Positions 1 through 48,329 of a stretch of DNA of 48,329 nt are shown here, piece after piece. A model generated the notes under the pieces. That model worked only from the letters and a program-made list of their open reading frames with translations. It made no database searches and was not told where the DNA came from. The stretch is from a bacterium UBP17_UBA6191 (GTDB lineage Bacteria > Muiribacteriota > UBA6191). The translations under genes were made by a program, and so were the position numbers. The DNA lies in the NCBI GenBank assembly GCA_002422125.1, contig DITF01000082.1:1-48329 (forward strand). The letters are read 5' to 3'. How positions within the stretch are numbered: position 1 is the stretch's first letter; each line of letters opens with the position of its first letter.

Positions 1-75
1 ACAACATCTTTGCCGGATCACGAAAGTAATTGGCTTTCAGCCATTCCCTTTGATTCTGTACCTGGATCGAAAACA

Positions 76-1464
76 TTAAAGCGCTTTCTGAAACAAAGTA
101 AATACCACAAGACTTAAAATCAGACCAATTAGTCCAACCATTAAACCAGCTTTAAGCATATCTGATTGCGAAACACGGTTACTGGCATAGGCTAACGCAT
201 TTGGGGGGGTTGAAACGGGAAGAGCCATTGCCAATGAACAGCTAAAACAACTCACAAGGATCAAAACAGTGGCTCCACTTTCTCCCCACTGCATTCCCAT
301 TGCCGCAACCAAGGGCAATACCAGATTGGCGGTAGCCGTAGAGGACATAAAATTTGATAGGACAAAACACAAAATGGCAAAAATGACCGACATCATCACC
401 ATACTTAAGGAACCCAGAGGCAGATTTTGAACAATTAGACTTGAAAGCCCTGTTTTCTCCATAGAGTCCCCTAAGGCGACCCCTCCAGCAACCAGCCACA
501 AAACATCCCAGCTCATATCCCTAAGTTCAGGTTTACCCACAATTTTTGTCGCCGAAAATATACATACTGGCAATAAGGCCACTGTATAGGAGTTTAACCC
601 ATGCCAGGCCCCTGTAAGCCAAAGCACCACTGTTAATGCACACACAACATATACTACATAAGCATCAACAGATTTCAAAAACCGGCCCGTCATATCGATC
701 TGAATTGATTTAGTCGCCGAGGGAAACATGACTATCAAAATGACCCATAACAAAAATAGAATGAATACCATGTAGGGCACTGCAAACTGCATCCAGCCCA
801 TAAATGAAACTGGATGAATTTCCATCAGATATTTTAAGGCAATGGCATTAGGTGGAGTACCTATAGGGGTGCCTAACCCACCAATATTGGCCGCAAATGG
901 GACCGCAAGAATCAGGGCTTTCTGTAATGGATCTCCTTGAGACAAGCCAGAAATTACGGGCATTACGATGGCCAGCATCATTGCTGTTGTAGCCGTATTT
1001 GACATAAACATCGAAAACACGGCTGTAATTAAAATCAATCCCAGCAAAACCATTTTAGGATTTTGTCCAAAGGGTTTTAATAAAACCCTAGCCAAATTTT
1101 TGTCGAGTTTAACCTTGGTGGCGGCTGAGGCCAGAAAAAAGCCACCTAAAAACAAGATTAGAATCGGGGAAGCAAACACTCCCAGAATTTCTTCCCAGCT
1201 TAAGGGATTTTGTCCAGGACCAAGAGCAGGAATCAAACTTAATGGTCGATTGGATAACATCATTAGTTGTAAAAAAATTATCCACAGGGAGGCCGCGTAA
1301 ACTGGAAACGGTTCTAAAACCCAAGCCGAAACCGCAAAAACAAAAATCGACATTACCCGCAGGTGAATCTCAGAAAAACCCTCTGGTAAGGCTGAGACTG
1401 GAATCATGAGCACTAAAAGTGGTGCAAAAATTACAAAAAGTAGTCTCCAGTTTTTCATAAACAA
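76..1464 (-). CDS. DASS/SLC13-family anion:Na+ symporter (di/tricarboxylate or sulfate type)
   Basis: 462-aa polytopic membrane ORF. It has two hairpin SNT-type motifs (FMSNTATTAMM and FMSSTATANL). It also has paired GTPIGTPPNAIA / PVSTPPNALA motifs, characteristic of DASS (VcINDY-like) carriers. Confidence 0.8.
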   Translation of the reverse strand: MFMKNWRLLFVIFAPLLVLMIPVSALPEGFSEIHLRVMSIFVFAVSAWVLEPFPVYAASLWIIFLQLMMLSNRPLSLIPALGPGQNPLSWEEILGVFASPILILFLGGFFLASAATKVKLDKNLARVLLKPFGQNPKMVLLGLILITAVFSMFMSNTATTAMMLAIVMPVISGLSQGDPLQKALILAVPFAANIGGLGTPIGTPPNAIALKYLMEIHPVSFMGWMQFAVPYMVFILFLLWVILIVMFPSATKSIQIDMTGRFLKSVDAYVVYVVCALTVVLWLTGAWHGLNSYTVALLPVCIFSATKIVGKPELRDMSWDVLWLVAGGVALGDSMEKTGLSSLIVQNLPLGSLSMVMMSVIFAILCFVLSNFMSSTATANLVLPLVAAMGMQWGESGATVLILVSCFSCSLAMALPVSTPPNALAYASNRVSQSDMLKAGLMVGLIGLILSLVVFTLFQKAL

Positions 1465-1467
1465 AAT

Positions 1468-2631
1468 TTAGTCTTTGGAAACATGCTGATCGATTTGCAA
1501 AGAATATTCATATTTTTTGAGGGCCAGAGCCACAATTTTTTTGGAAATCGGATCCTCTGCGGCCTGAGCTGCCTCAATATGTTCTGAAAAAATTGCATTG
1601 CAGAACCTCAAGAGATTTCTGGGAGATTTATTGGCCTTCATGACAATAAACTCATCCACCTTATCCTTGATCTCCTCTTCGCAAATCGTTCCAAGTTTTC
1701 CAAACATTCGGCCTTCTTTGTTAAAGGCCATGATGCGTTTTTTTAGAACTTCTGCCAATTTTTCATCCGTCCAGCTAATGGTCTGATTCTGAACCTTATC
1801 GTTTCTAAAACCACTGGCTTTCAGATTGTTAACACATTCCGCCGGCACAAAAAATTTGAATGCGTAAAAATCCCTTTGAATGACCTCAAGGGAAGAGATT
1901 AATGGTCCTAGAAGGATTCCTGCCTTATCTGGCTCCTTCATGGTGCGATTGGTTTCATCAAGCCTATCAATAAAAACATAGGCCGAAACGAATCCAAGAC
2001 CTTTTAACACACCCGCTAGACAGTCCATGGTGTGCACAGACCGTTCAATTACTTCTGAATCGGGGGTTTCTGGGGTCAGATACAAGCCCCTGCCCTGCTT
2101 CTTAGGATATGTGCGCAAGAGTTTTTCCATAAAACTCTGAAGCTTGGGGTACAATTCCTGTTTTTCCGCATCTTTGAGATGAATTTCAAAAAGATGAAAA
2201 AGAAACTCCTTGGCCGCAACTTTTAAGCGTTTTCTTGAGGTTGGTGAGGTGCTTAAGAGCTTGGAAAACTCCAAGGCCATTAGTCTAAATATTTCCATCA
2301 TGTGATCTCTTAAAACCACATCCTTTAGTTCCTTCTGCTTGGTAAAGGGGAAATTGGAATAATCCACACAAAAAATTCGACCAGAATATTGGTCTTCAAT
2401 CCTTTGGGTCAGCATTTTCCTTAAGGTGGTTTTTCCAAATCCACGCATACCTAGAACTAAAAATGCCTGTGGATCCTCTGCCATTCCAAACACAGATTCA
2501 AAATAAGGCGGCAAAACCACAAACTGACCGAGGTCTTTTTCCTTGTCCGCATCAAAGGTGTTAAATGGATGAGAAGTCAAACCCTTAGCTTTTAAAAACG
2601 CTTTCATTTCAATCATTGACCCGTCTCCCAT
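1468..2631 (-). CDS. Orphan P-loop NTPase (AAA/ORC-like or STAND-like fold), function unknown
   Basis: Walker A is LGMRGFGKTTL and Walker B-like is AYVFIDRLDE, followed by a helical C-terminal region. The start overlaps the upstream FtsB-like ORF by 19 nt; alternative in-frame Met codons lie a few codons downstream. I recognise no specific family. Confidence 0.55.
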   Translation of the reverse strand: MGDGSMIEMKAFLKAKGLTSHPFNTFDADKEKDLGQFVVLPPYFESVFGMAEDPQAFLVLGMRGFGKTTLRKMLTQRIEDQYSGRIFCVDYSNFPFTKQKELKDVVLRDHMMEIFRLMALEFSKLLSTSPTSRKRLKVAAKEFLFHLFEIHLKDAEKQELYPKLQSFMEKLLRTYPKKQGRGLYLTPETPDSEVIERSVHTMDCLAGVLKGLGFVSAYVFIDRLDETNRTMKEPDKAGILLGPLISSLEVIQRDFYAFKFFVPAECVNNLKASGFRNDKVQNQTISWTDEKLAEVLKKRIMAFNKEGRMFGKLGTICEEEIKDKVDEFIVMKANKSPRNLLRFCNAIFSEHIEAAQAAEDPISKKIVALALKKYEYSLQIDQHVSKD

Positions 2632-2969
2632 TCCACAATAAACTCGTCCGGTCGAATCAGTTTTAGTCTGCGTCTGGCAATTTTTTCCTGACCAGAATCA
2701 GTTTTTAGACTTTCTATATTATTCTGTATTTCCCGATTCTCTTCAGCTAAAATTTTAACTTCCGATTCCAGTCGCACAATTTCAGACCGTTCTTCCTGAA
2801 TTTGACGATATTTCTCAACATAAACCTCTGAGATCATCATAAAAAACACAAACAAAACTAAAAAAACCAAAAAAAAAGCTATCCAACTATGATTGGCCTC
2901 AGTCTTGATTTCAGGAAGCTCCCGTAGGGGGCGCAAATTTAAGGGTATAAACTCTTTTTCTTCTGTCAT
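2613..2969 (-). CDS. Septum formation initiator family protein (FtsB/DivIC-like)
   Basis: 118 aa with a single N-terminal TM helix (WIAFFLVFLVLFVFFMMI) and a coiled coil (EERSEIVRLESEVKILAEENREIQNNIESLK). The C-terminal EKIARRRLKLIRPDEFIV motif is typical of FtsB/DivIC. Confidence 0.7.
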   Translation of the reverse strand: MTEEKEFIPLNLRPLRELPEIKTEANHSWIAFFLVFLVLFVFFMMISEVYVEKYRQIQEERSEIVRLESEVKILAEENREIQNNIESLKTDSGQEKIARRRLKLIRPDEFIVEWETGQ

Positions 2970-2985
2970 TACCCAACATGATACG

Positions 2986-3024
2986 AAAAAAAAGCTTCCA
3001 TCGCACGAATGATGCGATGGAAGC
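2986..3024 (-). terminator. Rho-independent terminator downstream of gyrA
   Basis: On the minus strand: a 12-bp perfect stem GCTTCCATCGCA (3013-3024 pairing with 2994-3005), a 7-nt loop, then T8 (A8 at 2986-2993 on plus). It begins 10 nt after the gyrA stop. Confidence 0.85.
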
Positions 3025-3033
3025 CTGCCACAA

Positions 3034-5673
3034 TTATTCTACTTCGGCTTCTTCAGAAGCACCATCGGGGAGATCCCCGCTGATTCGTGAAACACCTACC
3101 AAAACATCTCCCGAGGATAAGTTAATTACCTTAACCCCTTGAGTAGCTCTTCCGTAACATGGAATTTCACTAACCTGCATGCGAATTACCTTACCAGAAC
3201 TGGAAATCAAAATGATGTTGTCCTCATCCTTAATCTCCATAAATCCAACCACATTGCCAATCTTGTGATTGACCTTAATGTTTAAAACCCCTTTTCCGGC
3301 TCGGTTGGTAATACGATAATGACTCAGCCTGGTTCTTTTTCCATACCCTTTTTCCGTAACCACTAAAAGAGTAGGCTGTGATGAGTCGGCAATTTCTTCA
3401 GACTCCCCATCAGACTCGCTCTCAATCTCAGGCTCAGAAATAGACTCGGATACTGGCTCTGACTCAACATCTAAAACTTCTACCCCATCTTCAATTCCGG
3501 CTTCCAATAGAGGCACAGAATCACCAAGAGACAGAATCTCCATACCAATTACAAAATCTTCCTCGACCAGCTCAATGCCTTTGACTCCCTGGGAAACACG
3601 GCCCACACTGCGAACCTTGGCTTCAGGAAAACGAATGGCCTTGCCAAGATAAGTTCCCATTACCAACTGCCGTGTATTGTCAGAAATTTTCACTCCCACA
3701 ACCTCATCATTTTCGGTTGCAAAACGAATGGCTAAAATTCCATTTTCACGAACCGCAGAGGCATATTCTGAAAGTGGTGATTTTTTTACCAATCCTTTTT
3801 TAGTCACCATTGTGATGTAAAGACTGTCCCCATTGTCATATTGCCCATCCACACTGGACTGAACCGGAATCATGGTTGTGACTTTTTCGCCTTCAATCAG
3901 GTTTAAAAAGTTCACCATTGCTTTACCCTTAGAGGTTCTTGAGCCTTCGGGTAAAGTATGGGCATATCTGGCAAAACAGCGACCCTGATTGGTAAAAAAG
4001 AGGATATAGTCAAAGGTATGGGCAACAAATATGTCGTTTACGAAGTCATCACTACGCATAGACATTCCACTCATGCCCTTACCGCCCCGATTCTGTTGTG
4101 AATAGGTGGCTAGTGGCAAAGACTTCAGATACCCAGTGTTCGTCACAGTTATCAACTTAGGTTCATTAGCTAAAAGATCTCTAAGGTTAATCTCTCCGGC
4201 ATCAAGAATAATTTCTGAACGCCTTTCATCCCCGTACTTCTCACGAATCTCCATAAGCTCGGTTTTGATGATGTCAAAAACCATGGTTCGATTGGCTAAA
4301 ATTTCCTTGTAATGAGCAATTAACTTCTCTAGTTCTTCTAGTTCTTCAACAATTTTTTGGGTTTCCAAACTTGTTAAAGTCGATAAACGCATAGCCAGAA
4401 TTGCTTTGGCTTGAATTTCGGAAAATTCAAATCTTTCCATCAATCGTTCTCTGGCCAGATCCGTATTGGAGCTGGATTTAATAATCTGAATCACTTCATC
4501 AATATTATCCAGAGCAATTTTTAGGCCTCGTAAGATATGGGCTCGTTCTTCGGCCTTTCTTAATTCATATCTAGTTCTTCTGGTCACCACATCAAAACGG
4601 TGAGAAATATAAATACCTAAAAGCCTGGGAAGATTAAGGATTTCCGGGCGGTTCTGCACCAGAGCCACCACATTCACCCCAAATGAACTCTGAAGAGCGG
4701 TGTGTTTCAAAAGATGGTTTAAAACTATCTCCGGGTTTTCTCCCCTTTTTAACTCCACTACAATGCGCATGCCCTTTTTGTCTGATTCATCCCGCAGATC
4801 ACTAATGCCTTCGATTTTTTTATCGCGCACCAGATCAGCGATGTTTTCAATCAAGGAGGATTTGTTCACCTGAAAAGGAATTTCCGTGACAATAATGGCC
4901 TCTTTGTCCTTACTGACTTCTTCGGTGTGGGTCCTGGCTCGCATCACAACCCGACCACGGCCCGTTTTAAAGGCATCTACAATGCCGCGGCTGCCAACAA
5001 TATAACCACCAGTCGGAAAATCAGGTCCCTTGATGACTGTCATCAATTCTTCAACGGTGACATAGGGGTTATCCATGTACATAAAAAGAGCATCAATGAC
5101 TTCTCTTAGGTTGTGAGGTGGTATTTTTGTCGCCATCCCCACAGCAATTCCGTCTGCTCCGTTTACCAAGAGATTGGGAAACTTGGCTGGAAGTACAATT
5201 GGTTCCTTCAAAGACCCGTCAAAATTGTCCTGAAAATCTACTGTTTCTTTATCGATGTCAAACAGAAGCTCTTCGCCCAGAGCTTTCATTCTGGCTTCTG
5301 TATAACGATAGGCCGCGGCCGAATCCCCATCAATGGATCCAAAATTTCCCTGACCATCTACAAGTACATAGCGCATGGACCAAGGTTGAGCCATTCGAAC
5401 CATGGTTTCATAAATGGCGGAATCTCCATGAGGATGGTACTTACCCATGACCTCCCCAACAATCCTGGCCGATTTTTTAAAGGCTGCATTGTGCCGAAGA
5501 TCCAGATCCATCATCCCATAAAAAATCCGGCGATGAACTGGTTTTAAACCGTCTCTGGCATCGGGTAATGCACGGGAAACAATCACGCTCATGGCATAGG
5601 CTAGATAGGAATTTTCCATCTCCACTTTGATGGGAATATCAATAATTGTGCTGCGATTGATTATATCTTCCAT
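3034..5673 (-). CDS. gyrA: DNA gyrase subunit A
   Basis: 879 aa. The QRDR-type motif is [20 protein letters not shown] and the active-site Tyr context is [11 protein letters not shown]. The CTD has beta-pinwheel repeats. An acidic Glu/Ser-rich insertion sits in the CTD. Confidence 0.97.
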
Positions 5674-5690
5674 AAAATTATCCTTATTCC

Positions 5691-8446
<2,756 letters not shown>

Positions 8447-8449
8447 AAT

Positions 8450-9820
8450 CTACCTTTCAAAATCTGTCTCCAGGCGTTTTTTTAAGTCTTCAATCCTTTG
8501 TGCTTCCCAGTCATCAGAATGAAGAATTTTTTGAATTTTGTTCATGGCATGAATCACCGTACCATGATCCTTTCTACCAAAACCTGAACCTATCTGTTGC
8601 AAGGTTAAGTTAGTCAGTTCACGAATCAAAAACATGGCTACTTGCCTTGGATAAGCTACACTCTGATTTCTACTTTCAGATAATAAATCCTCAAGTTCAA
8701 TCCCATAAAATTTCGCCACTTCAGATTGGATAGTTTCCATGCTCAGCCTGGGTCGATTATTCAAAAATGAACACAAGGCTTCCTGAATCAATGTCCTATC
8801 CGCTTCCCGATTTCGAAAAGATACTTGGGTTGCCACTGTGATGAAGGCCCCACGAATATCCCTGACATTGGAACTAACCGAGATGGCCAGATACTCTATT
8901 GCATCATTGCTCATGGGAATTCCATGGTGTAAAACCAGATTTTTAATGATCGCCATTCGTGTTTCTAAATCCGGCAATTGAATGTCCGCAACCGATCCAC
9001 CCTTAAACCGTGACATCAAACGATCATTGAGATTTTTGATTTGATTCGGAGTTCTATCCGATGCCAGCACAATCTGTTTTTCCTGCTCAAACAGGCGATT
9101 AAAGGAATGATAAAATTCTTCTTGAAAAGATTCTTTGTCGGATAAAAATTGAATGTCGTCGACCAATAAGGCATCAACCTCGCGAATCCTGCGAAACTTG
9201 GAAAAATTCTTACTTCGAATGGCATCCACAAACTCATTTAAAAGGGTCTCACAGGAAATATATCGAACCACCTTGTGCGGAAACTCTTTTTTAATCTGAT
9301 TGCCAATGGCATGTAAGAGGTGAGTCTTGCCAAGCCCAACCTCTCCATAAATGAACAAAGGATTGTAACTAATTCCTGGATTGGCAGCTACCGCCTTGGC
9401 AATTTCATAAGCATAGCGGTTGGAACCACCCATAACAAAGGAATCGAATGTAAAAGTGGAATTGAGATTAGAGGCAATATCATCTACAAGGCTCTCTTCA
9501 GACACCTTGGCTTGTGCAGTAGGCAAAACCGATGTTTCCAAGGAAACTACCTCATGAACACTCCAACTAAGCTTAAATTTTTCTCCAACAAAAAACATTT
9601 CCTGAAAAAATCGGGCTATCCTATCGTCTAATCTTCTTTCTCGCAAGATGGAAATCATCAAATCTGAGGGAGCAGCCATTTCCACCCCATCATCAGTGAT
9701 GGAGAAAATTCTGATTCCTTGCAACCAGAGCAAATCTGATGGCTCAAGTTGATTTTGCAAGCTTTTTTGCATCTCAGCCAATACTTTATTGTAATCCAAA
9801 TATCTTAGAAAGTTATTCAC
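8450..9820 (-). CDS. dnaA: Chromosomal replication initiator protein DnaA
   Basis: 456 aa. AAA+ Walker A is GEVGLGKTHLLHA and Walker B is ALLVDDIQFL. The domain IV signature is GRKDHGTVIHAMNKI. The annotated start is GTG at 9820, inside a DnaA box; an in-frame ATG 16 codons downstream is an alternative. Confidence 0.95.
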   Translation of the reverse strand: MNNFLRYLDYNKVLAEMQKSLQNQLEPSDLLWLQGIRIFSITDDGVEMAAPSDLMISILRERRLDDRIARFFQEMFFVGEKFKLSWSVHEVVSLETSVLPTAQAKVSEESLVDDIASNLNSTFTFDSFVMGGSNRYAYEIAKAVAANPGISYNPLFIYGEVGLGKTHLLHAIGNQIKKEFPHKVVRYISCETLLNEFVDAIRSKNFSKFRRIREVDALLVDDIQFLSDKESFQEEFYHSFNRLFEQEKQIVLASDRTPNQIKNLNDRLMSRFKGGSVADIQLPDLETRMAIIKNLVLHHGIPMSNDAIEYLAISVSSNVRDIRGAFITVATQVSFRNREADRTLIQEALCSFLNNRPRLSMETIQSEVAKFYGIELEDLLSESRNQSVAYPRQVAMFLIRELTNLTLQQIGSGFGRKDHGTVIHAMNKIQKILHSDDWEAQRIEDLKKRLETDFER

Positions 9821-10366
9821 AATTTTATTAACCTATTCACAATTGGCTTCTGATGCGGGTTTGACTCCATGATCACAATTTGGGATCCACTATCCATGCT
9901 TTCCCACAAAAATCTTCGTTTATTCACAACTCTTGTTTAAAGTTTCGTAGTTATTCACAAATTGTCTTTAACTCTCACTATATTCTGACTACTCCCAATT
10001 TATTCACACTCCCTTGCCCGTTTCTGTGAATAACACAGGACCAGTTTATATCGCTTAGGATGCTGGATTTGAGGTTATTCCATACAGTTACTCACAAATT
10101 CACAGTCCCTAATAATATAGACTATAAAAAGGAGATGTATTATAGAGTATGGTATTAGACCCGGCAAGGCATCTTTATTGCCATAACTCAACTTTATCCA
10201 TCTTTTTTGATTTGTTAAACATTTGGCCTATGTTTCACGGCTAAATTCATTCACATATTGTTCATAGAATGTGAATACATGTTTCACAGGGTCTCGGATC
10301 AAATTCAGGCCGTTTATCAATGGTGGTCTTTGTTTGTGGGTGTTGGTATTTGTTTCACGTGAAACC
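9813..10366. other. oriC: DnaA-box cluster plus AT-rich element in the dnaA-parB intergenic region
   Basis: Exact 9-mer TTATTCACA occurs at 9813-9821, 9920-9928, 9951-9959 and 10000-10008, and inverted (TGTGAATAA) at 10025-10033. One-mismatch variants are at 9833-9841 (CTATTCACA), 10088-10096 (TTACTCACA), 10247-10255 (TCATTCACA) and 10270-10278 (TGTGAATAC, inverted). AAATTCACA at 10096-10104 has two mismatches. A strongly AT-rich stretch at about 10105-10165 is a candidate unwinding element. Its position between dnaA and parAB is classic for oriC. Confidence 0.85.
10351..10366. promoter_or_regulatory. parS centromere-like site (15/16 match), inside oriC
   Basis: TGTTTCACGTGAAACC compared with the canonical parS TGTTNCACGTGAAACA. 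The core GTTTCACGTGAAAC is a perfect 14-bp palindrome. Half-sites TGTTTCAC also occur at 10231-10238 and 10281-10288. Confidence 0.8.
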
Positions 10367-10476
10367 CTTAAAATTTTGGCTAAAATGGATCGAAAATACG
10401 GCTTGAAATTGATCGATTGTTCTTGTGGGTATGTAAATCCACAGAATTAAGTTGTTGCGGATCCTTAGGGGATTAT

Positions 10477-11325
10477 TTAAATCGAGTTAAGAAAGGCTTC
10501 GATTTCTTCTTCAGTTTCAAAGCGGAGTTCAAGGCGAATTCCGTGGGCATTGGCATTTATAGAGAATGGCACCTTAATTTTATCTTGCAGATTTGATTGT
10601 AAACTGGCGGATATAAGTCTGCCAGAGCTCTTTCTTGATTTAGTATCCTGTCGCTTGTTCAGTAGATCTTTGACAAAATTTTCGACTTGTCTGACATTTA
10701 GACCTTGAACAATTACATCATTGGCGGCTTTTTTTAAAAGCTCCTCAGATTCAATGGCTAGGAGGGCCCTAGCTGCCCCAGGACTTAAGACCTTGTTTTT
10801 GACATAGTCCAACACGGCTACAGGCAGGCGTAATAATCTTAGACTGTTCGTGATGTAAGTACGGCTTTTACTTAAACTACTGGCCAAGTCTTCATGAGTA
10901 AGCTTTAATTCCAGGGCCAGTCTTTGATAAGAAATTGCCTCTTCAATGGGGTTAAGGTCTTCTCTTTGAATATTCTCAACCAATGCATTCACCAGCATTT
11001 GCTGGTCATCATAGTCCTGTACATAAGCGGGAATTTCAGTTTTTCCTAATAGGCAATAAGCGCGAAACCTTCGTTCTCCATATACAATTTGCCAACTATC
11101 TGCGGATTGTCTTACAGTAATAGGCTGCAAAAGCCCATTTTTTTCAATGGAATCGGCTAGTTCCTGAATAGACTCACTGGAAAAATGGGTTCGGGGCTGG
11201 AAAGGGTTTGGTACTATTTTTGCAGTTGGCAATAATACAATCTTTCCCTCTTCAACAGGAGAACTGGTACTGGATTTTAAGAGGGCCCCTAGCCCCTTTC
11301 CTAATGCCCGCTTTGGTTGAGACAT
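10477..11325 (-). CDS. parB: Chromosome partitioning protein ParB (Spo0J)
   Basis: 282 aa with ParB motifs GLGALL, IVPNPFQPR, LLQPITVR and VYGERRFRA, plus an HTH region. Confidence 0.93.
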   Translation of the reverse strand: MSQPKRALGKGLGALLKSSTSSPVEEGKIVLLPTAKIVPNPFQPRTHFSSESIQELADSIEKNGLLQPITVRQSADSWQIVYGERRFRAYCLLGKTEIPAYVQDYDDQQMLVNALVENIQREDLNPIEEAISYQRLALELKLTHEDLASSLSKSRTYITNSLRLLRLPVAVLDYVKNKVLSPGAARALLAIESEELLKKAANDVIVQGLNVRQVENFVKDLLNKRQDTKSRKSSGRLISASLQSNLQDKIKVPFSINANAHGIRLELRFETEEEIEAFLNSI

Positions 11326-12080
11326 TTAAGCATCTCCCGTGTAAATTCCAGATAGTTTTGAGCCCCCGTAGATTTTTTGTCATAATAGTTAATGGGTAGC
11401 CCATGACTAGGAGCCTCAGATAATCTCACATTTCGAGTAATAATGCTTTTAAACACATGTTGCGGAAAGTGTTGGGTTACTTCTTCAATAATTTGTGTCG
11501 TCAGGTTGGTTCGATTATCAGCCATGGTTAAGAGTATGCCTAAAATGGATACTTCTGGGTTTAAATCAGCCTGAATGAGATTAATGGTATTTAGAAGCTG
11601 AGTTAATCCTTCTAGGGCAAAATATTCACATTGAAGCGGGATTAGAATATCTGTGGATGCTGTTAGGGCATTTACAGTCAGAAGTCCTAAGGATGGGGGA
11701 CAGTCAATTAAAATGTAGTCATATTTGTGTTTCAAAAGTTTTAGGGCTCGCTTGAGCTTATTTTCTCTGGACAATTCTCCGACTAATTCAATTTCTGCCC
11801 CAGCCAGTTGAATGGAGGCGGGCAGGATATCTAAGTTACTAATTCCTGTAGGTTGAATCACCTGAGAAGGATCAGTATCATCAATCAGGCAATTGTAAAT
11901 GCATTTTTTGTAGGCGTTTTTCTCCATACCAAAACCGGAAGAACAATTCCCTTGTGGGTCAAGATCAACGGCTAAAACCTTTTTTTTGGTTTCTTCGGCC
12001 AAAGTTGAGGAAACACTAATTGTTGTAGTTGTTTTCCCAACCCCACCTTTTTGATTTACCACAGATATGATTCTGGTCAT
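11301..12080 (-). CDS. parA: Chromosome partitioning ATPase ParA (Soj)
   Basis: 259 aa. Deviant Walker A is NQKGGVGKTTT. Other motifs are VDLDPQGN and ILIDCPPSLG. It overlaps the parB start by 25 nt. Confidence 0.93.
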   Translation of the reverse strand: MTRIISVVNQKGGVGKTTTTISVSSTLAEETKKKVLAVDLDPQGNCSSGFGMEKNAYKKCIYNCLIDDTDPSQVIQPTGISNLDILPASIQLAGAEIELVGELSRENKLKRALKLLKHKYDYILIDCPPSLGLLTVNALTASTDILIPLQCEYFALEGLTQLLNTINLIQADLNPEVSILGILLTMADNRTNLTTQIIEEVTQHFPQHVFKSIITRNVRLSEAPSHGLPINYYDKKSTGAQNYLEFTREMLKCLNQSGH

Positions 12081-12122
12081 CTATGTTCCTTCTGCTTGAC
12101 AGCAAAACAGGTTAACTATTGA

Positions 12123-13409
12123 TCAATAGCCCGTCAACTGATCCTTTTTAAAATTTTTAGAGTAAAACTGATCCAGATGACGATTGAGAAGTACAAAATT
12201 TGTATTCAATTCAGAAATCTTGTGCGAAACAGTTTTTCCATGGCTTGGATCAAACAGGAAAAGACCAAGTTCTGTCAATAGATCTTGTAGTACCATAAAT
12301 TCGACTTTTTGATCAGGCAGGGGCTCTAACTGCATCAGACTTAATTTGCTTAGTGGCCACAACACAAGTTTCTCTGAAGAGCCAAAAAATTTTTTTGGTA
12401 TTTGAGCGTAAGTTTTAGCTAGTGCTGAGAATAGAAACTCCATTTTTGATGAGGCTTTATGATTTTTGATGAGCTGGTGTAGGGCCAGATGATGTTTTAA
12501 GAGGGGCCACAGTTGATCCTGATTCAAATTCCAGAATTTGTCCGAAACCATCAAAGTATTCAGTTCAGAATCGTATTTATAAAAGAATCCTGAAAACTCG
12601 GCTATGCCTAGTATTGTGAGGGGTTTTAGATTTATATCGAGCTCAGTAGTCTTTAACCAAAGATCCTGAATTTTGGCTGAATGTCTGTGAATGCGATCAA
12701 ATGTTACAGAGTTACCCGGATAAATCTCTAAAGTATTGTCAAGCATTCCAATTGCATTTAGGGGGTATTCATCCTGTAGGTATTGCATATCTAATTTTTG
12801 ATTTATTATAGGCTGGTTTAAATTTATCAAAAGGCCACGAAAGATTAGATTTTTGCTGATAGTGACATCGGGTTTTATTATTTTTGCTCTTATTTTAAGA
12901 TAGGTAAGCACTCCAAATGGTTCTTCTGGCAATGAGCTTAAGATTTCAATGGCTGCGTTTGTATAGTGGTTTGATAAGAGGATTTGCGCCTGACAATAGG
13001 GATTTTCCGGCAATAGGGGAGGGGTTTGGTTGGCATACATTTTATGTATAAAGGCCATCCACTCTAAAAACCAATGTATCGATTGTTCGGTTGTTTGAAG
13101 TTTATTGGCTGTAGCCCACTCAGGAATCCCATAATAATAGGCCACCAGAAGGGCCATAGCTCTTTGTTGGTTTTTTAATAGATACTCTGCCATCCAATCA
13201 GGTTTTACCCTGATTTTGTTTCTTATCAGCCAGGATCCCGTATGTATGACATTCAAAAGCTGTCTATCTTCCTGGGCTTTTACAAAAAGTTGATAGATTT
13301 CGCGAGGACTACTGGTCTGAATTTGGGTTCCAAAAGCCCCTAGTGGGTCAGGAAGCTCTAATGAATGTATAAGGGGTGTCAATAAGAGCAGGAAACACAG
13401 GGTTATCAT
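12123..13409 (-). CDS. Hypothetical secreted protein (orphan) in the slot usually occupied by rsmG
   Basis: 428 aa with an N-terminal hydrophobic signal-like segment (MITLCFLLLLTPLIHS). I see no recognisable catalytic or SAM-binding motifs. Its start codon directly abuts the mnmG stop. Confidence 0.5.
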   Translation of the reverse strand: MITLCFLLLLTPLIHSLELPDPLGAFGTQIQTSSPREIYQLFVKAQEDRQLLNVIHTGSWLIRNKIRVKPDWMAEYLLKNQQRAMALLVAYYYGIPEWATANKLQTTEQSIHWFLEWMAFIHKMYANQTPPLLPENPYCQAQILLSNHYTNAAIEILSSLPEEPFGVLTYLKIRAKIIKPDVTISKNLIFRGLLINLNQPIINQKLDMQYLQDEYPLNAIGMLDNTLEIYPGNSVTFDRIHRHSAKIQDLWLKTTELDINLKPLTILGIAEFSGFFYKYDSELNTLMVSDKFWNLNQDQLWPLLKHHLALHQLIKNHKASSKMEFLFSALAKTYAQIPKKFFGSSEKLVLWPLSKLSLMQLEPLPDQKVEFMVLQDLLTELGLFLFDPSHGKTVSHKISELNTNFVLLNRHLDQFYSKNFKKDQLTGY

Positions 13410-15269
13410 TTAAATCTGTTGGCGCTTTAGGTGGTTGATTAAGAGGGCTAGATCACTTTGCCGCACTCCAGAAATTAAGGATGCCTGTGCAATATCCTGG
13501 GGTAGGACTTCTTTGAGCTTTTGGCGGGATTCTTTAGATAGTGCCACAATCAGATCATAATTCATATCAGTGGGAATTCGTAATTGTGTTAGTCCTTCCC
13601 GTTCTTTAAGAATATCCTTTTGTTTTTGTATGTATCCAGAATATTTGACTTCGATCTCGGCCTCTTTTTTGACTTCATCCCCAAATGTGCTTAGAAAATT
13701 GTGTAATTTTGGTTCGATAATTTCCAAGGATTGTAGGTTTAATTCTGGTCGTCTGAGTAAATCCAGTAGAGATTTTTTCCCTGTATAGGCACTGGTTACA
13801 ATGGAGTGGGGGATACTGTCACCACAAACCTGAGTGTGCTGCAAAAAAGTCTGAATTTGATCCATACCTTTTCGTTTTGATTTCAGATTGTCTAATCGTT
13901 CTTTACTGGCAAGGCCGGAAGCATAGGCTATAGCTGTGAGACGCATATCGGCATTGTCGTGACGAATAAAAGTCCGATGCTCTACAAGCGATGTAAACAT
14001 GCGATATGGTTCCTTAGTACCCTTGGTTACCAAATCATTAATGAGCACGCCAATGTAGCTATTTTCGCGCGAGACAGCAATCGGTGGTTTTTCTTGAATT
14101 TTATTGGCGGCATTTATGCCTGCAATGATTCCTTGGGCTGCTGCTTCTTCATATCCGCTGGTTCCGTTGACCTGTCCTGCAAAATAAAGATTTTTTATGA
14201 TTTTGCTTTCCAGGCTCATAAAAAGTTGAATGGGATTAAAAAAGTCGTATTCCACGGCATAACCAGGTCTTAACATTTTGGCATTCTCTAAACCAGGTAG
14301 GGTATGTACCATTTTGATTTGTACGGAATGTGGCAAAGAACTGGAAAATCCCTGTAAATAGATTTCATTGTTAAAACGGGATTCTGGCTCTAGGTATAAT
14401 AAATGAGATGGTTTATCGGGAAATTTTACAAATTTGTCTTCGATACTTGGGCAGTAGCGTGGACCCAGGCCTTCAATCTGACCAGAATACAAGGGCGACA
14501 GATGTAGATGCTCCTCTATTACCTTACGAGTGTTGTCGGTTGTATAAGTGATGTGGCAGGGAATCTGAGGCAGGGACCTTTTTTGCGTGAGGTAAGAAAA
14601 ATGCGGCATAGGTTCTTCCCCAGCCTCAATTTCCAGACCCCTGTAATCAATGCTGGAATCAAGAATTCTGGGGGGAGTGCCAGTTTTAAGACGACCCTTT
14701 TTGATTCCAAATGAAGTGATACTTGTGGATAGATGGGTAGCTGGTGGTTCTCCAATGCGTCCCGCAGCTATCTGAGTCTGTCCAATATGACATTTTCCGT
14801 TCAGAAATGTTCCGGTGGTAACAATGACGGTCTGGGCATGGATTTCTTGGCCAGAAATAGTTTTAACTCCATATACCTGATCGTCTTTGACTAAAATATC
14901 TGTGACCACAGCCTGAAGCAGACTAAGATTTTTTTCCTGCTCCAAAGTGCGTTTCATCATGGCCTGATAGAGAATTTTGTCAGCCTGAGCCCTGAGGGCC
15001 TGAACCGCTGGACCCTTTTTGGAGTTTAAGGTACGAATTTGCAATAAGGTTTTGTCAATGGTCAAACCCATTTGCCCACCTAAGGCATCAATTTCTCGTA
15101 CTAAATGGCCCTTGGCTGTCCCGCCAATGGATGGGTTACAGGGCATTAAGGCAATGTTGTCAAGATTAAGAGTTATACAAAGTGTTTGATGTCCCATGCG
15201 CGAAGTAGCCAAGGCGGCTTCTAATCCAGCATGTCCCGCTCCGATTACAATAACTTCATAGCGTTTCAT
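13410..15269 (-). CDS. mnmG: tRNA uridine 5-carboxymethylaminomethyl modification enzyme MnmG (GidA), canonical copy
   Basis: 619 aa. FAD motif is VIGAGHAGLEAA. MPCNPSIGG, GPRYCPSIEDK, GYEEAAAQG, KEPYRMFTS..HR and the C-terminal helical domain ending ISGVRQSDLALL are also present. Confidence 0.93.
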   Translation of the reverse strand: MKRYEVIVIGAGHAGLEAALATSRMGHQTLCITLNLDNIALMPCNPSIGGTAKGHLVREIDALGGQMGLTIDKTLLQIRTLNSKKGPAVQALRAQADKILYQAMMKRTLEQEKNLSLLQAVVTDILVKDDQVYGVKTISGQEIHAQTVIVTTGTFLNGKCHIGQTQIAAGRIGEPPATHLSTSITSFGIKKGRLKTGTPPRILDSSIDYRGLEIEAGEEPMPHFSYLTQKRSLPQIPCHITYTTDNTRKVIEEHLHLSPLYSGQIEGLGPRYCPSIEDKFVKFPDKPSHLLYLEPESRFNNEIYLQGFSSSLPHSVQIKMVHTLPGLENAKMLRPGYAVEYDFFNPIQLFMSLESKIIKNLYFAGQVNGTSGYEEAAAQGIIAGINAANKIQEKPPIAVSRENSYIGVLINDLVTKGTKEPYRMFTSLVEHRTFIRHDNADMRLTAIAYASGLASKERLDNLKSKRKGMDQIQTFLQHTQVCGDSIPHSIVTSAYTGKKSLLDLLRRPELNLQSLEIIEPKLHNFLSTFGDEVKKEAEIEVKYSGYIQKQKDILKEREGLTQLRIPTDMNYDLIVALSKESRQKLKEVLPQDIAQASLISGVRQSDLALLINHLKRQQI

Positions 15270-17122
15270 GCTAAACCCTGTTTACAGGCATGTATTAAAA
15301 GGGCAATTTCTGCTGAGGAAATCCCCTCAATTTTTGCGGCCTGCCCCACACTAAAAGGTTTGACGGATTGGATTTTTTCTTTGGTGCTGGCACTTAATCC
15401 ATCAATTCCAGCATAATAAGTATCTTCATTAAGGATCAGTCCATCCAGTTCATCAGCATGTTCCATTCTGCGTTTTAGCTTTTGTAAAAAAAAGTCGTAT
15501 TTAATTCTGGTTTCAATTTTGGAAACTAAATGTGTTTGGGAAATGCAGGCGTAGCCAAAATGTTTCAGATCACGGTAGCGGATTTCTTCACGGCTTAAAA
15601 GATTGGCCAGAGAAATCGTGTTTTTGAATGCTGAAGAGTTGAGCTCACTTAGCTTGGCCAAAACTTCTTTGGTAGGTCTGAGTAGAGTGTTTTTTAAGGC
15701 CTCTACTTCCTGATTTACGATCTGTTTTTGCCACTCTTCAAAATCGTAGCGATCTTTGGTAATCAAACCTAGTTCATAACCAATTGCGGTTAGCCTTTCT
15801 TCGGCATTGTCGGAACGAAGATGTAGGCGAAACTCGGAAGATGATGTGGTCACTCGGAGTGGCTCGCTTCTAGGATTGGTAACCAGTTCGTCTACCATTT
15901 CCGCCAGATAGGAAGTTGTACTTTTTAAAACAAAGGGGGCTTTGCCATGGGCTTTATGGTGGGCATTGATTCCGGCGATTAAACCTTGGGCAGCAGCTTC
16001 TTCATACCCGCTTGTTCCATTGATCTGACCAGCGGTAAACAGATTGGCAACCTGTTTGAATTCCATATTCTTTTTTAACTGGGTGGCATCCACAGCATCG
16101 TATTCAATAGCATATCCGTAACGCACAATGCTGGCGTTTTCTAGCCCTGGTACGGAATGAACCACAGCCTCCTGGGCTTCAGGTGGCATAGAAGTGGTCA
16201 ACCCTAACAAGTACCATTCATCGTGAAAATCGGATTCCGGTTCCACAAAGATATGGTGCATTTCAATGTCTGGGAACCGGATGACCTTACGATCGATGGA
16301 AGGACAGTGTTTAGGACCATGCTGAGTAATATTACCAATCTTTAAGGGTGAATCATGGAGATTCTGTTTTACAGCATCGACTGTGGCTGCAGTGGTGTGA
16401 GTCAGATAACACTGTCTTTGTTTTTGACGGGAGATATCTTTGGTAAAAGTTAAAATACCCGAATCCCCTGGCATTGGTTTCATTTTACTAAAATCGATGC
16501 TGTTTCCGGCTATTCTAGGCGGTGTAGCTGTTTGTAACCGATGTATACGGATGCCAAGCTCCACTATGCTGTCAGAAAGATGAATTGATGCAGTGTTTCC
16601 AGAGGGGCCGCCGGGGGTTTTACTGTGACCCAAAATGATGTGTCCATTTAAAAATGTCCCCGTACATAAAATGACCGAACGGGCATGGTATTCAATGCCA
16701 GTGATGATTCTAACCCCGTAGACAGATTGATTTTGGTGCAGCAGGGCTACTGCCTCTCCTTGAACCAAGGTAATATTTGGGTGGGCTTCCAGTTTGGCTT
16801 TAACATGCAGATGATAACGAACCTTGTCGGATTGGGCTCTTAAAGCCTGTACAGCCGGGCCTTTAGATTCATTTAAGATACGAATTTGAAGGTAGGTTGC
16901 GTCTACCTGTTTACCCATCTGTCCACCTAAGGCATGGATTTCACGGACAAGATGACCTTTACCGGGACCACCTACAGATGGGTTGCAAGGCATCATGGCT
17001 ACACATTGCAATGAGGTAGCTAGTAGTAAGACTTTAGACCCAAGATTAGCGGCCGCAAAAGCGGCTTCTGTGCCAGCATGTCCGGCACCAACAACAATTA
17101 CATCAAAATTTTGTGGGCTCAT
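15266..17122 (-). CDS. Second, diverged full-length MnmG/GidA-family paralog
   Basis: 618 aa. It retains VVGAGHAGTEAA, MPCNPSVGG and GYEEAAAQG. The signature segments have drifted: GPKHCPSIDRK versus GPRYCPSIEDK, and SEPLRVTTSSSEFRL versus KEPYRMFTS. Both conserved Cys contexts and the C-terminal domain (IEGISSAEIALL) are kept. Its stop overlaps the downstream mnmG start in ATGA. Confidence 0.85.
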   Translation of the reverse strand: MSPQNFDVIVVGAGHAGTEAAFAAANLGSKVLLLATSLQCVAMMPCNPSVGGPGKGHLVREIHALGGQMGKQVDATYLQIRILNESKGPAVQALRAQSDKVRYHLHVKAKLEAHPNITLVQGEAVALLHQNQSVYGVRIITGIEYHARSVILCTGTFLNGHIILGHSKTPGGPSGNTASIHLSDSIVELGIRIHRLQTATPPRIAGNSIDFSKMKPMPGDSGILTFTKDISRQKQRQCYLTHTTAATVDAVKQNLHDSPLKIGNITQHGPKHCPSIDRKVIRFPDIEMHHIFVEPESDFHDEWYLLGLTTSMPPEAQEAVVHSVPGLENASIVRYGYAIEYDAVDATQLKKNMEFKQVANLFTAGQINGTSGYEEAAAQGLIAGINAHHKAHGKAPFVLKSTTSYLAEMVDELVTNPRSEPLRVTTSSSEFRLHLRSDNAEERLTAIGYELGLITKDRYDFEEWQKQIVNQEVEALKNTLLRPTKEVLAKLSELNSSAFKNTISLANLLSREEIRYRDLKHFGYACISQTHLVSKIETRIKYDFFLQKLKRRMEHADELDGLILNEDTYYAGIDGLSASTKEKIQSVKPFSVGQAAKIEGISSAEIALLIHACKQGLA

Positions 17123-17126
17123 AACC

Positions 17127-18062
17127 CTACATAATAGCAGATCCCACCCAGGGCATGGCCAGATTTACAAATCTCATGCTCCATTCCTCATACATTCGTG
17201 CCATGGATTCTGGGCCTACGAACAAAACAATTAAGGCCGCTAAAATCAGGTAAGGACCATAAGCAATCATGGTAAATCCCTTATGCTTGTCAACCAGTTT
17301 GGCTTTAATTAAAAATCCCAACCCAAACAGTGAGCCCGCGATTGAAGACAGAGCCAGGGTAAACATAGCACCTTGAACCCCCATAATAGAGCCGATCATG
17401 GCAATCAGCTTGATATCTCCGCCACCCATGGCATCACGGCCTAACCAGCGCGAGCATAACCAGGCAATCACAAATAGAAGTCCGGCTGAAAACAGGATGC
17501 CCAGTCCGCAGCTTTTTAGATTCCATATCTTATCAAACCCCTGTAAAAATACAGGGACGGAATCCCGATCCATTTGTTTCACCACTTCGCCAATAAGGGC
17601 TAGACCAACACCTAGTCCAATACCGGAGAAGTTTAGTTCATCTGGAATGATAAAGTAGCGAAAATCGATGATGGTAATAATGTAAAAAAGAAACCATAAG
17701 GCTAGAAATACAAAAAACCAGGGCTGAAGTCCGAATTTACCCCAAAATAGCCAAGCCACGGCCATAAAAAGAATTTCTCCCATAAATAAGTAGAAAGCAG
17801 ATCGTTTAGGGCAAGGCCATAACATCGCAAATAGGCTGAAATGCTCAAGGATGGAGTGGGTTTTTCCGCAGCTTTCACAAGGATGGGCTCGATGGGCGCG
17901 AAATCTAGTGATTCCACTGTAGCAGGCACCAGGAGTAATCACCTCAGATAACATCAGTTGTTCTAACTGATTTTCCAAAAGTGCCATACGGGCATATCGT
18001 TCCGTGAGGCAATGGGCCAATACAGCTAGAAAGAGGGTGGTAAGCGCAATGATGATTTCCAT
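17127..18062 (-). CDS. A24-family prepilin (type IV leader) peptidase
   Basis: 311-aa polytopic membrane protein. The two catalytic Asp contexts are IIDFRYFIIPDE and MGGGDIKLIAMIGS. An N-terminal CxxC (PCESCGK) is a remnant of the PilD Zn-binding/methyltransferase region. Confidence 0.8.
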   Translation of the reverse strand: MEIIIALTTLFLAVLAHCLTERYARMALLENQLEQLMLSEVITPGACYSGITRFRAHRAHPCESCGKTHSILEHFSLFAMLWPCPKRSAFYLFMGEILFMAVAWLFWGKFGLQPWFFVFLALWFLFYIITIIDFRYFIIPDELNFSGIGLGVGLALIGEVVKQMDRDSVPVFLQGFDKIWNLKSCGLGILFSAGLLFVIAWLCSRWLGRDAMGGGDIKLIAMIGSIMGVQGAMFTLALSSIAGSLFGLGFLIKAKLVDKHKGFTMIAYGPYLILAALIVLFVGPESMARMYEEWSMRFVNLAMPWVGSAIM

Positions 18063-18068
18063 AAGTAT

Positions 18069-18084
18069 TGTTTCACGTGAAACA
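18069..18084. promoter_or_regulatory. Perfect parS site
   Basis: TGTTTCACGTGAAACA is a perfect 16-bp palindrome identical to the canonical parS consensus. It lies in the 24-bp gap upstream of the prepilin peptidase-mnmG-mnmG-orphan-parA-parB gene string. Confidence 0.85.
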
Positions 18085-18086
18085 TA

Positions 18087-18824
18087 TCACAGATTAGAGG
18101 ATCGGCGTAACACTCCGCCAAAAAATCGTACTGCGATGGGATTTCCTTCTAAATTGAGGGCTGAGGACTGACTTAGTTCAAAGCCGATGGGGGTTTCAAT
18201 GGCACCAGGAATTAGGACATTTACAATTACGGATAGCAGTGTGCCGCGATAAATTCTTCGCGGTTGCACTTCTTGAGTCAGGCTGTGCCCAATCATGTAA
18301 TATCCGCAGAAGTTGGTACAATCAGGAAAGTTTGTGAGAAAGTTCTCATCATTGCGACCGACAAGAATCGCAAACTGTGGGTCAAGATAAGCCCGAAGCC
18401 GTACCGATTCAGTGCCTTCAATCAAGGAAATATTATTGCTGGAACTATCTACCACCCTAAGAATATTACGGTTGTATCTGAGCAGTAGAGGCAGGTCATA
18501 AATTTGATTGGCGCCCGTATCCAGATCCTTTATACGAATGTCGAGCTGAAATACATTGGCACCTAAGGATACCGAGGATAAGGCCAGATATATGGCATCT
18601 GAAGGCAGCTCCGATTCCTGCAACTCCGTACCCATACCAACATTTTGTGGAAAAGCAGAGTCGCGAAAATTAAAGGAAAATGTGGCTGGAGTAGATTGGT
18701 CCTGGGAGTTTGTACCAGAACTTTTTTCATCAAAGATAGAGCCATTGGAGGCAGCACACCCAAAAAGACCAAGGCCACAAAGGATTAAAAGTAGGATGAG
18801 ACTACTGTAATGCTTCATTACCAT
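18087..18824 (-). CDS. Lipoprotein with a cohesin-like beta-sandwich domain (tentative)
   Basis: The signal peptide carries a lipobox (LGLFGC). The mature part shows cohesin-like alternating-strand patterns: FQLDIRIKDLDTGANQIYDLPLLLRYNRNILRVVD, and RGTLLSVIVNVLIPGAIETPIGFEL...LNLEGNPI. It overlaps the stop of the dockerin-bearing protease gene. Confidence 0.45.
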   Translation of the reverse strand: MVMKHYSSLILLLILCGLGLFGCAASNGSIFDEKSSGTNSQDQSTPATFSFNFRDSAFPQNVGMGTELQESELPSDAIYLALSSVSLGANVFQLDIRIKDLDTGANQIYDLPLLLRYNRNILRVVDSSSNNISLIEGTESVRLRAYLDPQFAILVGRNDENFLTNFPDCTNFCGYYMIGHSLTQEVQPRRIYRGTLLSVIVNVLIPGAIETPIGFELSQSSALNLEGNPIAVRFFGGVLRRSSNL

Positions 18825-21800
18825 AAGCCTTTAACATAAGTTGCATGTCCTGTTCATTCACAATTCCATCAGCATTAAAATCTAAAAGGCAGTTGTCTTT
18901 TTTGGATACAGTACATAAACCCTGCCGAATATGTCGAGCCATAATGGCAATATCAAATGGATCAATTCGATTGGTTTGTGGAAAAATAAAGTCAGCGACA
19001 ACCTTGCTGGCATCAAGATTAACCATGCGAATGGTGATAGGCTGGGTAGGTTGCATACGAATAGAATCAATTTCAACGCGGATGTCAGCGGTGACGCTGA
19101 TTAGGGAAGGAATGGAGCGGATAATCTGAGTCCAGGAGCCATCGGCATTAGAGGTGATAGCTCCCTGTAAAACCCCAATGGTAGTAAAAATGGAAACAAT
19201 GGAAGTATCAGGTAGAAAAAGAGGCTCATTGGCCACGGTGCGAGGATAGATAGTTATTTTGGCTACATTCTTACCATTGGCATATATGACAGGAGTGTCT
19301 ACAAATATCAGAGTCTTATCTGGATCCGCTGAACCCGTTTTTGTAAATTCCAGTTCCTTGGTGATTAAAGATAACCGATTATCTACAAACAGGGTAATAA
19401 AAGCACGGGTAGAAAAGTTTGTGCTGCGAATGGACAATTCATAGGTACCATCAAGGTTATTAAAAAAGGATACCTGTTGTGAACCTTCTGGGCGCAAGAA
19501 CTGAGTAACCCCGTCTGGCTGAAGGGCTTTTCGTAAAAACTCTCCACTACTGATACTGGCTTTGATTCTGGTGGCATCAAGATTTGGCCCCATCCTACTA
19601 CCATCAGGAAAGGTGGGGATCACCGTGATTCTTGTGGTTGATATGCCATCTGCAGGTAATACATCGCTATCCAGATTTACCTCTAAGCGGTTTTCGTTAA
19701 TATCCAGAATTTCTACCCTTGCTGGTTTGCCAATGTCTTGAAATCCCGAAGAATTAATGCGGCCAGAAATTGTGACAGGGCAGCTTGTAGTTACAAATCC
19801 AGTGACGCGACTCCTTAACACTGTTGTAAGTCGAATGGAGTTGGCCACACTGATTGGGGAGGGATTAATGCTTAGATTGGTGGGTGAGGTCTCCTGATTA
19901 TTGGCATTTCTTAACGAGGCTAGAGTGTCGTGACAACCATCAGAACTGCCTAAGGACAAAAAGGCTAATCCACTAATGTCAGCATTAACTCGGGTATTGT
20001 CACTGAATCTGGGAATCAGCTCGACTTCAATTTCTTCTCCACTATTCATTGCCAAATAGCGTTTACTGGCCACAATTTCGGTCAGGGCGGGGCTGGAAGT
20101 ATCAAATTTTAGAACTTCTTGTTGGGTTAGTGGAATATCTACAATTGAAACTCTCATGTTAAAGCTACCAACACCAGGTTGGGCCGGTATAAAAGAACGA
20201 TAAAACGGATTACCCAAATATGTAATGGAGTCGCTTTTTCGAGGCGATGGAAAGGGATCAATTAAGCCATCGTTCATGATGATAAATGGTCCGGTAGTAC
20301 CGGCTCCAAACAGGGGCAAACCAGTGCTGCCTGTCAGAATTACATTAAAGTCAGAAGGCTGAAAGATAAAAGGTATAGGGGTCTGATCAGCAAAGGCTGG
20401 AAAAATCCTAACCTCAGCCACAGCAGTCGCTATCCCAGGAAAAGTTATGTGTACAGTACCTTGAGACAAAAGAAAAGACGAGCCTGTGGGTGATATGGAT
20501 TGGAAATTAATGGCTGGCTGTAGAGCTAAGGCAACCCCATCCAGATTGATCTGAATCTCGGCATTATCCTCTCCCGCAAATTGTACCGTGGTCTGATAGA
20601 GTTTTCCGATGGAATCAGTGATTTCAGCAATGGGGCTAGTGACTACGGGGCTGTTTTGGGAGCTTATGGAAGTCACAAAGGATGTATCGGGGGTTACTGT
20701 GATTGGGGCAAGGACTCTTTGATCGTTGGGGAATCTGGGTTCGATTTTAAAGGTTCCAGGAGCAGAATAGGCCTTGTTGGCATCTCCAAAGACTTGCCTT
20801 CCGCTGTTTTTAATGCCAAACACAATGTCTGGAACAAATGTAACCAGGCTTCTGTCACTATTGGCCTTACTGATAAACAGTAGGGAACTGACAAAAATTT
20901 GGGTTGTACCAGTTTCACTATCCAGACTGACATTAAGTCGAGTGAGACAGCTATCGGGAGCCCCTGTTCTTAAAGGGGCATATATTTCAAAGGCATAATA
21001 GGGAGTGCTGCTTTGAATATAGGTTGGCTGAATGGAAGTGATGGCAGTAGTGCGGGAAAAACTGGGTTGGGCAATTGTTTGACATAGGGTGGCACGACTA
21101 GACAGATTGTTTTGTGAATAGTCAGCCGTATTGGCAGGTACCATAGTCATGGTGAGCCGTTCGGATAAATCGGTATCGACAACCTGATTGCTGTTGTTTC
21201 TGGCAATCAGTTTGCCTCTAGTCCAGGAAAGGTTTAAATCCTCCCCGGCATTTTTTCCATTTGGATAGAGAAACAATTGATCAACCTCAAGGCTGGAACC
21301 GCTCAGATTTACATTGGAATTGCCCTGGTTAGTTACAAAGTTGACAGTTTGTCTTCCATTGACGGGAAGAAAAAAGGCTACGGCCGTATCGGAACCACTG
21401 GTAGGCTCTAAGGCTGATTCGGCCTGATTGTGCCAGAATTCCAAGGGAAATGTCCTGACTCTATTTAAAAAACTTTGTCTTAGGGTGTCAGGCACGGCAT
21501 TTAGAAAGACAAAGTCACTTTGTAGTTGCACCTGACGATTAGGATAGTTTGGGGCAGCAATTGGAAATGGTTCAATAAAGGCTTCATAGTTGCCTCTAGG
21601 AACTCCTAAGACCTCATATCTTCCGTCAAAATTGATTCCCGATCCGGTGATTCCCGAAATGGAGGAATACATTTTTGAGCGATCCTCAACATCCCAAATT
21701 AAGACATGGGCCCCGTTAATCACTTCTCCGGCAATGGCCCCGGACTGAATTTGCCCACTAACAAAACCATTAAAATTCCCACTACCACTAGGATAGGTAA

Positions 21801-22437
21801 AACTTAAGAGAGAAATATCGTCTGGAGCTAGAGTAAGTTGGTCATTGGAGTAAAATGGAAACATGGTGCTTTCAGAAATTTGGGCATTTTTGAGCACAAA
21901 AGCGCGAATGGGTGAGTGATCAAAGCCTAAAAGATGGCCAAATTCATGGGTAGCTACCCCTGATAAAAGAATGCGGTTGGCCAAAGGATCAGAATTAGCC
22001 ACGGTATTCACAAACACAAAATCCTGTTTGTTAAACATAATATCGGCATCCACAATTTCCCCGTTATCGTTTCGGGCCGTAGTAAAAGTGATTGCAATTA
22101 CACCAGGATTAAAATTGCTGCCACTACCAAAACTAATATGATTCATCATGTCAGGAGGGGAACCACCAAGGGCAGTAGGTGAGGATGCCGTTGTTAATAC
22201 GGTAAAGCTTACCGAGGCATCGGCTACACTTTGCCATTGGTTAGCGGCAATCTGAATTTCTGACATGACCTCAGCATTGGATAAAGAGCTTGCGGTAGAA
22301 GCATTTACATGCACGGTAATGGCACTATTGGGCCAGCGCATGCGTTCAAACGAACCAGTTGCAGTTCGGACAAAAAAGGGAATACCTGCTTGCAGAACAG
22401 AAACCTGAACCAGCAGAAGTACCCAAAAGTAGCGCAT
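18802..22437 (-). CDS. Secreted multidomain metzincin (matrixin/M10-like) metalloprotease with a C-terminal dockerin-like module
   Basis: 1211 aa with a signal peptide. The zinc motif is HEFGHLLGFDHSP (HExxHxxGxxH) with a Met-turn candidate STMFP. A CarboxypepD_reg-like beta-sandwich follows (GAHVLIWDV...DGRYEVLGVPRGNYEAFIEP). The long middle region looks Ig-like and beta-rich. The C-terminus has a two-segment dockerin/EF-hand-like module (TNRIDPFDIAIMARHI and DFNADGIVNEQDMQLMLKAYG). Confidence 0.8.
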   Translation of the reverse strand: MRYFWVLLLVQVSVLQAGIPFFVRTATGSFERMRWPNSAITVHVNASTASSLSNAEVMSEIQIAANQWQSVADASVSFTVLTTASSPTALGGSPPDMMNHISFGSGSNFNPGVIAITFTTARNDNGEIVDADIMFNKQDFVFVNTVANSDPLANRILLSGVATHEFGHLLGFDHSPIRAFVLKNAQISESTMFPFYSNDQLTLAPDDISLLSFTYPSGSGNFNGFVSGQIQSGAIAGEVINGAHVLIWDVEDRSKMYSSISGITGSGINFDGRYEVLGVPRGNYEAFIEPFPIAAPNYPNRQVQLQSDFVFLNAVPDTLRQSFLNRVRTFPLEFWHNQAESALEPTSGSDTAVAFFLPVNGRQTVNFVTNQGNSNVNLSGSSLEVDQLFLYPNGKNAGEDLNLSWTRGKLIARNNSNQVVDTDLSERLTMTMVPANTADYSQNNLSSRATLCQTIAQPSFSRTTAITSIQPTYIQSSTPYYAFEIYAPLRTGAPDSCLTRLNVSLDSETGTTQIFVSSLLFISKANSDRSLVTFVPDIVFGIKNSGRQVFGDANKAYSAPGTFKIEPRFPNDQRVLAPITVTPDTSFVTSISSQNSPVVTSPIAEITDSIGKLYQTTVQFAGEDNAEIQINLDGVALALQPAINFQSISPTGSSFLLSQGTVHITFPGIATAVAEVRIFPAFADQTPIPFIFQPSDFNVILTGSTGLPLFGAGTTGPFIIMNDGLIDPFPSPRKSDSITYLGNPFYRSFIPAQPGVGSFNMRVSIVDIPLTQQEVLKFDTSSPALTEIVASKRYLAMNSGEEIEVELIPRFSDNTRVNADISGLAFLSLGSSDGCHDTLASLRNANNQETSPTNLSINPSPISVANSIRLTTVLRSRVTGFVTTSCPVTISGRINSSGFQDIGKPARVEILDINENRLEVNLDSDVLPADGISTTRITVIPTFPDGSRMGPNLDATRIKASISSGEFLRKALQPDGVTQFLRPEGSQQVSFFNNLDGTYELSIRSTNFSTRAFITLFVDNRLSLITKELEFTKTGSADPDKTLIFVDTPVIYANGKNVAKITIYPRTVANEPLFLPDTSIVSIFTTIGVLQGAITSNADGSWTQIIRSIPSLISVTADIRVEIDSIRMQPTQPITIRMVNLDASKVVADFIFPQTNRIDPFDIAIMARHIRQGLCTVSKKDNCLLDFNADGIVNEQDMQLMLKAYGNEALQ

Positions 22438-22439
22438 TA

Positions 22440-23009
22440 CTATTTTATCTCCTGTAAGAACTGCCTTAGGTCGCTAACACTGCGGCTGCGTTTAAACTGG
22501 TTCAACTTCTGAAATTTTTCCGTAGAGCCTCGAAGTCTCATCATACTAAATTGTAAATTGGATTCTGAGGTTACTTCGGAAGGCTCCATTGTACCGGATA
22601 CCAACCATTCCCCACTCCCAGACTGGATCAAACTTAAGCTTCCCAGTGAATACCCAAGAACCTGAAAAGATTTTTCCCCTTGCCACAGAAATAAAACCTC
22701 TTGATCGCCTTCTTGATAGTTTTTGACTCCAGATACGACGGTAGTGTAGCCATCCAGACTGCCTCCAGGTTGTTCTACTTCTATAGTTTGCGAACCGGAG
22801 TGTAAAAGATCTTCCTCGACCAAAAATGTATAAATTGTCCAAAGGTGAGAATTTCTCCATTCTACCCGTTTGGAAACGGGGTGAGCCCTAACAACTCGAT
22901 GCGATTTTTGGGCCAAAGTTGTCAAATCCATTTGCGCCAGAGTTGTGGCGAAAGTCCCTTGGGATAGGACAAGAAACCATAAAATGGAAACTACTTTGAT
23001 AAAACGCAT
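22440..23009 (-). CDS. Hypothetical secreted protein, first gene of the metzincin operon
   Basis: 189 aa with an N-terminal signal peptide (VVSILWFLVLSQGTFA). There is a 2-nt gap to the protease gene. I recognise no family. Confidence 0.5.
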   Translation of the reverse strand: MRFIKVVSILWFLVLSQGTFATTLAQMDLTTLAQKSHRVVRAHPVSKRVEWRNSHLWTIYTFLVEEDLLHSGSQTIEVEQPGGSLDGYTTVVSGVKNYQEGDQEVLFLWQGEKSFQVLGYSLGSLSLIQSGSGEWLVSGTMEPSEVTSESNLQFSMMRLRGSTEKFQKLNQFKRSRSVSDLRQFLQEIK

Positions 23010-23085
23010 AAAATTCCTATCGGCTTTCTGAACAAATACTTATCTGTCTGGCAAGAAATTGGTATTTCGTTCCGATGAAAAGGGC

Positions 23086-24174
23086 ATGGATTTTTATCAA
23101 TTGAGTACGCGATTTACCCTAGTGATGTTGCTTATTGTATCTCTTATCCTGTTTGTGGGCTGTAATTCGGGGGATCCGTACACAAGTCCCATCCCTCAGG
23201 GCTTGTCAGTAGTTAAGATTACGCCCCAGGAAAATGCCCAAAATGTGGACATCAGAAGCAGTATTGAAGTTATTTTTGAAAATGCCGTAGACGCTAAATC
23301 TTTGAATGATAAGAACTTTATCATTAGTGATCGTAGAAATGGCAATGTGGTTCCGGGAAAAATTGTGTGGCAACCGGAATCCAAAAAGGCGGTTTACACT
23401 CCTTTGCAACCTCTGGCACAGGGTAGAGACTATGAAGTTGCCATCAATCAAATCAAGGGGGCCCAAGGGGAGTTTGTACCACCGCATGTGTTTCGCTTTC
23501 GCACAGCATTGCCATTTGAAGTGGTTAAAATCAATCCCTTACCGGATTCAAAAGGTATCCCAGTGTCAGGAGCATTAAAGCAGGAAATCCTGATTCAGTT
23601 TTCTGATTCCTTAATTAATGATTTAATCCCCTCCAGGTTTTATGCCTTTGAGGAATCCATTGGTGAGCAGTTTTCTACCACCTTGGATGCCCAAATTACC
23701 TACAATGAGACTTTAAAGGCCTTAAGCTTAAAACCGCGTTTGGGCCGTTTAAAATACTCGACTCGTTATCATGTAGTTTTAAAGGATGTTCAATCGGTTA
23801 ACTCTGGTCGCATTGATGAAGTCAGGTATTCGTTTGAGACGGAAATGGCAAGGGTTCGCAGTGTGGATCCAGGTTCACAAAGCCTGACAAATTTAACCAC
23901 AGTTCCCATTAGCATTTTATTTTCCCTTCCCGTGGACAGAAACAGTTTGCAGGGCAATCTGAAGTTACGACGCTTTTACGGGTTTCAGCAGGAATATATC
24001 TGGCCCGAATCCCCTGTTTATCTTGAAGAAGGGGAAGGCACAAGAGTGACATATTCCACGGCATCTTCGCCTTTATTAAGTGGAACCAGATATGAACTAT
24101 TTATCGATGGGGTCCGTTCTGTAAATGGGGAAAGATTTGAGGAATTTAAAAGTTGGTTTGAAACCAGAAACTGA
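23086..24174 (+). CDS. Lipoprotein with tandem SbsA/Big_5-type Ig-like domains
   Basis: Lipobox LFVGC. Repeated modules of the form V(V/R)xI/V(T/N/D)P...(N/G)V/IP....I.I.FS/E....SL occur, for example VVKITPQENAQNVDIRSSIEVIFENAVDAKSL, VVKINPLPDSKGIPVSG..ILIQFSDSL and VRSVDPGSQSLTNLTTVPISILFSLPVDRNSL. I prefer the ATG at 23086 (preceded by GAAAAGGG) over the TTG at 23059 in the ORF track. Confidence 0.65.
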   Translation: MDFYQLSTRFTLVMLLIVSLILFVGCNSGDPYTSPIPQGLSVVKITPQENAQNVDIRSSIEVIFENAVDAKSLNDKNFIISDRRNGNVVPGKIVWQPESKKAVYTPLQPLAQGRDYEVAINQIKGAQGEFVPPHVFRFRTALPFEVVKINPLPDSKGIPVSGALKQEILIQFSDSLINDLIPSRFYAFEESIGEQFSTTLDAQITYNETLKALSLKPRLGRLKYSTRYHVVLKDVQSVNSGRIDEVRYSFETEMARVRSVDPGSQSLTNLTTVPISILFSLPVDRNSLQGNLKLRRFYGFQQEYIWPESPVYLEEGEGTRVTYSTASSPLLSGTRYELFIDGVRSVNGERFEEFKSWFETRN

Positions 24175-25138
24175 GTCAAAAGCAATTTTATTGCTTAACT
24201 GGTATCGCAAAAACAAAAGGCAATTGCCTTGGAGAGATCAAGATAACGCCTATCTTACATTGGTCTCTGAGATTATGCTTCAGCAAACCAGGGTAGAAGC
24301 AGTGAAACCAATTTTTTCCCGATTTGTTAAGAGGTTTTCTGGATTCGAGAGTTTGGCAATGGCCCAGGAATCCGAAGTTCTTGCCTACTGGCAGGGGCTT
24401 GGCTATTACCGAAGGGCAAAAAATTTGCATCAATGCGCCAAAAAGATTGTAAACATGGCCAAGATACCAAGGACGAAAGACCAGTGGATTCAGTTGCCTG
24501 GAATTGGGGATTACACGGCTAGCGCTATAGCATCCTTGGCCTTTCATGAACCGGTTTTTGTGTTGGATGGAAATGTGATCCGCATTGCGACCAGAATCTT
24601 TGCCATAAAGGGAGATCCCACAAAACGACAAATTCGCCAAGTCATTCAAAATAAAGTTTCTGAGGAGTTGTTTTATCCAAATTTTTCAGCGGACTCGAAT
24701 CAGGCTATGATGGAACTTGGGGCCTTAATTTGTTTGCCCAAAAATCCCCTGTGTGGATCCTGCCCCTTGGAATCTGTCTGCGTGGCCAAGTTTAGTCAGA
24801 GGATAGCGGAATTTCCTGAAGTAAAATTAAGGTCCCAAAAGATAGAAATCAGTCTCAATCTGTATCTTTTCAGGGATGTAGATAATAGGCCAGTTTTAGG
24901 CAAGCCCTGGAGAGGTTATCAAAAAGACTATCTGTTTCCAGTCTGGATAGAGTCAGCACCGACACCAAAATATAACTATGCAGGTCATTTTCGACACGCC
25001 ATTACAAACTACAGCATTACGGCTCATGTATATTTTGAGGATGTATCTGTCATCAAACAATACCAAGAGCTTTTGGGACCAAAATCGACACTTCTGTTGA
25101 AGGCACTTCATAAGGCTGTGATATACTCCGCCCCATGA
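24125..25138 (+). CDS. mutY: A/G-specific adenine DNA glycosylase MutY
   Basis: N-terminal LLNWYRKNKRQLPWR. HhH-GPD region is LPGIGDYTASAIASLAF. The 4Fe-4S cluster loop is CLPKNPLCGSCPLESVC, and a C-terminal NUDIX-like domain follows. The start is uncertain: the ATG at 24125 overlaps the upstream gene by 50 nt, and an in-frame TTG at 24191 is an alternative. Confidence 0.88.
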   Translation: MGKDLRNLKVGLKPETESKAILLLNWYRKNKRQLPWRDQDNAYLTLVSEIMLQQTRVEAVKPIFSRFVKRFSGFESLAMAQESEVLAYWQGLGYYRRAKNLHQCAKKIVNMAKIPRTKDQWIQLPGIGDYTASAIASLAFHEPVFVLDGNVIRIATRIFAIKGDPTKRQIRQVIQNKVSEELFYPNFSADSNQAMMELGALICLPKNPLCGSCPLESVCVAKFSQRIAEFPEVKLRSQKIEISLNLYLFRDVDNRPVLGKPWRGYQKDYLFPVWIESAPTPKYNYAGHFRHAITNYSITAHVYFEDVSVIKQYQELLGPKSTLLLKALHKAVIYSAP

Positions 25139-25887
25139 TTAGTTTATATCAAATTCTGGCCTTTTATTGTGTATTGGCATTTGTGACTACGGCTTTGGTT
25201 GGGATTTATCCGAGGCTTGATCCAGAGGCGGTTCATCTGGCATTGCATATGAAGCTTGGAAAGGCTTCAGCCCACCCTACAATGCTGATTGCATTGATTG
25301 GGATTGTCGGATTAAGCCTGCAGTTTAAAATTGCCAGTTCTTTAAATATTGCGGGCCGTTTTCTAATTTGGCTAAAAGGTTGTTTGGTCGGGCTTATGGT
25401 TTGTGCTTCTGCATTTGCTGCCTACAAAAGCGGACGGGCGCTTGAAACAGGCACAGTGCTTTTAAATGAGCTTAGCAAACGCGATCACCTGCATCACAAT
25501 ATGTTGTGCCTGATTATTGTTGTGGCTGGTTTATTTGTGCTGGCCCGCTATTTGCAGATTATGTCTGAAAATATTCGTCAGGCTAGACGCAATGCGGGTA
25601 TTCCTGTAAAAGAATATGCCTTTTTGGAGGATGAGCACTTTTACGGTTTTGAAAGAGCCAAGCAGTTTTTGTTTCTAGGCATTAATGTCTGGTGGCCCTT
25701 TTTGGTTCTGTATTATGGTGTAGGTCTGACAGAGTTGAAGCCCATGTGGTTTTTGCCAGTTCACCTTGCAGGAGTTTTGCCCTTTTCTTATCTGAAAAGA
25801 AAACATAAATTCAAGCGGACCATCAATCCCGCTTACAAGGGGACAATTCGCAATGCGGCCCGTTATGCTCCTAAAGAACGAATGTGA
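25135..25887 (+). CDS. Hypothetical integral membrane protein
   Basis: 250 aa with about six hydrophobic helices. It has an ATGA overlap with the mutY stop. I recognise no family. Confidence 0.5.
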   Translation: MISLYQILAFYCVLAFVTTALVGIYPRLDPEAVHLALHMKLGKASAHPTMLIALIGIVGLSLQFKIASSLNIAGRFLIWLKGCLVGLMVCASAFAAYKSGRALETGTVLLNELSKRDHLHHNMLCLIIVVAGLFVLARYLQIMSENIRQARRNAGIPVKEYAFLEDEHFYGFERAKQFLFLGINVWWPFLVLYYGVGLTELKPMWFLPVHLAGVLPFSYLKRKHKFKRTINPAYKGTIRNAARYAPKERM

Positions 25888-27272
25888 ATTCGGCTCAGTT
25901 CTTCTTTGAACAGGGCAAAATCCTTATCAATCATTCCCATGACATTTTTAGCCAGTTCTAGTTCTTGTTTGGTCAGATTTTCTTCTTTGGTGAATTTTTC
26001 TAAAATCCGTGAGAACTTTTTGTAGGCTCTGCGAAAGTTGTTGTCTCCCACAGCCACTTTATTCATGCTTTCCTCAAACTTGGCCTGAAGCCTTAAGAGA
26101 TAATCATTTTCATGAATAATATAATGAGATAAAGCCTTACATAAAAACAGGGCCAGCTTGGGGTGAAAACGACAGGTATCATCAAATTTGTTAATCTGAA
26201 TACGAAAGCAACGCACTGGTGAAATACACTTTAATGTGTCCGTATATTTGCCTTGAAACTTGGTCGGATTTTGCAGAGGGTTCAAAAAATGGATCATTTG
26301 ACCGGGTGTAGAATAAAGATTCACCCTGTAGTCGTTGATAATGGTTTCCACTTTGCCTTTTTTCAGAATAAAAAACTCAGTCTGGGGATCACCTTCTTTA
26401 CACAAGTAGGTGTTAATTCCCAGATAGCTTTCCAGCTCAGTTGGCAATGAGTCCTCGCGGAAGTCAAACTCCTGAAACTTTCGCTCTACTTCCTCGCGGC
26501 GAATTGCCTGGGTATTTGACAATGGAGGAAGATCAGCCGCCTCTTTGACAATTTTATTTAACCATTCCAGATTGGGATTATTTTCTTTTTTCTTACGCAG
26601 CGAGCTGTAGACCTTGGAATAAACTTCTCTGTATCCCTGCATTTTGGCAATCAGGGCAGAGTAGAGCTTTTCAATCTCATCCACGGATTTTCTGACTTTT
26701 CTCAGGCGAACCGCCAGGCTGGAACACAAAGAAATACCTAATTGGTAATTGTTTAAAAGCGTGCGCTTAAAAGTCTTTTCATTGGTGGGGATCTCTAAAA
26801 CTTCGGTTTCGGTGAGGCATTTAATGGAGGCATTACGGACCCCGTTTAAAATGGCAGCCATTTCACCAAACTTCGTGTTGGCTCCTTTTATGGTAGTGAT
26901 GATTTTTCCGTGTTCGTTCACAAACAGTTTGGCTTTATCCAAAGAGTCAAGCGGAGGAGTCACTTCCGTGGCAATGATTTGCAAGACCCCAGATTTGAGG
27001 ACAAAGATGTGTTCCGCCATTTCTCCCTGAAAGCAGATATAGTCCCCAATTTTGTAGCGCTTTGAAGGTAATTTGGGGCCATCCTGAGTTGCATTTGCCT
27101 CATCGGTAATAGCAATTTCCAGGTAATCAAGACTTAAGATATTATTAATCATGGTGGCACTAAGCCGGATGCCTCGGGCGTATACCACTTCTTTGGTCTT
27201 TGGATCAAAGATATCCTGACCAAGCACGGTCCCAGGTTTTACCTTCTCTATAGGAATTAGTTCTTCTGCCAT
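25863..27272 (-). CDS. Protein with two cyclic-nucleotide-binding (CAP/cNMP) domains
   Basis: The first cNMP domain is ICFQGEMAEHIFVLKSGVLQI...FGEMAAILNGVRNASIKCLTETEVLEI. The second is more degenerate (YLCKEGDPQTEFFILKKGKVETI). I see no DNA-binding HTH. Confidence 0.65.
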   Translation of the reverse strand: MAEELIPIEKVKPGTVLGQDIFDPKTKEVVYARGIRLSATMINNILSLDYLEIAITDEANATQDGPKLPSKRYKIGDYICFQGEMAEHIFVLKSGVLQIIATEVTPPLDSLDKAKLFVNEHGKIITTIKGANTKFGEMAAILNGVRNASIKCLTETEVLEIPTNEKTFKRTLLNNYQLGISLCSSLAVRLRKVRKSVDEIEKLYSALIAKMQGYREVYSKVYSSLRKKKENNPNLEWLNKIVKEAADLPPLSNTQAIRREEVERKFQEFDFREDSLPTELESYLGINTYLCKEGDPQTEFFILKKGKVETIINDYRVNLYSTPGQMIHFLNPLQNPTKFQGKYTDTLKCISPVRCFRIQINKFDDTCRFHPKLALFLCKALSHYIIHENDYLLRLQAKFEESMNKVAVGDNNFRRAYKKFSRILEKFTKEENLTKQELELAKNVMGMIDKDFALFKEELSRIHIRSLGA

Positions 27273-27288
27273 GACTCCACCTATCTTA

Positions 27289-30200
27289 TCATGCTGATTG
27301 GGTTCTGGCTTTCATCAAAAGACTATTTGCCAGTTTTTGTAGCCTTGGTTCCGAGGGACTGTCAGTAATTACTTGTTTGAGCTGCTTTAGAGCTGTATCT
27401 CTGTGGTTTTGCCTCAGATTCAAAACCGCAATTTCCAAAAGGGTATTGGGCTTTTTCTGACGAGTATATAGATCCTCAAGCTCTTGTTTGGCCTCAGCCA
27501 TCATGCCGCAGGCCTTGTATAAAGAGGCTTTTTGTTCTCTGGCTTCCAGATTTTGTGGCTCAGTTTTTAAGACCTGATCGAGTTGAATCAGAGCTTCGCG
27601 AAAATCGCCCTGAACCTTTAAGATCTTGGCCAAACCCATTCTGGCAGGAACTAAAAATGGTTTTTGCTCCAGTGTTTTTTTATAAAGTGGAACGGCCTTC
27701 AGAAAATCACTTTTTTCTGCATAAATTTCGGCCAATTCAAACATCAAGGTCGGATTACTAGAATCCTGTTTTAAAAGATCCATAAGCAGAGCCTGAGCCT
27801 TGGGATAAATTTTCTGTCGCTTGTAAATCTGAACCAGTTGTAACTTCAGTGCCGGATTATCAGGGCTATGGGATAAATAATGTGAAAAGCACTCGGAGGC
27901 TTTGACATCTTTTTCCAATGCTAGCCAGGCATTTCCCATTTTCAGATATAGTTGACGATTTTCCTTGTCGTCTGGGGTCAGGCTTACGAGGGCCTGTAAG
28001 GCCTGAATTTCCTGAGAATGCATACCAGACTTATGCGATAATTCGGCTAGTTTATACCACTTGAGCCTATCCTTGGGGTGATGCTTTAGCACCTGCTTTA
28101 AGTGAAGCATGGAGTTTTGCAAATCACCCATTTCCATATAGGCTGGGATTAGTCTCTCACTGACTTCTGAAGATCCAGGATTGGCAAAAAATAGTTTTTG
28201 ATCGACTTTAAACCGTCCGACACGATCTCCCATTTTCCCCAGTACAAAGGAAAGTCGATTTAAGGCATCTACATGATTTGGATCAAGTGTGAGAATTTGC
28301 ACCAGTTTTTGCCGACAATTTTCAAAGGCCTCTTTTTGGTAGTACAGATTGGCCAGTTGTAAATAGAACTCGATCACACTGGACTCAGATCTTTTCTCAT
28401 TCAGAAAGAGGGTTTCAGCGCTTTCAAGCCAATGCTGGGAATGAATCAAATCTTTTTGCATAAGTGCAATCAAACCAAGCTGCTGGGGCCAGAAATACTC
28501 CTTGGGTTTCAATTTATGAGCCGACTCCAAAAGTAGTTTTTTTAGATTGATATCAATTTTAAGACGGGCATAGATTTTTTGAGCCATCGAGGAATTATTC
28601 TCAATCAGAGGCTCCCAATAACTGTGAATCTGTTTGGATGGAATAAGGGATTGAAATACAAGATACAAGCCTTCTTCATGGGCCTTTTGCATAAAGTCTG
28701 TAAATCCGATTTTTAGTAGCTCTTTAGCATAATCCTTATGATTTTGTTTATACAATACATGCACGAATTCCACCAAGTCTGAGCAGGTTAAAAGGCTTCT
28801 CTCGGCTGCAATTTTTGCATAATAATGAAGTCCTTGTGCATCAAGCTGTCTGTGTGTGGTTTGGCACAGCAAAAGAATGGCCTGTTTATCATGACTGATT
28901 AAATCCAAATGGGTTTCCAGGTTTTGTCGAGCTGAAAAGAGTTTGTTTTCCATTAACAGGGCATGACCATAATGCAGGTGAAAGTCCCGAGGCAGGGGCT
29001 TTTGTTCAGCCGTTTGTGTCAGTAGCCTTAAGGCTGAGTCGCTTTCTTGCAACTTGAGATAGGCAATGGCCGAATGATATTTCGAATCACCTTTATATGG
29101 GGAAGCATCATGAATTTTTTGGAAATAGCCAAGGGCCTCCTGAGGCAGATTTTGTACCAAACAGGCTTTTCCAATCAGAAGCTGCACTAAAGGGGGCATG
29201 TCAGTTTTAAATCGCACTTTTGTGATTTCAATAAACTCCAATAGGGAATTCATTTCCGAATGTATGGAAAATAGATATTCAATGGCCAGAAGTCCGCGAC
29301 CGGGACTCAAATTTAAGACATTGGTCCAGTGTTTTTTACTCTCAGCCCAGTCATTTTGCTCATGGGCAATTTCCCCTAGCAGGGAGTGAATCTGGGCTGG
29401 CTTCTTATCTCCATTTATCAGGGCCTCAGTAAGTCGTATGCGCGATTCACTCTGATTGCCTTGCCCCATAGCAATTACTCCCAAAAAGAAGCTGCTTCTA
29501 TAGGGTTTGATCGTATCGATTAACATCAGGTATTGTCTGGAAACTTCGAGTTTGTTTTGTGAGTAGGCGCGAATACCTAGCTTGTAAATCAGCTCGTTGT
29601 AATCTTCACAAAAGTCCCGGTGAGGCAGGAAGTCCTGTGGAGTGAATGTGTTGGCAATTGCTTGAAAAAAGGCTTGATTATGGATGGCCTCACGAATCTG
29701 GTCCGAAAGAATGTTTCTATGCCTTGGATTTTGGTATAGCCGGATTAACAACTCCATGGCTTTGTGATGCTGCATACTCATCAGAGCTGATTTGGCATAC
29801 AGAATTAACAATCTGGGTTCGAGATTGTTATCCAGGGCACAAAAATGTGAATATGCTTTGGCAAAATGACCTGTTTCAAAGGCGTGAATCGCTAATACCG
29901 TTAGACTTTCCGTGGTCTTGGGGAATTGTTTCAGCACGGATTCATGAATTGAAATGGATTCTTCAATATTCTTGTCTTTTAAAAACAGGGCTAGTTTTAA
30001 AAGGCCAACTTTGTCTTGTTGCAATACTTCTTTGGATTGTGGTAAAAACGCGGATAAAGCAGGATTAAGAAGGCCTAGTTGGGCCATATCGATTAAAAAT
30101 CTCCAGGCTTCTAAGCAAATCGGTTTTTGCATCAATGCTTGAATCAACCATTCTCTGGTCTGGGGTAGTTCATTTTCCTTGTAGTGGCAAAAAGTTCTGC

Positions 30201-32397
30201 TCCAGGCCAGCCCTAGAGGAGAGAATCCCTGCTTTTCATAATAGTTAAGGTATTTTAAAGCCTTTTTGTATTCCTGTTTTTGCATCAGAATCTGAGCAAT
30301 CAGATAGGGTAATTCTTCTTCGGAAGGATCGCGCAAAAATAGTTCTTCCAGAATTTCCAATGCCTCATCAGCCTGATTGCAAAGAGCCATTGCCTGCCCA
30401 CGAATTTTTAAAAACCCAGGTTCGGAAATGCCCTCTGTTTCCAAAAGTATTTTTTGGGGGTCGGTTTTGAGGTACTGCTGATAGAGTCTGAGTTTTGTTT
30501 GGACGGAATCGGGATGTAACTCAGACATTGTTTTTAGAAAAAGTTCCTGAAGATCTTCTCTTTCCAGAGTATCAGCTAAAGCTTTGATTCCCTTTAAATG
30601 GATTTCATTTGGCAAAAACTCAGCCTTTAGCCCTGAGATTATTGACTCAAGCTGGCTGTCTTCTTTGAGTGCTGAATATGCCAGAGCCAGGTAAATTTTT
30701 GCGGTGAAAGAGAGGGTGTCTGGGTACTTTAAAGATAGCCTAACTATAGTAGAGGGGCGGTTTAATGTATAGGCCGCCATCACAACCTGCTCCATCAAAT
30801 CAGAATCAATCGCTTCTTCCGGTAACTGAAAGAAGATTTGCAGGGTCTTACTGTATTCTTTTTGTTTACTGTGACAGATACACAATAGCTTTTGTAGCTG
30901 TGGGTCTTCTGGTCGTACTTTTAGACCTTGTTCTATCACACTGATGGCGGATCCATGTTTGTCAAGAAGGATCCTGGCTTTGGCCAAAAGTTTTAAAGAA
31001 TCAAGATGATGGGGTGCTCGGGCCAGATTTGTCTGAATTTCTGTTTCAAGGCTTTCCATATCCTTGATTTCAAATAGGGCACGGCATAAATGGTATCTGA
31101 GATCAAAGTTCTGAGGGTCTTCCAGAATCAGCTCTTTAAATACAAATGAGGCCTGAAGTGCCTGTCCATTTTGCATTAAATCCAGACCTTCCTGAATTTT
31201 GTAACTGAGCTGGATTTGGGAATGTGATTGCACGAGGGTTTTGGCAGTGTCTCTAACTGAGGTAATGTTGCTTTTACAATGTTTTTCAATCAGATGTAAA
31301 AAGGAATCCGGCTTTTGTATCAGCTTTAGACCCAAAAGGATTAAGGGGGCTTTGTCACTTTTAAGAAAACTCAGAATGCTGGATTCCAATTCAGTTTCAC
31401 GAATATTTTGCAAAAACAGGGGATACAGGAGAGATGGTAAAAACTCATAGTCAGATTCCAGTTGCTGCAACAAAAACTCTCGGGCCCTTTGGCCTCCAGC
31501 ATTGCCTAAGACCTGAGCTAAAGTCTTTCTGGACTCGATTTCTGTTTGTATCAGATAGTGCTCACAGACTAAATCAAATTCCAGATCCGATTGCACAGAA
31601 GTTTTTTGCAGGTGTTTACGAACCAGAGTTTTTTCTTTGCCTATTGAGCCAGGTAGCAGGTTTAACAGGGTACCAATTGGGATAGGCAGTTTTTCTGAGT
31701 CCTGCTCCAAGATATTGATCCTTAGGGACTGTGGAAACTCCATAAGCTTTGGAAGGACACAGTTCTTCAATTCAGCCGGTAGATCACAGATACTTAAGGA
31801 AATGGCTTCTAGGACTTTTTCATCAAGATGGGTCACGGAACGAGTCAGTTTTTGAAGCCAGACGGCTCCTTCTTTTTTGATTAAAAGTTTTAAGGCTAGA
31901 ATTCTGTGCTGTATTAGTGGGGCCACCAGAAGTTTTTCCAAATGGGTTTTTTCGGGAAGCTCTTCATGGGTGTCTAGAAGCTCAAGCACTGTGGATACAA
32001 TCTCGGCATCGCCTGTATACAGTAGTTCAAGAATTTCGGCCCTTGGTTTGCTTAGCGGAAACTGCTTTAAGGCTGCCAAAATCTTCTTTTTTCTCATGAG
32101 CGAGGTTTTGGGCAGAAGGCGAAACAGATGTTCCAGAGTCATGGGTGAACTTATCTGGGTGAGGCAGTCCAGGACATCTTCAAACCAGGGAAAGTTATTG
32201 CTGGCTAGTAGTGTGTGCAGGTTTTTTAAACCAGCCTCACTGTATTCCTCTGTGCATAATTTCAGATAGTCTCTAAGCATTTGCCTTGGGGCCCTGCGCA
32301 AATATCGTACAAGGGCGGCATTGGCTTCGATTCCCTGATTATGGACTTGAGAAACATTCACAGGTTTGGCGCTGTGCGGATCATGATATTCCAGCAT
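27289..32397 (-). CDS. Giant TPR-repeat protein with an N-terminal HEAT/ARM-like region
   Basis: 1702 aa and all-helical. Dozens of 34-residue TPR-like units are present, for example ALKYLNYYEKQGFSP, AIAYLKLQESDSALRLL, LANLYYQKEAFENCRQKLVQILTLDPNH and MGNAWLALEKDVKASECFSHYLSHSPDN. There is a 16-nt gap to the cNMP-domain gene. Confidence 0.75.
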   Translation of the reverse strand: MLEYHDPHSAKPVNVSQVHNQGIEANAALVRYLRRAPRQMLRDYLKLCTEEYSEAGLKNLHTLLASNNFPWFEDVLDCLTQISSPMTLEHLFRLLPKTSLMRKKKILAALKQFPLSKPRAEILELLYTGDAEIVSTVLELLDTHEELPEKTHLEKLLVAPLIQHRILALKLLIKKEGAVWLQKLTRSVTHLDEKVLEAISLSICDLPAELKNCVLPKLMEFPQSLRINILEQDSEKLPIPIGTLLNLLPGSIGKEKTLVRKHLQKTSVQSDLEFDLVCEHYLIQTEIESRKTLAQVLGNAGGQRAREFLLQQLESDYEFLPSLLYPLFLQNIRETELESSILSFLKSDKAPLILLGLKLIQKPDSFLHLIEKHCKSNITSVRDTAKTLVQSHSQIQLSYKIQEGLDLMQNGQALQASFVFKELILEDPQNFDLRYHLCRALFEIKDMESLETEIQTNLARAPHHLDSLKLLAKARILLDKHGSAISVIEQGLKVRPEDPQLQKLLCICHSKQKEYSKTLQIFFQLPEEAIDSDLMEQVVMAAYTLNRPSTIVRLSLKYPDTLSFTAKIYLALAYSALKEDSQLESIISGLKAEFLPNEIHLKGIKALADTLEREDLQELFLKTMSELHPDSVQTKLRLYQQYLKTDPQKILLETEGISEPGFLKIRGQAMALCNQADEALEILEELFLRDPSEEELPYLIAQILMQKQEYKKALKYLNYYEKQGFSPLGLAWSRTFCHYKENELPQTREWLIQALMQKPICLEAWRFLIDMAQLGLLNPALSAFLPQSKEVLQQDKVGLLKLALFLKDKNIEESISIHESVLKQFPKTTESLTVLAIHAFETGHFAKAYSHFCALDNNLEPRLLILYAKSALMSMQHHKAMELLIRLYQNPRHRNILSDQIREAIHNQAFFQAIANTFTPQDFLPHRDFCEDYNELIYKLGIRAYSQNKLEVSRQYLMLIDTIKPYRSSFFLGVIAMGQGNQSESRIRLTEALINGDKKPAQIHSLLGEIAHEQNDWAESKKHWTNVLNLSPGRGLLAIEYLFSIHSEMNSLLEFIEITKVRFKTDMPPLVQLLIGKACLVQNLPQEALGYFQKIHDASPYKGDSKYHSAIAYLKLQESDSALRLLTQTAEQKPLPRDFHLHYGHALLMENKLFSARQNLETHLDLISHDKQAILLLCQTTHRQLDAQGLHYYAKIAAERSLLTCSDLVEFVHVLYKQNHKDYAKELLKIGFTDFMQKAHEEGLYLVFQSLIPSKQIHSYWEPLIENNSSMAQKIYARLKIDINLKKLLLESAHKLKPKEYFWPQQLGLIALMQKDLIHSQHWLESAETLFLNEKRSESSVIEFYLQLANLYYQKEAFENCRQKLVQILTLDPNHVDALNRLSFVLGKMGDRVGRFKVDQKLFFANPGSSEVSERLIPAYMEMGDLQNSMLHLKQVLKHHPKDRLKWYKLAELSHKSGMHSQEIQALQALVSLTPDDKENRQLYLKMGNAWLALEKDVKASECFSHYLSHSPDNPALKLQLVQIYKRQKIYPKAQALLMDLLKQDSSNPTLMFELAEIYAEKSDFLKAVPLYKKTLEQKPFLVPARMGLAKILKVQGDFREALIQLDQVLKTEPQNLEAREQKASLYKACGMMAEAKQELEDLYTRQKKPNTLLEIAVLNLRQNHRDTALKQLKQVITDSPSEPRLQKLANSLLMKARTQSA

Positions 32398-32495
32398 GGA
32401 AATACTCCAGAGCTCATCAAATACAAATAATACAAAAAATCAACAAAATTTGTCTTATCAATAGTTATCGGTGAGTTCCTAGATGAAACTGAGGC

Positions 32496-32894
32496 TCAAT
32501 GTGGTTTAATGGCTCTAGCGACAAGTCCTAGGCCACCAAATAACAAAACCAGCATAAGCACCAAAACAAACAGACTGGTGGTCTGAAACCAGATTTGCAG
32601 GGTGGATAGCACTCCAAACAGGATAAATGCCAAGGATAGCAGGCTTAATATCCAGCCAATTTTGGAACCAGCATCGTAGAAAAGAAAAAAGAAGCCAATG
32701 ATGAGAGGAATCAGGCTTATCCCAAAGGCTGTGATACTGGTGTCTCCATAGAGGCTATATCGCATGCCCCAAAAGCCAGAGCTGACTTTGATATTGGTTG
32801 TAAGCAGGTAGCCCCCGGCGGCGGTCATAAAAAGACCTAGAAAAAATTCTCCGATTCCTCCAGATGTACCACCAGCTCCACGCATAACACCCAT
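32496..32894 (-). CDS. Small integral membrane protein (about 4 TM), unknown function
   Basis: 132 aa, almost entirely hydrophobic helices, with a Gly-rich N-terminus. Confidence 0.5.
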   Translation of the reverse strand: MGVMRGAGGTSGGIGEFFLGLFMTAAGGYLLTTNIKVSSGFWGMRYSLYGDTSITAFGISLIPLIIGFFFLFYDAGSKIGWILSLLSLAFILFGVLSTLQIWFQTTSLFVLVLMLVLLFGGLGLVARAIKPH

Positions 32895-32939
32895 TTTAAG
32901 GTTGATGAGAAAAAAAATCCAGACCGATTAAAAAAGAAA

Positions 32940-32968
32940 TTGAAAATCAATTTCAATAGGAGTATATT
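32940..32968 (+). promoter_or_regulatory. Near-consensus sigma70-type promoter
   Basis: TTGAAA (32940-32945), a 17-nt spacer, then TATATT (32963-32968). The predicted TSS is about 32975. Confidence 0.5.
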
Positions 32969-32974
32969 CAACCT

Positions 32975-33055
32975 GTCCTGATGATGAAACAGTCCCTTTG
33001 TGATTGTGGATTCCATCTCCTGTTTTGACCCCCGCCTCGGCGGGGGTTCTTTTTT
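32975..33055 (+). ncRNA. Candidate ~80-nt small transcript (sRNA, or leaderless 15-aa micro-ORF MMKQSLCDCGFHLLF at 32981-33028)
   Basis: It is bounded by the promoter above and by a strong intrinsic terminator. It has no recognised RNA family and the boundaries are inferred. Confidence 0.3.
33029..33055 (+). terminator. Rho-independent terminator
   Basis: GC stem CCCCCGC (33029-33035) pairs with GCGGGGG (33040-33046) around a 4-nt loop CTCG, followed by TTCTTTTTT. It is orientation-specific: the opposite strand has no T-tract. Confidence 0.8.
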
Positions 33056-33202
33056 AAAACAAATTCCTAAGTAAAATTACTAAAGTGTCGAGTTAGTAAA
33101 ATACTACTGCATGATCGCTTGATGTTTCTATTGATTCTGATGTCTAATGAGATCGTGTGGCATTAGGTTTCTCCACACTGGTATGTGAATTGAAGGGATA
33201 AA

Positions 33203-33787
33203 ATGAGGAATGTCTTCTGGATGGTTCTTGTTTGTACCCTCTTTTTACTTGCAGGCTGCGGTGGTGGGGGAGGCGGAGGCGATGGAATTTCCGAGCTTCC
33301 TAATGCGCCTAGCCCTGGGTCGCCGGCCCAAAATCCTGTCATTCCCTTTCAATCTGTGTCAGTAACCCCATCCGATGATGCCCGAATCGATAAACGGGAG
33401 TCTGTGTGTGTGGAGCTTGAGTCGGCAGGCTATTTTAAGTTAACCATTAACAATCAGGTGATAGTGGATCAGTACTTTTTGCATGCAAGCAATCAAAGGT
33501 TAAAATTGCCTTACACCTACTGTCATTCCTTGGCGACTTATTTTAATCCACAAAATCCGCGAGTTGTGGTTCAGGTGGATTCCAGAAATGAGACAAATAC
33601 TGCGACTGCCAGCAAAATTGCAGTACTGCATTATTCTGAAGTTTCTCGTGGCCTCGCAGGTGTCTCTTCTCCCATTGGCCAACCGGAACTGTTTTCAACG
33701 AAATTGGGAATGTGGTTTGGAAGCAGTGTGGCTGTGGATTCGTTATCAGTGTCTGATGCTCTGGTTCAGCGACTGGCTGGTAAATGA
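33203..33787 (+). CDS. Lipoprotein with a poly-Gly tether, first gene of the fibre operon
   Basis: The signal peptide and lipobox LLAGC are followed by GGGGGGGDG. The 194-aa ORF has an ATGA overlap with the fibre gene start. Confidence 0.6.
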   Translation: MRNVFWMVLVCTLFLLAGCGGGGGGGDGISELPNAPSPGSPAQNPVIPFQSVSVTPSDDARIDKRESVCVELESAGYFKLTINNQVIVDQYFLHASNQRLKLPYTYCHSLATYFNPQNPRVVVQVDSRNETNTATASKIAVLHYSEVSRGLAGVSSPIGQPELFSTKLGMWFGSSVAVDSLSVSDALVQRLAGK

Positions 33788-36700
33788 TGAAAATAATCTT
33801 TAGAATCTTAACCTTGGTTTTTGCTCTTCTGCCAGAGGTTTGGGCATTTGATTATTTTGTGTATTCGGGAGCCCTGCTTGATAGAAATGGTTTTGCCATT
33901 GTGGTCAACTCGACAATTAACTTTGAGATTTCTTTATATGATTCGGCCTCAGGTGCCAATTCAGCTTACAAACAACAGTTTGATTCAGTGCCCGTGAAAA
34001 ACGGCTTGTTCAAACTTAGGATTGGTCCAGGGCTCCCCGATCTAAACCGCTTTAATTTTATGGAGTTAGTTGTTGATGGGGTTCCTTTGGACTCACGAAT
34101 CAGTTTATTGCCAAACCCTTTGGCGATTGGGGCTAATCGGGCCAATATATCAGAAAATAGCGTACGATTTGGGGGAATGACCACACAGGAGTTTCTGGCC
34201 TTGTCATCCACGGGTGGGGTTGGCCCAACCGTAGCTCTGACGAGGGTAGAGGTTTTAGAATCTCAGATGAGTGATGTCAGGGCTCGGGCACTGTTCACCA
34301 ATGAAACAGCCACAGTAACGGCATCGATTGTCATGGATAGCGTCACCGGTAGATTGCAGTTTCAAGGTTCCATTCCAGGATCAACCCCCAGTACCAGAAT
34401 TTTGGTATACAACTCTTTGGGGCAATCAGCTTTCACAGTCAAATCTGATGGAGAGGTCATTGCCAGTAAGTTTACGGGAAATGGTTCCGGTCTTACCAAT
34501 GTTGAGGCAGATAAACTAAGGCAGGTAACAATTGTTGGTACCGGAGACATTACCTTAGTTGGTGGGTCTGTGTTAATGGGTACAAATTCAGGGGATGGAG
34601 CAGGTCCTGGAACCATTCCCAATGCCGGCCCTGGGGTAACGGGACTATTAACTGGGGATGATTGGATTCGCTTTAACAATAACACTGGTGGTTCTGGGGG
34701 CAGTACGATTCCCACCAATGTTTTGGTTAAGACAGACATTGTAGATAACTTGATTACTAGTGCCACAGATAAGGTTTTGTCAGCCTCACGGGGCGTGTTT
34801 ATTGCTCAGGAGCTGCAAACCTTAAGAACGGATTTGAATGCTGTTGCGGCAGCTAATGGAGCACCAGTTACATTGACTAAAAATGATGTTGGTCTGGGAA
34901 ATGTTGCCAACCTAAATGTGCAGACTGCTTGGCAACAAAACAAAGGTGTTTCGATTGCATCCGATCTGTTTAAGGCTATTGATTCCGATGGTCTAAAACT
35001 TCAGGCCGCAGATGGTACGGGTATTCAGGTTAGACCTTCAGGACGGGTGGGCATTAATTCCTCTTCTCCTGCGGCGGCTTTAGAAGTGAAAGCCACAGGC
35101 AGTTTTCATGTTTTTGGGGCCTATGCGGCAGGAGATTCTACTCCGGCTATGTTTGTAACCACGGCTGGTTTTGTTGGAGTTCGCATGCAAAACCCGGTGC
35201 ATGAACTGGATGTGGCTGGGACAATTCGAGCCCAGACCTTAAGAGGAGATGGCTCCAATATTACTGGGATCACCAAGGCGCAAATCGGTTTAACCAATGT
35301 ACCAAATACCAATATTGCCTATGCAAACCCCATCGCAGCCGATGCCTTTAATGCCACCGAAGTCGGACATTTGAGGGCTGGTAGATTATCCGATGGTACC
35401 CAGCCCTGGAACAATAATGAGGCCACTCTGGCTCCTGGGACTGTGAATGATTATCTTAGAGGGGATCGAACCTGGCAGCTTTTAAATAAAGGGGCGGTTG
35501 GTTTAAGCAATGTCACAAACAATGAGCAGTTAGCCAAGGCTCAAAATTTAAGTGATCTCCCAGATAAACCCCAGTCCCGGACCAATCTTGGTTTGGGTAC
35601 AATCGCTACCCAGAACTCCAATACGGTAGCAATTACGGGAGGAACCGTTAATGGTACAGTCATTGGGGGAGCCACACCGGCGGCAGCAACCTTTACCACC
35701 GTAAATGCCACCACTTTTATTGGAGACGGTTCACAGCTTACGGGCTTAAATATTCCTTCAGCGGGCACTATTGCATCCCAGAATTTTAATGCTGTCTCTC
35801 TTACAGGTGGTAGTATTAACAATATTCCGATTGGCACAGCTACCCCATCTACAGGTAGATTTACCACGGTTACGGCCAATTCATTTATTGGGGACGGTTC
35901 ACAACTCACTGGTATCACCAAGGCATCCATTGGACTTGGCAATGTACCTAATACCAATATTCAGTACTCATCCGCTATTGCAGCCGATCAGTTTAATGGT
36001 ACCGAGGTCGGGAATTTACGGGCCAATCGTTTAGCTGATGGTACTGAACCCTGGGCCAATCGAGAGCCCCTAATCTCAAGCGGAACAACCAATCAGTTTT
36101 TTCGTGGTGATAAAACCTGGCAGACCTTATCGGCTAGTCAATTCAGCGCAACTGAAGTGGGCAATTTGAGAGCCAACTTTTTAGCCGATGGCTCAACCCC
36201 TTGGACTAACAAAGAAAACTCCATTACCGCGGGTACTACAGCCCAGTATTTTCGCGGTGATAAGTCTTGGCAAACTCTGGATAAAACGGCAGTGGGTCTA
36301 AGCAATGTCCCTAATACAAATATTCAATATTCTTCGGCCATACCAGCCGATCAGTTTTTATCAGGTGAGGTCACCAATCTTCGTGCTTCCCAACTAGCCA
36401 ATGGTTCTACTCCTTGGACTCTTAAGGAGAATGCGATTACCGCAGGCACCACGGCCCAGTATTTTCGCGGCGATAAAACTTGGCAGACCTTGGATAAGGC
36501 AGCAATTGGTCTTTCCAATGTTCCCAATACCCATATTCAGTACTCCACCGCTATTGCCGCTGATCAGTTTTTATCAGGTGAGGTCACCAATCTTCGTGCC
36601 TCACAATTAGCCAATGGCTCTACTCCCTGGACAGGTAAAGAAAATGCCATTACCGCAGGCACTACAGCCCAGTATTTTCGTGGTGATAAAACCTGGCAGA

Positions 36701-38784
36701 CCTTGGATAAAACGGCAGTCGGTTTGAATAATGTTCCCAATACCCATATTCAGTATTCTTCAGCTATTGCCGCCGATCAGTTTTTAGCTGGTGAGGTCAC
36801 CAATCTTCGTGCCTCGCAGTTGGCTGACGGTTCCACTCCCTGGACGGCCAAGGAAAATGCCATAACAGCAGGAACCTCACTTCAGTATTTCCGCGGCGAT
36901 AAAACCTGGCAGACCTTAAATGCCACAGCCGTGGGGCTGGCAAATGTTACCAATGACTTGCAGCTAAAACGGGCTTCTAATTTATTGGATTTACAGGATG
37001 TTAATGCAGCCAGAACAAACCTTGGACTTGGAACTATGGCTGAGCAGAATGCCTCTGCCGTTGCCATCACGGGTGGTAGCATTAATGCCACAACCATAGG
37101 GATCTCTAACGCATCTCAGGCCAGTTTTACGGTGCTTACGGCCCAAAGTATGAGAGTGACGGGCTCTGTTACCATCACCCAGAGTCTGACAGTTACCGGC
37201 AATGTAACGGCGGCCTTTTTTTATGGTGATGGCTCCAATCTGACAGGTCTCCCAAACAGTGGAAGCATCGCGGCTCAGAATTCGGATAACATTTCCCTAA
37301 CTGGTGGCACGATTAACAATATTGCAATTGGTGCTAGCACAGCCTCTGCGGGGCGGTTTACTACAGTCACGGCAGTCGATGGATTTTATGGAACCATTAA
37401 AACGGCTCACCAACTTGATATCACCAGAGTTGGTACTTTAGAGAGCCTAAATGTCAGTGGGGCCACCACTTTTGCCGCTGGTCTTGAGGTCACAGGCACA
37501 GTTAATGCCACGGGATTTTCTGGCAGTGGTTCATCACTCACTGGGGTGGTAAAAAGTAGTGGTGCTGAAAATATTTCCGGCGTAAAAACCTTTCAGGATG
37601 GAATTGTCTTGCAGGACTCTCCCAGTGTCTCTGATGGAACCATGAAATTTACCACGAGCTCAGGTTTTGAGGGCCGCAAAGATGGTAAGTGGGTTCCGCT
37701 GGCAGGGGCATTTAAAAATGAAATCCTAAATGATTTGGAGCCCTTCTCCAAAACCAACCATCTGGCACTGGCCAATCTTGTTCAGCATTCCGCTTCGGTC
37801 AAAATTGGATCAACTTGGTATGTAGTGTTTGCTAGTAACGGAATTGGAATACCAAACAGTGGTTTGAAACAATATACCTTTAACGAGTCCACAGGAAATT
37901 TAACAACTCAGTTTCAGATAAGTAATGTGGCTTATCAAAGAGTTTATTTAGAAGTAATTAACGGAGAGCATTATTGTTTTGCCTTAACCGGTCAAAATGG
38001 AGCTGCTGCCACCGGCCATATTTTTAAATGGGATGCAGTCAATAATCGTTTTGGGCCGGCAATTTTTCAAAGTCTTACCTTAGGTAACTCATATTCTTGG
38101 GAGTTTCGCCCAGTTACAATTGGTACGGACCACTTTATTTTATTTCCCTTTACGGGGGTCGCAGCGGCACCAACAACCTTGAATCAACGATTACGAGTTT
38201 ACAAATGGGACGGAGCGTCTTTTGTTGTACATCAGGATCTGGCGGCGGGAATCATCAATCAGATCTTAAGATTTGCGTCCAAAATTCTGCAGGTGGGTAG
38301 TAAGTACTATATGATTTTTGCTAGCACCCAGTTTGGAGCGGTGCTTTTTGAATACAACCCTGCGGCTGGAGGTTCATTTATATCCAGAGGCATTTTGAAT
38401 GGGACATTAATTGGTGATAATGGGCTGAGTGCGGAAATGTTTTCGATTGGCTCAGACTCCTATTTGGCAGTGGGTACACAAATTGCCACTGGCGATCTTT
38501 TGATTTTTAAATGGGATGGGGTTGATTTTGCCTTTTTTCAAAGAATCCGCAAAAAAGACCTGTATCCTTTAGCCAATCCTTTTGGGGTCATTTATGATGT
38601 AACCCACATGCAAAGAGGGGATGCCACATATCTTGTGCTGGCCTCGGAGTGGGTCGCATCAAGGGATGCCAGTCATCATCTACTGCGGTATGAGCCCTCG
38701 GAAAACCAATTCAAAATCAGCCAGCATTTATTGTGGGGGGGACAGTGGCTCAAAATATTGGAGCCCGTGGCAACGCCATCCTAG
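33784..38784 (+). CDS. Giant secreted phage-tail-fibre-like (chimeric trimeric-fibre-type) surface protein with a C-terminal beta-propeller tip
   Basis: 1666 aa with a signal peptide (ALLPEVWA|F). It carries iterated fibre motifs: F/L-x-GDGS-x-(L/I)-TG-(L/I) six times. NLSDLPDKPQSRTNLGLGTIATQN and NLLDLQDVNAARTNLGLGTMAEQN are present, as are (A/S)ITGG(T/S)(V/I)N and YFRGDKTWQTL repeats. The C-terminal ~350 aa forms six propeller-blade-like repeats. Confidence 0.8.
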   Translation: MMKIIFRILTLVFALLPEVWAFDYFVYSGALLDRNGFAIVVNSTINFEISLYDSASGANSAYKQQFDSVPVKNGLFKLRIGPGLPDLNRFNFMELVVDGVPLDSRISLLPNPLAIGANRANISENSVRFGGMTTQEFLALSSTGGVGPTVALTRVEVLESQMSDVRARALFTNETATVTASIVMDSVTGRLQFQGSIPGSTPSTRILVYNSLGQSAFTVKSDGEVIASKFTGNGSGLTNVEADKLRQVTIVGTGDITLVGGSVLMGTNSGDGAGPGTIPNAGPGVTGLLTGDDWIRFNNNTGGSGGSTIPTNVLVKTDIVDNLITSATDKVLSASRGVFIAQELQTLRTDLNAVAAANGAPVTLTKNDVGLGNVANLNVQTAWQQNKGVSIASDLFKAIDSDGLKLQAADGTGIQVRPSGRVGINSSSPAAALEVKATGSFHVFGAYAAGDSTPAMFVTTAGFVGVRMQNPVHELDVAGTIRAQTLRGDGSNITGITKAQIGLTNVPNTNIAYANPIAADAFNATEVGHLRAGRLSDGTQPWNNNEATLAPGTVNDYLRGDRTWQLLNKGAVGLSNVTNNEQLAKAQNLSDLPDKPQSRTNLGLGTIATQNSNTVAITGGTVNGTVIGGATPAAATFTTVNATTFIGDGSQLTGLNIPSAGTIASQNFNAVSLTGGSINNIPIGTATPSTGRFTTVTANSFIGDGSQLTGITKASIGLGNVPNTNIQYSSAIAADQFNGTEVGNLRANRLADGTEPWANREPLISSGTTNQFFRGDKTWQTLSASQFSATEVGNLRANFLADGSTPWTNKENSITAGTTAQYFRGDKSWQTLDKTAVGLSNVPNTNIQYSSAIPADQFLSGEVTNLRASQLANGSTPWTLKENAITAGTTAQYFRGDKTWQTLDKAAIGLSNVPNTHIQYSTAIAADQFLSGEVTNLRASQLANGSTPWTGKENAITAGTTAQYFRGDKTWQTLDKTAVGLNNVPNTHIQYSSAIAADQFLAGEVTNLRASQLADGSTPWTAKENAITAGTSLQYFRGDKTWQTLNATAVGLANVTNDLQLKRASNLLDLQDVNAARTNLGLGTMAEQNASAVAITGGSINATTIGISNASQASFTVLTAQSMRVTGSVTITQSLTVTGNVTAAFFYGDGSNLTGLPNSGSIAAQNSDNISLTGGTINNIAIGASTASAGRFTTVTAVDGFYGTIKTAHQLDITRVGTLESLNVSGATTFAAGLEVTGTVNATGFSGSGSSLTGVVKSSGAENISGVKTFQDGIVLQDSPSVSDGTMKFTTSSGFEGRKDGKWVPLAGAFKNEILNDLEPFSKTNHLALANLVQHSASVKIGSTWYVVFASNGIGIPNSGLKQYTFNESTGNLTTQFQISNVAYQRVYLEVINGEHYCFALTGQNGAAATGHIFKWDAVNNRFGPAIFQSLTLGNSYSWEFRPVTIGTDHFILFPFTGVAAAPTTLNQRLRVYKWDGASFVVHQDLAAGIINQILRFASKILQVGSKYYMIFASTQFGAVLFEYNPAAGGSFISRGILNGTLIGDNGLSAEMFSIGSDSYLAVGTQIATGDLLIFKWDGVDFAFFQRIRKKDLYPLANPFGVIYDVTHMQRGDATYLVLASEWVASRDASHHLLRYEPSENQFKISQHLLWGGQWLKILEPVATPS
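35911..36918 (+). repeat. Tandem coding repeats inside the fibre gene (213-bp / 71-aa unit)
   Basis: Three near-identical in-frame units lie at 36280-36492, 36493-36705 and 36706-36918 (DK(T/A)A(V/I)GL(S/N)NVPNT(N/H)IQYS..A.ADQFL.GEVTNLRASQLA.GSTPWT.KENAITAGT..QYFRGDKTWQTL). They are preceded by a truncated unit (36130-36279) and a diverged unit (35911-36129). An older diverged copy lies at 35266-35480. Confidence 0.9.
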
Positions 38785-39371
38785 AAGTTGATGAGTATAC
38801 TTATATTGTTCAGCCAAGATTCACATCACTTGCGGTAGCACCAGAGGTTGTTGCCCCGGAGTATGTCATTTTTCGTGGTGAGTTGAATTCCAAATACCTG
38901 TCTTCTCTGGCCGTGGGTCGGTTAGGTGTGGGGGTTGAGGTTCCGAGTGTGACCCTTGAGGTTAAAGGAAACACTTTTATTACCGGAGACTTAAATGTCA
39001 GCGGGACTAAAAACTTTAATATCCAGGATCCAAGATATAAAAATGATGTATCCAGAAGACTGGTGCATTCGGCCTTAGAGGGCTCAGAAGCTGCGGTGTA
39101 TTACCGAGGTCGGGCCAAACTGCAAAGGGGTCGCGTAACCATTCAATTGCCCGATTATTTTGAGGCTCTGACGGCCAAAGAAGAACGAACCGTACAGCTT
39201 ACCCCCATCAATGGATTTTCACCTTTGTTTTTGCATGGAGAGGTCGAAGACTCAAAATTTGAGGTCATGACAACGGTTCATGGTCGTGAGGATCAAGAAT
39301 TTTTCTGGGAGGTTAAGGCCGTCAGAAAAGACATACCAAGGCTTGAGGTTGAGAGAGTGGTTTATAAGTGA
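38733..39371 (+). CDS. Tail-fibre C-terminal-module ORF in the -1 frame of the fibre gene (possible frameshift extension, or a separate tip/chaperone protein)
   Basis: 212-codon open frame. The only in-frame ATG is about 34 codons from the stop. The track start is a GTG at 38733, inside the fibre ORF and with no SD. Content resembles tail-fibre ends: RLGVGVEVPSVTLEVKGN.FITGDLNVSGTKNFNIQDP....LVHSALEGSEAAVYYRGRAKL..GRVTIQLPDYFEAL. Confidence 0.55.
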   Translation: MGGTVAQNIGARGNAILEVDEYTYIVQPRFTSLAVAPEVVAPEYVIFRGELNSKYLSSLAVGRLGVGVEVPSVTLEVKGNTFITGDLNVSGTKNFNIQDPRYKNDVSRRLVHSALEGSEAAVYYRGRAKLQRGRVTIQLPDYFEALTAKEERTVQLTPINGFSPLFLHGEVEDSKFEVMTTVHGREDQEFFWEVKAVRKDIPRLEVERVVYK

Positions 39372-39380
39372 GTTACGAGA

Positions 39381-41549
39381 CTAAAAATCTATTTTGTAGC
39401 TGAGTTGGATTCTTCTGCCTCTAGGAGGAGTTAGCATCTTATGACTGCTTACAGTATAGTTTAAGCTGCGGTAGTCTTCATCTAATACATTTAAAAGATC
39501 TATTCCGAGTTGATGTGATTTATTGTGTTGGTAGGTTAGGCCTAAATCGTGAATTAGGGCTGAGGGTTGTTCAGAAGGATTGATACCGGAACCGTCCTGC
39601 CTTTTTCCCAAGTAGCGGCTAGTGGTATATAGGCTGAAATTTTTACAGATTTTATGGTCTATTCCCACAGCTCCGTTCATTTTCATGCTACCTGGCATGG
39701 GATTGGTAACGGTGGTAATGTCTGTGTAGTCCATAAAATTAAGATTGGTATACCATCTTGTTTTAGAGTTTAACCTCTCGCTTAACTCAACTTCCCAGCC
39801 TTTGGAATGAATAATTCCGTTGCGATTGGTATAGGTATTTGCAGAGGCTCGCAAAAGATTCGTCAGTCGCATACTATAATGGGTTACGGAGATTTGTCGA
39901 TCACCCCGTTTCATGGATTTGGACCAGTTGTACTCCCAGGATTCCACGGTTTCCTCTCTCAGATTTACCGAGCCACGAAAGGCCACCGTGGGAATATTAC
40001 TGAAAAGTTCAAATGGGCTGGGATATCGAAAGCCTTTACCCCAGATGACTTTGAGAAATTCGTCCTTTTTTAACTCAAAAGTGACAGCATATTTAGGTGT
40101 GTATCCAGCCCCGACAATTTGATGTGAATTGCGACGATTGGCTGCTAACAGGGTAACTTTGTCCGAGGCTTTATAGATTCCCTGAATATAAAGACCTTCT
40201 ATCTGTATGGATCCAGGTATTAGACTATAGAACTCATTGGCAGGCAGGGGAGTTTGAGTAAAGACTCTGGAGGCCCAATTAACATTTGCGCCAAAAGTTC
40301 TTTGCCCAAAAGAAACTCTTTCATGGTTAAAACCCAATATCAGGTTTAACCTATTTCCGATTTGCCTTTCGGCTTGAATTTCAAATTCATGTGCTTTGGA
40401 ATCTGAATCCAGACTAAATAAGTACAAATCGTATTCTCGTACCTTTTCCGAGGAATCAGAGGTTTTGAATGTAGTTTTTATTTTTGTACTGGGGGAAAGA
40501 TTGCGGCTATATTCTAACCCTAACCAATTTTGTTGAATTTCATTCTCGGAACGCACCCTTCCCGGCTCATGAAAGGATGTAGGAATATGAAATAGTGCCG
40601 GGTCTCTGTAAAAGGGACTGCCTAGAGTTGCCCTTTCAAAAATTCCGCCCCAGAATGGGATTCTGGCATCTTCCTGATATGAGGAATTCCGCTTAGACAG
40701 ATAGGAGCCATAACTTAGTTTTAGATCTTGAAACTGGGAGACACCCAAAAAGGATCGGTTGTCATAATCCAGACGAAAATCTGAGGCTTGACCAGGATAA
40801 GAGCGGACTACTCCTCTGCCACTCAGTAAATTATCAAATCCATTGATTTGATTGGCGTGATACTGGTAGTCCCCGGCTTTGGCCCGATCGGTTCCGTCTT
40901 CACCAGATATTCTCAGCGAGAAAAAATGCTGATGATTGTGGTTTCTTTCAAAATAACCCAAGCTTGTCCCAAAAACTCCGGCACCGCCAAGAACAAACTG
41001 GGCAAAATTATTTTCATAACCTTTTCCATCAAAGGTTTCAATGTTAATTACCCCGGAATAGGCATTGGATCCATATAAAACCGATCCCGGGCCACGAACC
41101 AGCTCCAGCCGTTTGATACTTTCTTTGGGAATGGAATCCAGATTAAAGTTGGGTCCAGTTGGATCATTTAGCTTAATCCCATTGATCACAAGCAAAACCT
41201 TATTGTTATAAATCTGGTTCTGAATCATCCTGATATTGATGTATTGCCGACCCAGATGACCTTCTTCAATATGAACCCCAGGCGCAGTCTTTAGAAGATC
41301 GTAAACTGAATCAAATTTTTGGATATCTCGTTGGGTGTACACTTTGACTATAGAGGGAGTGGAAAGAGATGAGTCCAGTTTTTTGGTAGCTCCAGTGGTG
41401 GCATCCTTGTTCATGGAATTGGAAATGTCCAGAAGTAGGTTGTGTACCCTGTCAGGAGGGGGAGTCTGTGCCTCTGTTTGTCGGGATATCAATAGTCCGG
41501 CCAGTCCCACGAGCCGGGAAAAATTTTTCAGTTTTTGTGTCCCATTCAT
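39381..41549 (-). CDS. TonB-dependent outer-membrane receptor
   Basis: 722 aa with a signal peptide. Plug-domain motifs are VLLVINGIKLNDP and LELVRGPGSVLYGSNAYSGVINI. A long beta-barrel region ends in the aromatic terminus LSYKIDF. Confidence 0.85.
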   Translation of the reverse strand: MNGTQKLKNFSRLVGLAGLLISRQTEAQTPPPDRVHNLLLDISNSMNKDATTGATKKLDSSLSTPSIVKVYTQRDIQKFDSVYDLLKTAPGVHIEEGHLGRQYINIRMIQNQIYNNKVLLVINGIKLNDPTGPNFNLDSIPKESIKRLELVRGPGSVLYGSNAYSGVINIETFDGKGYENNFAQFVLGGAGVFGTSLGYFERNHNHQHFFSLRISGEDGTDRAKAGDYQYHANQINGFDNLLSGRGVVRSYPGQASDFRLDYDNRSFLGVSQFQDLKLSYGSYLSKRNSSYQEDARIPFWGGIFERATLGSPFYRDPALFHIPTSFHEPGRVRSENEIQQNWLGLEYSRNLSPSTKIKTTFKTSDSSEKVREYDLYLFSLDSDSKAHEFEIQAERQIGNRLNLILGFNHERVSFGQRTFGANVNWASRVFTQTPLPANEFYSLIPGSIQIEGLYIQGIYKASDKVTLLAANRRNSHQIVGAGYTPKYAVTFELKKDEFLKVIWGKGFRYPSPFELFSNIPTVAFRGSVNLREETVESWEYNWSKSMKRGDRQISVTHYSMRLTNLLRASANTYTNRNGIIHSKGWEVELSERLNSKTRWYTNLNFMDYTDITTVTNPMPGSMKMNGAVGIDHKICKNFSLYTTSRYLGKRQDGSGINPSEQPSALIHDLGLTYQHNKSHQLGIDLLNVLDEDYRSLNYTVSSHKMLTPPRGRRIQLSYKIDF

Positions 41550-41617
41550 TACTTAATGAGCTTAATGGTACAGAAACAGACAGTCAAGGATTCCGATGAG
41601 CATCTAGTACAATTTGC

Positions 41618-42349
41618 CTACTTTTTTACATTTTGCATTAAGTCTCGAACTGCTTTTGAGGCACAGAAGGCCCCAAAAAGTGGGGGCATCCAGGAAATGG
41701 TCCCGATTACGGACTTTTTATTACGGCTGCCGTCTGTTTCCAAAAGTCTTGATTTATCAATTTCCTCTGGAGAAAAGACAACCCAAAATCCTGAGCGGAT
41801 GTTCGCTTGATGCAGGCGTTTTCTTAGGGTTTTGGCCAAGGTACACTGATAGGACTTACTTATGTCTGAGATGCAAATTTTTTCTGGATCAAATTTGCCT
41901 CCGGCCCCCATAGCGGATATAAGGGGCAGACCAGCCTTGAGGCAGCCAATAATCAGGCTTACCTTGGGGGAAAGGGTATCAATACAATCTAAAACATAAT
42001 CATAGCGATTTTCAGAAAATAATTCCGACATGGCATTTTCATCCAGGTATTTATCAATACAATGAACGATTAAATCTGGGTTGATATCCAAAAGCCTCTC
42101 CCGTAGAGCCATGGCCTTATTTTTTCCCTTTGTGGAATCAAGGGCCACAAGCTGACGGTTTTTATTCGAGGCCTCAATTTCATCCCCATCTACAATTGTG
42201 AGTTGTCCAACTCCTGAGCGACAGAGACACTCAGTGGCAAAACCACCAACTCCTCCCAGTCCAACCACCAGGACATGGCTGTTTTTTAAGGTGTTTACGG
42301 CCTCATCCCCAATTAACATTCTTTCGCGAATTAACCAATCTTCTTGCAT
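41618..42349 (-). CDS. tcdA: tRNA threonylcarbamoyladenosine dehydratase (TcdA/CsdL, ThiF/E1-like family)
   Basis: 243 aa. The Rossmann motif is VVGLGGVGGFATECLCRSGVGQLTIVDGDEIEASNKNRQ. Size and layout are typical of TcdA rather than ThiF/MoeB. Confidence 0.7.
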   Translation of the reverse strand: MQEDWLIRERMLIGDEAVNTLKNSHVLVVGLGGVGGFATECLCRSGVGQLTIVDGDEIEASNKNRQLVALDSTKGKNKAMALRERLLDINPDLIVHCIDKYLDENAMSELFSENRYDYVLDCIDTLSPKVSLIIGCLKAGLPLISAMGAGGKFDPEKICISDISKSYQCTLAKTLRKRLHQANIRSGFWVVFSPEEIDKSRLLETDGSRNKKSVIGTISWMPPLFGAFCASKAVRDLMQNVKK

Positions 42350-42999
42350 GGGTCCAGTTTGCCATAAAAATTGAAAAAATTGCCATGAATCTGATCAATC
42401 AGCTCCTCCATGTTAATCTCAAGCAGTGTAGCAGCCTGCTGGTAGACATCCTTAATGGTTACTGTGATCTGATCGTCTGTTTCCAAAAGAATGTATTGTT
42501 TGGGAACTTTCTTAAAGGCCGATATTGTTTTTTTGGAGTTACCAAAAAGTGAGGGACCAAAACCCAGGTAGATTCCCTGAGCGGTTAAAGATAAAGCTTC
42601 CTCGGGGCTACCAAAAAATCCGTGAATCATAATGGGTTGCAGCACACCAAGCTTTCTAGCCATTTGAATACATAATGTATGAGAACGGACACTATGCAAA
42701 ATCAGGGGAAATGAGGTTTCTGCAACAAGTTCTAAAAAGCTTTTGTAGGCCCTAATCTGTAAATCCCAGTTGGTGAGGCAGGATTTATCCAGTCCAGCTT
42801 CACCAAGTCCTACCAAATGTGGATGGGACAGATTTTGCCTGAGGTCTTGTAGCCTGAGATCAAATTGGGGTAAAAGGTGCCAGGGGTGCAGTCCAAGAGT
42901 GAATGAGCCGTGTGCAGGTAAAGGGCGGCCAGCATCCAAGCATAGAACCTCTAAGGCATCTGAAGATTGGGAAAAATGTGTGTGAGAGTTGAAATACAT
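42331..42999 (-). CDS. TatD-family metal-dependent hydrolase
   Basis: 222 aa. The N-terminal HxH motif is FNSHTH. GLGEAGLD and ILHSVR motifs and a C-terminal ETD are also present. It is shorter than typical TatD and overlaps tcdA by 19 nt. Confidence 0.65.
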   Translation of the reverse strand: MYFNSHTHFSQSSDALEVLCLDAGRPLPAHGSFTLGLHPWHLLPQFDLRLQDLRQNLSHPHLVGLGEAGLDKSCLTNWDLQIRAYKSFLELVAETSFPLILHSVRSHTLCIQMARKLGVLQPIMIHGFFGSPEEALSLTAQGIYLGFGPSLFGNSKKTISAFKKVPKQYILLETDDQITVTIKDVYQQAATLLEINMEELIDQIHGNFFNFYGKLDPCKKIG

Positions 43000-43108
43000 A
43001 GGTAATTGTCTGGAACAGTTCTAATCCTTACTTGCATACCAGTAATTTAGAAGGATATGATAAACGCAACAGGACATCTAGTATTAAACTACTGGCAGGA
43101 GTACAAAA

Positions 43109-44131
43109 ATGCGAGTACACAATTTAGTTTTATCATTGACATTTATCGCCAGCTCTATGGCATCTGAGGCGGATCTTCTGACTCAGGCCAGAGGGATTTT
43201 TAAGCCAATTCCTTTGGATCAGACAGAGCTTATGAAATTGATTGATAACCCCAAAAATCCGATTACACCCGAAAAGGTTGAGCTGGGCAAAAAACTATAT
43301 TTTGATACTCGTTTATCCAAGAGTAACCTGATTAGCTGCAATACCTGTCATAATTTGTCATTGGGCGGGGTAGATGGAGTGGGGGCCGCTATTGGCCATA
43401 AATGGATGGCAAATCCACATCATTTAAATTCGCCCACAGTCTATAATTCAGTCTTTAACTTTAAGCAGTTCTGGGATGGAAGGGCTGCTGATCTTGAAGA
43501 GCAGGCCATGGGTCCAATTGTGGCAGAACCAGAAATGGCGGCTACAGAAATGATGGTGGCACATAGAATCAAGGCTAGTCCTGAATATGTGGCAGAGTTT
43601 GCCAAGGTTTTTGGAGAAGAGGAAATCAATCTGACAACCATTGGTAAAGCCATTGGGGCTTTTGAACGGACTCTGGTGACTAGGGCCCCGTTTGATGAGT
43701 ATCTTGAAGGCAAGCAGTCAGCTTTGAATGAACAACAGACCCGAGGGCTAAAGCTGTTTATGGATAAGGGCTGTATCACCTGCCATTCCGGTGTGGGAGT
43801 GGGGGGAACCATGTTTCAGAAGTTTCCATTGATGGGTAAATACAAGTATGACACTGTTGGCGATTTTAAGGGTAATGAAAACGGGCTTACCAAAGTCCCC
43901 ATCTTAAGAAATATTACCCAGACAGCCCCTTATATGCACAATGGAGCTGTGTGGACATTGGAAGAAGCTGTGGAAATTATGGCTGAAAATCAGCTTGGAA
44001 TAAAACTTAGCAGCGAGGAAGTAGCTGATATTGTGGCTTTTATGGGTAGCCTTGAAGGTGAAAAACCAAAAATTGAACTGCCAATTTTACCCAATTGGGG
44101 CCCACGAACAATTCGCCCTAATGTGAATTAG
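43109..44131 (+). CDS. Di-haem cytochrome c peroxidase (CCP/MauG family)
   Basis: 340 aa with a signal peptide and two CxxCH haem motifs (CNTCH and CITCH). FWDGRA and APYMHNG motifs are typical of bacterial CCPs. Confidence 0.9.
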   Translation: MRVHNLVLSLTFIASSMASEADLLTQARGIFKPIPLDQTELMKLIDNPKNPITPEKVELGKKLYFDTRLSKSNLISCNTCHNLSLGGVDGVGAAIGHKWMANPHHLNSPTVYNSVFNFKQFWDGRAADLEEQAMGPIVAEPEMAATEMMVAHRIKASPEYVAEFAKVFGEEEINLTTIGKAIGAFERTLVTRAPFDEYLEGKQSALNEQQTRGLKLFMDKGCITCHSGVGVGGTMFQKFPLMGKYKYDTVGDFKGNENGLTKVPILRNITQTAPYMHNGAVWTLEEAVEIMAENQLGIKLSSEEVADIVAFMGSLEGEKPKIELPILPNWGPRTIRPNVN

Positions 44132-44213
44132 ATCGGCTTTTGGGCTTTTTTTGAGAAACATATATAAAATTGTAGCGTAGTAGAAAAAAGCCCGAATTAT
44201 TGTGGAGAAGATT

Positions 44214-46181
44214 ATGTCAGGATTTATGCTTCGCCTTACGCTGTTATTCTCGTTGACTGTGATGTCTGGTGCAGACGATCTATTCCCCGAAGAAAACTTT
44301 TTTCAGGGACTGGAATTAGGATCACAGAGTACCGATGAAAACTTTTTTTCAGGCGTGGCAGTTGCGCAATCAAGCACTGTTCGTCCAGAAAGCGAAGCAG
44401 AAACTGAAATTAGAAGTTATTGGTCCCGTATTAGTAATCAAAGCGGACAAAGGCCGACTCCTGACAGAATGTTAAGAGATTTGCAAGATAAGGTTCGTAC
44501 AACTGAGGGTAACGATGCTGAAGCACTTTACGAATTTAGTCGTGCATTAATGTATTGGTCCCGAGAACCAGCGTTTCGGTCTCAAATGTCCTCTATGAAT
44601 CGAATGGCAGGAATATATTTACAAAAGGCTATGGTGCTCACAGGCGATCAATCGGCTTTTGCTCTTAAGGCCAGATATTTTTATCAAAGGCAATTTGGCT
44701 CCAATCTTTCCCCGGAGCTGATTTTGGAGTTGGAACAGGCAGAGTCTGCGGCGGCTTCTGGGAATCTCACTGAGGCAGAGGGTGTTGTGCGCCGTTTAGC
44801 TCATCAGACCAGTTTTCGCGATCGACGGGTTTTGCGTCTGATGGAAGGCATTCTTCGCTCCAAAGCGACTTCAGAATCTGATCCTGAGAAGGCGGCCAAT
44901 TTTACGGCAGAGGCCAATTTTATTGCCAGAAGCCTTGCAGAAACCGGGGCCGAAGAAGAGGCCATTATGGCTCAGATTGAAGATTCGCCTACCGGTCAAT
45001 CCCAGAGCCCCGCTACCGTAACCACCGATCAAAGGGCGGTGGATACGGCTATTGATCAGGCGTATCAACTGGATAAAACCAACAAACCAGGGGAAGCTTT
45101 AACCCTATTAAAGGAATTAAACAGAAATACTGGGTATCGTTCGGCCAAGGCTCGTTATTATCTTGGTCGGCAATTAATCCGTATGGCCAGACTGCCTGAG
45201 TTTCGTTCCCAGCAGGATGAGTTTTTAGCTCAGGGAAATCAGCATTTGACCGAGGCTAGAAATCTGCGTAGCCGACATTTGGAGCAGTTTCCAGACAATG
45301 CCCGGTTCGCAGAGGAATCGGAAAAATTGTATCGTGAAATTGACAGAATCAACCTAGCCAATGATCAGGAAAAAGCTGTAGATAATTTGATCGGCAAGGC
45401 ATTAGAGTTAAATGGCTTTAGCCAACGCCAAGAAGCTTTAGCGGAATTGAACCGAGCAGTTACTCTCTCGGAAAGAAAATGTGCCAAATCATTATATTTT
45501 TTAGGCAAGCAGCATATTCTTCTGAATAATCCGTCTCAGGCTAGAACCGAGCTTTTGGCCAGTAAGGCCTTGCGAACTCAACATTTAAATGTTTATACCC
45601 AAAATGAAGTGTGGGGCACTCATGCCGCTAATTTGTTGGATCAGATGACAGCCACGGCTGAGACTGCTCCGGTTCCCACGCCAACTCCAAGGCCTGATCC
45701 AGAAGTGACCCCCACTCCCGATCCAGCTCCTCAGGTTGTGGCCGATGGCTCAACTCAGACGCTTGTAAAACCTTTAAGCGGTTCCGTAACCTCTGCTTAT
45801 GGAATGAGAACCCATCCCATTCACAGAACTCAGAGGATGCACGGAGGCTTGGATATTGGAGCCAGACGGGGAACTCCCATCAAGGCTATGGCCAATGGAA
45901 AAATTATCCATGTGGGCTGGATTTCAGGTTATGGAAAAACTGTGAAAGTTCGTTATGATAATGGGTATGAATCCCTGTTTGCTCACATGCACAATTACAC
46001 TGGTCAAAGTGGCGAGTCCCGAGTGAATCAAAGGGTACGAGTTGGAGAATCTGTGGGGCAAGTTAATTCCACTGGTGGTTCCACTGGAGATCACCTGCAC
46101 CTTGAACTTAGGCGCAACGGAAACAGAATTAGTCCGGCTGAAGTTCTGGGCAAACAAAATCGCCGAGGGGAAACAATTTGA
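44214..46181 (+). CDS. Secreted M23-family (LytM-type) metallopeptidase with a long helical N-terminal region
   Basis: The C-terminal M23 domain carries HGGLDIGARRGTPIKAMANGKII, GYGKTVKVRYDNGYESLFAHM and GSTGGSTGDHLHLELRRNG. A Pro/Thr linker (PVPTPTPRPDPEVTPTPDP) precedes it. The N-terminal ~480 aa are helical with recurring A(K/E)xLY(Y/F)LG(R/K)Q... units. I prefer the ATG at 44214 (GGAGA 6 nt upstream) to the GTG at 44202. Confidence 0.85.
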   Translation: MSGFMLRLTLLFSLTVMSGADDLFPEENFFQGLELGSQSTDENFFSGVAVAQSSTVRPESEAETEIRSYWSRISNQSGQRPTPDRMLRDLQDKVRTTEGNDAEALYEFSRALMYWSREPAFRSQMSSMNRMAGIYLQKAMVLTGDQSAFALKARYFYQRQFGSNLSPELILELEQAESAAASGNLTEAEGVVRRLAHQTSFRDRRVLRLMEGILRSKATSESDPEKAANFTAEANFIARSLAETGAEEEAIMAQIEDSPTGQSQSPATVTTDQRAVDTAIDQAYQLDKTNKPGEALTLLKELNRNTGYRSAKARYYLGRQLIRMARLPEFRSQQDEFLAQGNQHLTEARNLRSRHLEQFPDNARFAEESEKLYREIDRINLANDQEKAVDNLIGKALELNGFSQRQEALAELNRAVTLSERKCAKSLYFLGKQHILLNNPSQARTELLASKALRTQHLNVYTQNEVWGTHAANLLDQMTATAETAPVPTPTPRPDPEVTPTPDPAPQVVADGSTQTLVKPLSGSVTSAYGMRTHPIHRTQRMHGGLDIGARRGTPIKAMANGKIIHVGWISGYGKTVKVRYDNGYESLFAHMHNYTGQSGESRVNQRVRVGESVGQVNSTGGSTGDHLHLELRRNGNRISPAEVLGKQNRRGETI

Positions 46182-47119
46182 TTTTGAGGTCGGTTTTCCT
46201 GAGGGCACTATTTTTAGTGCTTGGTTTTATTGGGACCAGCTTTTCCTGGGAGATTCCCTTTGGTGAGGGAATTGGCAAGTTGTCCAGCAGCGACGATAAT
46301 CAGGAGTCGTTTGACATAGGCTTGCCTTATTCCATTCTGGCGGAGGCAGGGCTTTTACATGTTCTTGATCCGATTCAGAAAAAGATCATGGTATTTGATG
46401 CCCAAGGTGTACTTTTGCATGAAGTTTCTTTGGATCTTGAAGAACTTAAGCCATATCACCCCATTCAGGCCATACAGCTCAGCTTGGGCTCCCGTTATTT
46501 TTTATTAAGTCGTAAAAATCAGGGAATGATTCTAATGGATCCGGCCAATGACCATATTAAGATTTTTCATTCGGAGAATCTGGTGAATCAGGAAATTTTG
46601 TATCCTAGTGATTTAAAGCGGTATCAGGGATTTTATTTTGTATCCGATCTTTTGGCCCAAAAGGCCTTAATTTACTCACGACTAGGTAATCTTTTGGGTC
46701 GGATCAAATATCCTGAGTCTCTTCAGATCGAGGCCTTTTCTCCAAATGAAGTGTTATGCCTTACGGAATCCAATAATAGAGCTCAGTTGGAACTTGTTTC
46801 CATGTCCACGGACAAGAGGATTTTTTATCGGCCCAAAGCTCATGATGGAGATGAATTTGTTTCACTTAAGCTGATTGGGCTTGATGTGTCGGGAAATGTT
46901 TATCTGGAAAGAATCAGCGGTAAAAAGCATGGACATGGCAAACACTTTGTTTTAAAAGTAAATCCATTGGGCCAGTTATTAAAAGAAGCTCGAGTTGAGG
47001 TAACCCCAGCCGATAGCTTTGAACTTGTATTTCGATTTGTTTTGGTTGCAGAAGACAAACTGTTTCAGCTTCATTTCAACAAAACAGCTCTATCAGTTAA
47101 AGGTATTCTTTTAAAGTAG
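46178..47119 (+). CDS. Hypothetical secreted protein, possibly beta-propeller-like
   Basis: 313 aa with a TTG start overlapping the M23 stop (TTGA) and a signal-like N-terminus. Segments such as LLHVLDPIQKKIMVFDAQGVLLHEV and FYFVSDLLAQKALIYSRLGNLLGRI resemble NHL-type blades. The assignment is weak. Confidence 0.45.
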   Translation: MILRSVFLRALFLVLGFIGTSFSWEIPFGEGIGKLSSSDDNQESFDIGLPYSILAEAGLLHVLDPIQKKIMVFDAQGVLLHEVSLDLEELKPYHPIQAIQLSLGSRYFLLSRKNQGMILMDPANDHIKIFHSENLVNQEILYPSDLKRYQGFYFVSDLLAQKALIYSRLGNLLGRIKYPESLQIEAFSPNEVLCLTESNNRAQLELVSMSTDKRIFYRPKAHDGDEFVSLKLIGLDVSGNVYLERISGKKHGHGKHFVLKVNPLGQLLKEARVEVTPADSFELVFRFVLVAEDKLFQLHFNKTALSVKGILLK

Positions 47120-48328
47120 CCTTTTTCGATATCCAAAATAGGATCTAAGATTCAGAAGCATGGCCAGTAGGGTATAGCTAAGACAACAGATAGATAAAAA
47201 CTGTAATCCGTAGTTATTGGAAATGAACCAGCCCATTAAAACAGGTGTAATAGAGGTGGCAATGACGGCCATAGCACTGGAAAGGGAGCGAATGGCCCCC
47301 AAATGTTGTAAACCATAACACTCGGCTAAGAATGCCGGGACCATGGAGGTACTAAGACCAATGCAGGCCCCACAGAAGAACATAAATAATTGCATGCCTA
47401 AAATTTCAGGAATTAAAACCAGAGCTAAAAAGCCTAAAAGCAGAGGTGAGAGGTAATAAGGCAATAGCTTAAGAGCAGTAAAGCGATCAATCAATGGACC
47501 CATCAAAAGGGAAAAAAGCAATCGTGCGATAGCAAAAAGCGTCATACACCAAGCCAGTTCGGTAAGAGCCCAATTGGCCTGAAGAAAAAATGCCTTGAGA
47601 TGAAAAAACATACCGGTTAACACTAAGGCAGGGGCCAGAGTTCCTGGAAGTAAAAGCCAGAAATTAATATCTTTAATGACTTGTTCTCTAGTCCAGTCAG
47701 GACCCAGCCTCAAATTGAACTCTTCTAATATTTCTTCATTGGGTAGTAGGGATTTAGTTTGGATGTATCTGAGGCTTAAATGTGTACCACCCAATACTAG
47801 CAATACAATCACAGCCAAGGTAATCCAAGTGGTCTGGGGACTGAATTGTTCCATCAAAATGATAATGACCCAGGGAAAAAAGGCCTCTCCCATAGTATGC
47901 CCCAAGCCACTTAAGGCCAGAGCCTTACCCCGGGACTTTAAAAAACAGGAGCTTAAATAAAGAACGGAGGTATGTACTAAAAGTCCAATGCTGAAAAATC
48001 TAAGCCCTAACAGCCCGAGTCCCAAAACAATCCAGTTTGGGCTTAATCCCATCAGCAGGCAGGAGCCACTGATACCCAAAATTCCAATCCACCCCAGCTT
48101 ATGTATGGACAGTTTATCACTTAAGGGCCCAAAGGCCATCAGAACAAAGGCTGACAATAAAGTGGCCAGAGAATAAAGCCCGCCAAAATAGAAGGCATTC
48201 AATTCAAACTGAACCTCGACCCACAAGCTAAAGAGGGCTACAAAATAGGTTTGACCATAGGCCGAAAAAAATCTGAGCCAGAATGCATATACAATCGGGA
48301 CAGGATGCTGTTTAAGTAGATCAATCAC
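47111..48328 (-). CDS. MFS-family transporter (N-terminus at or beyond the window edge)
   Basis: At least 405 aa with about 12 hydrophobic helices and a central loop (QTKSLLPNEEILEEFNLRLGPDWTREQ). The ORF runs to the last bases of the window, so the true start may lie outside. Confidence 0.65.
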   Translation of the reverse strand: MIDLLKQHPVPIVYAFWLRFFSAYGQTYFVALFSLWVEVQFELNAFYFGGLYSLATLLSAFVLMAFGPLSDKLSIHKLGWIGILGISGSCLLMGLSPNWIVLGLGLLGLRFFSIGLLVHTSVLYLSSCFLKSRGKALALSGLGHTMGEAFFPWVIIILMEQFSPQTTWITLAVIVLLVLGGTHLSLRYIQTKSLLPNEEILEEFNLRLGPDWTREQVIKDINFWLLLPGTLAPALVLTGMFFHLKAFFLQANWALTELAWCMTLFAIARLLFSLLMGPLIDRFTALKLLPYYLSPLLLGFLALVLIPEILGMQLFMFFCGACIGLSTSMVPAFLAECYGLQHLGAIRSLSSAMAVIATSITPVLMGWFISNNYGLQFLSICCLSYTLLAMLLNLRSYFGYRKRLL

Positions 48329-48329
48329 G

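Follow-up and report, generated by a model that had tools for sequence, protein, structure and literature searches.

The three co-oriented open reading frames (ORFs) described here probably form a two-gene operon, consisting of a lipoprotein gene and one fibre gene (33784-39371), whose reading frame is interrupted where one base is missing at a run of seven G residues (G7). The fibre product is Sec-exported, phage-tail-fibre-like and encoded outside any prophage. When intact, it most probably consists, in this order, of a signal peptide, an N-terminal domain (N-domain) of ~110 aa, a repetitive shaft of ~1,200 aa with capping loops, an EPTP-type propeller, a last capping loop and a beta-sandwich tip. 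The features of the locus are given below; positions are those of the window, the whole 48,329-nt stretch of DNA that was analysed.

32940-32968, + strand: promoter-like site (TTGAAA, 17 nt, TATATT), best score of a promoter scan with 10/12 matches
32971-33056, + strand: leader or small RNA of ~85 nt ending in an intrinsic terminator, near-invariant compared with the related locus L002
33103-33133, + strand: second conserved intergenic block, TGTCGAGTTAGTAAAATACTACTGCATGATC, 100% identity to L002
33203-33787, + strand: ORF1 (ORF call), lipoprotein of 194 aa; lipobox, Gly-rich and Pro-rich tether and ~135-aa domain with two Cys, read from the sequence
33784-38784, + strand: ORF2 (ORF call), fibre, 1,666 aa
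33784-33849, + strand: Sec signal peptide of the fibre, residues 1-22, MMKIIFRILTLVFALLPEVWA/FD, predicted cleavage after VWA, read from the sequence
33850-34188, + strand: N-domain of the fibre, residues ~23-135, by homology
34189-37782, + strand: shaft of phage-tail-fibre-type repeats, by PHROG and tblastn matches and motifs
37783-38742, + strand: EPTP-type beta-propeller, blades 1-6, residues ~1334-1653, by Pfam EPTP and LGI1 matches
38733-39371, + strand: ORF3 (ORF call), 212 aa
38735-38741, + strand: G7 homopolymer, site of the frame break, by DNA alignment with the ortholog
38742-38918, + strand: putative seventh blade, repaired residues 1654-1712, ORF3 frame, by ortholog continuity and motif spacing
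38919-39371, + strand: capping-loop motif (LGVGVEVPSVTLEV), terminal tip domain of ~130 aa and stop codon, ORF3 frame, by homologues and model

An earlier sequence-only reading of this DNA described the ORFs and their motifs, a lipobox, a signal peptide, a propeller and, upstream, a promoter and a terminator, all of which are present. That reading had taken the locus for three translationally coupled genes; the three + strand ORFs stand, whereas ORF3 is to be read as the 3' end of the fibre gene. The evidence comes from an ortholog of 1,858 aa (P0017, MBW7876333.1), a cluster mate from a MAG labelled Candidatus Cloacimonadota, whose locus L002 is syntenic with the window (Big_5, TPR1702 gene, lipoprotein, fibre). 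The ortholog comparisons below, pN/pS values included, refer to this single ortholog (L002/P0017). Its junction is unbroken (...SQHLLWGG/TVASAIGSRGNAILEV...), and the DNA alignment of the window (TGGGGGGG-ACAGTG) with the ortholog (TGGGGGGGCACGGTT) contains a single 1-nt gap directly after G7, where the ortholog has G7+C and is in frame. With one base inserted, or with a -1 slip on G GGG GGA, the translation becomes LLWGG/TVA, exactly the junction of the ortholog, and the repaired fibre has ~1,862 aa; as sequenced, ORF2 meets a stop 14 codons past the G-run. Because the ortholog reads through the junction and the window differs by one missing base after G7, the sequence comparison identifies ORF3 as the fibre's own C-terminus and not a separate tip gene.

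The frame break is thus a single-base difference at the G-run, which at most switches the fibre on or off, and we lean towards a real, non-programmed loss of one base. The 1,666-aa product is without the last blade and the tip and would probably misfold or fail to trimerise; the allele as sequenced would therefore represent an OFF or defective state. It is conceivable, though somewhat unlikely, that the break is a sequencing or assembly artefact, the true sequence being one base longer (e.g. G8) and the gene intact in the organism. The break coincides exactly with a 7-base homopolymer; in long homopolymers, 454 chemistry calls too few bases. Three contigs carry the G7 allele; they are 100% identical, hence not independent strains, and may come from one site, and one of them, a JGI contig from a tailings-pond sample, stems from a 454+Illumina assembly, for which reasons the break may be technical. 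An intact gene would also fit the lack of decay in ORF3 (209 codons without a stop). However, G7 was obtained by two different assemblers, in the JGI contig and in a contig named k141_ (MEGAHIT naming style); contigs of the MEGAHIT k141 type are as a rule built from Illumina reads of more than 141 nt. Moreover, the window's other G7/C7 run (203-209) sits in an intact transporter gene.

Phase variation, in which the G-tract would act as a contingency switch by slipped-strand mispairing between full-length fibre ON (in frame) and OFF (G7), is unlikely. As in homopolymer contingency genes, a poly-G run is located at the exact frame break within the coding region of a predicted surface protein; the G7 tract is kept in the ortholog, in frame as G7+C, and purifying selection on ORF3 is strong notwithstanding the break. 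However, the tract is short, G7 being at the lower end of the lengths known to vary in Campylobacter, Neisseria and Haemophilus. In addition, the three contigs show no polymorphism in tract length, the presence of two G/C runs of 7 or more within 48 kb is, by our own estimate, close to chance expectation, and the in-frame state of the ortholog is G7+C rather than a longer G-run. A fixed mutation or a sequencing error is equally possible. Programmed -1 ribosomal frameshifting on G GGG GGA, which would yield the 1,666-aa and ~1,862-aa products from one mRNA, is very unlikely: the heptamer fits X XXY YYZ in the ORF2 frame and the slip reproduces the ortholog's junction exactly, but no downstream stimulatory structure was found (z = +0.8 versus shuffles), the arrangement is not conserved since the ortholog is in frame, and GGGGGGA is not known as an efficient slip site in bacteria.

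The fibre is quite probably derived from phage tail fibres, on which its type of tip is common. The tail-fibre motifs named in the sequence-only reading recur in ORF2 (GDGSxLTG six times, RTNLGLG twice, AITGG(T/S)(V/I)N four times and YFRGDKTWQ six times), and the shaft, with its 213-nt tandem array at 36181-36917 and its two capping-loop-like motifs at residues 422-435 and 464-477, matches PHROGs 38418 (E 5e-45) and 33513 (E 1e-39) and the tail collar fibre PHROG 25620 (E 3e-5). By tblastn, the shaft matches 39 phage records, mostly minor tail proteins of actinophages, with 35-56% identity among the matches listed. Both the repeats of the shaft and the terminal domain have homologues in phage tail fibres and minor tail proteins (minor tail proteins of actinophages, a tail-fibre-like protein of cyanophage P-SSM2 and PHROGs 38418, 33513, 17490 and 28536), and the modular shaft-plus-tip design is alike. 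In contrast to phage fibres, the protein has a signal peptide, as had been claimed, which is of the Sec type and has an equivalent in the ortholog, a lipoprotein partner, no virion or tail genes nearby and a conserved housekeeping neighbourhood. The window is the chromosomal origin region (dnaA, gyrB, gyrA, parB and two mnmG genes), and a Pfam scan of the neighbours found no phage, baseplate or sheath genes in the 48 kb, in agreement with the earlier claim that no phage genes lie nearby; the scanned neighbours are housekeeping or envelope genes or without a family match, and the same neighbours are found in the relative. Hence, although shaft and tip are homologous to phage tail proteins, it is highly improbable that the locus is an orphaned tail-fibre gene left by a prophage, tailocin or contractile injection system: besides the Sec signal peptide and the lack of phage genes, the fibre gene shares 4 nt (ATGA) with the lipoprotein gene, as it does in the ortholog locus, the relative retains the housekeeping synteny, and purifying selection acts on all parts (shaft pN/pS 0.078).

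The globular propeller that had been noticed at the ORF2 C-terminus is confirmed: the C-terminal 330 aa score 25.2 bits against Pfam PF03736 (cut-off 21) and match LGI1 (5y2z, E 0.009), and a search recovered 59 homologues built of EPTP-like blades. Six units start at about residues 1334, 1385, 1439, 1497, 1548 and 1600. Exactly seven blades are present in 34 of 58 homologues, and the closest one, P0020, is a phage tail-fibre protein with two blade arrays of 6 and 7 detected blades. The N-terminus of ORF3 is probably the seventh blade: it carries the blade-like motifs YTYIVQP and YVIFRGE at the expected spacing. This assignment follows from the continuation of blade 6 by the ORF3 N-terminus in the ortholog and from the seven-blade pattern among homologues; HMM, hhalign and block scores gave no significant score for the blade, and a single-sequence model of the repaired C-terminus has a pLDDT of 40. 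Compared with other, seven-bladed EPTP/EAR propellers, the blade motif is alike, but the sequence reveals no more than two or three blades here, and the propeller sits inside a fibre and is followed by a further, putatively trimeric tip. Among tip-bearing proteins from the genome loci examined, the combination of propeller and tip is found only in this lineage.

The tip follows a third instance of the capping-loop motif, at repaired residue 1714. It has 14 homologues at 38-52% identity, and the domain was found at 323 genome loci, spread over bacteria and archaea, and at no fewer than 581 loci in viruses (IMG/VR), a wide distribution for a domain that matched no Pfam or NCBIfam model here. It is always C-terminal; at the genome loci examined, the proteins that end in it are 224-2,201 aa long. 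An AlphaFold model predicts a compact beta domain (pLDDT 74.5, core 80-93) with 23 BFVD matches to phage tail and fibre proteins, and the tip has a pN/pS of 0.065 relative to the ortholog, with synonymous sites near saturation. Eight of these tip-bearing proteins, as well as P0016, have the same N-domain as ORF2: a word-index search with the N-domain gave no match, but its HMM places the domain at the N-terminus of the 8 other fibres, which come from different phyla (E 1e-9 to 1e-53), and the N-domain of P0016 is 29% identical (pairwise E 5e-8).

As the ortholog has propeller and tip in one ORF, they are consecutive parts of one chain and not alternatives. The 'detached, second, different tip' with switchable specificity proposed in the sequence-only reading is therefore, in the ortholog, part of one continuous 1,858-aa ORF, and the comparison of loci for tips swapped on a conserved shaft, which covers one relative (L002), shows propeller and tip fused in one fibre gene. 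That ORF3 is an independent, swappable second tip altering fibre specificity is scarcely credible: stand-alone small tip proteins of 243-294 aa exist elsewhere (P0011, P0015 and L023), but these bear their own signal peptides, whereas ORF3, in the -1 frame with a 52-nt overlap with ORF2, is without a signal peptide or a credible ribosome-binding site (no SD-like sequence before the GTG at 38733; the sole G-rich stretch lies 3 nt before the GTG at 38745), and its first ~60 residues extend the propeller of the ortholog. The apparent spare, exchangeable tip belongs to a single gene that is split at a homopolymer.

The nearest known system is the NS74 subgroup of the mosaic adhesive trimer (MAT) fibres of Bdellovibrio bacteriovorus (Caulton et al. 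2024, PMC10769870). All 21 HD100 MATs have a conserved beta-rich N-domain of ~130 aa after the signal peptide, their shafts carry capping loops with the consensus V-G-G/N-pi-x-x-P-x-x-x-L, and they end either in an S74 chaperone-protease or in an alternative tip that folds independently (PMC10769870). The likeness to MATs that had been proposed holds at the level of layout (signal peptide, N-domain, shaft and independent tip) and of the capping-loop motif, and the fibre is a fairly ordinary case of an already known type of bacterial surface fibre. Both are chromosomally encoded, signal-peptide-bearing, phage-tail-fibre-like proteins of >1,000 aa in which an N-domain precedes a long shaft, and the fibre has the motif VGI[GN]xxxPxxxL three times (residues 422, 464 and repaired 1714). 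A profile of the tip-proximal motif matches, at motif level only, five MAT crystal-structure sequences (E 8e-8 to 2e-3), namely Bd2133 (8ond, E 8e-8), 8oml, 8ol4, 8on4 and 8ojn, PDB entries that cover C-termini only. As in NS74 MATs, the C-terminal tip is not of the S74 type, no Peptidase_S74 domain being found in the fibre by a Pfam scan, and is predicted to fold independently; the N-domains are alike in position. In contrast to MATs, the host is not Bdellovibrio (its relative carries the label Candidatus Cloacimonadota), there is an EPTP propeller inserted ahead of the tip, and the fibre gene follows a dedicated lipoprotein gene. The tip gave no match to solved MAT tips; further tip domains in other bacteria were suggested by the MAT paper itself (PMC10769870). 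Hence, the MAT-like layout of signal peptide, N-domain, phage-type shaft and modular tip occurs outside predatory bacteria, and fibres of this layout can bear an EPTP propeller ahead of a very widespread phage-type terminal domain. We hypothesize that the fibre chains assemble into trimers and are attached to the cell surface by way of the N-domain, that the propellers and the terminal tip are displayed distally as ligand-binding modules, and that the fibre serves as a surface adhesin, much as the MAT fibres of Bdellovibrio do.

The co-encoded lipoprotein has the lipobox LLAG/C followed by seven Gly residues, the Gly7 tether claimed earlier. It is conserved (ortholog 89% identical, pN/pS 0.10), yet found in this lineage only: family and PDB searches gave no match beyond the signal and tether region, and relatives were found neither adjoining other fibres nor in metagenome scans. 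The outer-membrane lipoprotein possibly anchors the fibre via its N-domain, which is a guess because the protein is present in only two related genomes and has no detectable relatives. Nevertheless, a conserved lipoprotein encoded next to the fibre offers a concrete candidate, open to testing, for the way in which such fibres are attached to the cell, a question left open by the MAT paper, the main text of which does not mention a lipoprotein (PMC10769870).

The 'upstream mini-transcript' of the sequence-only reading is, like the dedicated lipoprotein, real and conserved in one related genome. The promoter-like site retains its -35 hexamer and key -10 positions at L002, and the ~85-nt leader is almost unchanged despite near-saturated synonymous sites in the flanking genes; it matched no family in an Rfam search. 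Its terminator is strong (stem 33027-33048 and T-run), and pairing of the stem is preserved between the window and L002, which differ there by one compensatory exchange, C-G to U-A, and by one wobble change. A joint reading, in which the G-run is a genuine ON/OFF switch of a MAT-like fibre in an uncultured non-Bdellovibrio lineage, the outer-membrane lipoprotein from the overlapping gene is the surface anchor of the N-domain and the terminator leader controls the operon by attenuation, is quite unlikely; if true, the locus would encode a complete and regulated device for surface recognition whose distal module is, unusually, double, with three EPTP propellers and a phage-type tip. Downstream of the leader, the block at 33103-33133 is identical to L002 although the rest of the spacer has diverged.

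The lipoprotein gene and the fibre gene form a real, well-conserved operon and, judged by its sequence, the fibre is secreted, derived from phage tail fibres and similar to the mosaic adhesive trimer (MAT) fibres of Bdellovibrio bacteriovorus. The positions proposed for the three ORFs in the sequence-only reading were all confirmed, and the features of the region are as follows.

32971-33056: almost invariant element of ~85 nt with its own promoter-like site, ending in a terminator
33103-33133: almost invariant block of 31 nt
33203-33787, + strand: ORF1, lipoprotein, 194 aa
33784-38784, + strand: ORF2, fibre, 1666 aa
36181-36917: tandem array, 213-nt unit x 3.5
38733-39371, + strand: ORF3, 212 aa

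As that reading had it, ORF1 encodes a lipoprotein with a Gly7 tether (lipobox LLAG/C, then seven glycines and a proline-rich stretch), ORF2 begins with a signal peptide, which is of the Sec type, and each of the tail-fibre motifs listed for ORF2 is present, 2-6 times.

ORF3 belongs to the fibre gene, of which it forms the 3' end, and is not a separate tip gene. Its frame, -1 with respect to that of ORF2, is open from 38694, and the 52-nt overlap of the two ORFs includes a G7 run (38735-38741). Clustered with the fibre at 90% identity is an ortholog, MBW7876333.1 (1,858 aa), from a MAG labelled Candidatus Cloacimonadota, which reads ...SQHLLWGG directly followed by TVASAIGSRGNAILEV..., the ORF2 reading passing unbroken into the ORF3 reading. 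At the break, the DNA of the window (TGGGGGGG-ACAGTG) differs from that of the ortholog (TGGGGGGGCACGGTT) by one 1-nt gap right after the G-run, and the ortholog junction is exactly regained by one extra base or by slippage into the -1 frame on G GGG GGA; the trans-frame peptide over the ORF2/ORF3 junction would be LLWGGTVAQNIGAR. ORF3 has neither a signal peptide nor a credible ribosome-binding site and therefore does not encode a detached or second tip. The switchable second tip proposed earlier was thus a frameshifted gene read as two. In the ortholog locus, L002, gene order agrees with that of the window over a Big_5 gene, a 1,702-aa TPR gene, the lipoprotein and the fibre, so that the supposed three-gene set is borne out for lipoprotein and fibre, with ORF3 fused to the latter. 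Likewise, the coupling claimed for all three genes stands for ORF1 and ORF2, whose stop and start share 4 nt (ATGA), and lapses for ORF3.

The globular propeller expected at the end of the 1666-aa protein was recovered as an EPTP-type propeller occupying the last ~330 residues of ORF2, where Pfam PF03736 scored 25.2 bits (cut-off 21). LGI1 was a weak PDB match of the propeller, and an exhaustive search returned 59 homologues with EPTP-like blades. ORF2 contains six units of ~53 aa (starts ~1334, 1385, 1439, 1497, 1548 and 1600), exactly seven blades are found in 34 of 58 propeller homologues, and the frame break falls at the expected start of the seventh. The first ~60 residues of ORF3 directly continue from blade 6 and carry the blade hallmarks YTYIVQP and YVIFRGE, correctly spaced; we infer that this N-terminus would be the seventh blade. 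HMM, hhalign and block scores, the power of which is low, did not separate the seventh blade from background, a neutral result since they likewise missed blades 1, 4 and 6, and a single-sequence AlphaFold model of the repaired C-terminus reached a pLDDT of 40, too low for use. The closest propeller homologue, P0020, is a phage tail-fibre protein with two blade arrays (6 and 7 detected blades), and such propellers therefore occur on fibres elsewhere. The distal end of the fibre, a propeller plus a tip, is unusual.

Purifying selection acts on the ORF3-encoded tip as strongly as on the shaft (pN/pS 0.065 and 0.078, respectively) and no stops interrupt ORF3; the functional state is therefore the intact gene, at present or until very recently. 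The G7 break may stem from a homopolymer miscall, although this is less likely than not: the three contigs with the G7 allele are 100% identical to each other and one belongs to a 454+Illumina assembly made from a Syncrude tailings-pond sample, as a miscall would allow, but the same G-run is present in a contig named in MEGAHIT k141 style, and the sole other G/C run of at least 7 in the window (203-209) lies within an intact Na/sulfate symporter gene. As an internal control, the latter run argues in a small way against homopolymers being systematically misread. Phase variation via the G-run is possible. Programmed frameshifting is very unlikely, as no downstream structure supports it and the ortholog gene is read in a single frame. 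Should the break be genuine, the product of 1,666 aa would be short of one blade and the terminal domain; as the terminal domain of phage fibres usually nucleates trimer folding, such a truncated product would probably be non-functional.

Beyond the N-terminus of ORF3, a capping-loop-like motif (LGVGVEVPSVTLEV) is followed by a terminal domain of ~130 aa, the tip, for which 14 homologues with 38-52% identity were found. The tip domain occurs at 323 loci in species-representative genomes from many bacterial and archaeal phyla and at no fewer than 581 loci in IMG/VR, and in the genome loci examined it is always the C-terminus of its protein (224 to 2,201 aa). The usable structure model, built from 15 sequences with AlphaFold, covers the tip alone (pLDDT 74.5, core 80-93). 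Foldseek returned no PDB match for the tip at E <= 1e-3, just partial, low-TM likeness to the C-termini of phage fibres and spikes. The solved MAT tips bear no likeness to it and, as far as this model shows, differ from it in fold. In BFVD, 23 matches at E <= 1e-3 were phage minor tail and tail-fibre-like proteins. The tip also ends proteins of 430-1,370 aa that have in common a different N-terminus lacking a signal peptide (e.g. MAEVKRMRYFDGLFLKQEEFNLEQNYHIRMRRL), encoded at loci L026, L032, L038, L044, L057, L071 (Methanoperedens), L059 (Methanosarcina), L030 and L048 (both Brocadiia), L009, L012 and L043; by their sequences, these may be a second fibre class with another attachment module in archaea and bacteria. 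In P0006 (JGI, 285 aa, on a 1274-nt contig), a Peptidase_S74 chaperone domain precedes the capping loop and an ORF3-type tip, an odd order because S74 domains are as a rule C-terminal and cleaved off.

At the other end of the fibre, the N-domain (residues ~23-135) shares 29% identity with its counterpart in P0016, a 369-aa secreted protein with the same tip at its C-terminus, and an N-domain HMM matches eight further fibres of different phyla at their N-termini, all of them tip-bearing. The order of signal peptide, N-domain, variable shaft and this tip therefore recurs as an architecture. A word-index search with the N-domain gave no match and also missed the query protein itself, and a homologue search with the whole fibre, which was saturated on repeat words, returned the fibre and one weak match only. 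For the shaft, matches were obtained to PHROGs 38418 and 33513 and to a tail collar fibre family, with 35-56% identity to actinophage minor tail proteins among the matches listed. MAT fibres are characterized by a signal peptide, a conserved beta-rich N-domain of ~130 aa, a trimeric shaft with capping loops and, at the C-terminus, an S74 domain or else another tip that folds independently (Caulton et al. 2024, PMC10769870). The likeness to them put forward earlier holds for the signal peptide, the capping-loop motif and the non-S74 tip and, as far as the solved MAT tips go, does not extend to the fold of the tip. The capping-loop motif occurs three times in the repaired fibre (ORF2 and ORF3 joined at the G7 run, ~1,862 aa), and a profile that includes it matches Bd2133 (8ond, E 8e-8) and the sequences of four more MAT structures. 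Hence, the fibre probably belongs to the broader MAT family and, by analogy, the locus would work like a MAT fibre, the operon adding to an already known sort of surface fibre.

The lipoprotein is 89% identical to that of the ortholog locus (pN/pS 0.10), and in both its gene overlaps the start of the fibre gene by the same 4 nt. PDB, Pfam, NCBIfam and PHROGs yielded no relatives of it outside the signal and tether region, its gene was not found upstream of other N-domain fibres, and two metagenome scans for it were empty. We hypothesize that it is the anchor of the fibre. The mini-transcript predicted upstream of the operon is consistent with a promoter-like site and a strong intrinsic terminator present there. 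Across the intergenic region the window and L002 share 76% identity, with synonymous sites near saturation, and the ~85-nt element and the 31-nt block are the two parts that hardly differ between these genomes; the terminator stem differs by one compensatory and one wobble change. Rfam gave no match for the upstream element or the whole window. The ~85-nt element probably acts as a leader, attenuator or small RNA, and may be a new one.

The window is a chromosomal origin region (dnaA, gyrB, gyrA, parB and two mnmG genes) and contains no phage genes, in line with the sequence-only reading, which had seen none near the fibre; PADLOC found nothing relevant. The GC-skew changes sign near 10 kb, beside dnaA (8450-9820), gyrB, gyrA and parB, which places the replication origin within the window. 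Adjoining it, in an unusual arrangement, are tandem full-length MnmG/GidA paralogues (13410-15269 and 15266-17122, - strand; 619 and 618 aa), both with strong PF01134 matches. Another large secreted or surface protein of the fibre neighbourhood is a 1,211-aa protein (18802-22437, - strand) with an N-terminal matrixin (M10) peptidase domain and an invasin-D3-like Ig domain. Synteny with L002 stops directly past the fibre gene (39381 onward in the window, 15597 onward in L002), where the window has a TonB-dependent receptor and L002 an AAA-ATPase_like/PDDEXK_9 gene.

Follow-up and report, generated by a model that had tools for sequence, protein, structure and literature searches.

At contingency loci, switching has been shown experimentally for homopolymer tracts of at least 8 nt, and a 7-nt run may mutate at a rate below 1e-5 (PMC6321876). 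Among sites of programmed -1 ribosomal frameshifting, G_GG.G_GG.N falls outside the heptamers that are efficient in E. coli, G_GG.G_GG.U giving 0.018%, the lowest value measured, and translation in the -1 frame can start at a low level from G-rich motifs (Sharma et al., PMC4066793). The mosaic adhesive trimeric (MAT) fibres of Bdellovibrio bacteriovorus carry a conserved β-rich domain of ~130 aa after the signal peptide and end in an S74 chaperone-protease or another C-terminal tip (PMC10769870).

Here we describe two overlapping reading frames that adjoin at a run of seven G residues, in a window of 48,329 nt (the whole stretch of DNA analysed). Our preferred reading, to which we assign a probability of about 0.6, is that they belong to one fibre gene from which one base has been lost where the G run ends, and that the sequence represents a real, recent frameshift allele that dominates the population.

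Organisation of the locus

The features of the locus are collected in Table 1. The fibre ORF begins with a signal-peptide-like N-terminus (MMKIIFRILTLVFALLPEVWA, by inspection), continues with phage-fibre-type repeats and ends in an EPTP-like β-propeller region. It has Pfam matches to Chlorovi_GP_rpt and EPTP, and PHROG matches to 38418/33513 and to tail collar fibre. Its start is overlapped by the stop of the upstream gene (ATGA), for which family searches, Pfam among them, returned no confident family.

Table 1. Features of the fibre locus, with positions in the window.
Feature	Position	Strand	Remarks
Upstream gene, function undefined	33203..33787	+	194 aa, conserved; in all three lineages
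Fibre gene, upstream part	33784..38784	+	1666-aa ORF
Tandem repeats in fibre shaft	36181..36917	+	213-nt (71-aa) unit, 3.5 copies, 80% matches
G7 homopolymer	38735-38741	+	sits at the frame break
Gene continuation, -1 frame	38742..39371	+	209 codons plus stop; colinear with L002 residues 1650-1858
GTG, gene-caller start of 208-aa ORF	38745..38747	+	3 nt past the G run; L002 codon is GTT (Val)
C-terminal β-sandwich domain, phage-tail-fibre type (predicted)	39009..39356	+	PHROG, homologues, AF2, BFVD

The G7 tract lies 14 codons 5' of the fibre TAG (38782-38784), and beyond this stop the 212-codon ORF of the -1 frame runs to its own stop codon at 39369-39371, as originally predicted; the tract stands 89% along the gene. 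In the ORF translation no stop interrupts the -1 frame from 38694 onwards, and GTG 38733 is its first start-type codon. The expected absence of a proper start was borne out: the sole ATG lies about 34 codons 5' of the stop, and GTG 38733 has no upstream Shine-Dalgarno (SD) sequence, its anti-SD duplex being at +1.2 kcal/mol. Other sequence details of the original prediction were likewise reproduced. An eighth G gives an uninterrupted product of 1862 aa (about 1860 aa had been expected) that reads ...HLLWGGTVAQNIGARGNAILEVDEY..., and six G residues lead to a stop 17 codons past the Trp. The heptamer G_GGG_GGA at 38736-38742 formally fits X_XXY_YYZ in the fibre frame, and the GGCTC/GAGCC hairpin is present in the predicted minimum-free-energy (MFE) fold. 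The last 13 codons of the fibre ORF (QWLKILEPVATPS) are out-of-frame junk.

The G7 tract as such is not above chance, the 48-kb window holding two G7/C7 runs against 9.1 +/- 3.9 expected from dinucleotide-preserving shuffles; what matters is its exact position at the frame break.

Comparison with an orthologue

The junction was compared with one orthologue, the protein MBW7876333.1 of the related MAG L002 (GenBank JACFNL010000053.1). A single fused ORF in an orthologue had been named as a check on the split, and L002 has one uninterrupted ORF of 1858 aa. When the window is read with G8, residues 1-1862 align end to end with L002 residues 1-1858 at 89.6% identity, and HLLWGGTVA is conserved across the junction; the fibre ORF aligns with residues 1-1649. 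In the DNA alignment, the sole frame-breaking difference is a 1-nt gap directly after the G7 (TGGGGGGG-ACA versus TGGGGGGGCACG), the window being without one base. At its junction L002 has G7 followed by C, in frame (TGG GGG GGC, W G G). That 33784..38784 and 38742..39371 make up a single coding unit and meet at the G run, the premise common to all three explanations first offered (phase variation, programmed frameshifting and sequencing error), is strongly supported by this colinear ORF.

The dN/dS ratio between the window and L002 was 0.061 in the downstream module as against 0.040 for the upstream part and 0.077 for the propeller next to it, with a dS of about 1.6, and no stop occurs in the module's 210 codons. 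Purifying selection on the module has been strong in the past, and the decay 3' of the break that would be expected for an old pseudogene is absent. Since the module combines purifying selection with an open frame, the break should be recent, an artefact, reversible or tolerated. An intact module fits sequencing error, reversible switching and continued expression equally well. In a third lineage the same gene is disrupted, at a different place.

The C-terminal domain of the downstream module

The module consists of a roughly 90-aa linker or shaft segment predicted with low confidence, followed by a conserved C-terminal domain with the motifs K-F-I-x-P, EG[PS]E, YYRG, LPDYFEAL, TVQLTP and WEVKAVR. 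PHROG 17490/28536 match residues 73-207 of the 212-aa ORF (E 4.2e-16 and 3.2e-15), and in Pfam and NCBIfam profile searches no model covers the domain. The AF2 pLDDT exceeds 90 over module residues 90-205, and the BFVD fold matches are phage minor tail and tail fibre proteins, with E down to 5e-11. The domain forms the C-terminus of the fused reading and of the L002 protein, it lies at or near the C-terminus in 22 of the 24 homologues (P0019 and P0022 are without the EG[PS]E motif), and at least 164 residues precede the EGPE motif in homologues versus 111 in the stand-alone window ORF. In a 50% library the domain occurs in 22,210 clusters; it is C-terminal in the best 150 of these, about 19% of which are shorter than 300 aa.

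Judged by these sequence and fold matches, the module is the normal C-terminus of a fibre-like protein. The original prediction had spoken of a second tip domain, which is not the best description of a module whose final domain is the usual C-terminal one in thousands of fibre-like proteins. Its last roughly 120 residues represent a very abundant fibre/tail-fibre C-terminal domain without a Pfam or NCBIfam model, and this by-product, which counts over 22,000 clusters at 50% identity, is perhaps more useful than the frameshift itself.

Alternative readings of the frame break

If the true sequence were G8 (or G7N) and the gene intact, a sequencing or assembly error would fit a break that falls exactly at a homopolymer, a downstream frame that is intact and under purifying selection, and an uninterrupted orthologue. 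The G7 junction and its flanks are, however, 100% identical in ENA ERZ27315062, JGI 3300001605 and Logan SRR5323121, three assemblies made with different software from reads that are possibly shared in part or whole; no additional junction came from two metagenome scans. JGI 3300001605, from tailings-pond water, combines 454 with Illumina reads (PMC5029510), and 454 reads are prone to homopolymer miscounts, but ERZ27315062, a k141 MEGAHIT-style contig, looks Illumina-only, and SRR5323121 is the Logan assembly of an SRA run. The other G7 of the window (203-209) falls in frame within the gene of a full-length Na/sulfate symporter, three G6/C6 runs break no genes either, and no other split genes were seen in the window. 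Illumina consensus errors are moreover rare at 7-nt runs. With the same G7 in three differently made assemblies and the other G7 in frame, an error is improbable, and we infer that the indel is real. A contingency switch at the G run would differ in that G7 cells make a truncated and G8 cells a full fibre, the assemblies reporting the OFF majority. The product, a secreted, fibre-like surface protein, is of the class typical for such switching, and an intragenic G/C run of at least 7 nt is the cut-off for putative phase-variable genes, although G7 is about the shortest tract that counts as mutable (PMC6321876). The module is perfectly preserved, and both lineages (window and L002) have kept TGG GGG GG at the junction despite the rarity of GGG, which is the rarest Gly codon in the window (18%) and occurs as GGG-GGG in 0 of 53 called Gly-Gly pairs; yet one conserved GGG codon in two related lineages is weak evidence. 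The disruption of the same gene elsewhere in the third lineage hints at recurrent on/off selection. Against a switch stand the depletion of G7 runs in the window and the position of the tract so far along the gene that OFF would still be a 1666-aa protein, not a null. Phase variation is thus possible but unlikely: its positive evidence, variation in tract length, is absent, the run being G7 in all three assemblies and G7 in frame in the orthologue. That cells actually toggle a giant surface fibre with and without its C-terminal domain, via G7/G8 slippage or because the G run allows a little recoding or initiation, is rather doubtful. If they did, phase variation would trim one distal fibre domain instead of silencing the gene, and the third-lineage disruption would reflect recurrent selection against full fibre display, with phages or predators as conceivable agents.

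Programmed recoding, either by -1 ribosomal frameshifting on G_GGG_GGA or by RNA-polymerase slippage on G7, would yield 1666-aa and 1862-aa isoforms in a fixed ratio. Besides the formal heptamer, it would suit the closeness of the 0-frame stop and the lack of an ATG start in the -1 ORF, and a -1 shift would give the orthologue-like junction WGG-TVA. L002, however, encodes the fusion directly and does not share the two-frame arrangement. The heptamer belongs to the class that is poorest in E. coli, the assay organism, which is not the host here (PMC4066793). The 100 nt downstream fold with an MFE of -19.3 kcal/mol against -20.8 +/- 3.3 kcal/mol for shuffles (z +0.45), the 48 nt downstream give a z of -0.64 against shuffles, and an Rfam search for a recoding element had no match at E<=1. 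Most documented cases of transcriptional slippage in bacteria involve A/T runs of at least 8-9, which counts against the polymerase variant. With an unconserved arrangement, a hairpin no better than shuffles, no Rfam match and a weak heptamer, the programmed frameshifting first proposed is not supported; we judge G_GGG_GGA non-functional as a programmed site and recoding very improbable. Equally, it is highly unlikely that the module is a gene of its own, translated from GTG 38745 with the G run as SD and acting in trans on the fibre. The G run does form an anti-SD duplex of -10.5 kcal/mol, stronger than at any other of the 31 window starts, this GTG was picked by the gene caller, and short domain-bearing proteins of about 160-280 aa exist. 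But the spacer is only 2-3 nt, the site lies inside a single ORF in the orthologue, and the 12 residues before the GTG (frame-corrected) are conserved as coding with the fibre. The window ORF also has no signal peptide by inspection, whereas the fibre is exported and a small stand-alone homologue in L017 has its own. Because the orthologue has GTT at that codon, GTG 38745 appears to be a fortuitous start that is not conserved. Some stand-alone module could be produced from the G run, since this is a strong SD-like element and G-rich motifs can support initiation (PMC4066793).

Interpretation

We favour one fibre gene with a real loss of one base, and the frameshift is probably recent. The full product would be a secreted protein of roughly 1862 aa resembling a phage tail fibre, comprising in order a signal peptide, a repeat shaft, an EPTP-like propeller, a short linker and a tail-fibre-type C-terminal domain. 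The ancestral junction was probably TGG GGG GGN ACN (W-G-G-T), from which the base would have been lost either when G8 slipped to G7 or when G7C lost its C. As written, the gene would encode a 1666-aa fibre without the C-terminal domain, ending in 13 junk residues, and this truncated product is likely to be impaired. Because it has neither a signal peptide nor a conserved start, the downstream module is unlikely to be produced in a useful quantity. The allele would be reversible in principle, as a G7-to-G8 slip restores the full protein.

For annotation, the two ORFs belong in a single entry, marked as a frameshifted gene with MBW7876333.1 as its orthologue, and the 208/212-aa 'hypothetical protein' should be dropped from the gene count. 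In biological terms, the locus would be one more large surface-fibre gene with a fresh homopolymer frameshift, and it would become interesting only with G7/G8 heterogeneity at the read level.

Comparison with known systems

The locus resembles the genes split by frameshifts at homopolymers in bacterial genomes and MAGs, in that an overlapping ORF pair is colinear with one orthologous ORF and an indel of 1 nt in a mononucleotide run breaks the frame. Unlike in such pseudogenes, the downstream part is undecayed and the upstream product is still very large and probably exportable; the event may thus be very recent or not simply inactivating. With the poly-G/C contingency loci of Campylobacter jejuni, Neisseria and Haemophilus it shares an intragenic poly-G in a surface-protein gene, where one base switches the frame. 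It has seven G residues, fewer than the 8-10 or more of a typical switching tract (PMC6321876), its tract lies near the 3' end and would remove one domain instead of silencing the gene, and the window presents neither tract enrichment nor observed length polymorphism.

A formal heptamer, a -1 ORF without a start and a nearby 0-frame stop are also found at the recoding sites of phage lambda G/GT (G_GGA_AAG), dnaX (A_AAA_AAG) and IS3/IS911. In contrast to these sites, the heptamer is of a poor class, neither a stimulatory structure nor an upstream SD at the right spacing is present, and the arrangement is unconserved, the orthologue encoding the long form in one frame.

As regards the protein itself, the Bdellovibrio bacteriovorus MAT fibres (PMC10769870) are likewise chromosomal and combine a signal peptide with a long phage-fibre-like shaft and with C-terminal domains that are modular. 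This is a resemblance only; the host is not Bdellovibrio, and the present fibre differs in having no Peptidase_S74 Pfam match and a C-terminal domain from a different, un-named family. That domain, a β-sandwich of roughly 120 aa, is shared with PHROG 17490/28536 and with phage proteins in BFVD (sequence E 4e-16, predicted fold E 5e-11), such as the minor tail protein of Arthrobacter phage Mufasa8 and the tail fibre-like protein of Prochlorococcus phage P-SSM2. Unlike in these phage proteins, the domain is encoded here on a bacterial chromosome, close to the origin of replication, where it would end a secreted protein of 1862 aa.

The two reading frames form one gene

The window sequence carries a run of seven G residues 14 codons ahead of the fibre stop codon, followed in the -1 frame by the start-less ORF (the module) that was originally described, which comprises 212 codons from its first start-type codon and lacks an ATG until about 34 codons before its own stop. 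Insertion of one G yields an uninterrupted product of 1862 aa with the junction ...HLLWGG-TVAQNIG..., in agreement with the fusion of about 1860 aa that had been anticipated. Removal of one G leads to termination 17 codons after the Trp, within the limit of about 18 codons given earlier. The window contains two G7 runs as against 9.1 ± 3.9 in dinucleotide-preserving shuffles, so that there is no excess, and the tract is notable solely by its place, exactly at the frame change.

Positions of features of the fibre gene, the G run and neighbouring elements
Feature	Coordinates	Details
Second G7 run	203-209	C7 on coding strand, in frame S-T-P-P-N; Na/sulfate symporter 76..1464, minus strand
Upstream gene	33203-33787	194 aa, function unknown; stop overlaps fibre start (ATGA)
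Fibre ORF	33784..38784	1666 aa
Tandem repeats, fibre shaft	36181-36917	213-nt (71-aa) unit, 3.5 copies, 80% identity
End of homology with third lineage	37273	
Start of open -1 frame	38694	
First start-type codon of -1 frame	38733	GTG
G run	38735-38741	GGGGGGG
Start picked by gene caller	38745	GTG in module frame; G run 3 nt upstream
Fibre stop	38782-38784	TAG
Module C-terminal domain	39009-39356	
End of -1 ORF	39371	
Junction peptide predicted if G7 DNA is recoded		HLLWGGTVAQNIGAR
Predicted C-terminal end of truncated product		...WGGQWLKILEPVATPS

We scanned one genome per species with a junction-spanning query and found a close relative, the GenBank contig JACFNL010000053.1 (L002), from a metagenome-assembled genome labelled Candidatus Cloacimonadota BROCD023. 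It matches all 293 residues of the query in one frame, and one ORF of 1858 aa spans the region there (protein MBW7876333.1). The window sequence with one inserted G (the G8 reading) aligns over the full length of both proteins, residues 1-1862 against 1-1858, with 89.6% identity and with HLLWGGTVA kept across the junction. At the DNA level, the sole frame-breaking difference is one base absent immediately behind the run (window TGGGGGGG-ACAGTG, L002 TGGGGGGGCACGGTT); the G7C tract of L002 lies at its positions 8244-8251. A single ORF, a colinear full-length alignment and one missing base together establish that the two ORFs are one gene. The original prediction had proposed a check for orthologues with one fused ORF, and L002 carries it, which also bears out the premise shared by its three explanations, that the ORFs are linked at the G run. 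By this comparison the second Gly codon is missing its third base in the window allele; the ancestral state may have been a G8 that slipped to G7 or a G7C that lost its C, a single orthologue being compatible with either.

Further searches returned no second junction orthologue. A peptide-pattern scan of JGI metagenome contigs gave no relative, a degenerate DNA pattern for QFKISQHLLWG gave no match, and neither did an exact-sequence look-up of the G8 product in a collection of 15 billion proteins. A word-indexed homologue search retrieved only distant relatives of the C-terminal domain (at most 52% identity) and is uninformative on G8 variants, since it missed even the window's own proteins. 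Two JGI contigs of a third lineage, L028 and L029, stop short of the junction.

The window and L002 have diverged almost to saturation at synonymous sites (dS about 1.6). For dN/dS, the codons ahead of the tract give 0.040, the propeller next to it 0.077, the downstream part 0.061 and the last 135 codons 0.034, and the downstream frame has no stop. Purifying selection has thus acted on the module just as on the remainder of the gene. The frame break is either very young, or spurious, or tolerated.

The module ends in an abundant tail-fibre-type domain

No Pfam or NCBIfam model matches the module, which matches PHROG 17490 (E 4e-16) and 28536 (E 3e-15), both of unknown function. Its homologues share the motifs K-F-I-x-HP, EGPEAAVYYRG, LPDYFEAL, RTVQLTP and FYWEVKAVR. 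In all but two of 24 homologues, with lengths of 286-864 aa, the domain lies at or near the C-terminus, the exceptions being P0019 and P0022, in which the EG[PS]E motif is absent. A profile search gave 22,210 clusters (50% identity) at E<=1e-3 and 1,421 at E<=1e-30; the best 150 of the 22,210 carry the domain C-terminally, about 19% of them being proteins of less than 300 aa. AlphaFold models module residues 90-205 as a confident β-sandwich (pLDDT >90) and leaves the first 89 residues unmodelled as a monomer. Foldseek against BFVD retrieved phage minor tail and tail fibre proteins (E down to 5e-11); against the PDB it gave only weak matches to tailspike C-terminal domains (best E 7e-3), and a sequence search of solved structures gave only a chance-level match to L3. 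The C-terminal position in homologues and clusters, together with the tail-fibre-type PHROG and fold matches, shows that the module is the normal C-terminus of a tail-fibre-type protein, not the optional "second tip domain" first envisaged. The last ~120 residues define a very abundant fibre/tail-fibre C-terminal domain without a Pfam or NCBIfam model.

A self-cleaving S74 chaperone was considered and rejected, since the module has other motifs and does not match Peptidase_S74. The argument that the domain is never stand-alone had to be softened in view of short homologues, of which one has a signal peptide of its own. In a metagenome-assembled genome of Candidatus Nomurabacteria (L017, 6491-8531), a 496-aa protein ends in the domain, and its ORF overlaps by 59 nt a small downstream ORF that has its own signal peptide and a second domain copy. 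Secreted stand-alone versions of the domain therefore exist; the window module ORF, unlike this small ORF, has no signal peptide. On the Bacteroidota SSA2 chromosome (L023), a 755-aa ORF (5550..7817) and a 239-aa domain ORF (from 7914) are separated by ~96 nt in which an ambiguous N (~7965) was observed.

Genomic setting of the fibre gene

The window is bacterial chromosome, not phage, and encodes gyrB, gyrA, parA/parB, mnmG, a TonB-dependent receptor and a 1702-aa TPR protein; gyrB, gyrA, parA, parB and mnmG are genes usually near the replication origin. The ENA metagenome contig ERZ27315062 k141_63133 has the identical sequence, and metagenomes from oil-sands tailings ponds also contain identical DNA. 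Among genome records, the closest bears the label Candidatus Cloacimonadota. The fibre starts with a signal-peptide-like sequence and contains repeats of phage-fibre type (Pfam Chlorovi_GP_rpt; PHROG 38418 and 33513; tail collar fibre), the 38418 and 33513 matches corresponding to the 213-nt repeats. An EPTP-like propeller region immediately precedes the tract; among solved structures, the fibre gave a weak match to the LGI1 EPTP and nothing stronger. The gene directly upstream is kept in 3/3 lineages (L002 2719..3309, L028 7420..8004) and is probably a functional partner of the fibre.

Origin of the frame break

Programmed -1 frameshifting would yield both products from G7 DNA. As the original prediction noted, G_GGG_GGA fits the formal slippery pattern. 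A -1 shift there would give exactly the junction of L002. The defining features of such a site nevertheless fail. L002 lacks the two-frame arrangement, no Rfam family matches, and G_GG.G_GG.N lies outside the efficient heptamers of a systematic E. coli survey, in which G_GG.G_GG.U was the lowest measured, at 0.018% (PMC4066793). The 5-bp hairpin described earlier is indeed part of the minimum free energy fold, but that fold is no better than shuffles (z +0.45 over 100 nt, -0.64 over 48 nt). G-rich motifs can also serve as Shine-Dalgarno sequences and produce a low level of -1-frame initiation (PMC4066793). Pairing of the G run with the anti-SD (-10.5 kcal/mol) is the strongest of 31 gene starts in the window, and low-level independent initiation of the module at the GTG picked by the gene caller is conceivable; the corresponding codon in L002 is GTT, so this start is fortuitous. 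Functional phase variation by tract length is unlikely. A G/C run of at least 7 in a surface-protein ORF is a screening criterion in Campylobacter, but switching is shown for tracts of at least 8, with 9-10 typical, and at the cut-off length mutation may be too slow for genuine ON/OFF switching (PMC6321876). TGG GGG GG is kept in both lineages even though GGG, at 18%, is the least used Gly codon and GGG-GGG occurs in 0/53 Gly-Gly pairs of called genes in the window, which is weak evidence from two related sequences. The tract shows no variation in length: all three assemblies carry G7, as does L002, in frame via its extra C.

It is quite improbable that the true sequence is intact and the break a plain homopolymer error. 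The junction is identical, with flanks 100% identical, in L027 (JGI 3300001605, 1620 nt) and L031 (Logan SRR5323121, 3947 nt shown), so that three assemblers agree on G7, from read sets that are possibly shared. JGI 3300001605 is a '454+illumina' assembly of Syncrude tailings-pond surface water (PMC5029510; for context, PMC7674155); a literature search for provenance gave nothing for SRR5323121, ERZ27315062 or BROCD023. The only other G7 of the window reads in frame inside a full-length symporter gene, and the remaining genes of the window look unbroken. That second run can usefully serve as an internal check on homopolymer calls. Runs of six (G6/C6) lie at 7579-7584, 14670-14675 and 43801-43806. 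Other overlapping ORF pairs, considered as possible frameshifts that would point to poor assembly, proved to be distinct genes (Big_5/HhH-GPD, ParA/ParB, ThiF/TatD). In the third lineage (JGI 3300014198, 3300014202) homology of the fibre ORF to the window breaks off at codon ~1163; ~20-nt repeats (CTTCGATCCAnnnTTCTGA; L028 11499-11595 and the end of L029) come next, and then a stop just before both contig ends. This may reflect an independent disruption or insertion, or only a repeat-induced assembly break.

The original observation is real, and its premise, one gene joined at the G run, is right. Most likely, a large secreted fibre gene in the window has recently acquired a one-base frameshift at a homopolymer, giving an allele that would truncate the fibre ahead of its conserved C-terminal domain. 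Events of this kind are already known, and this locus is a new instance.
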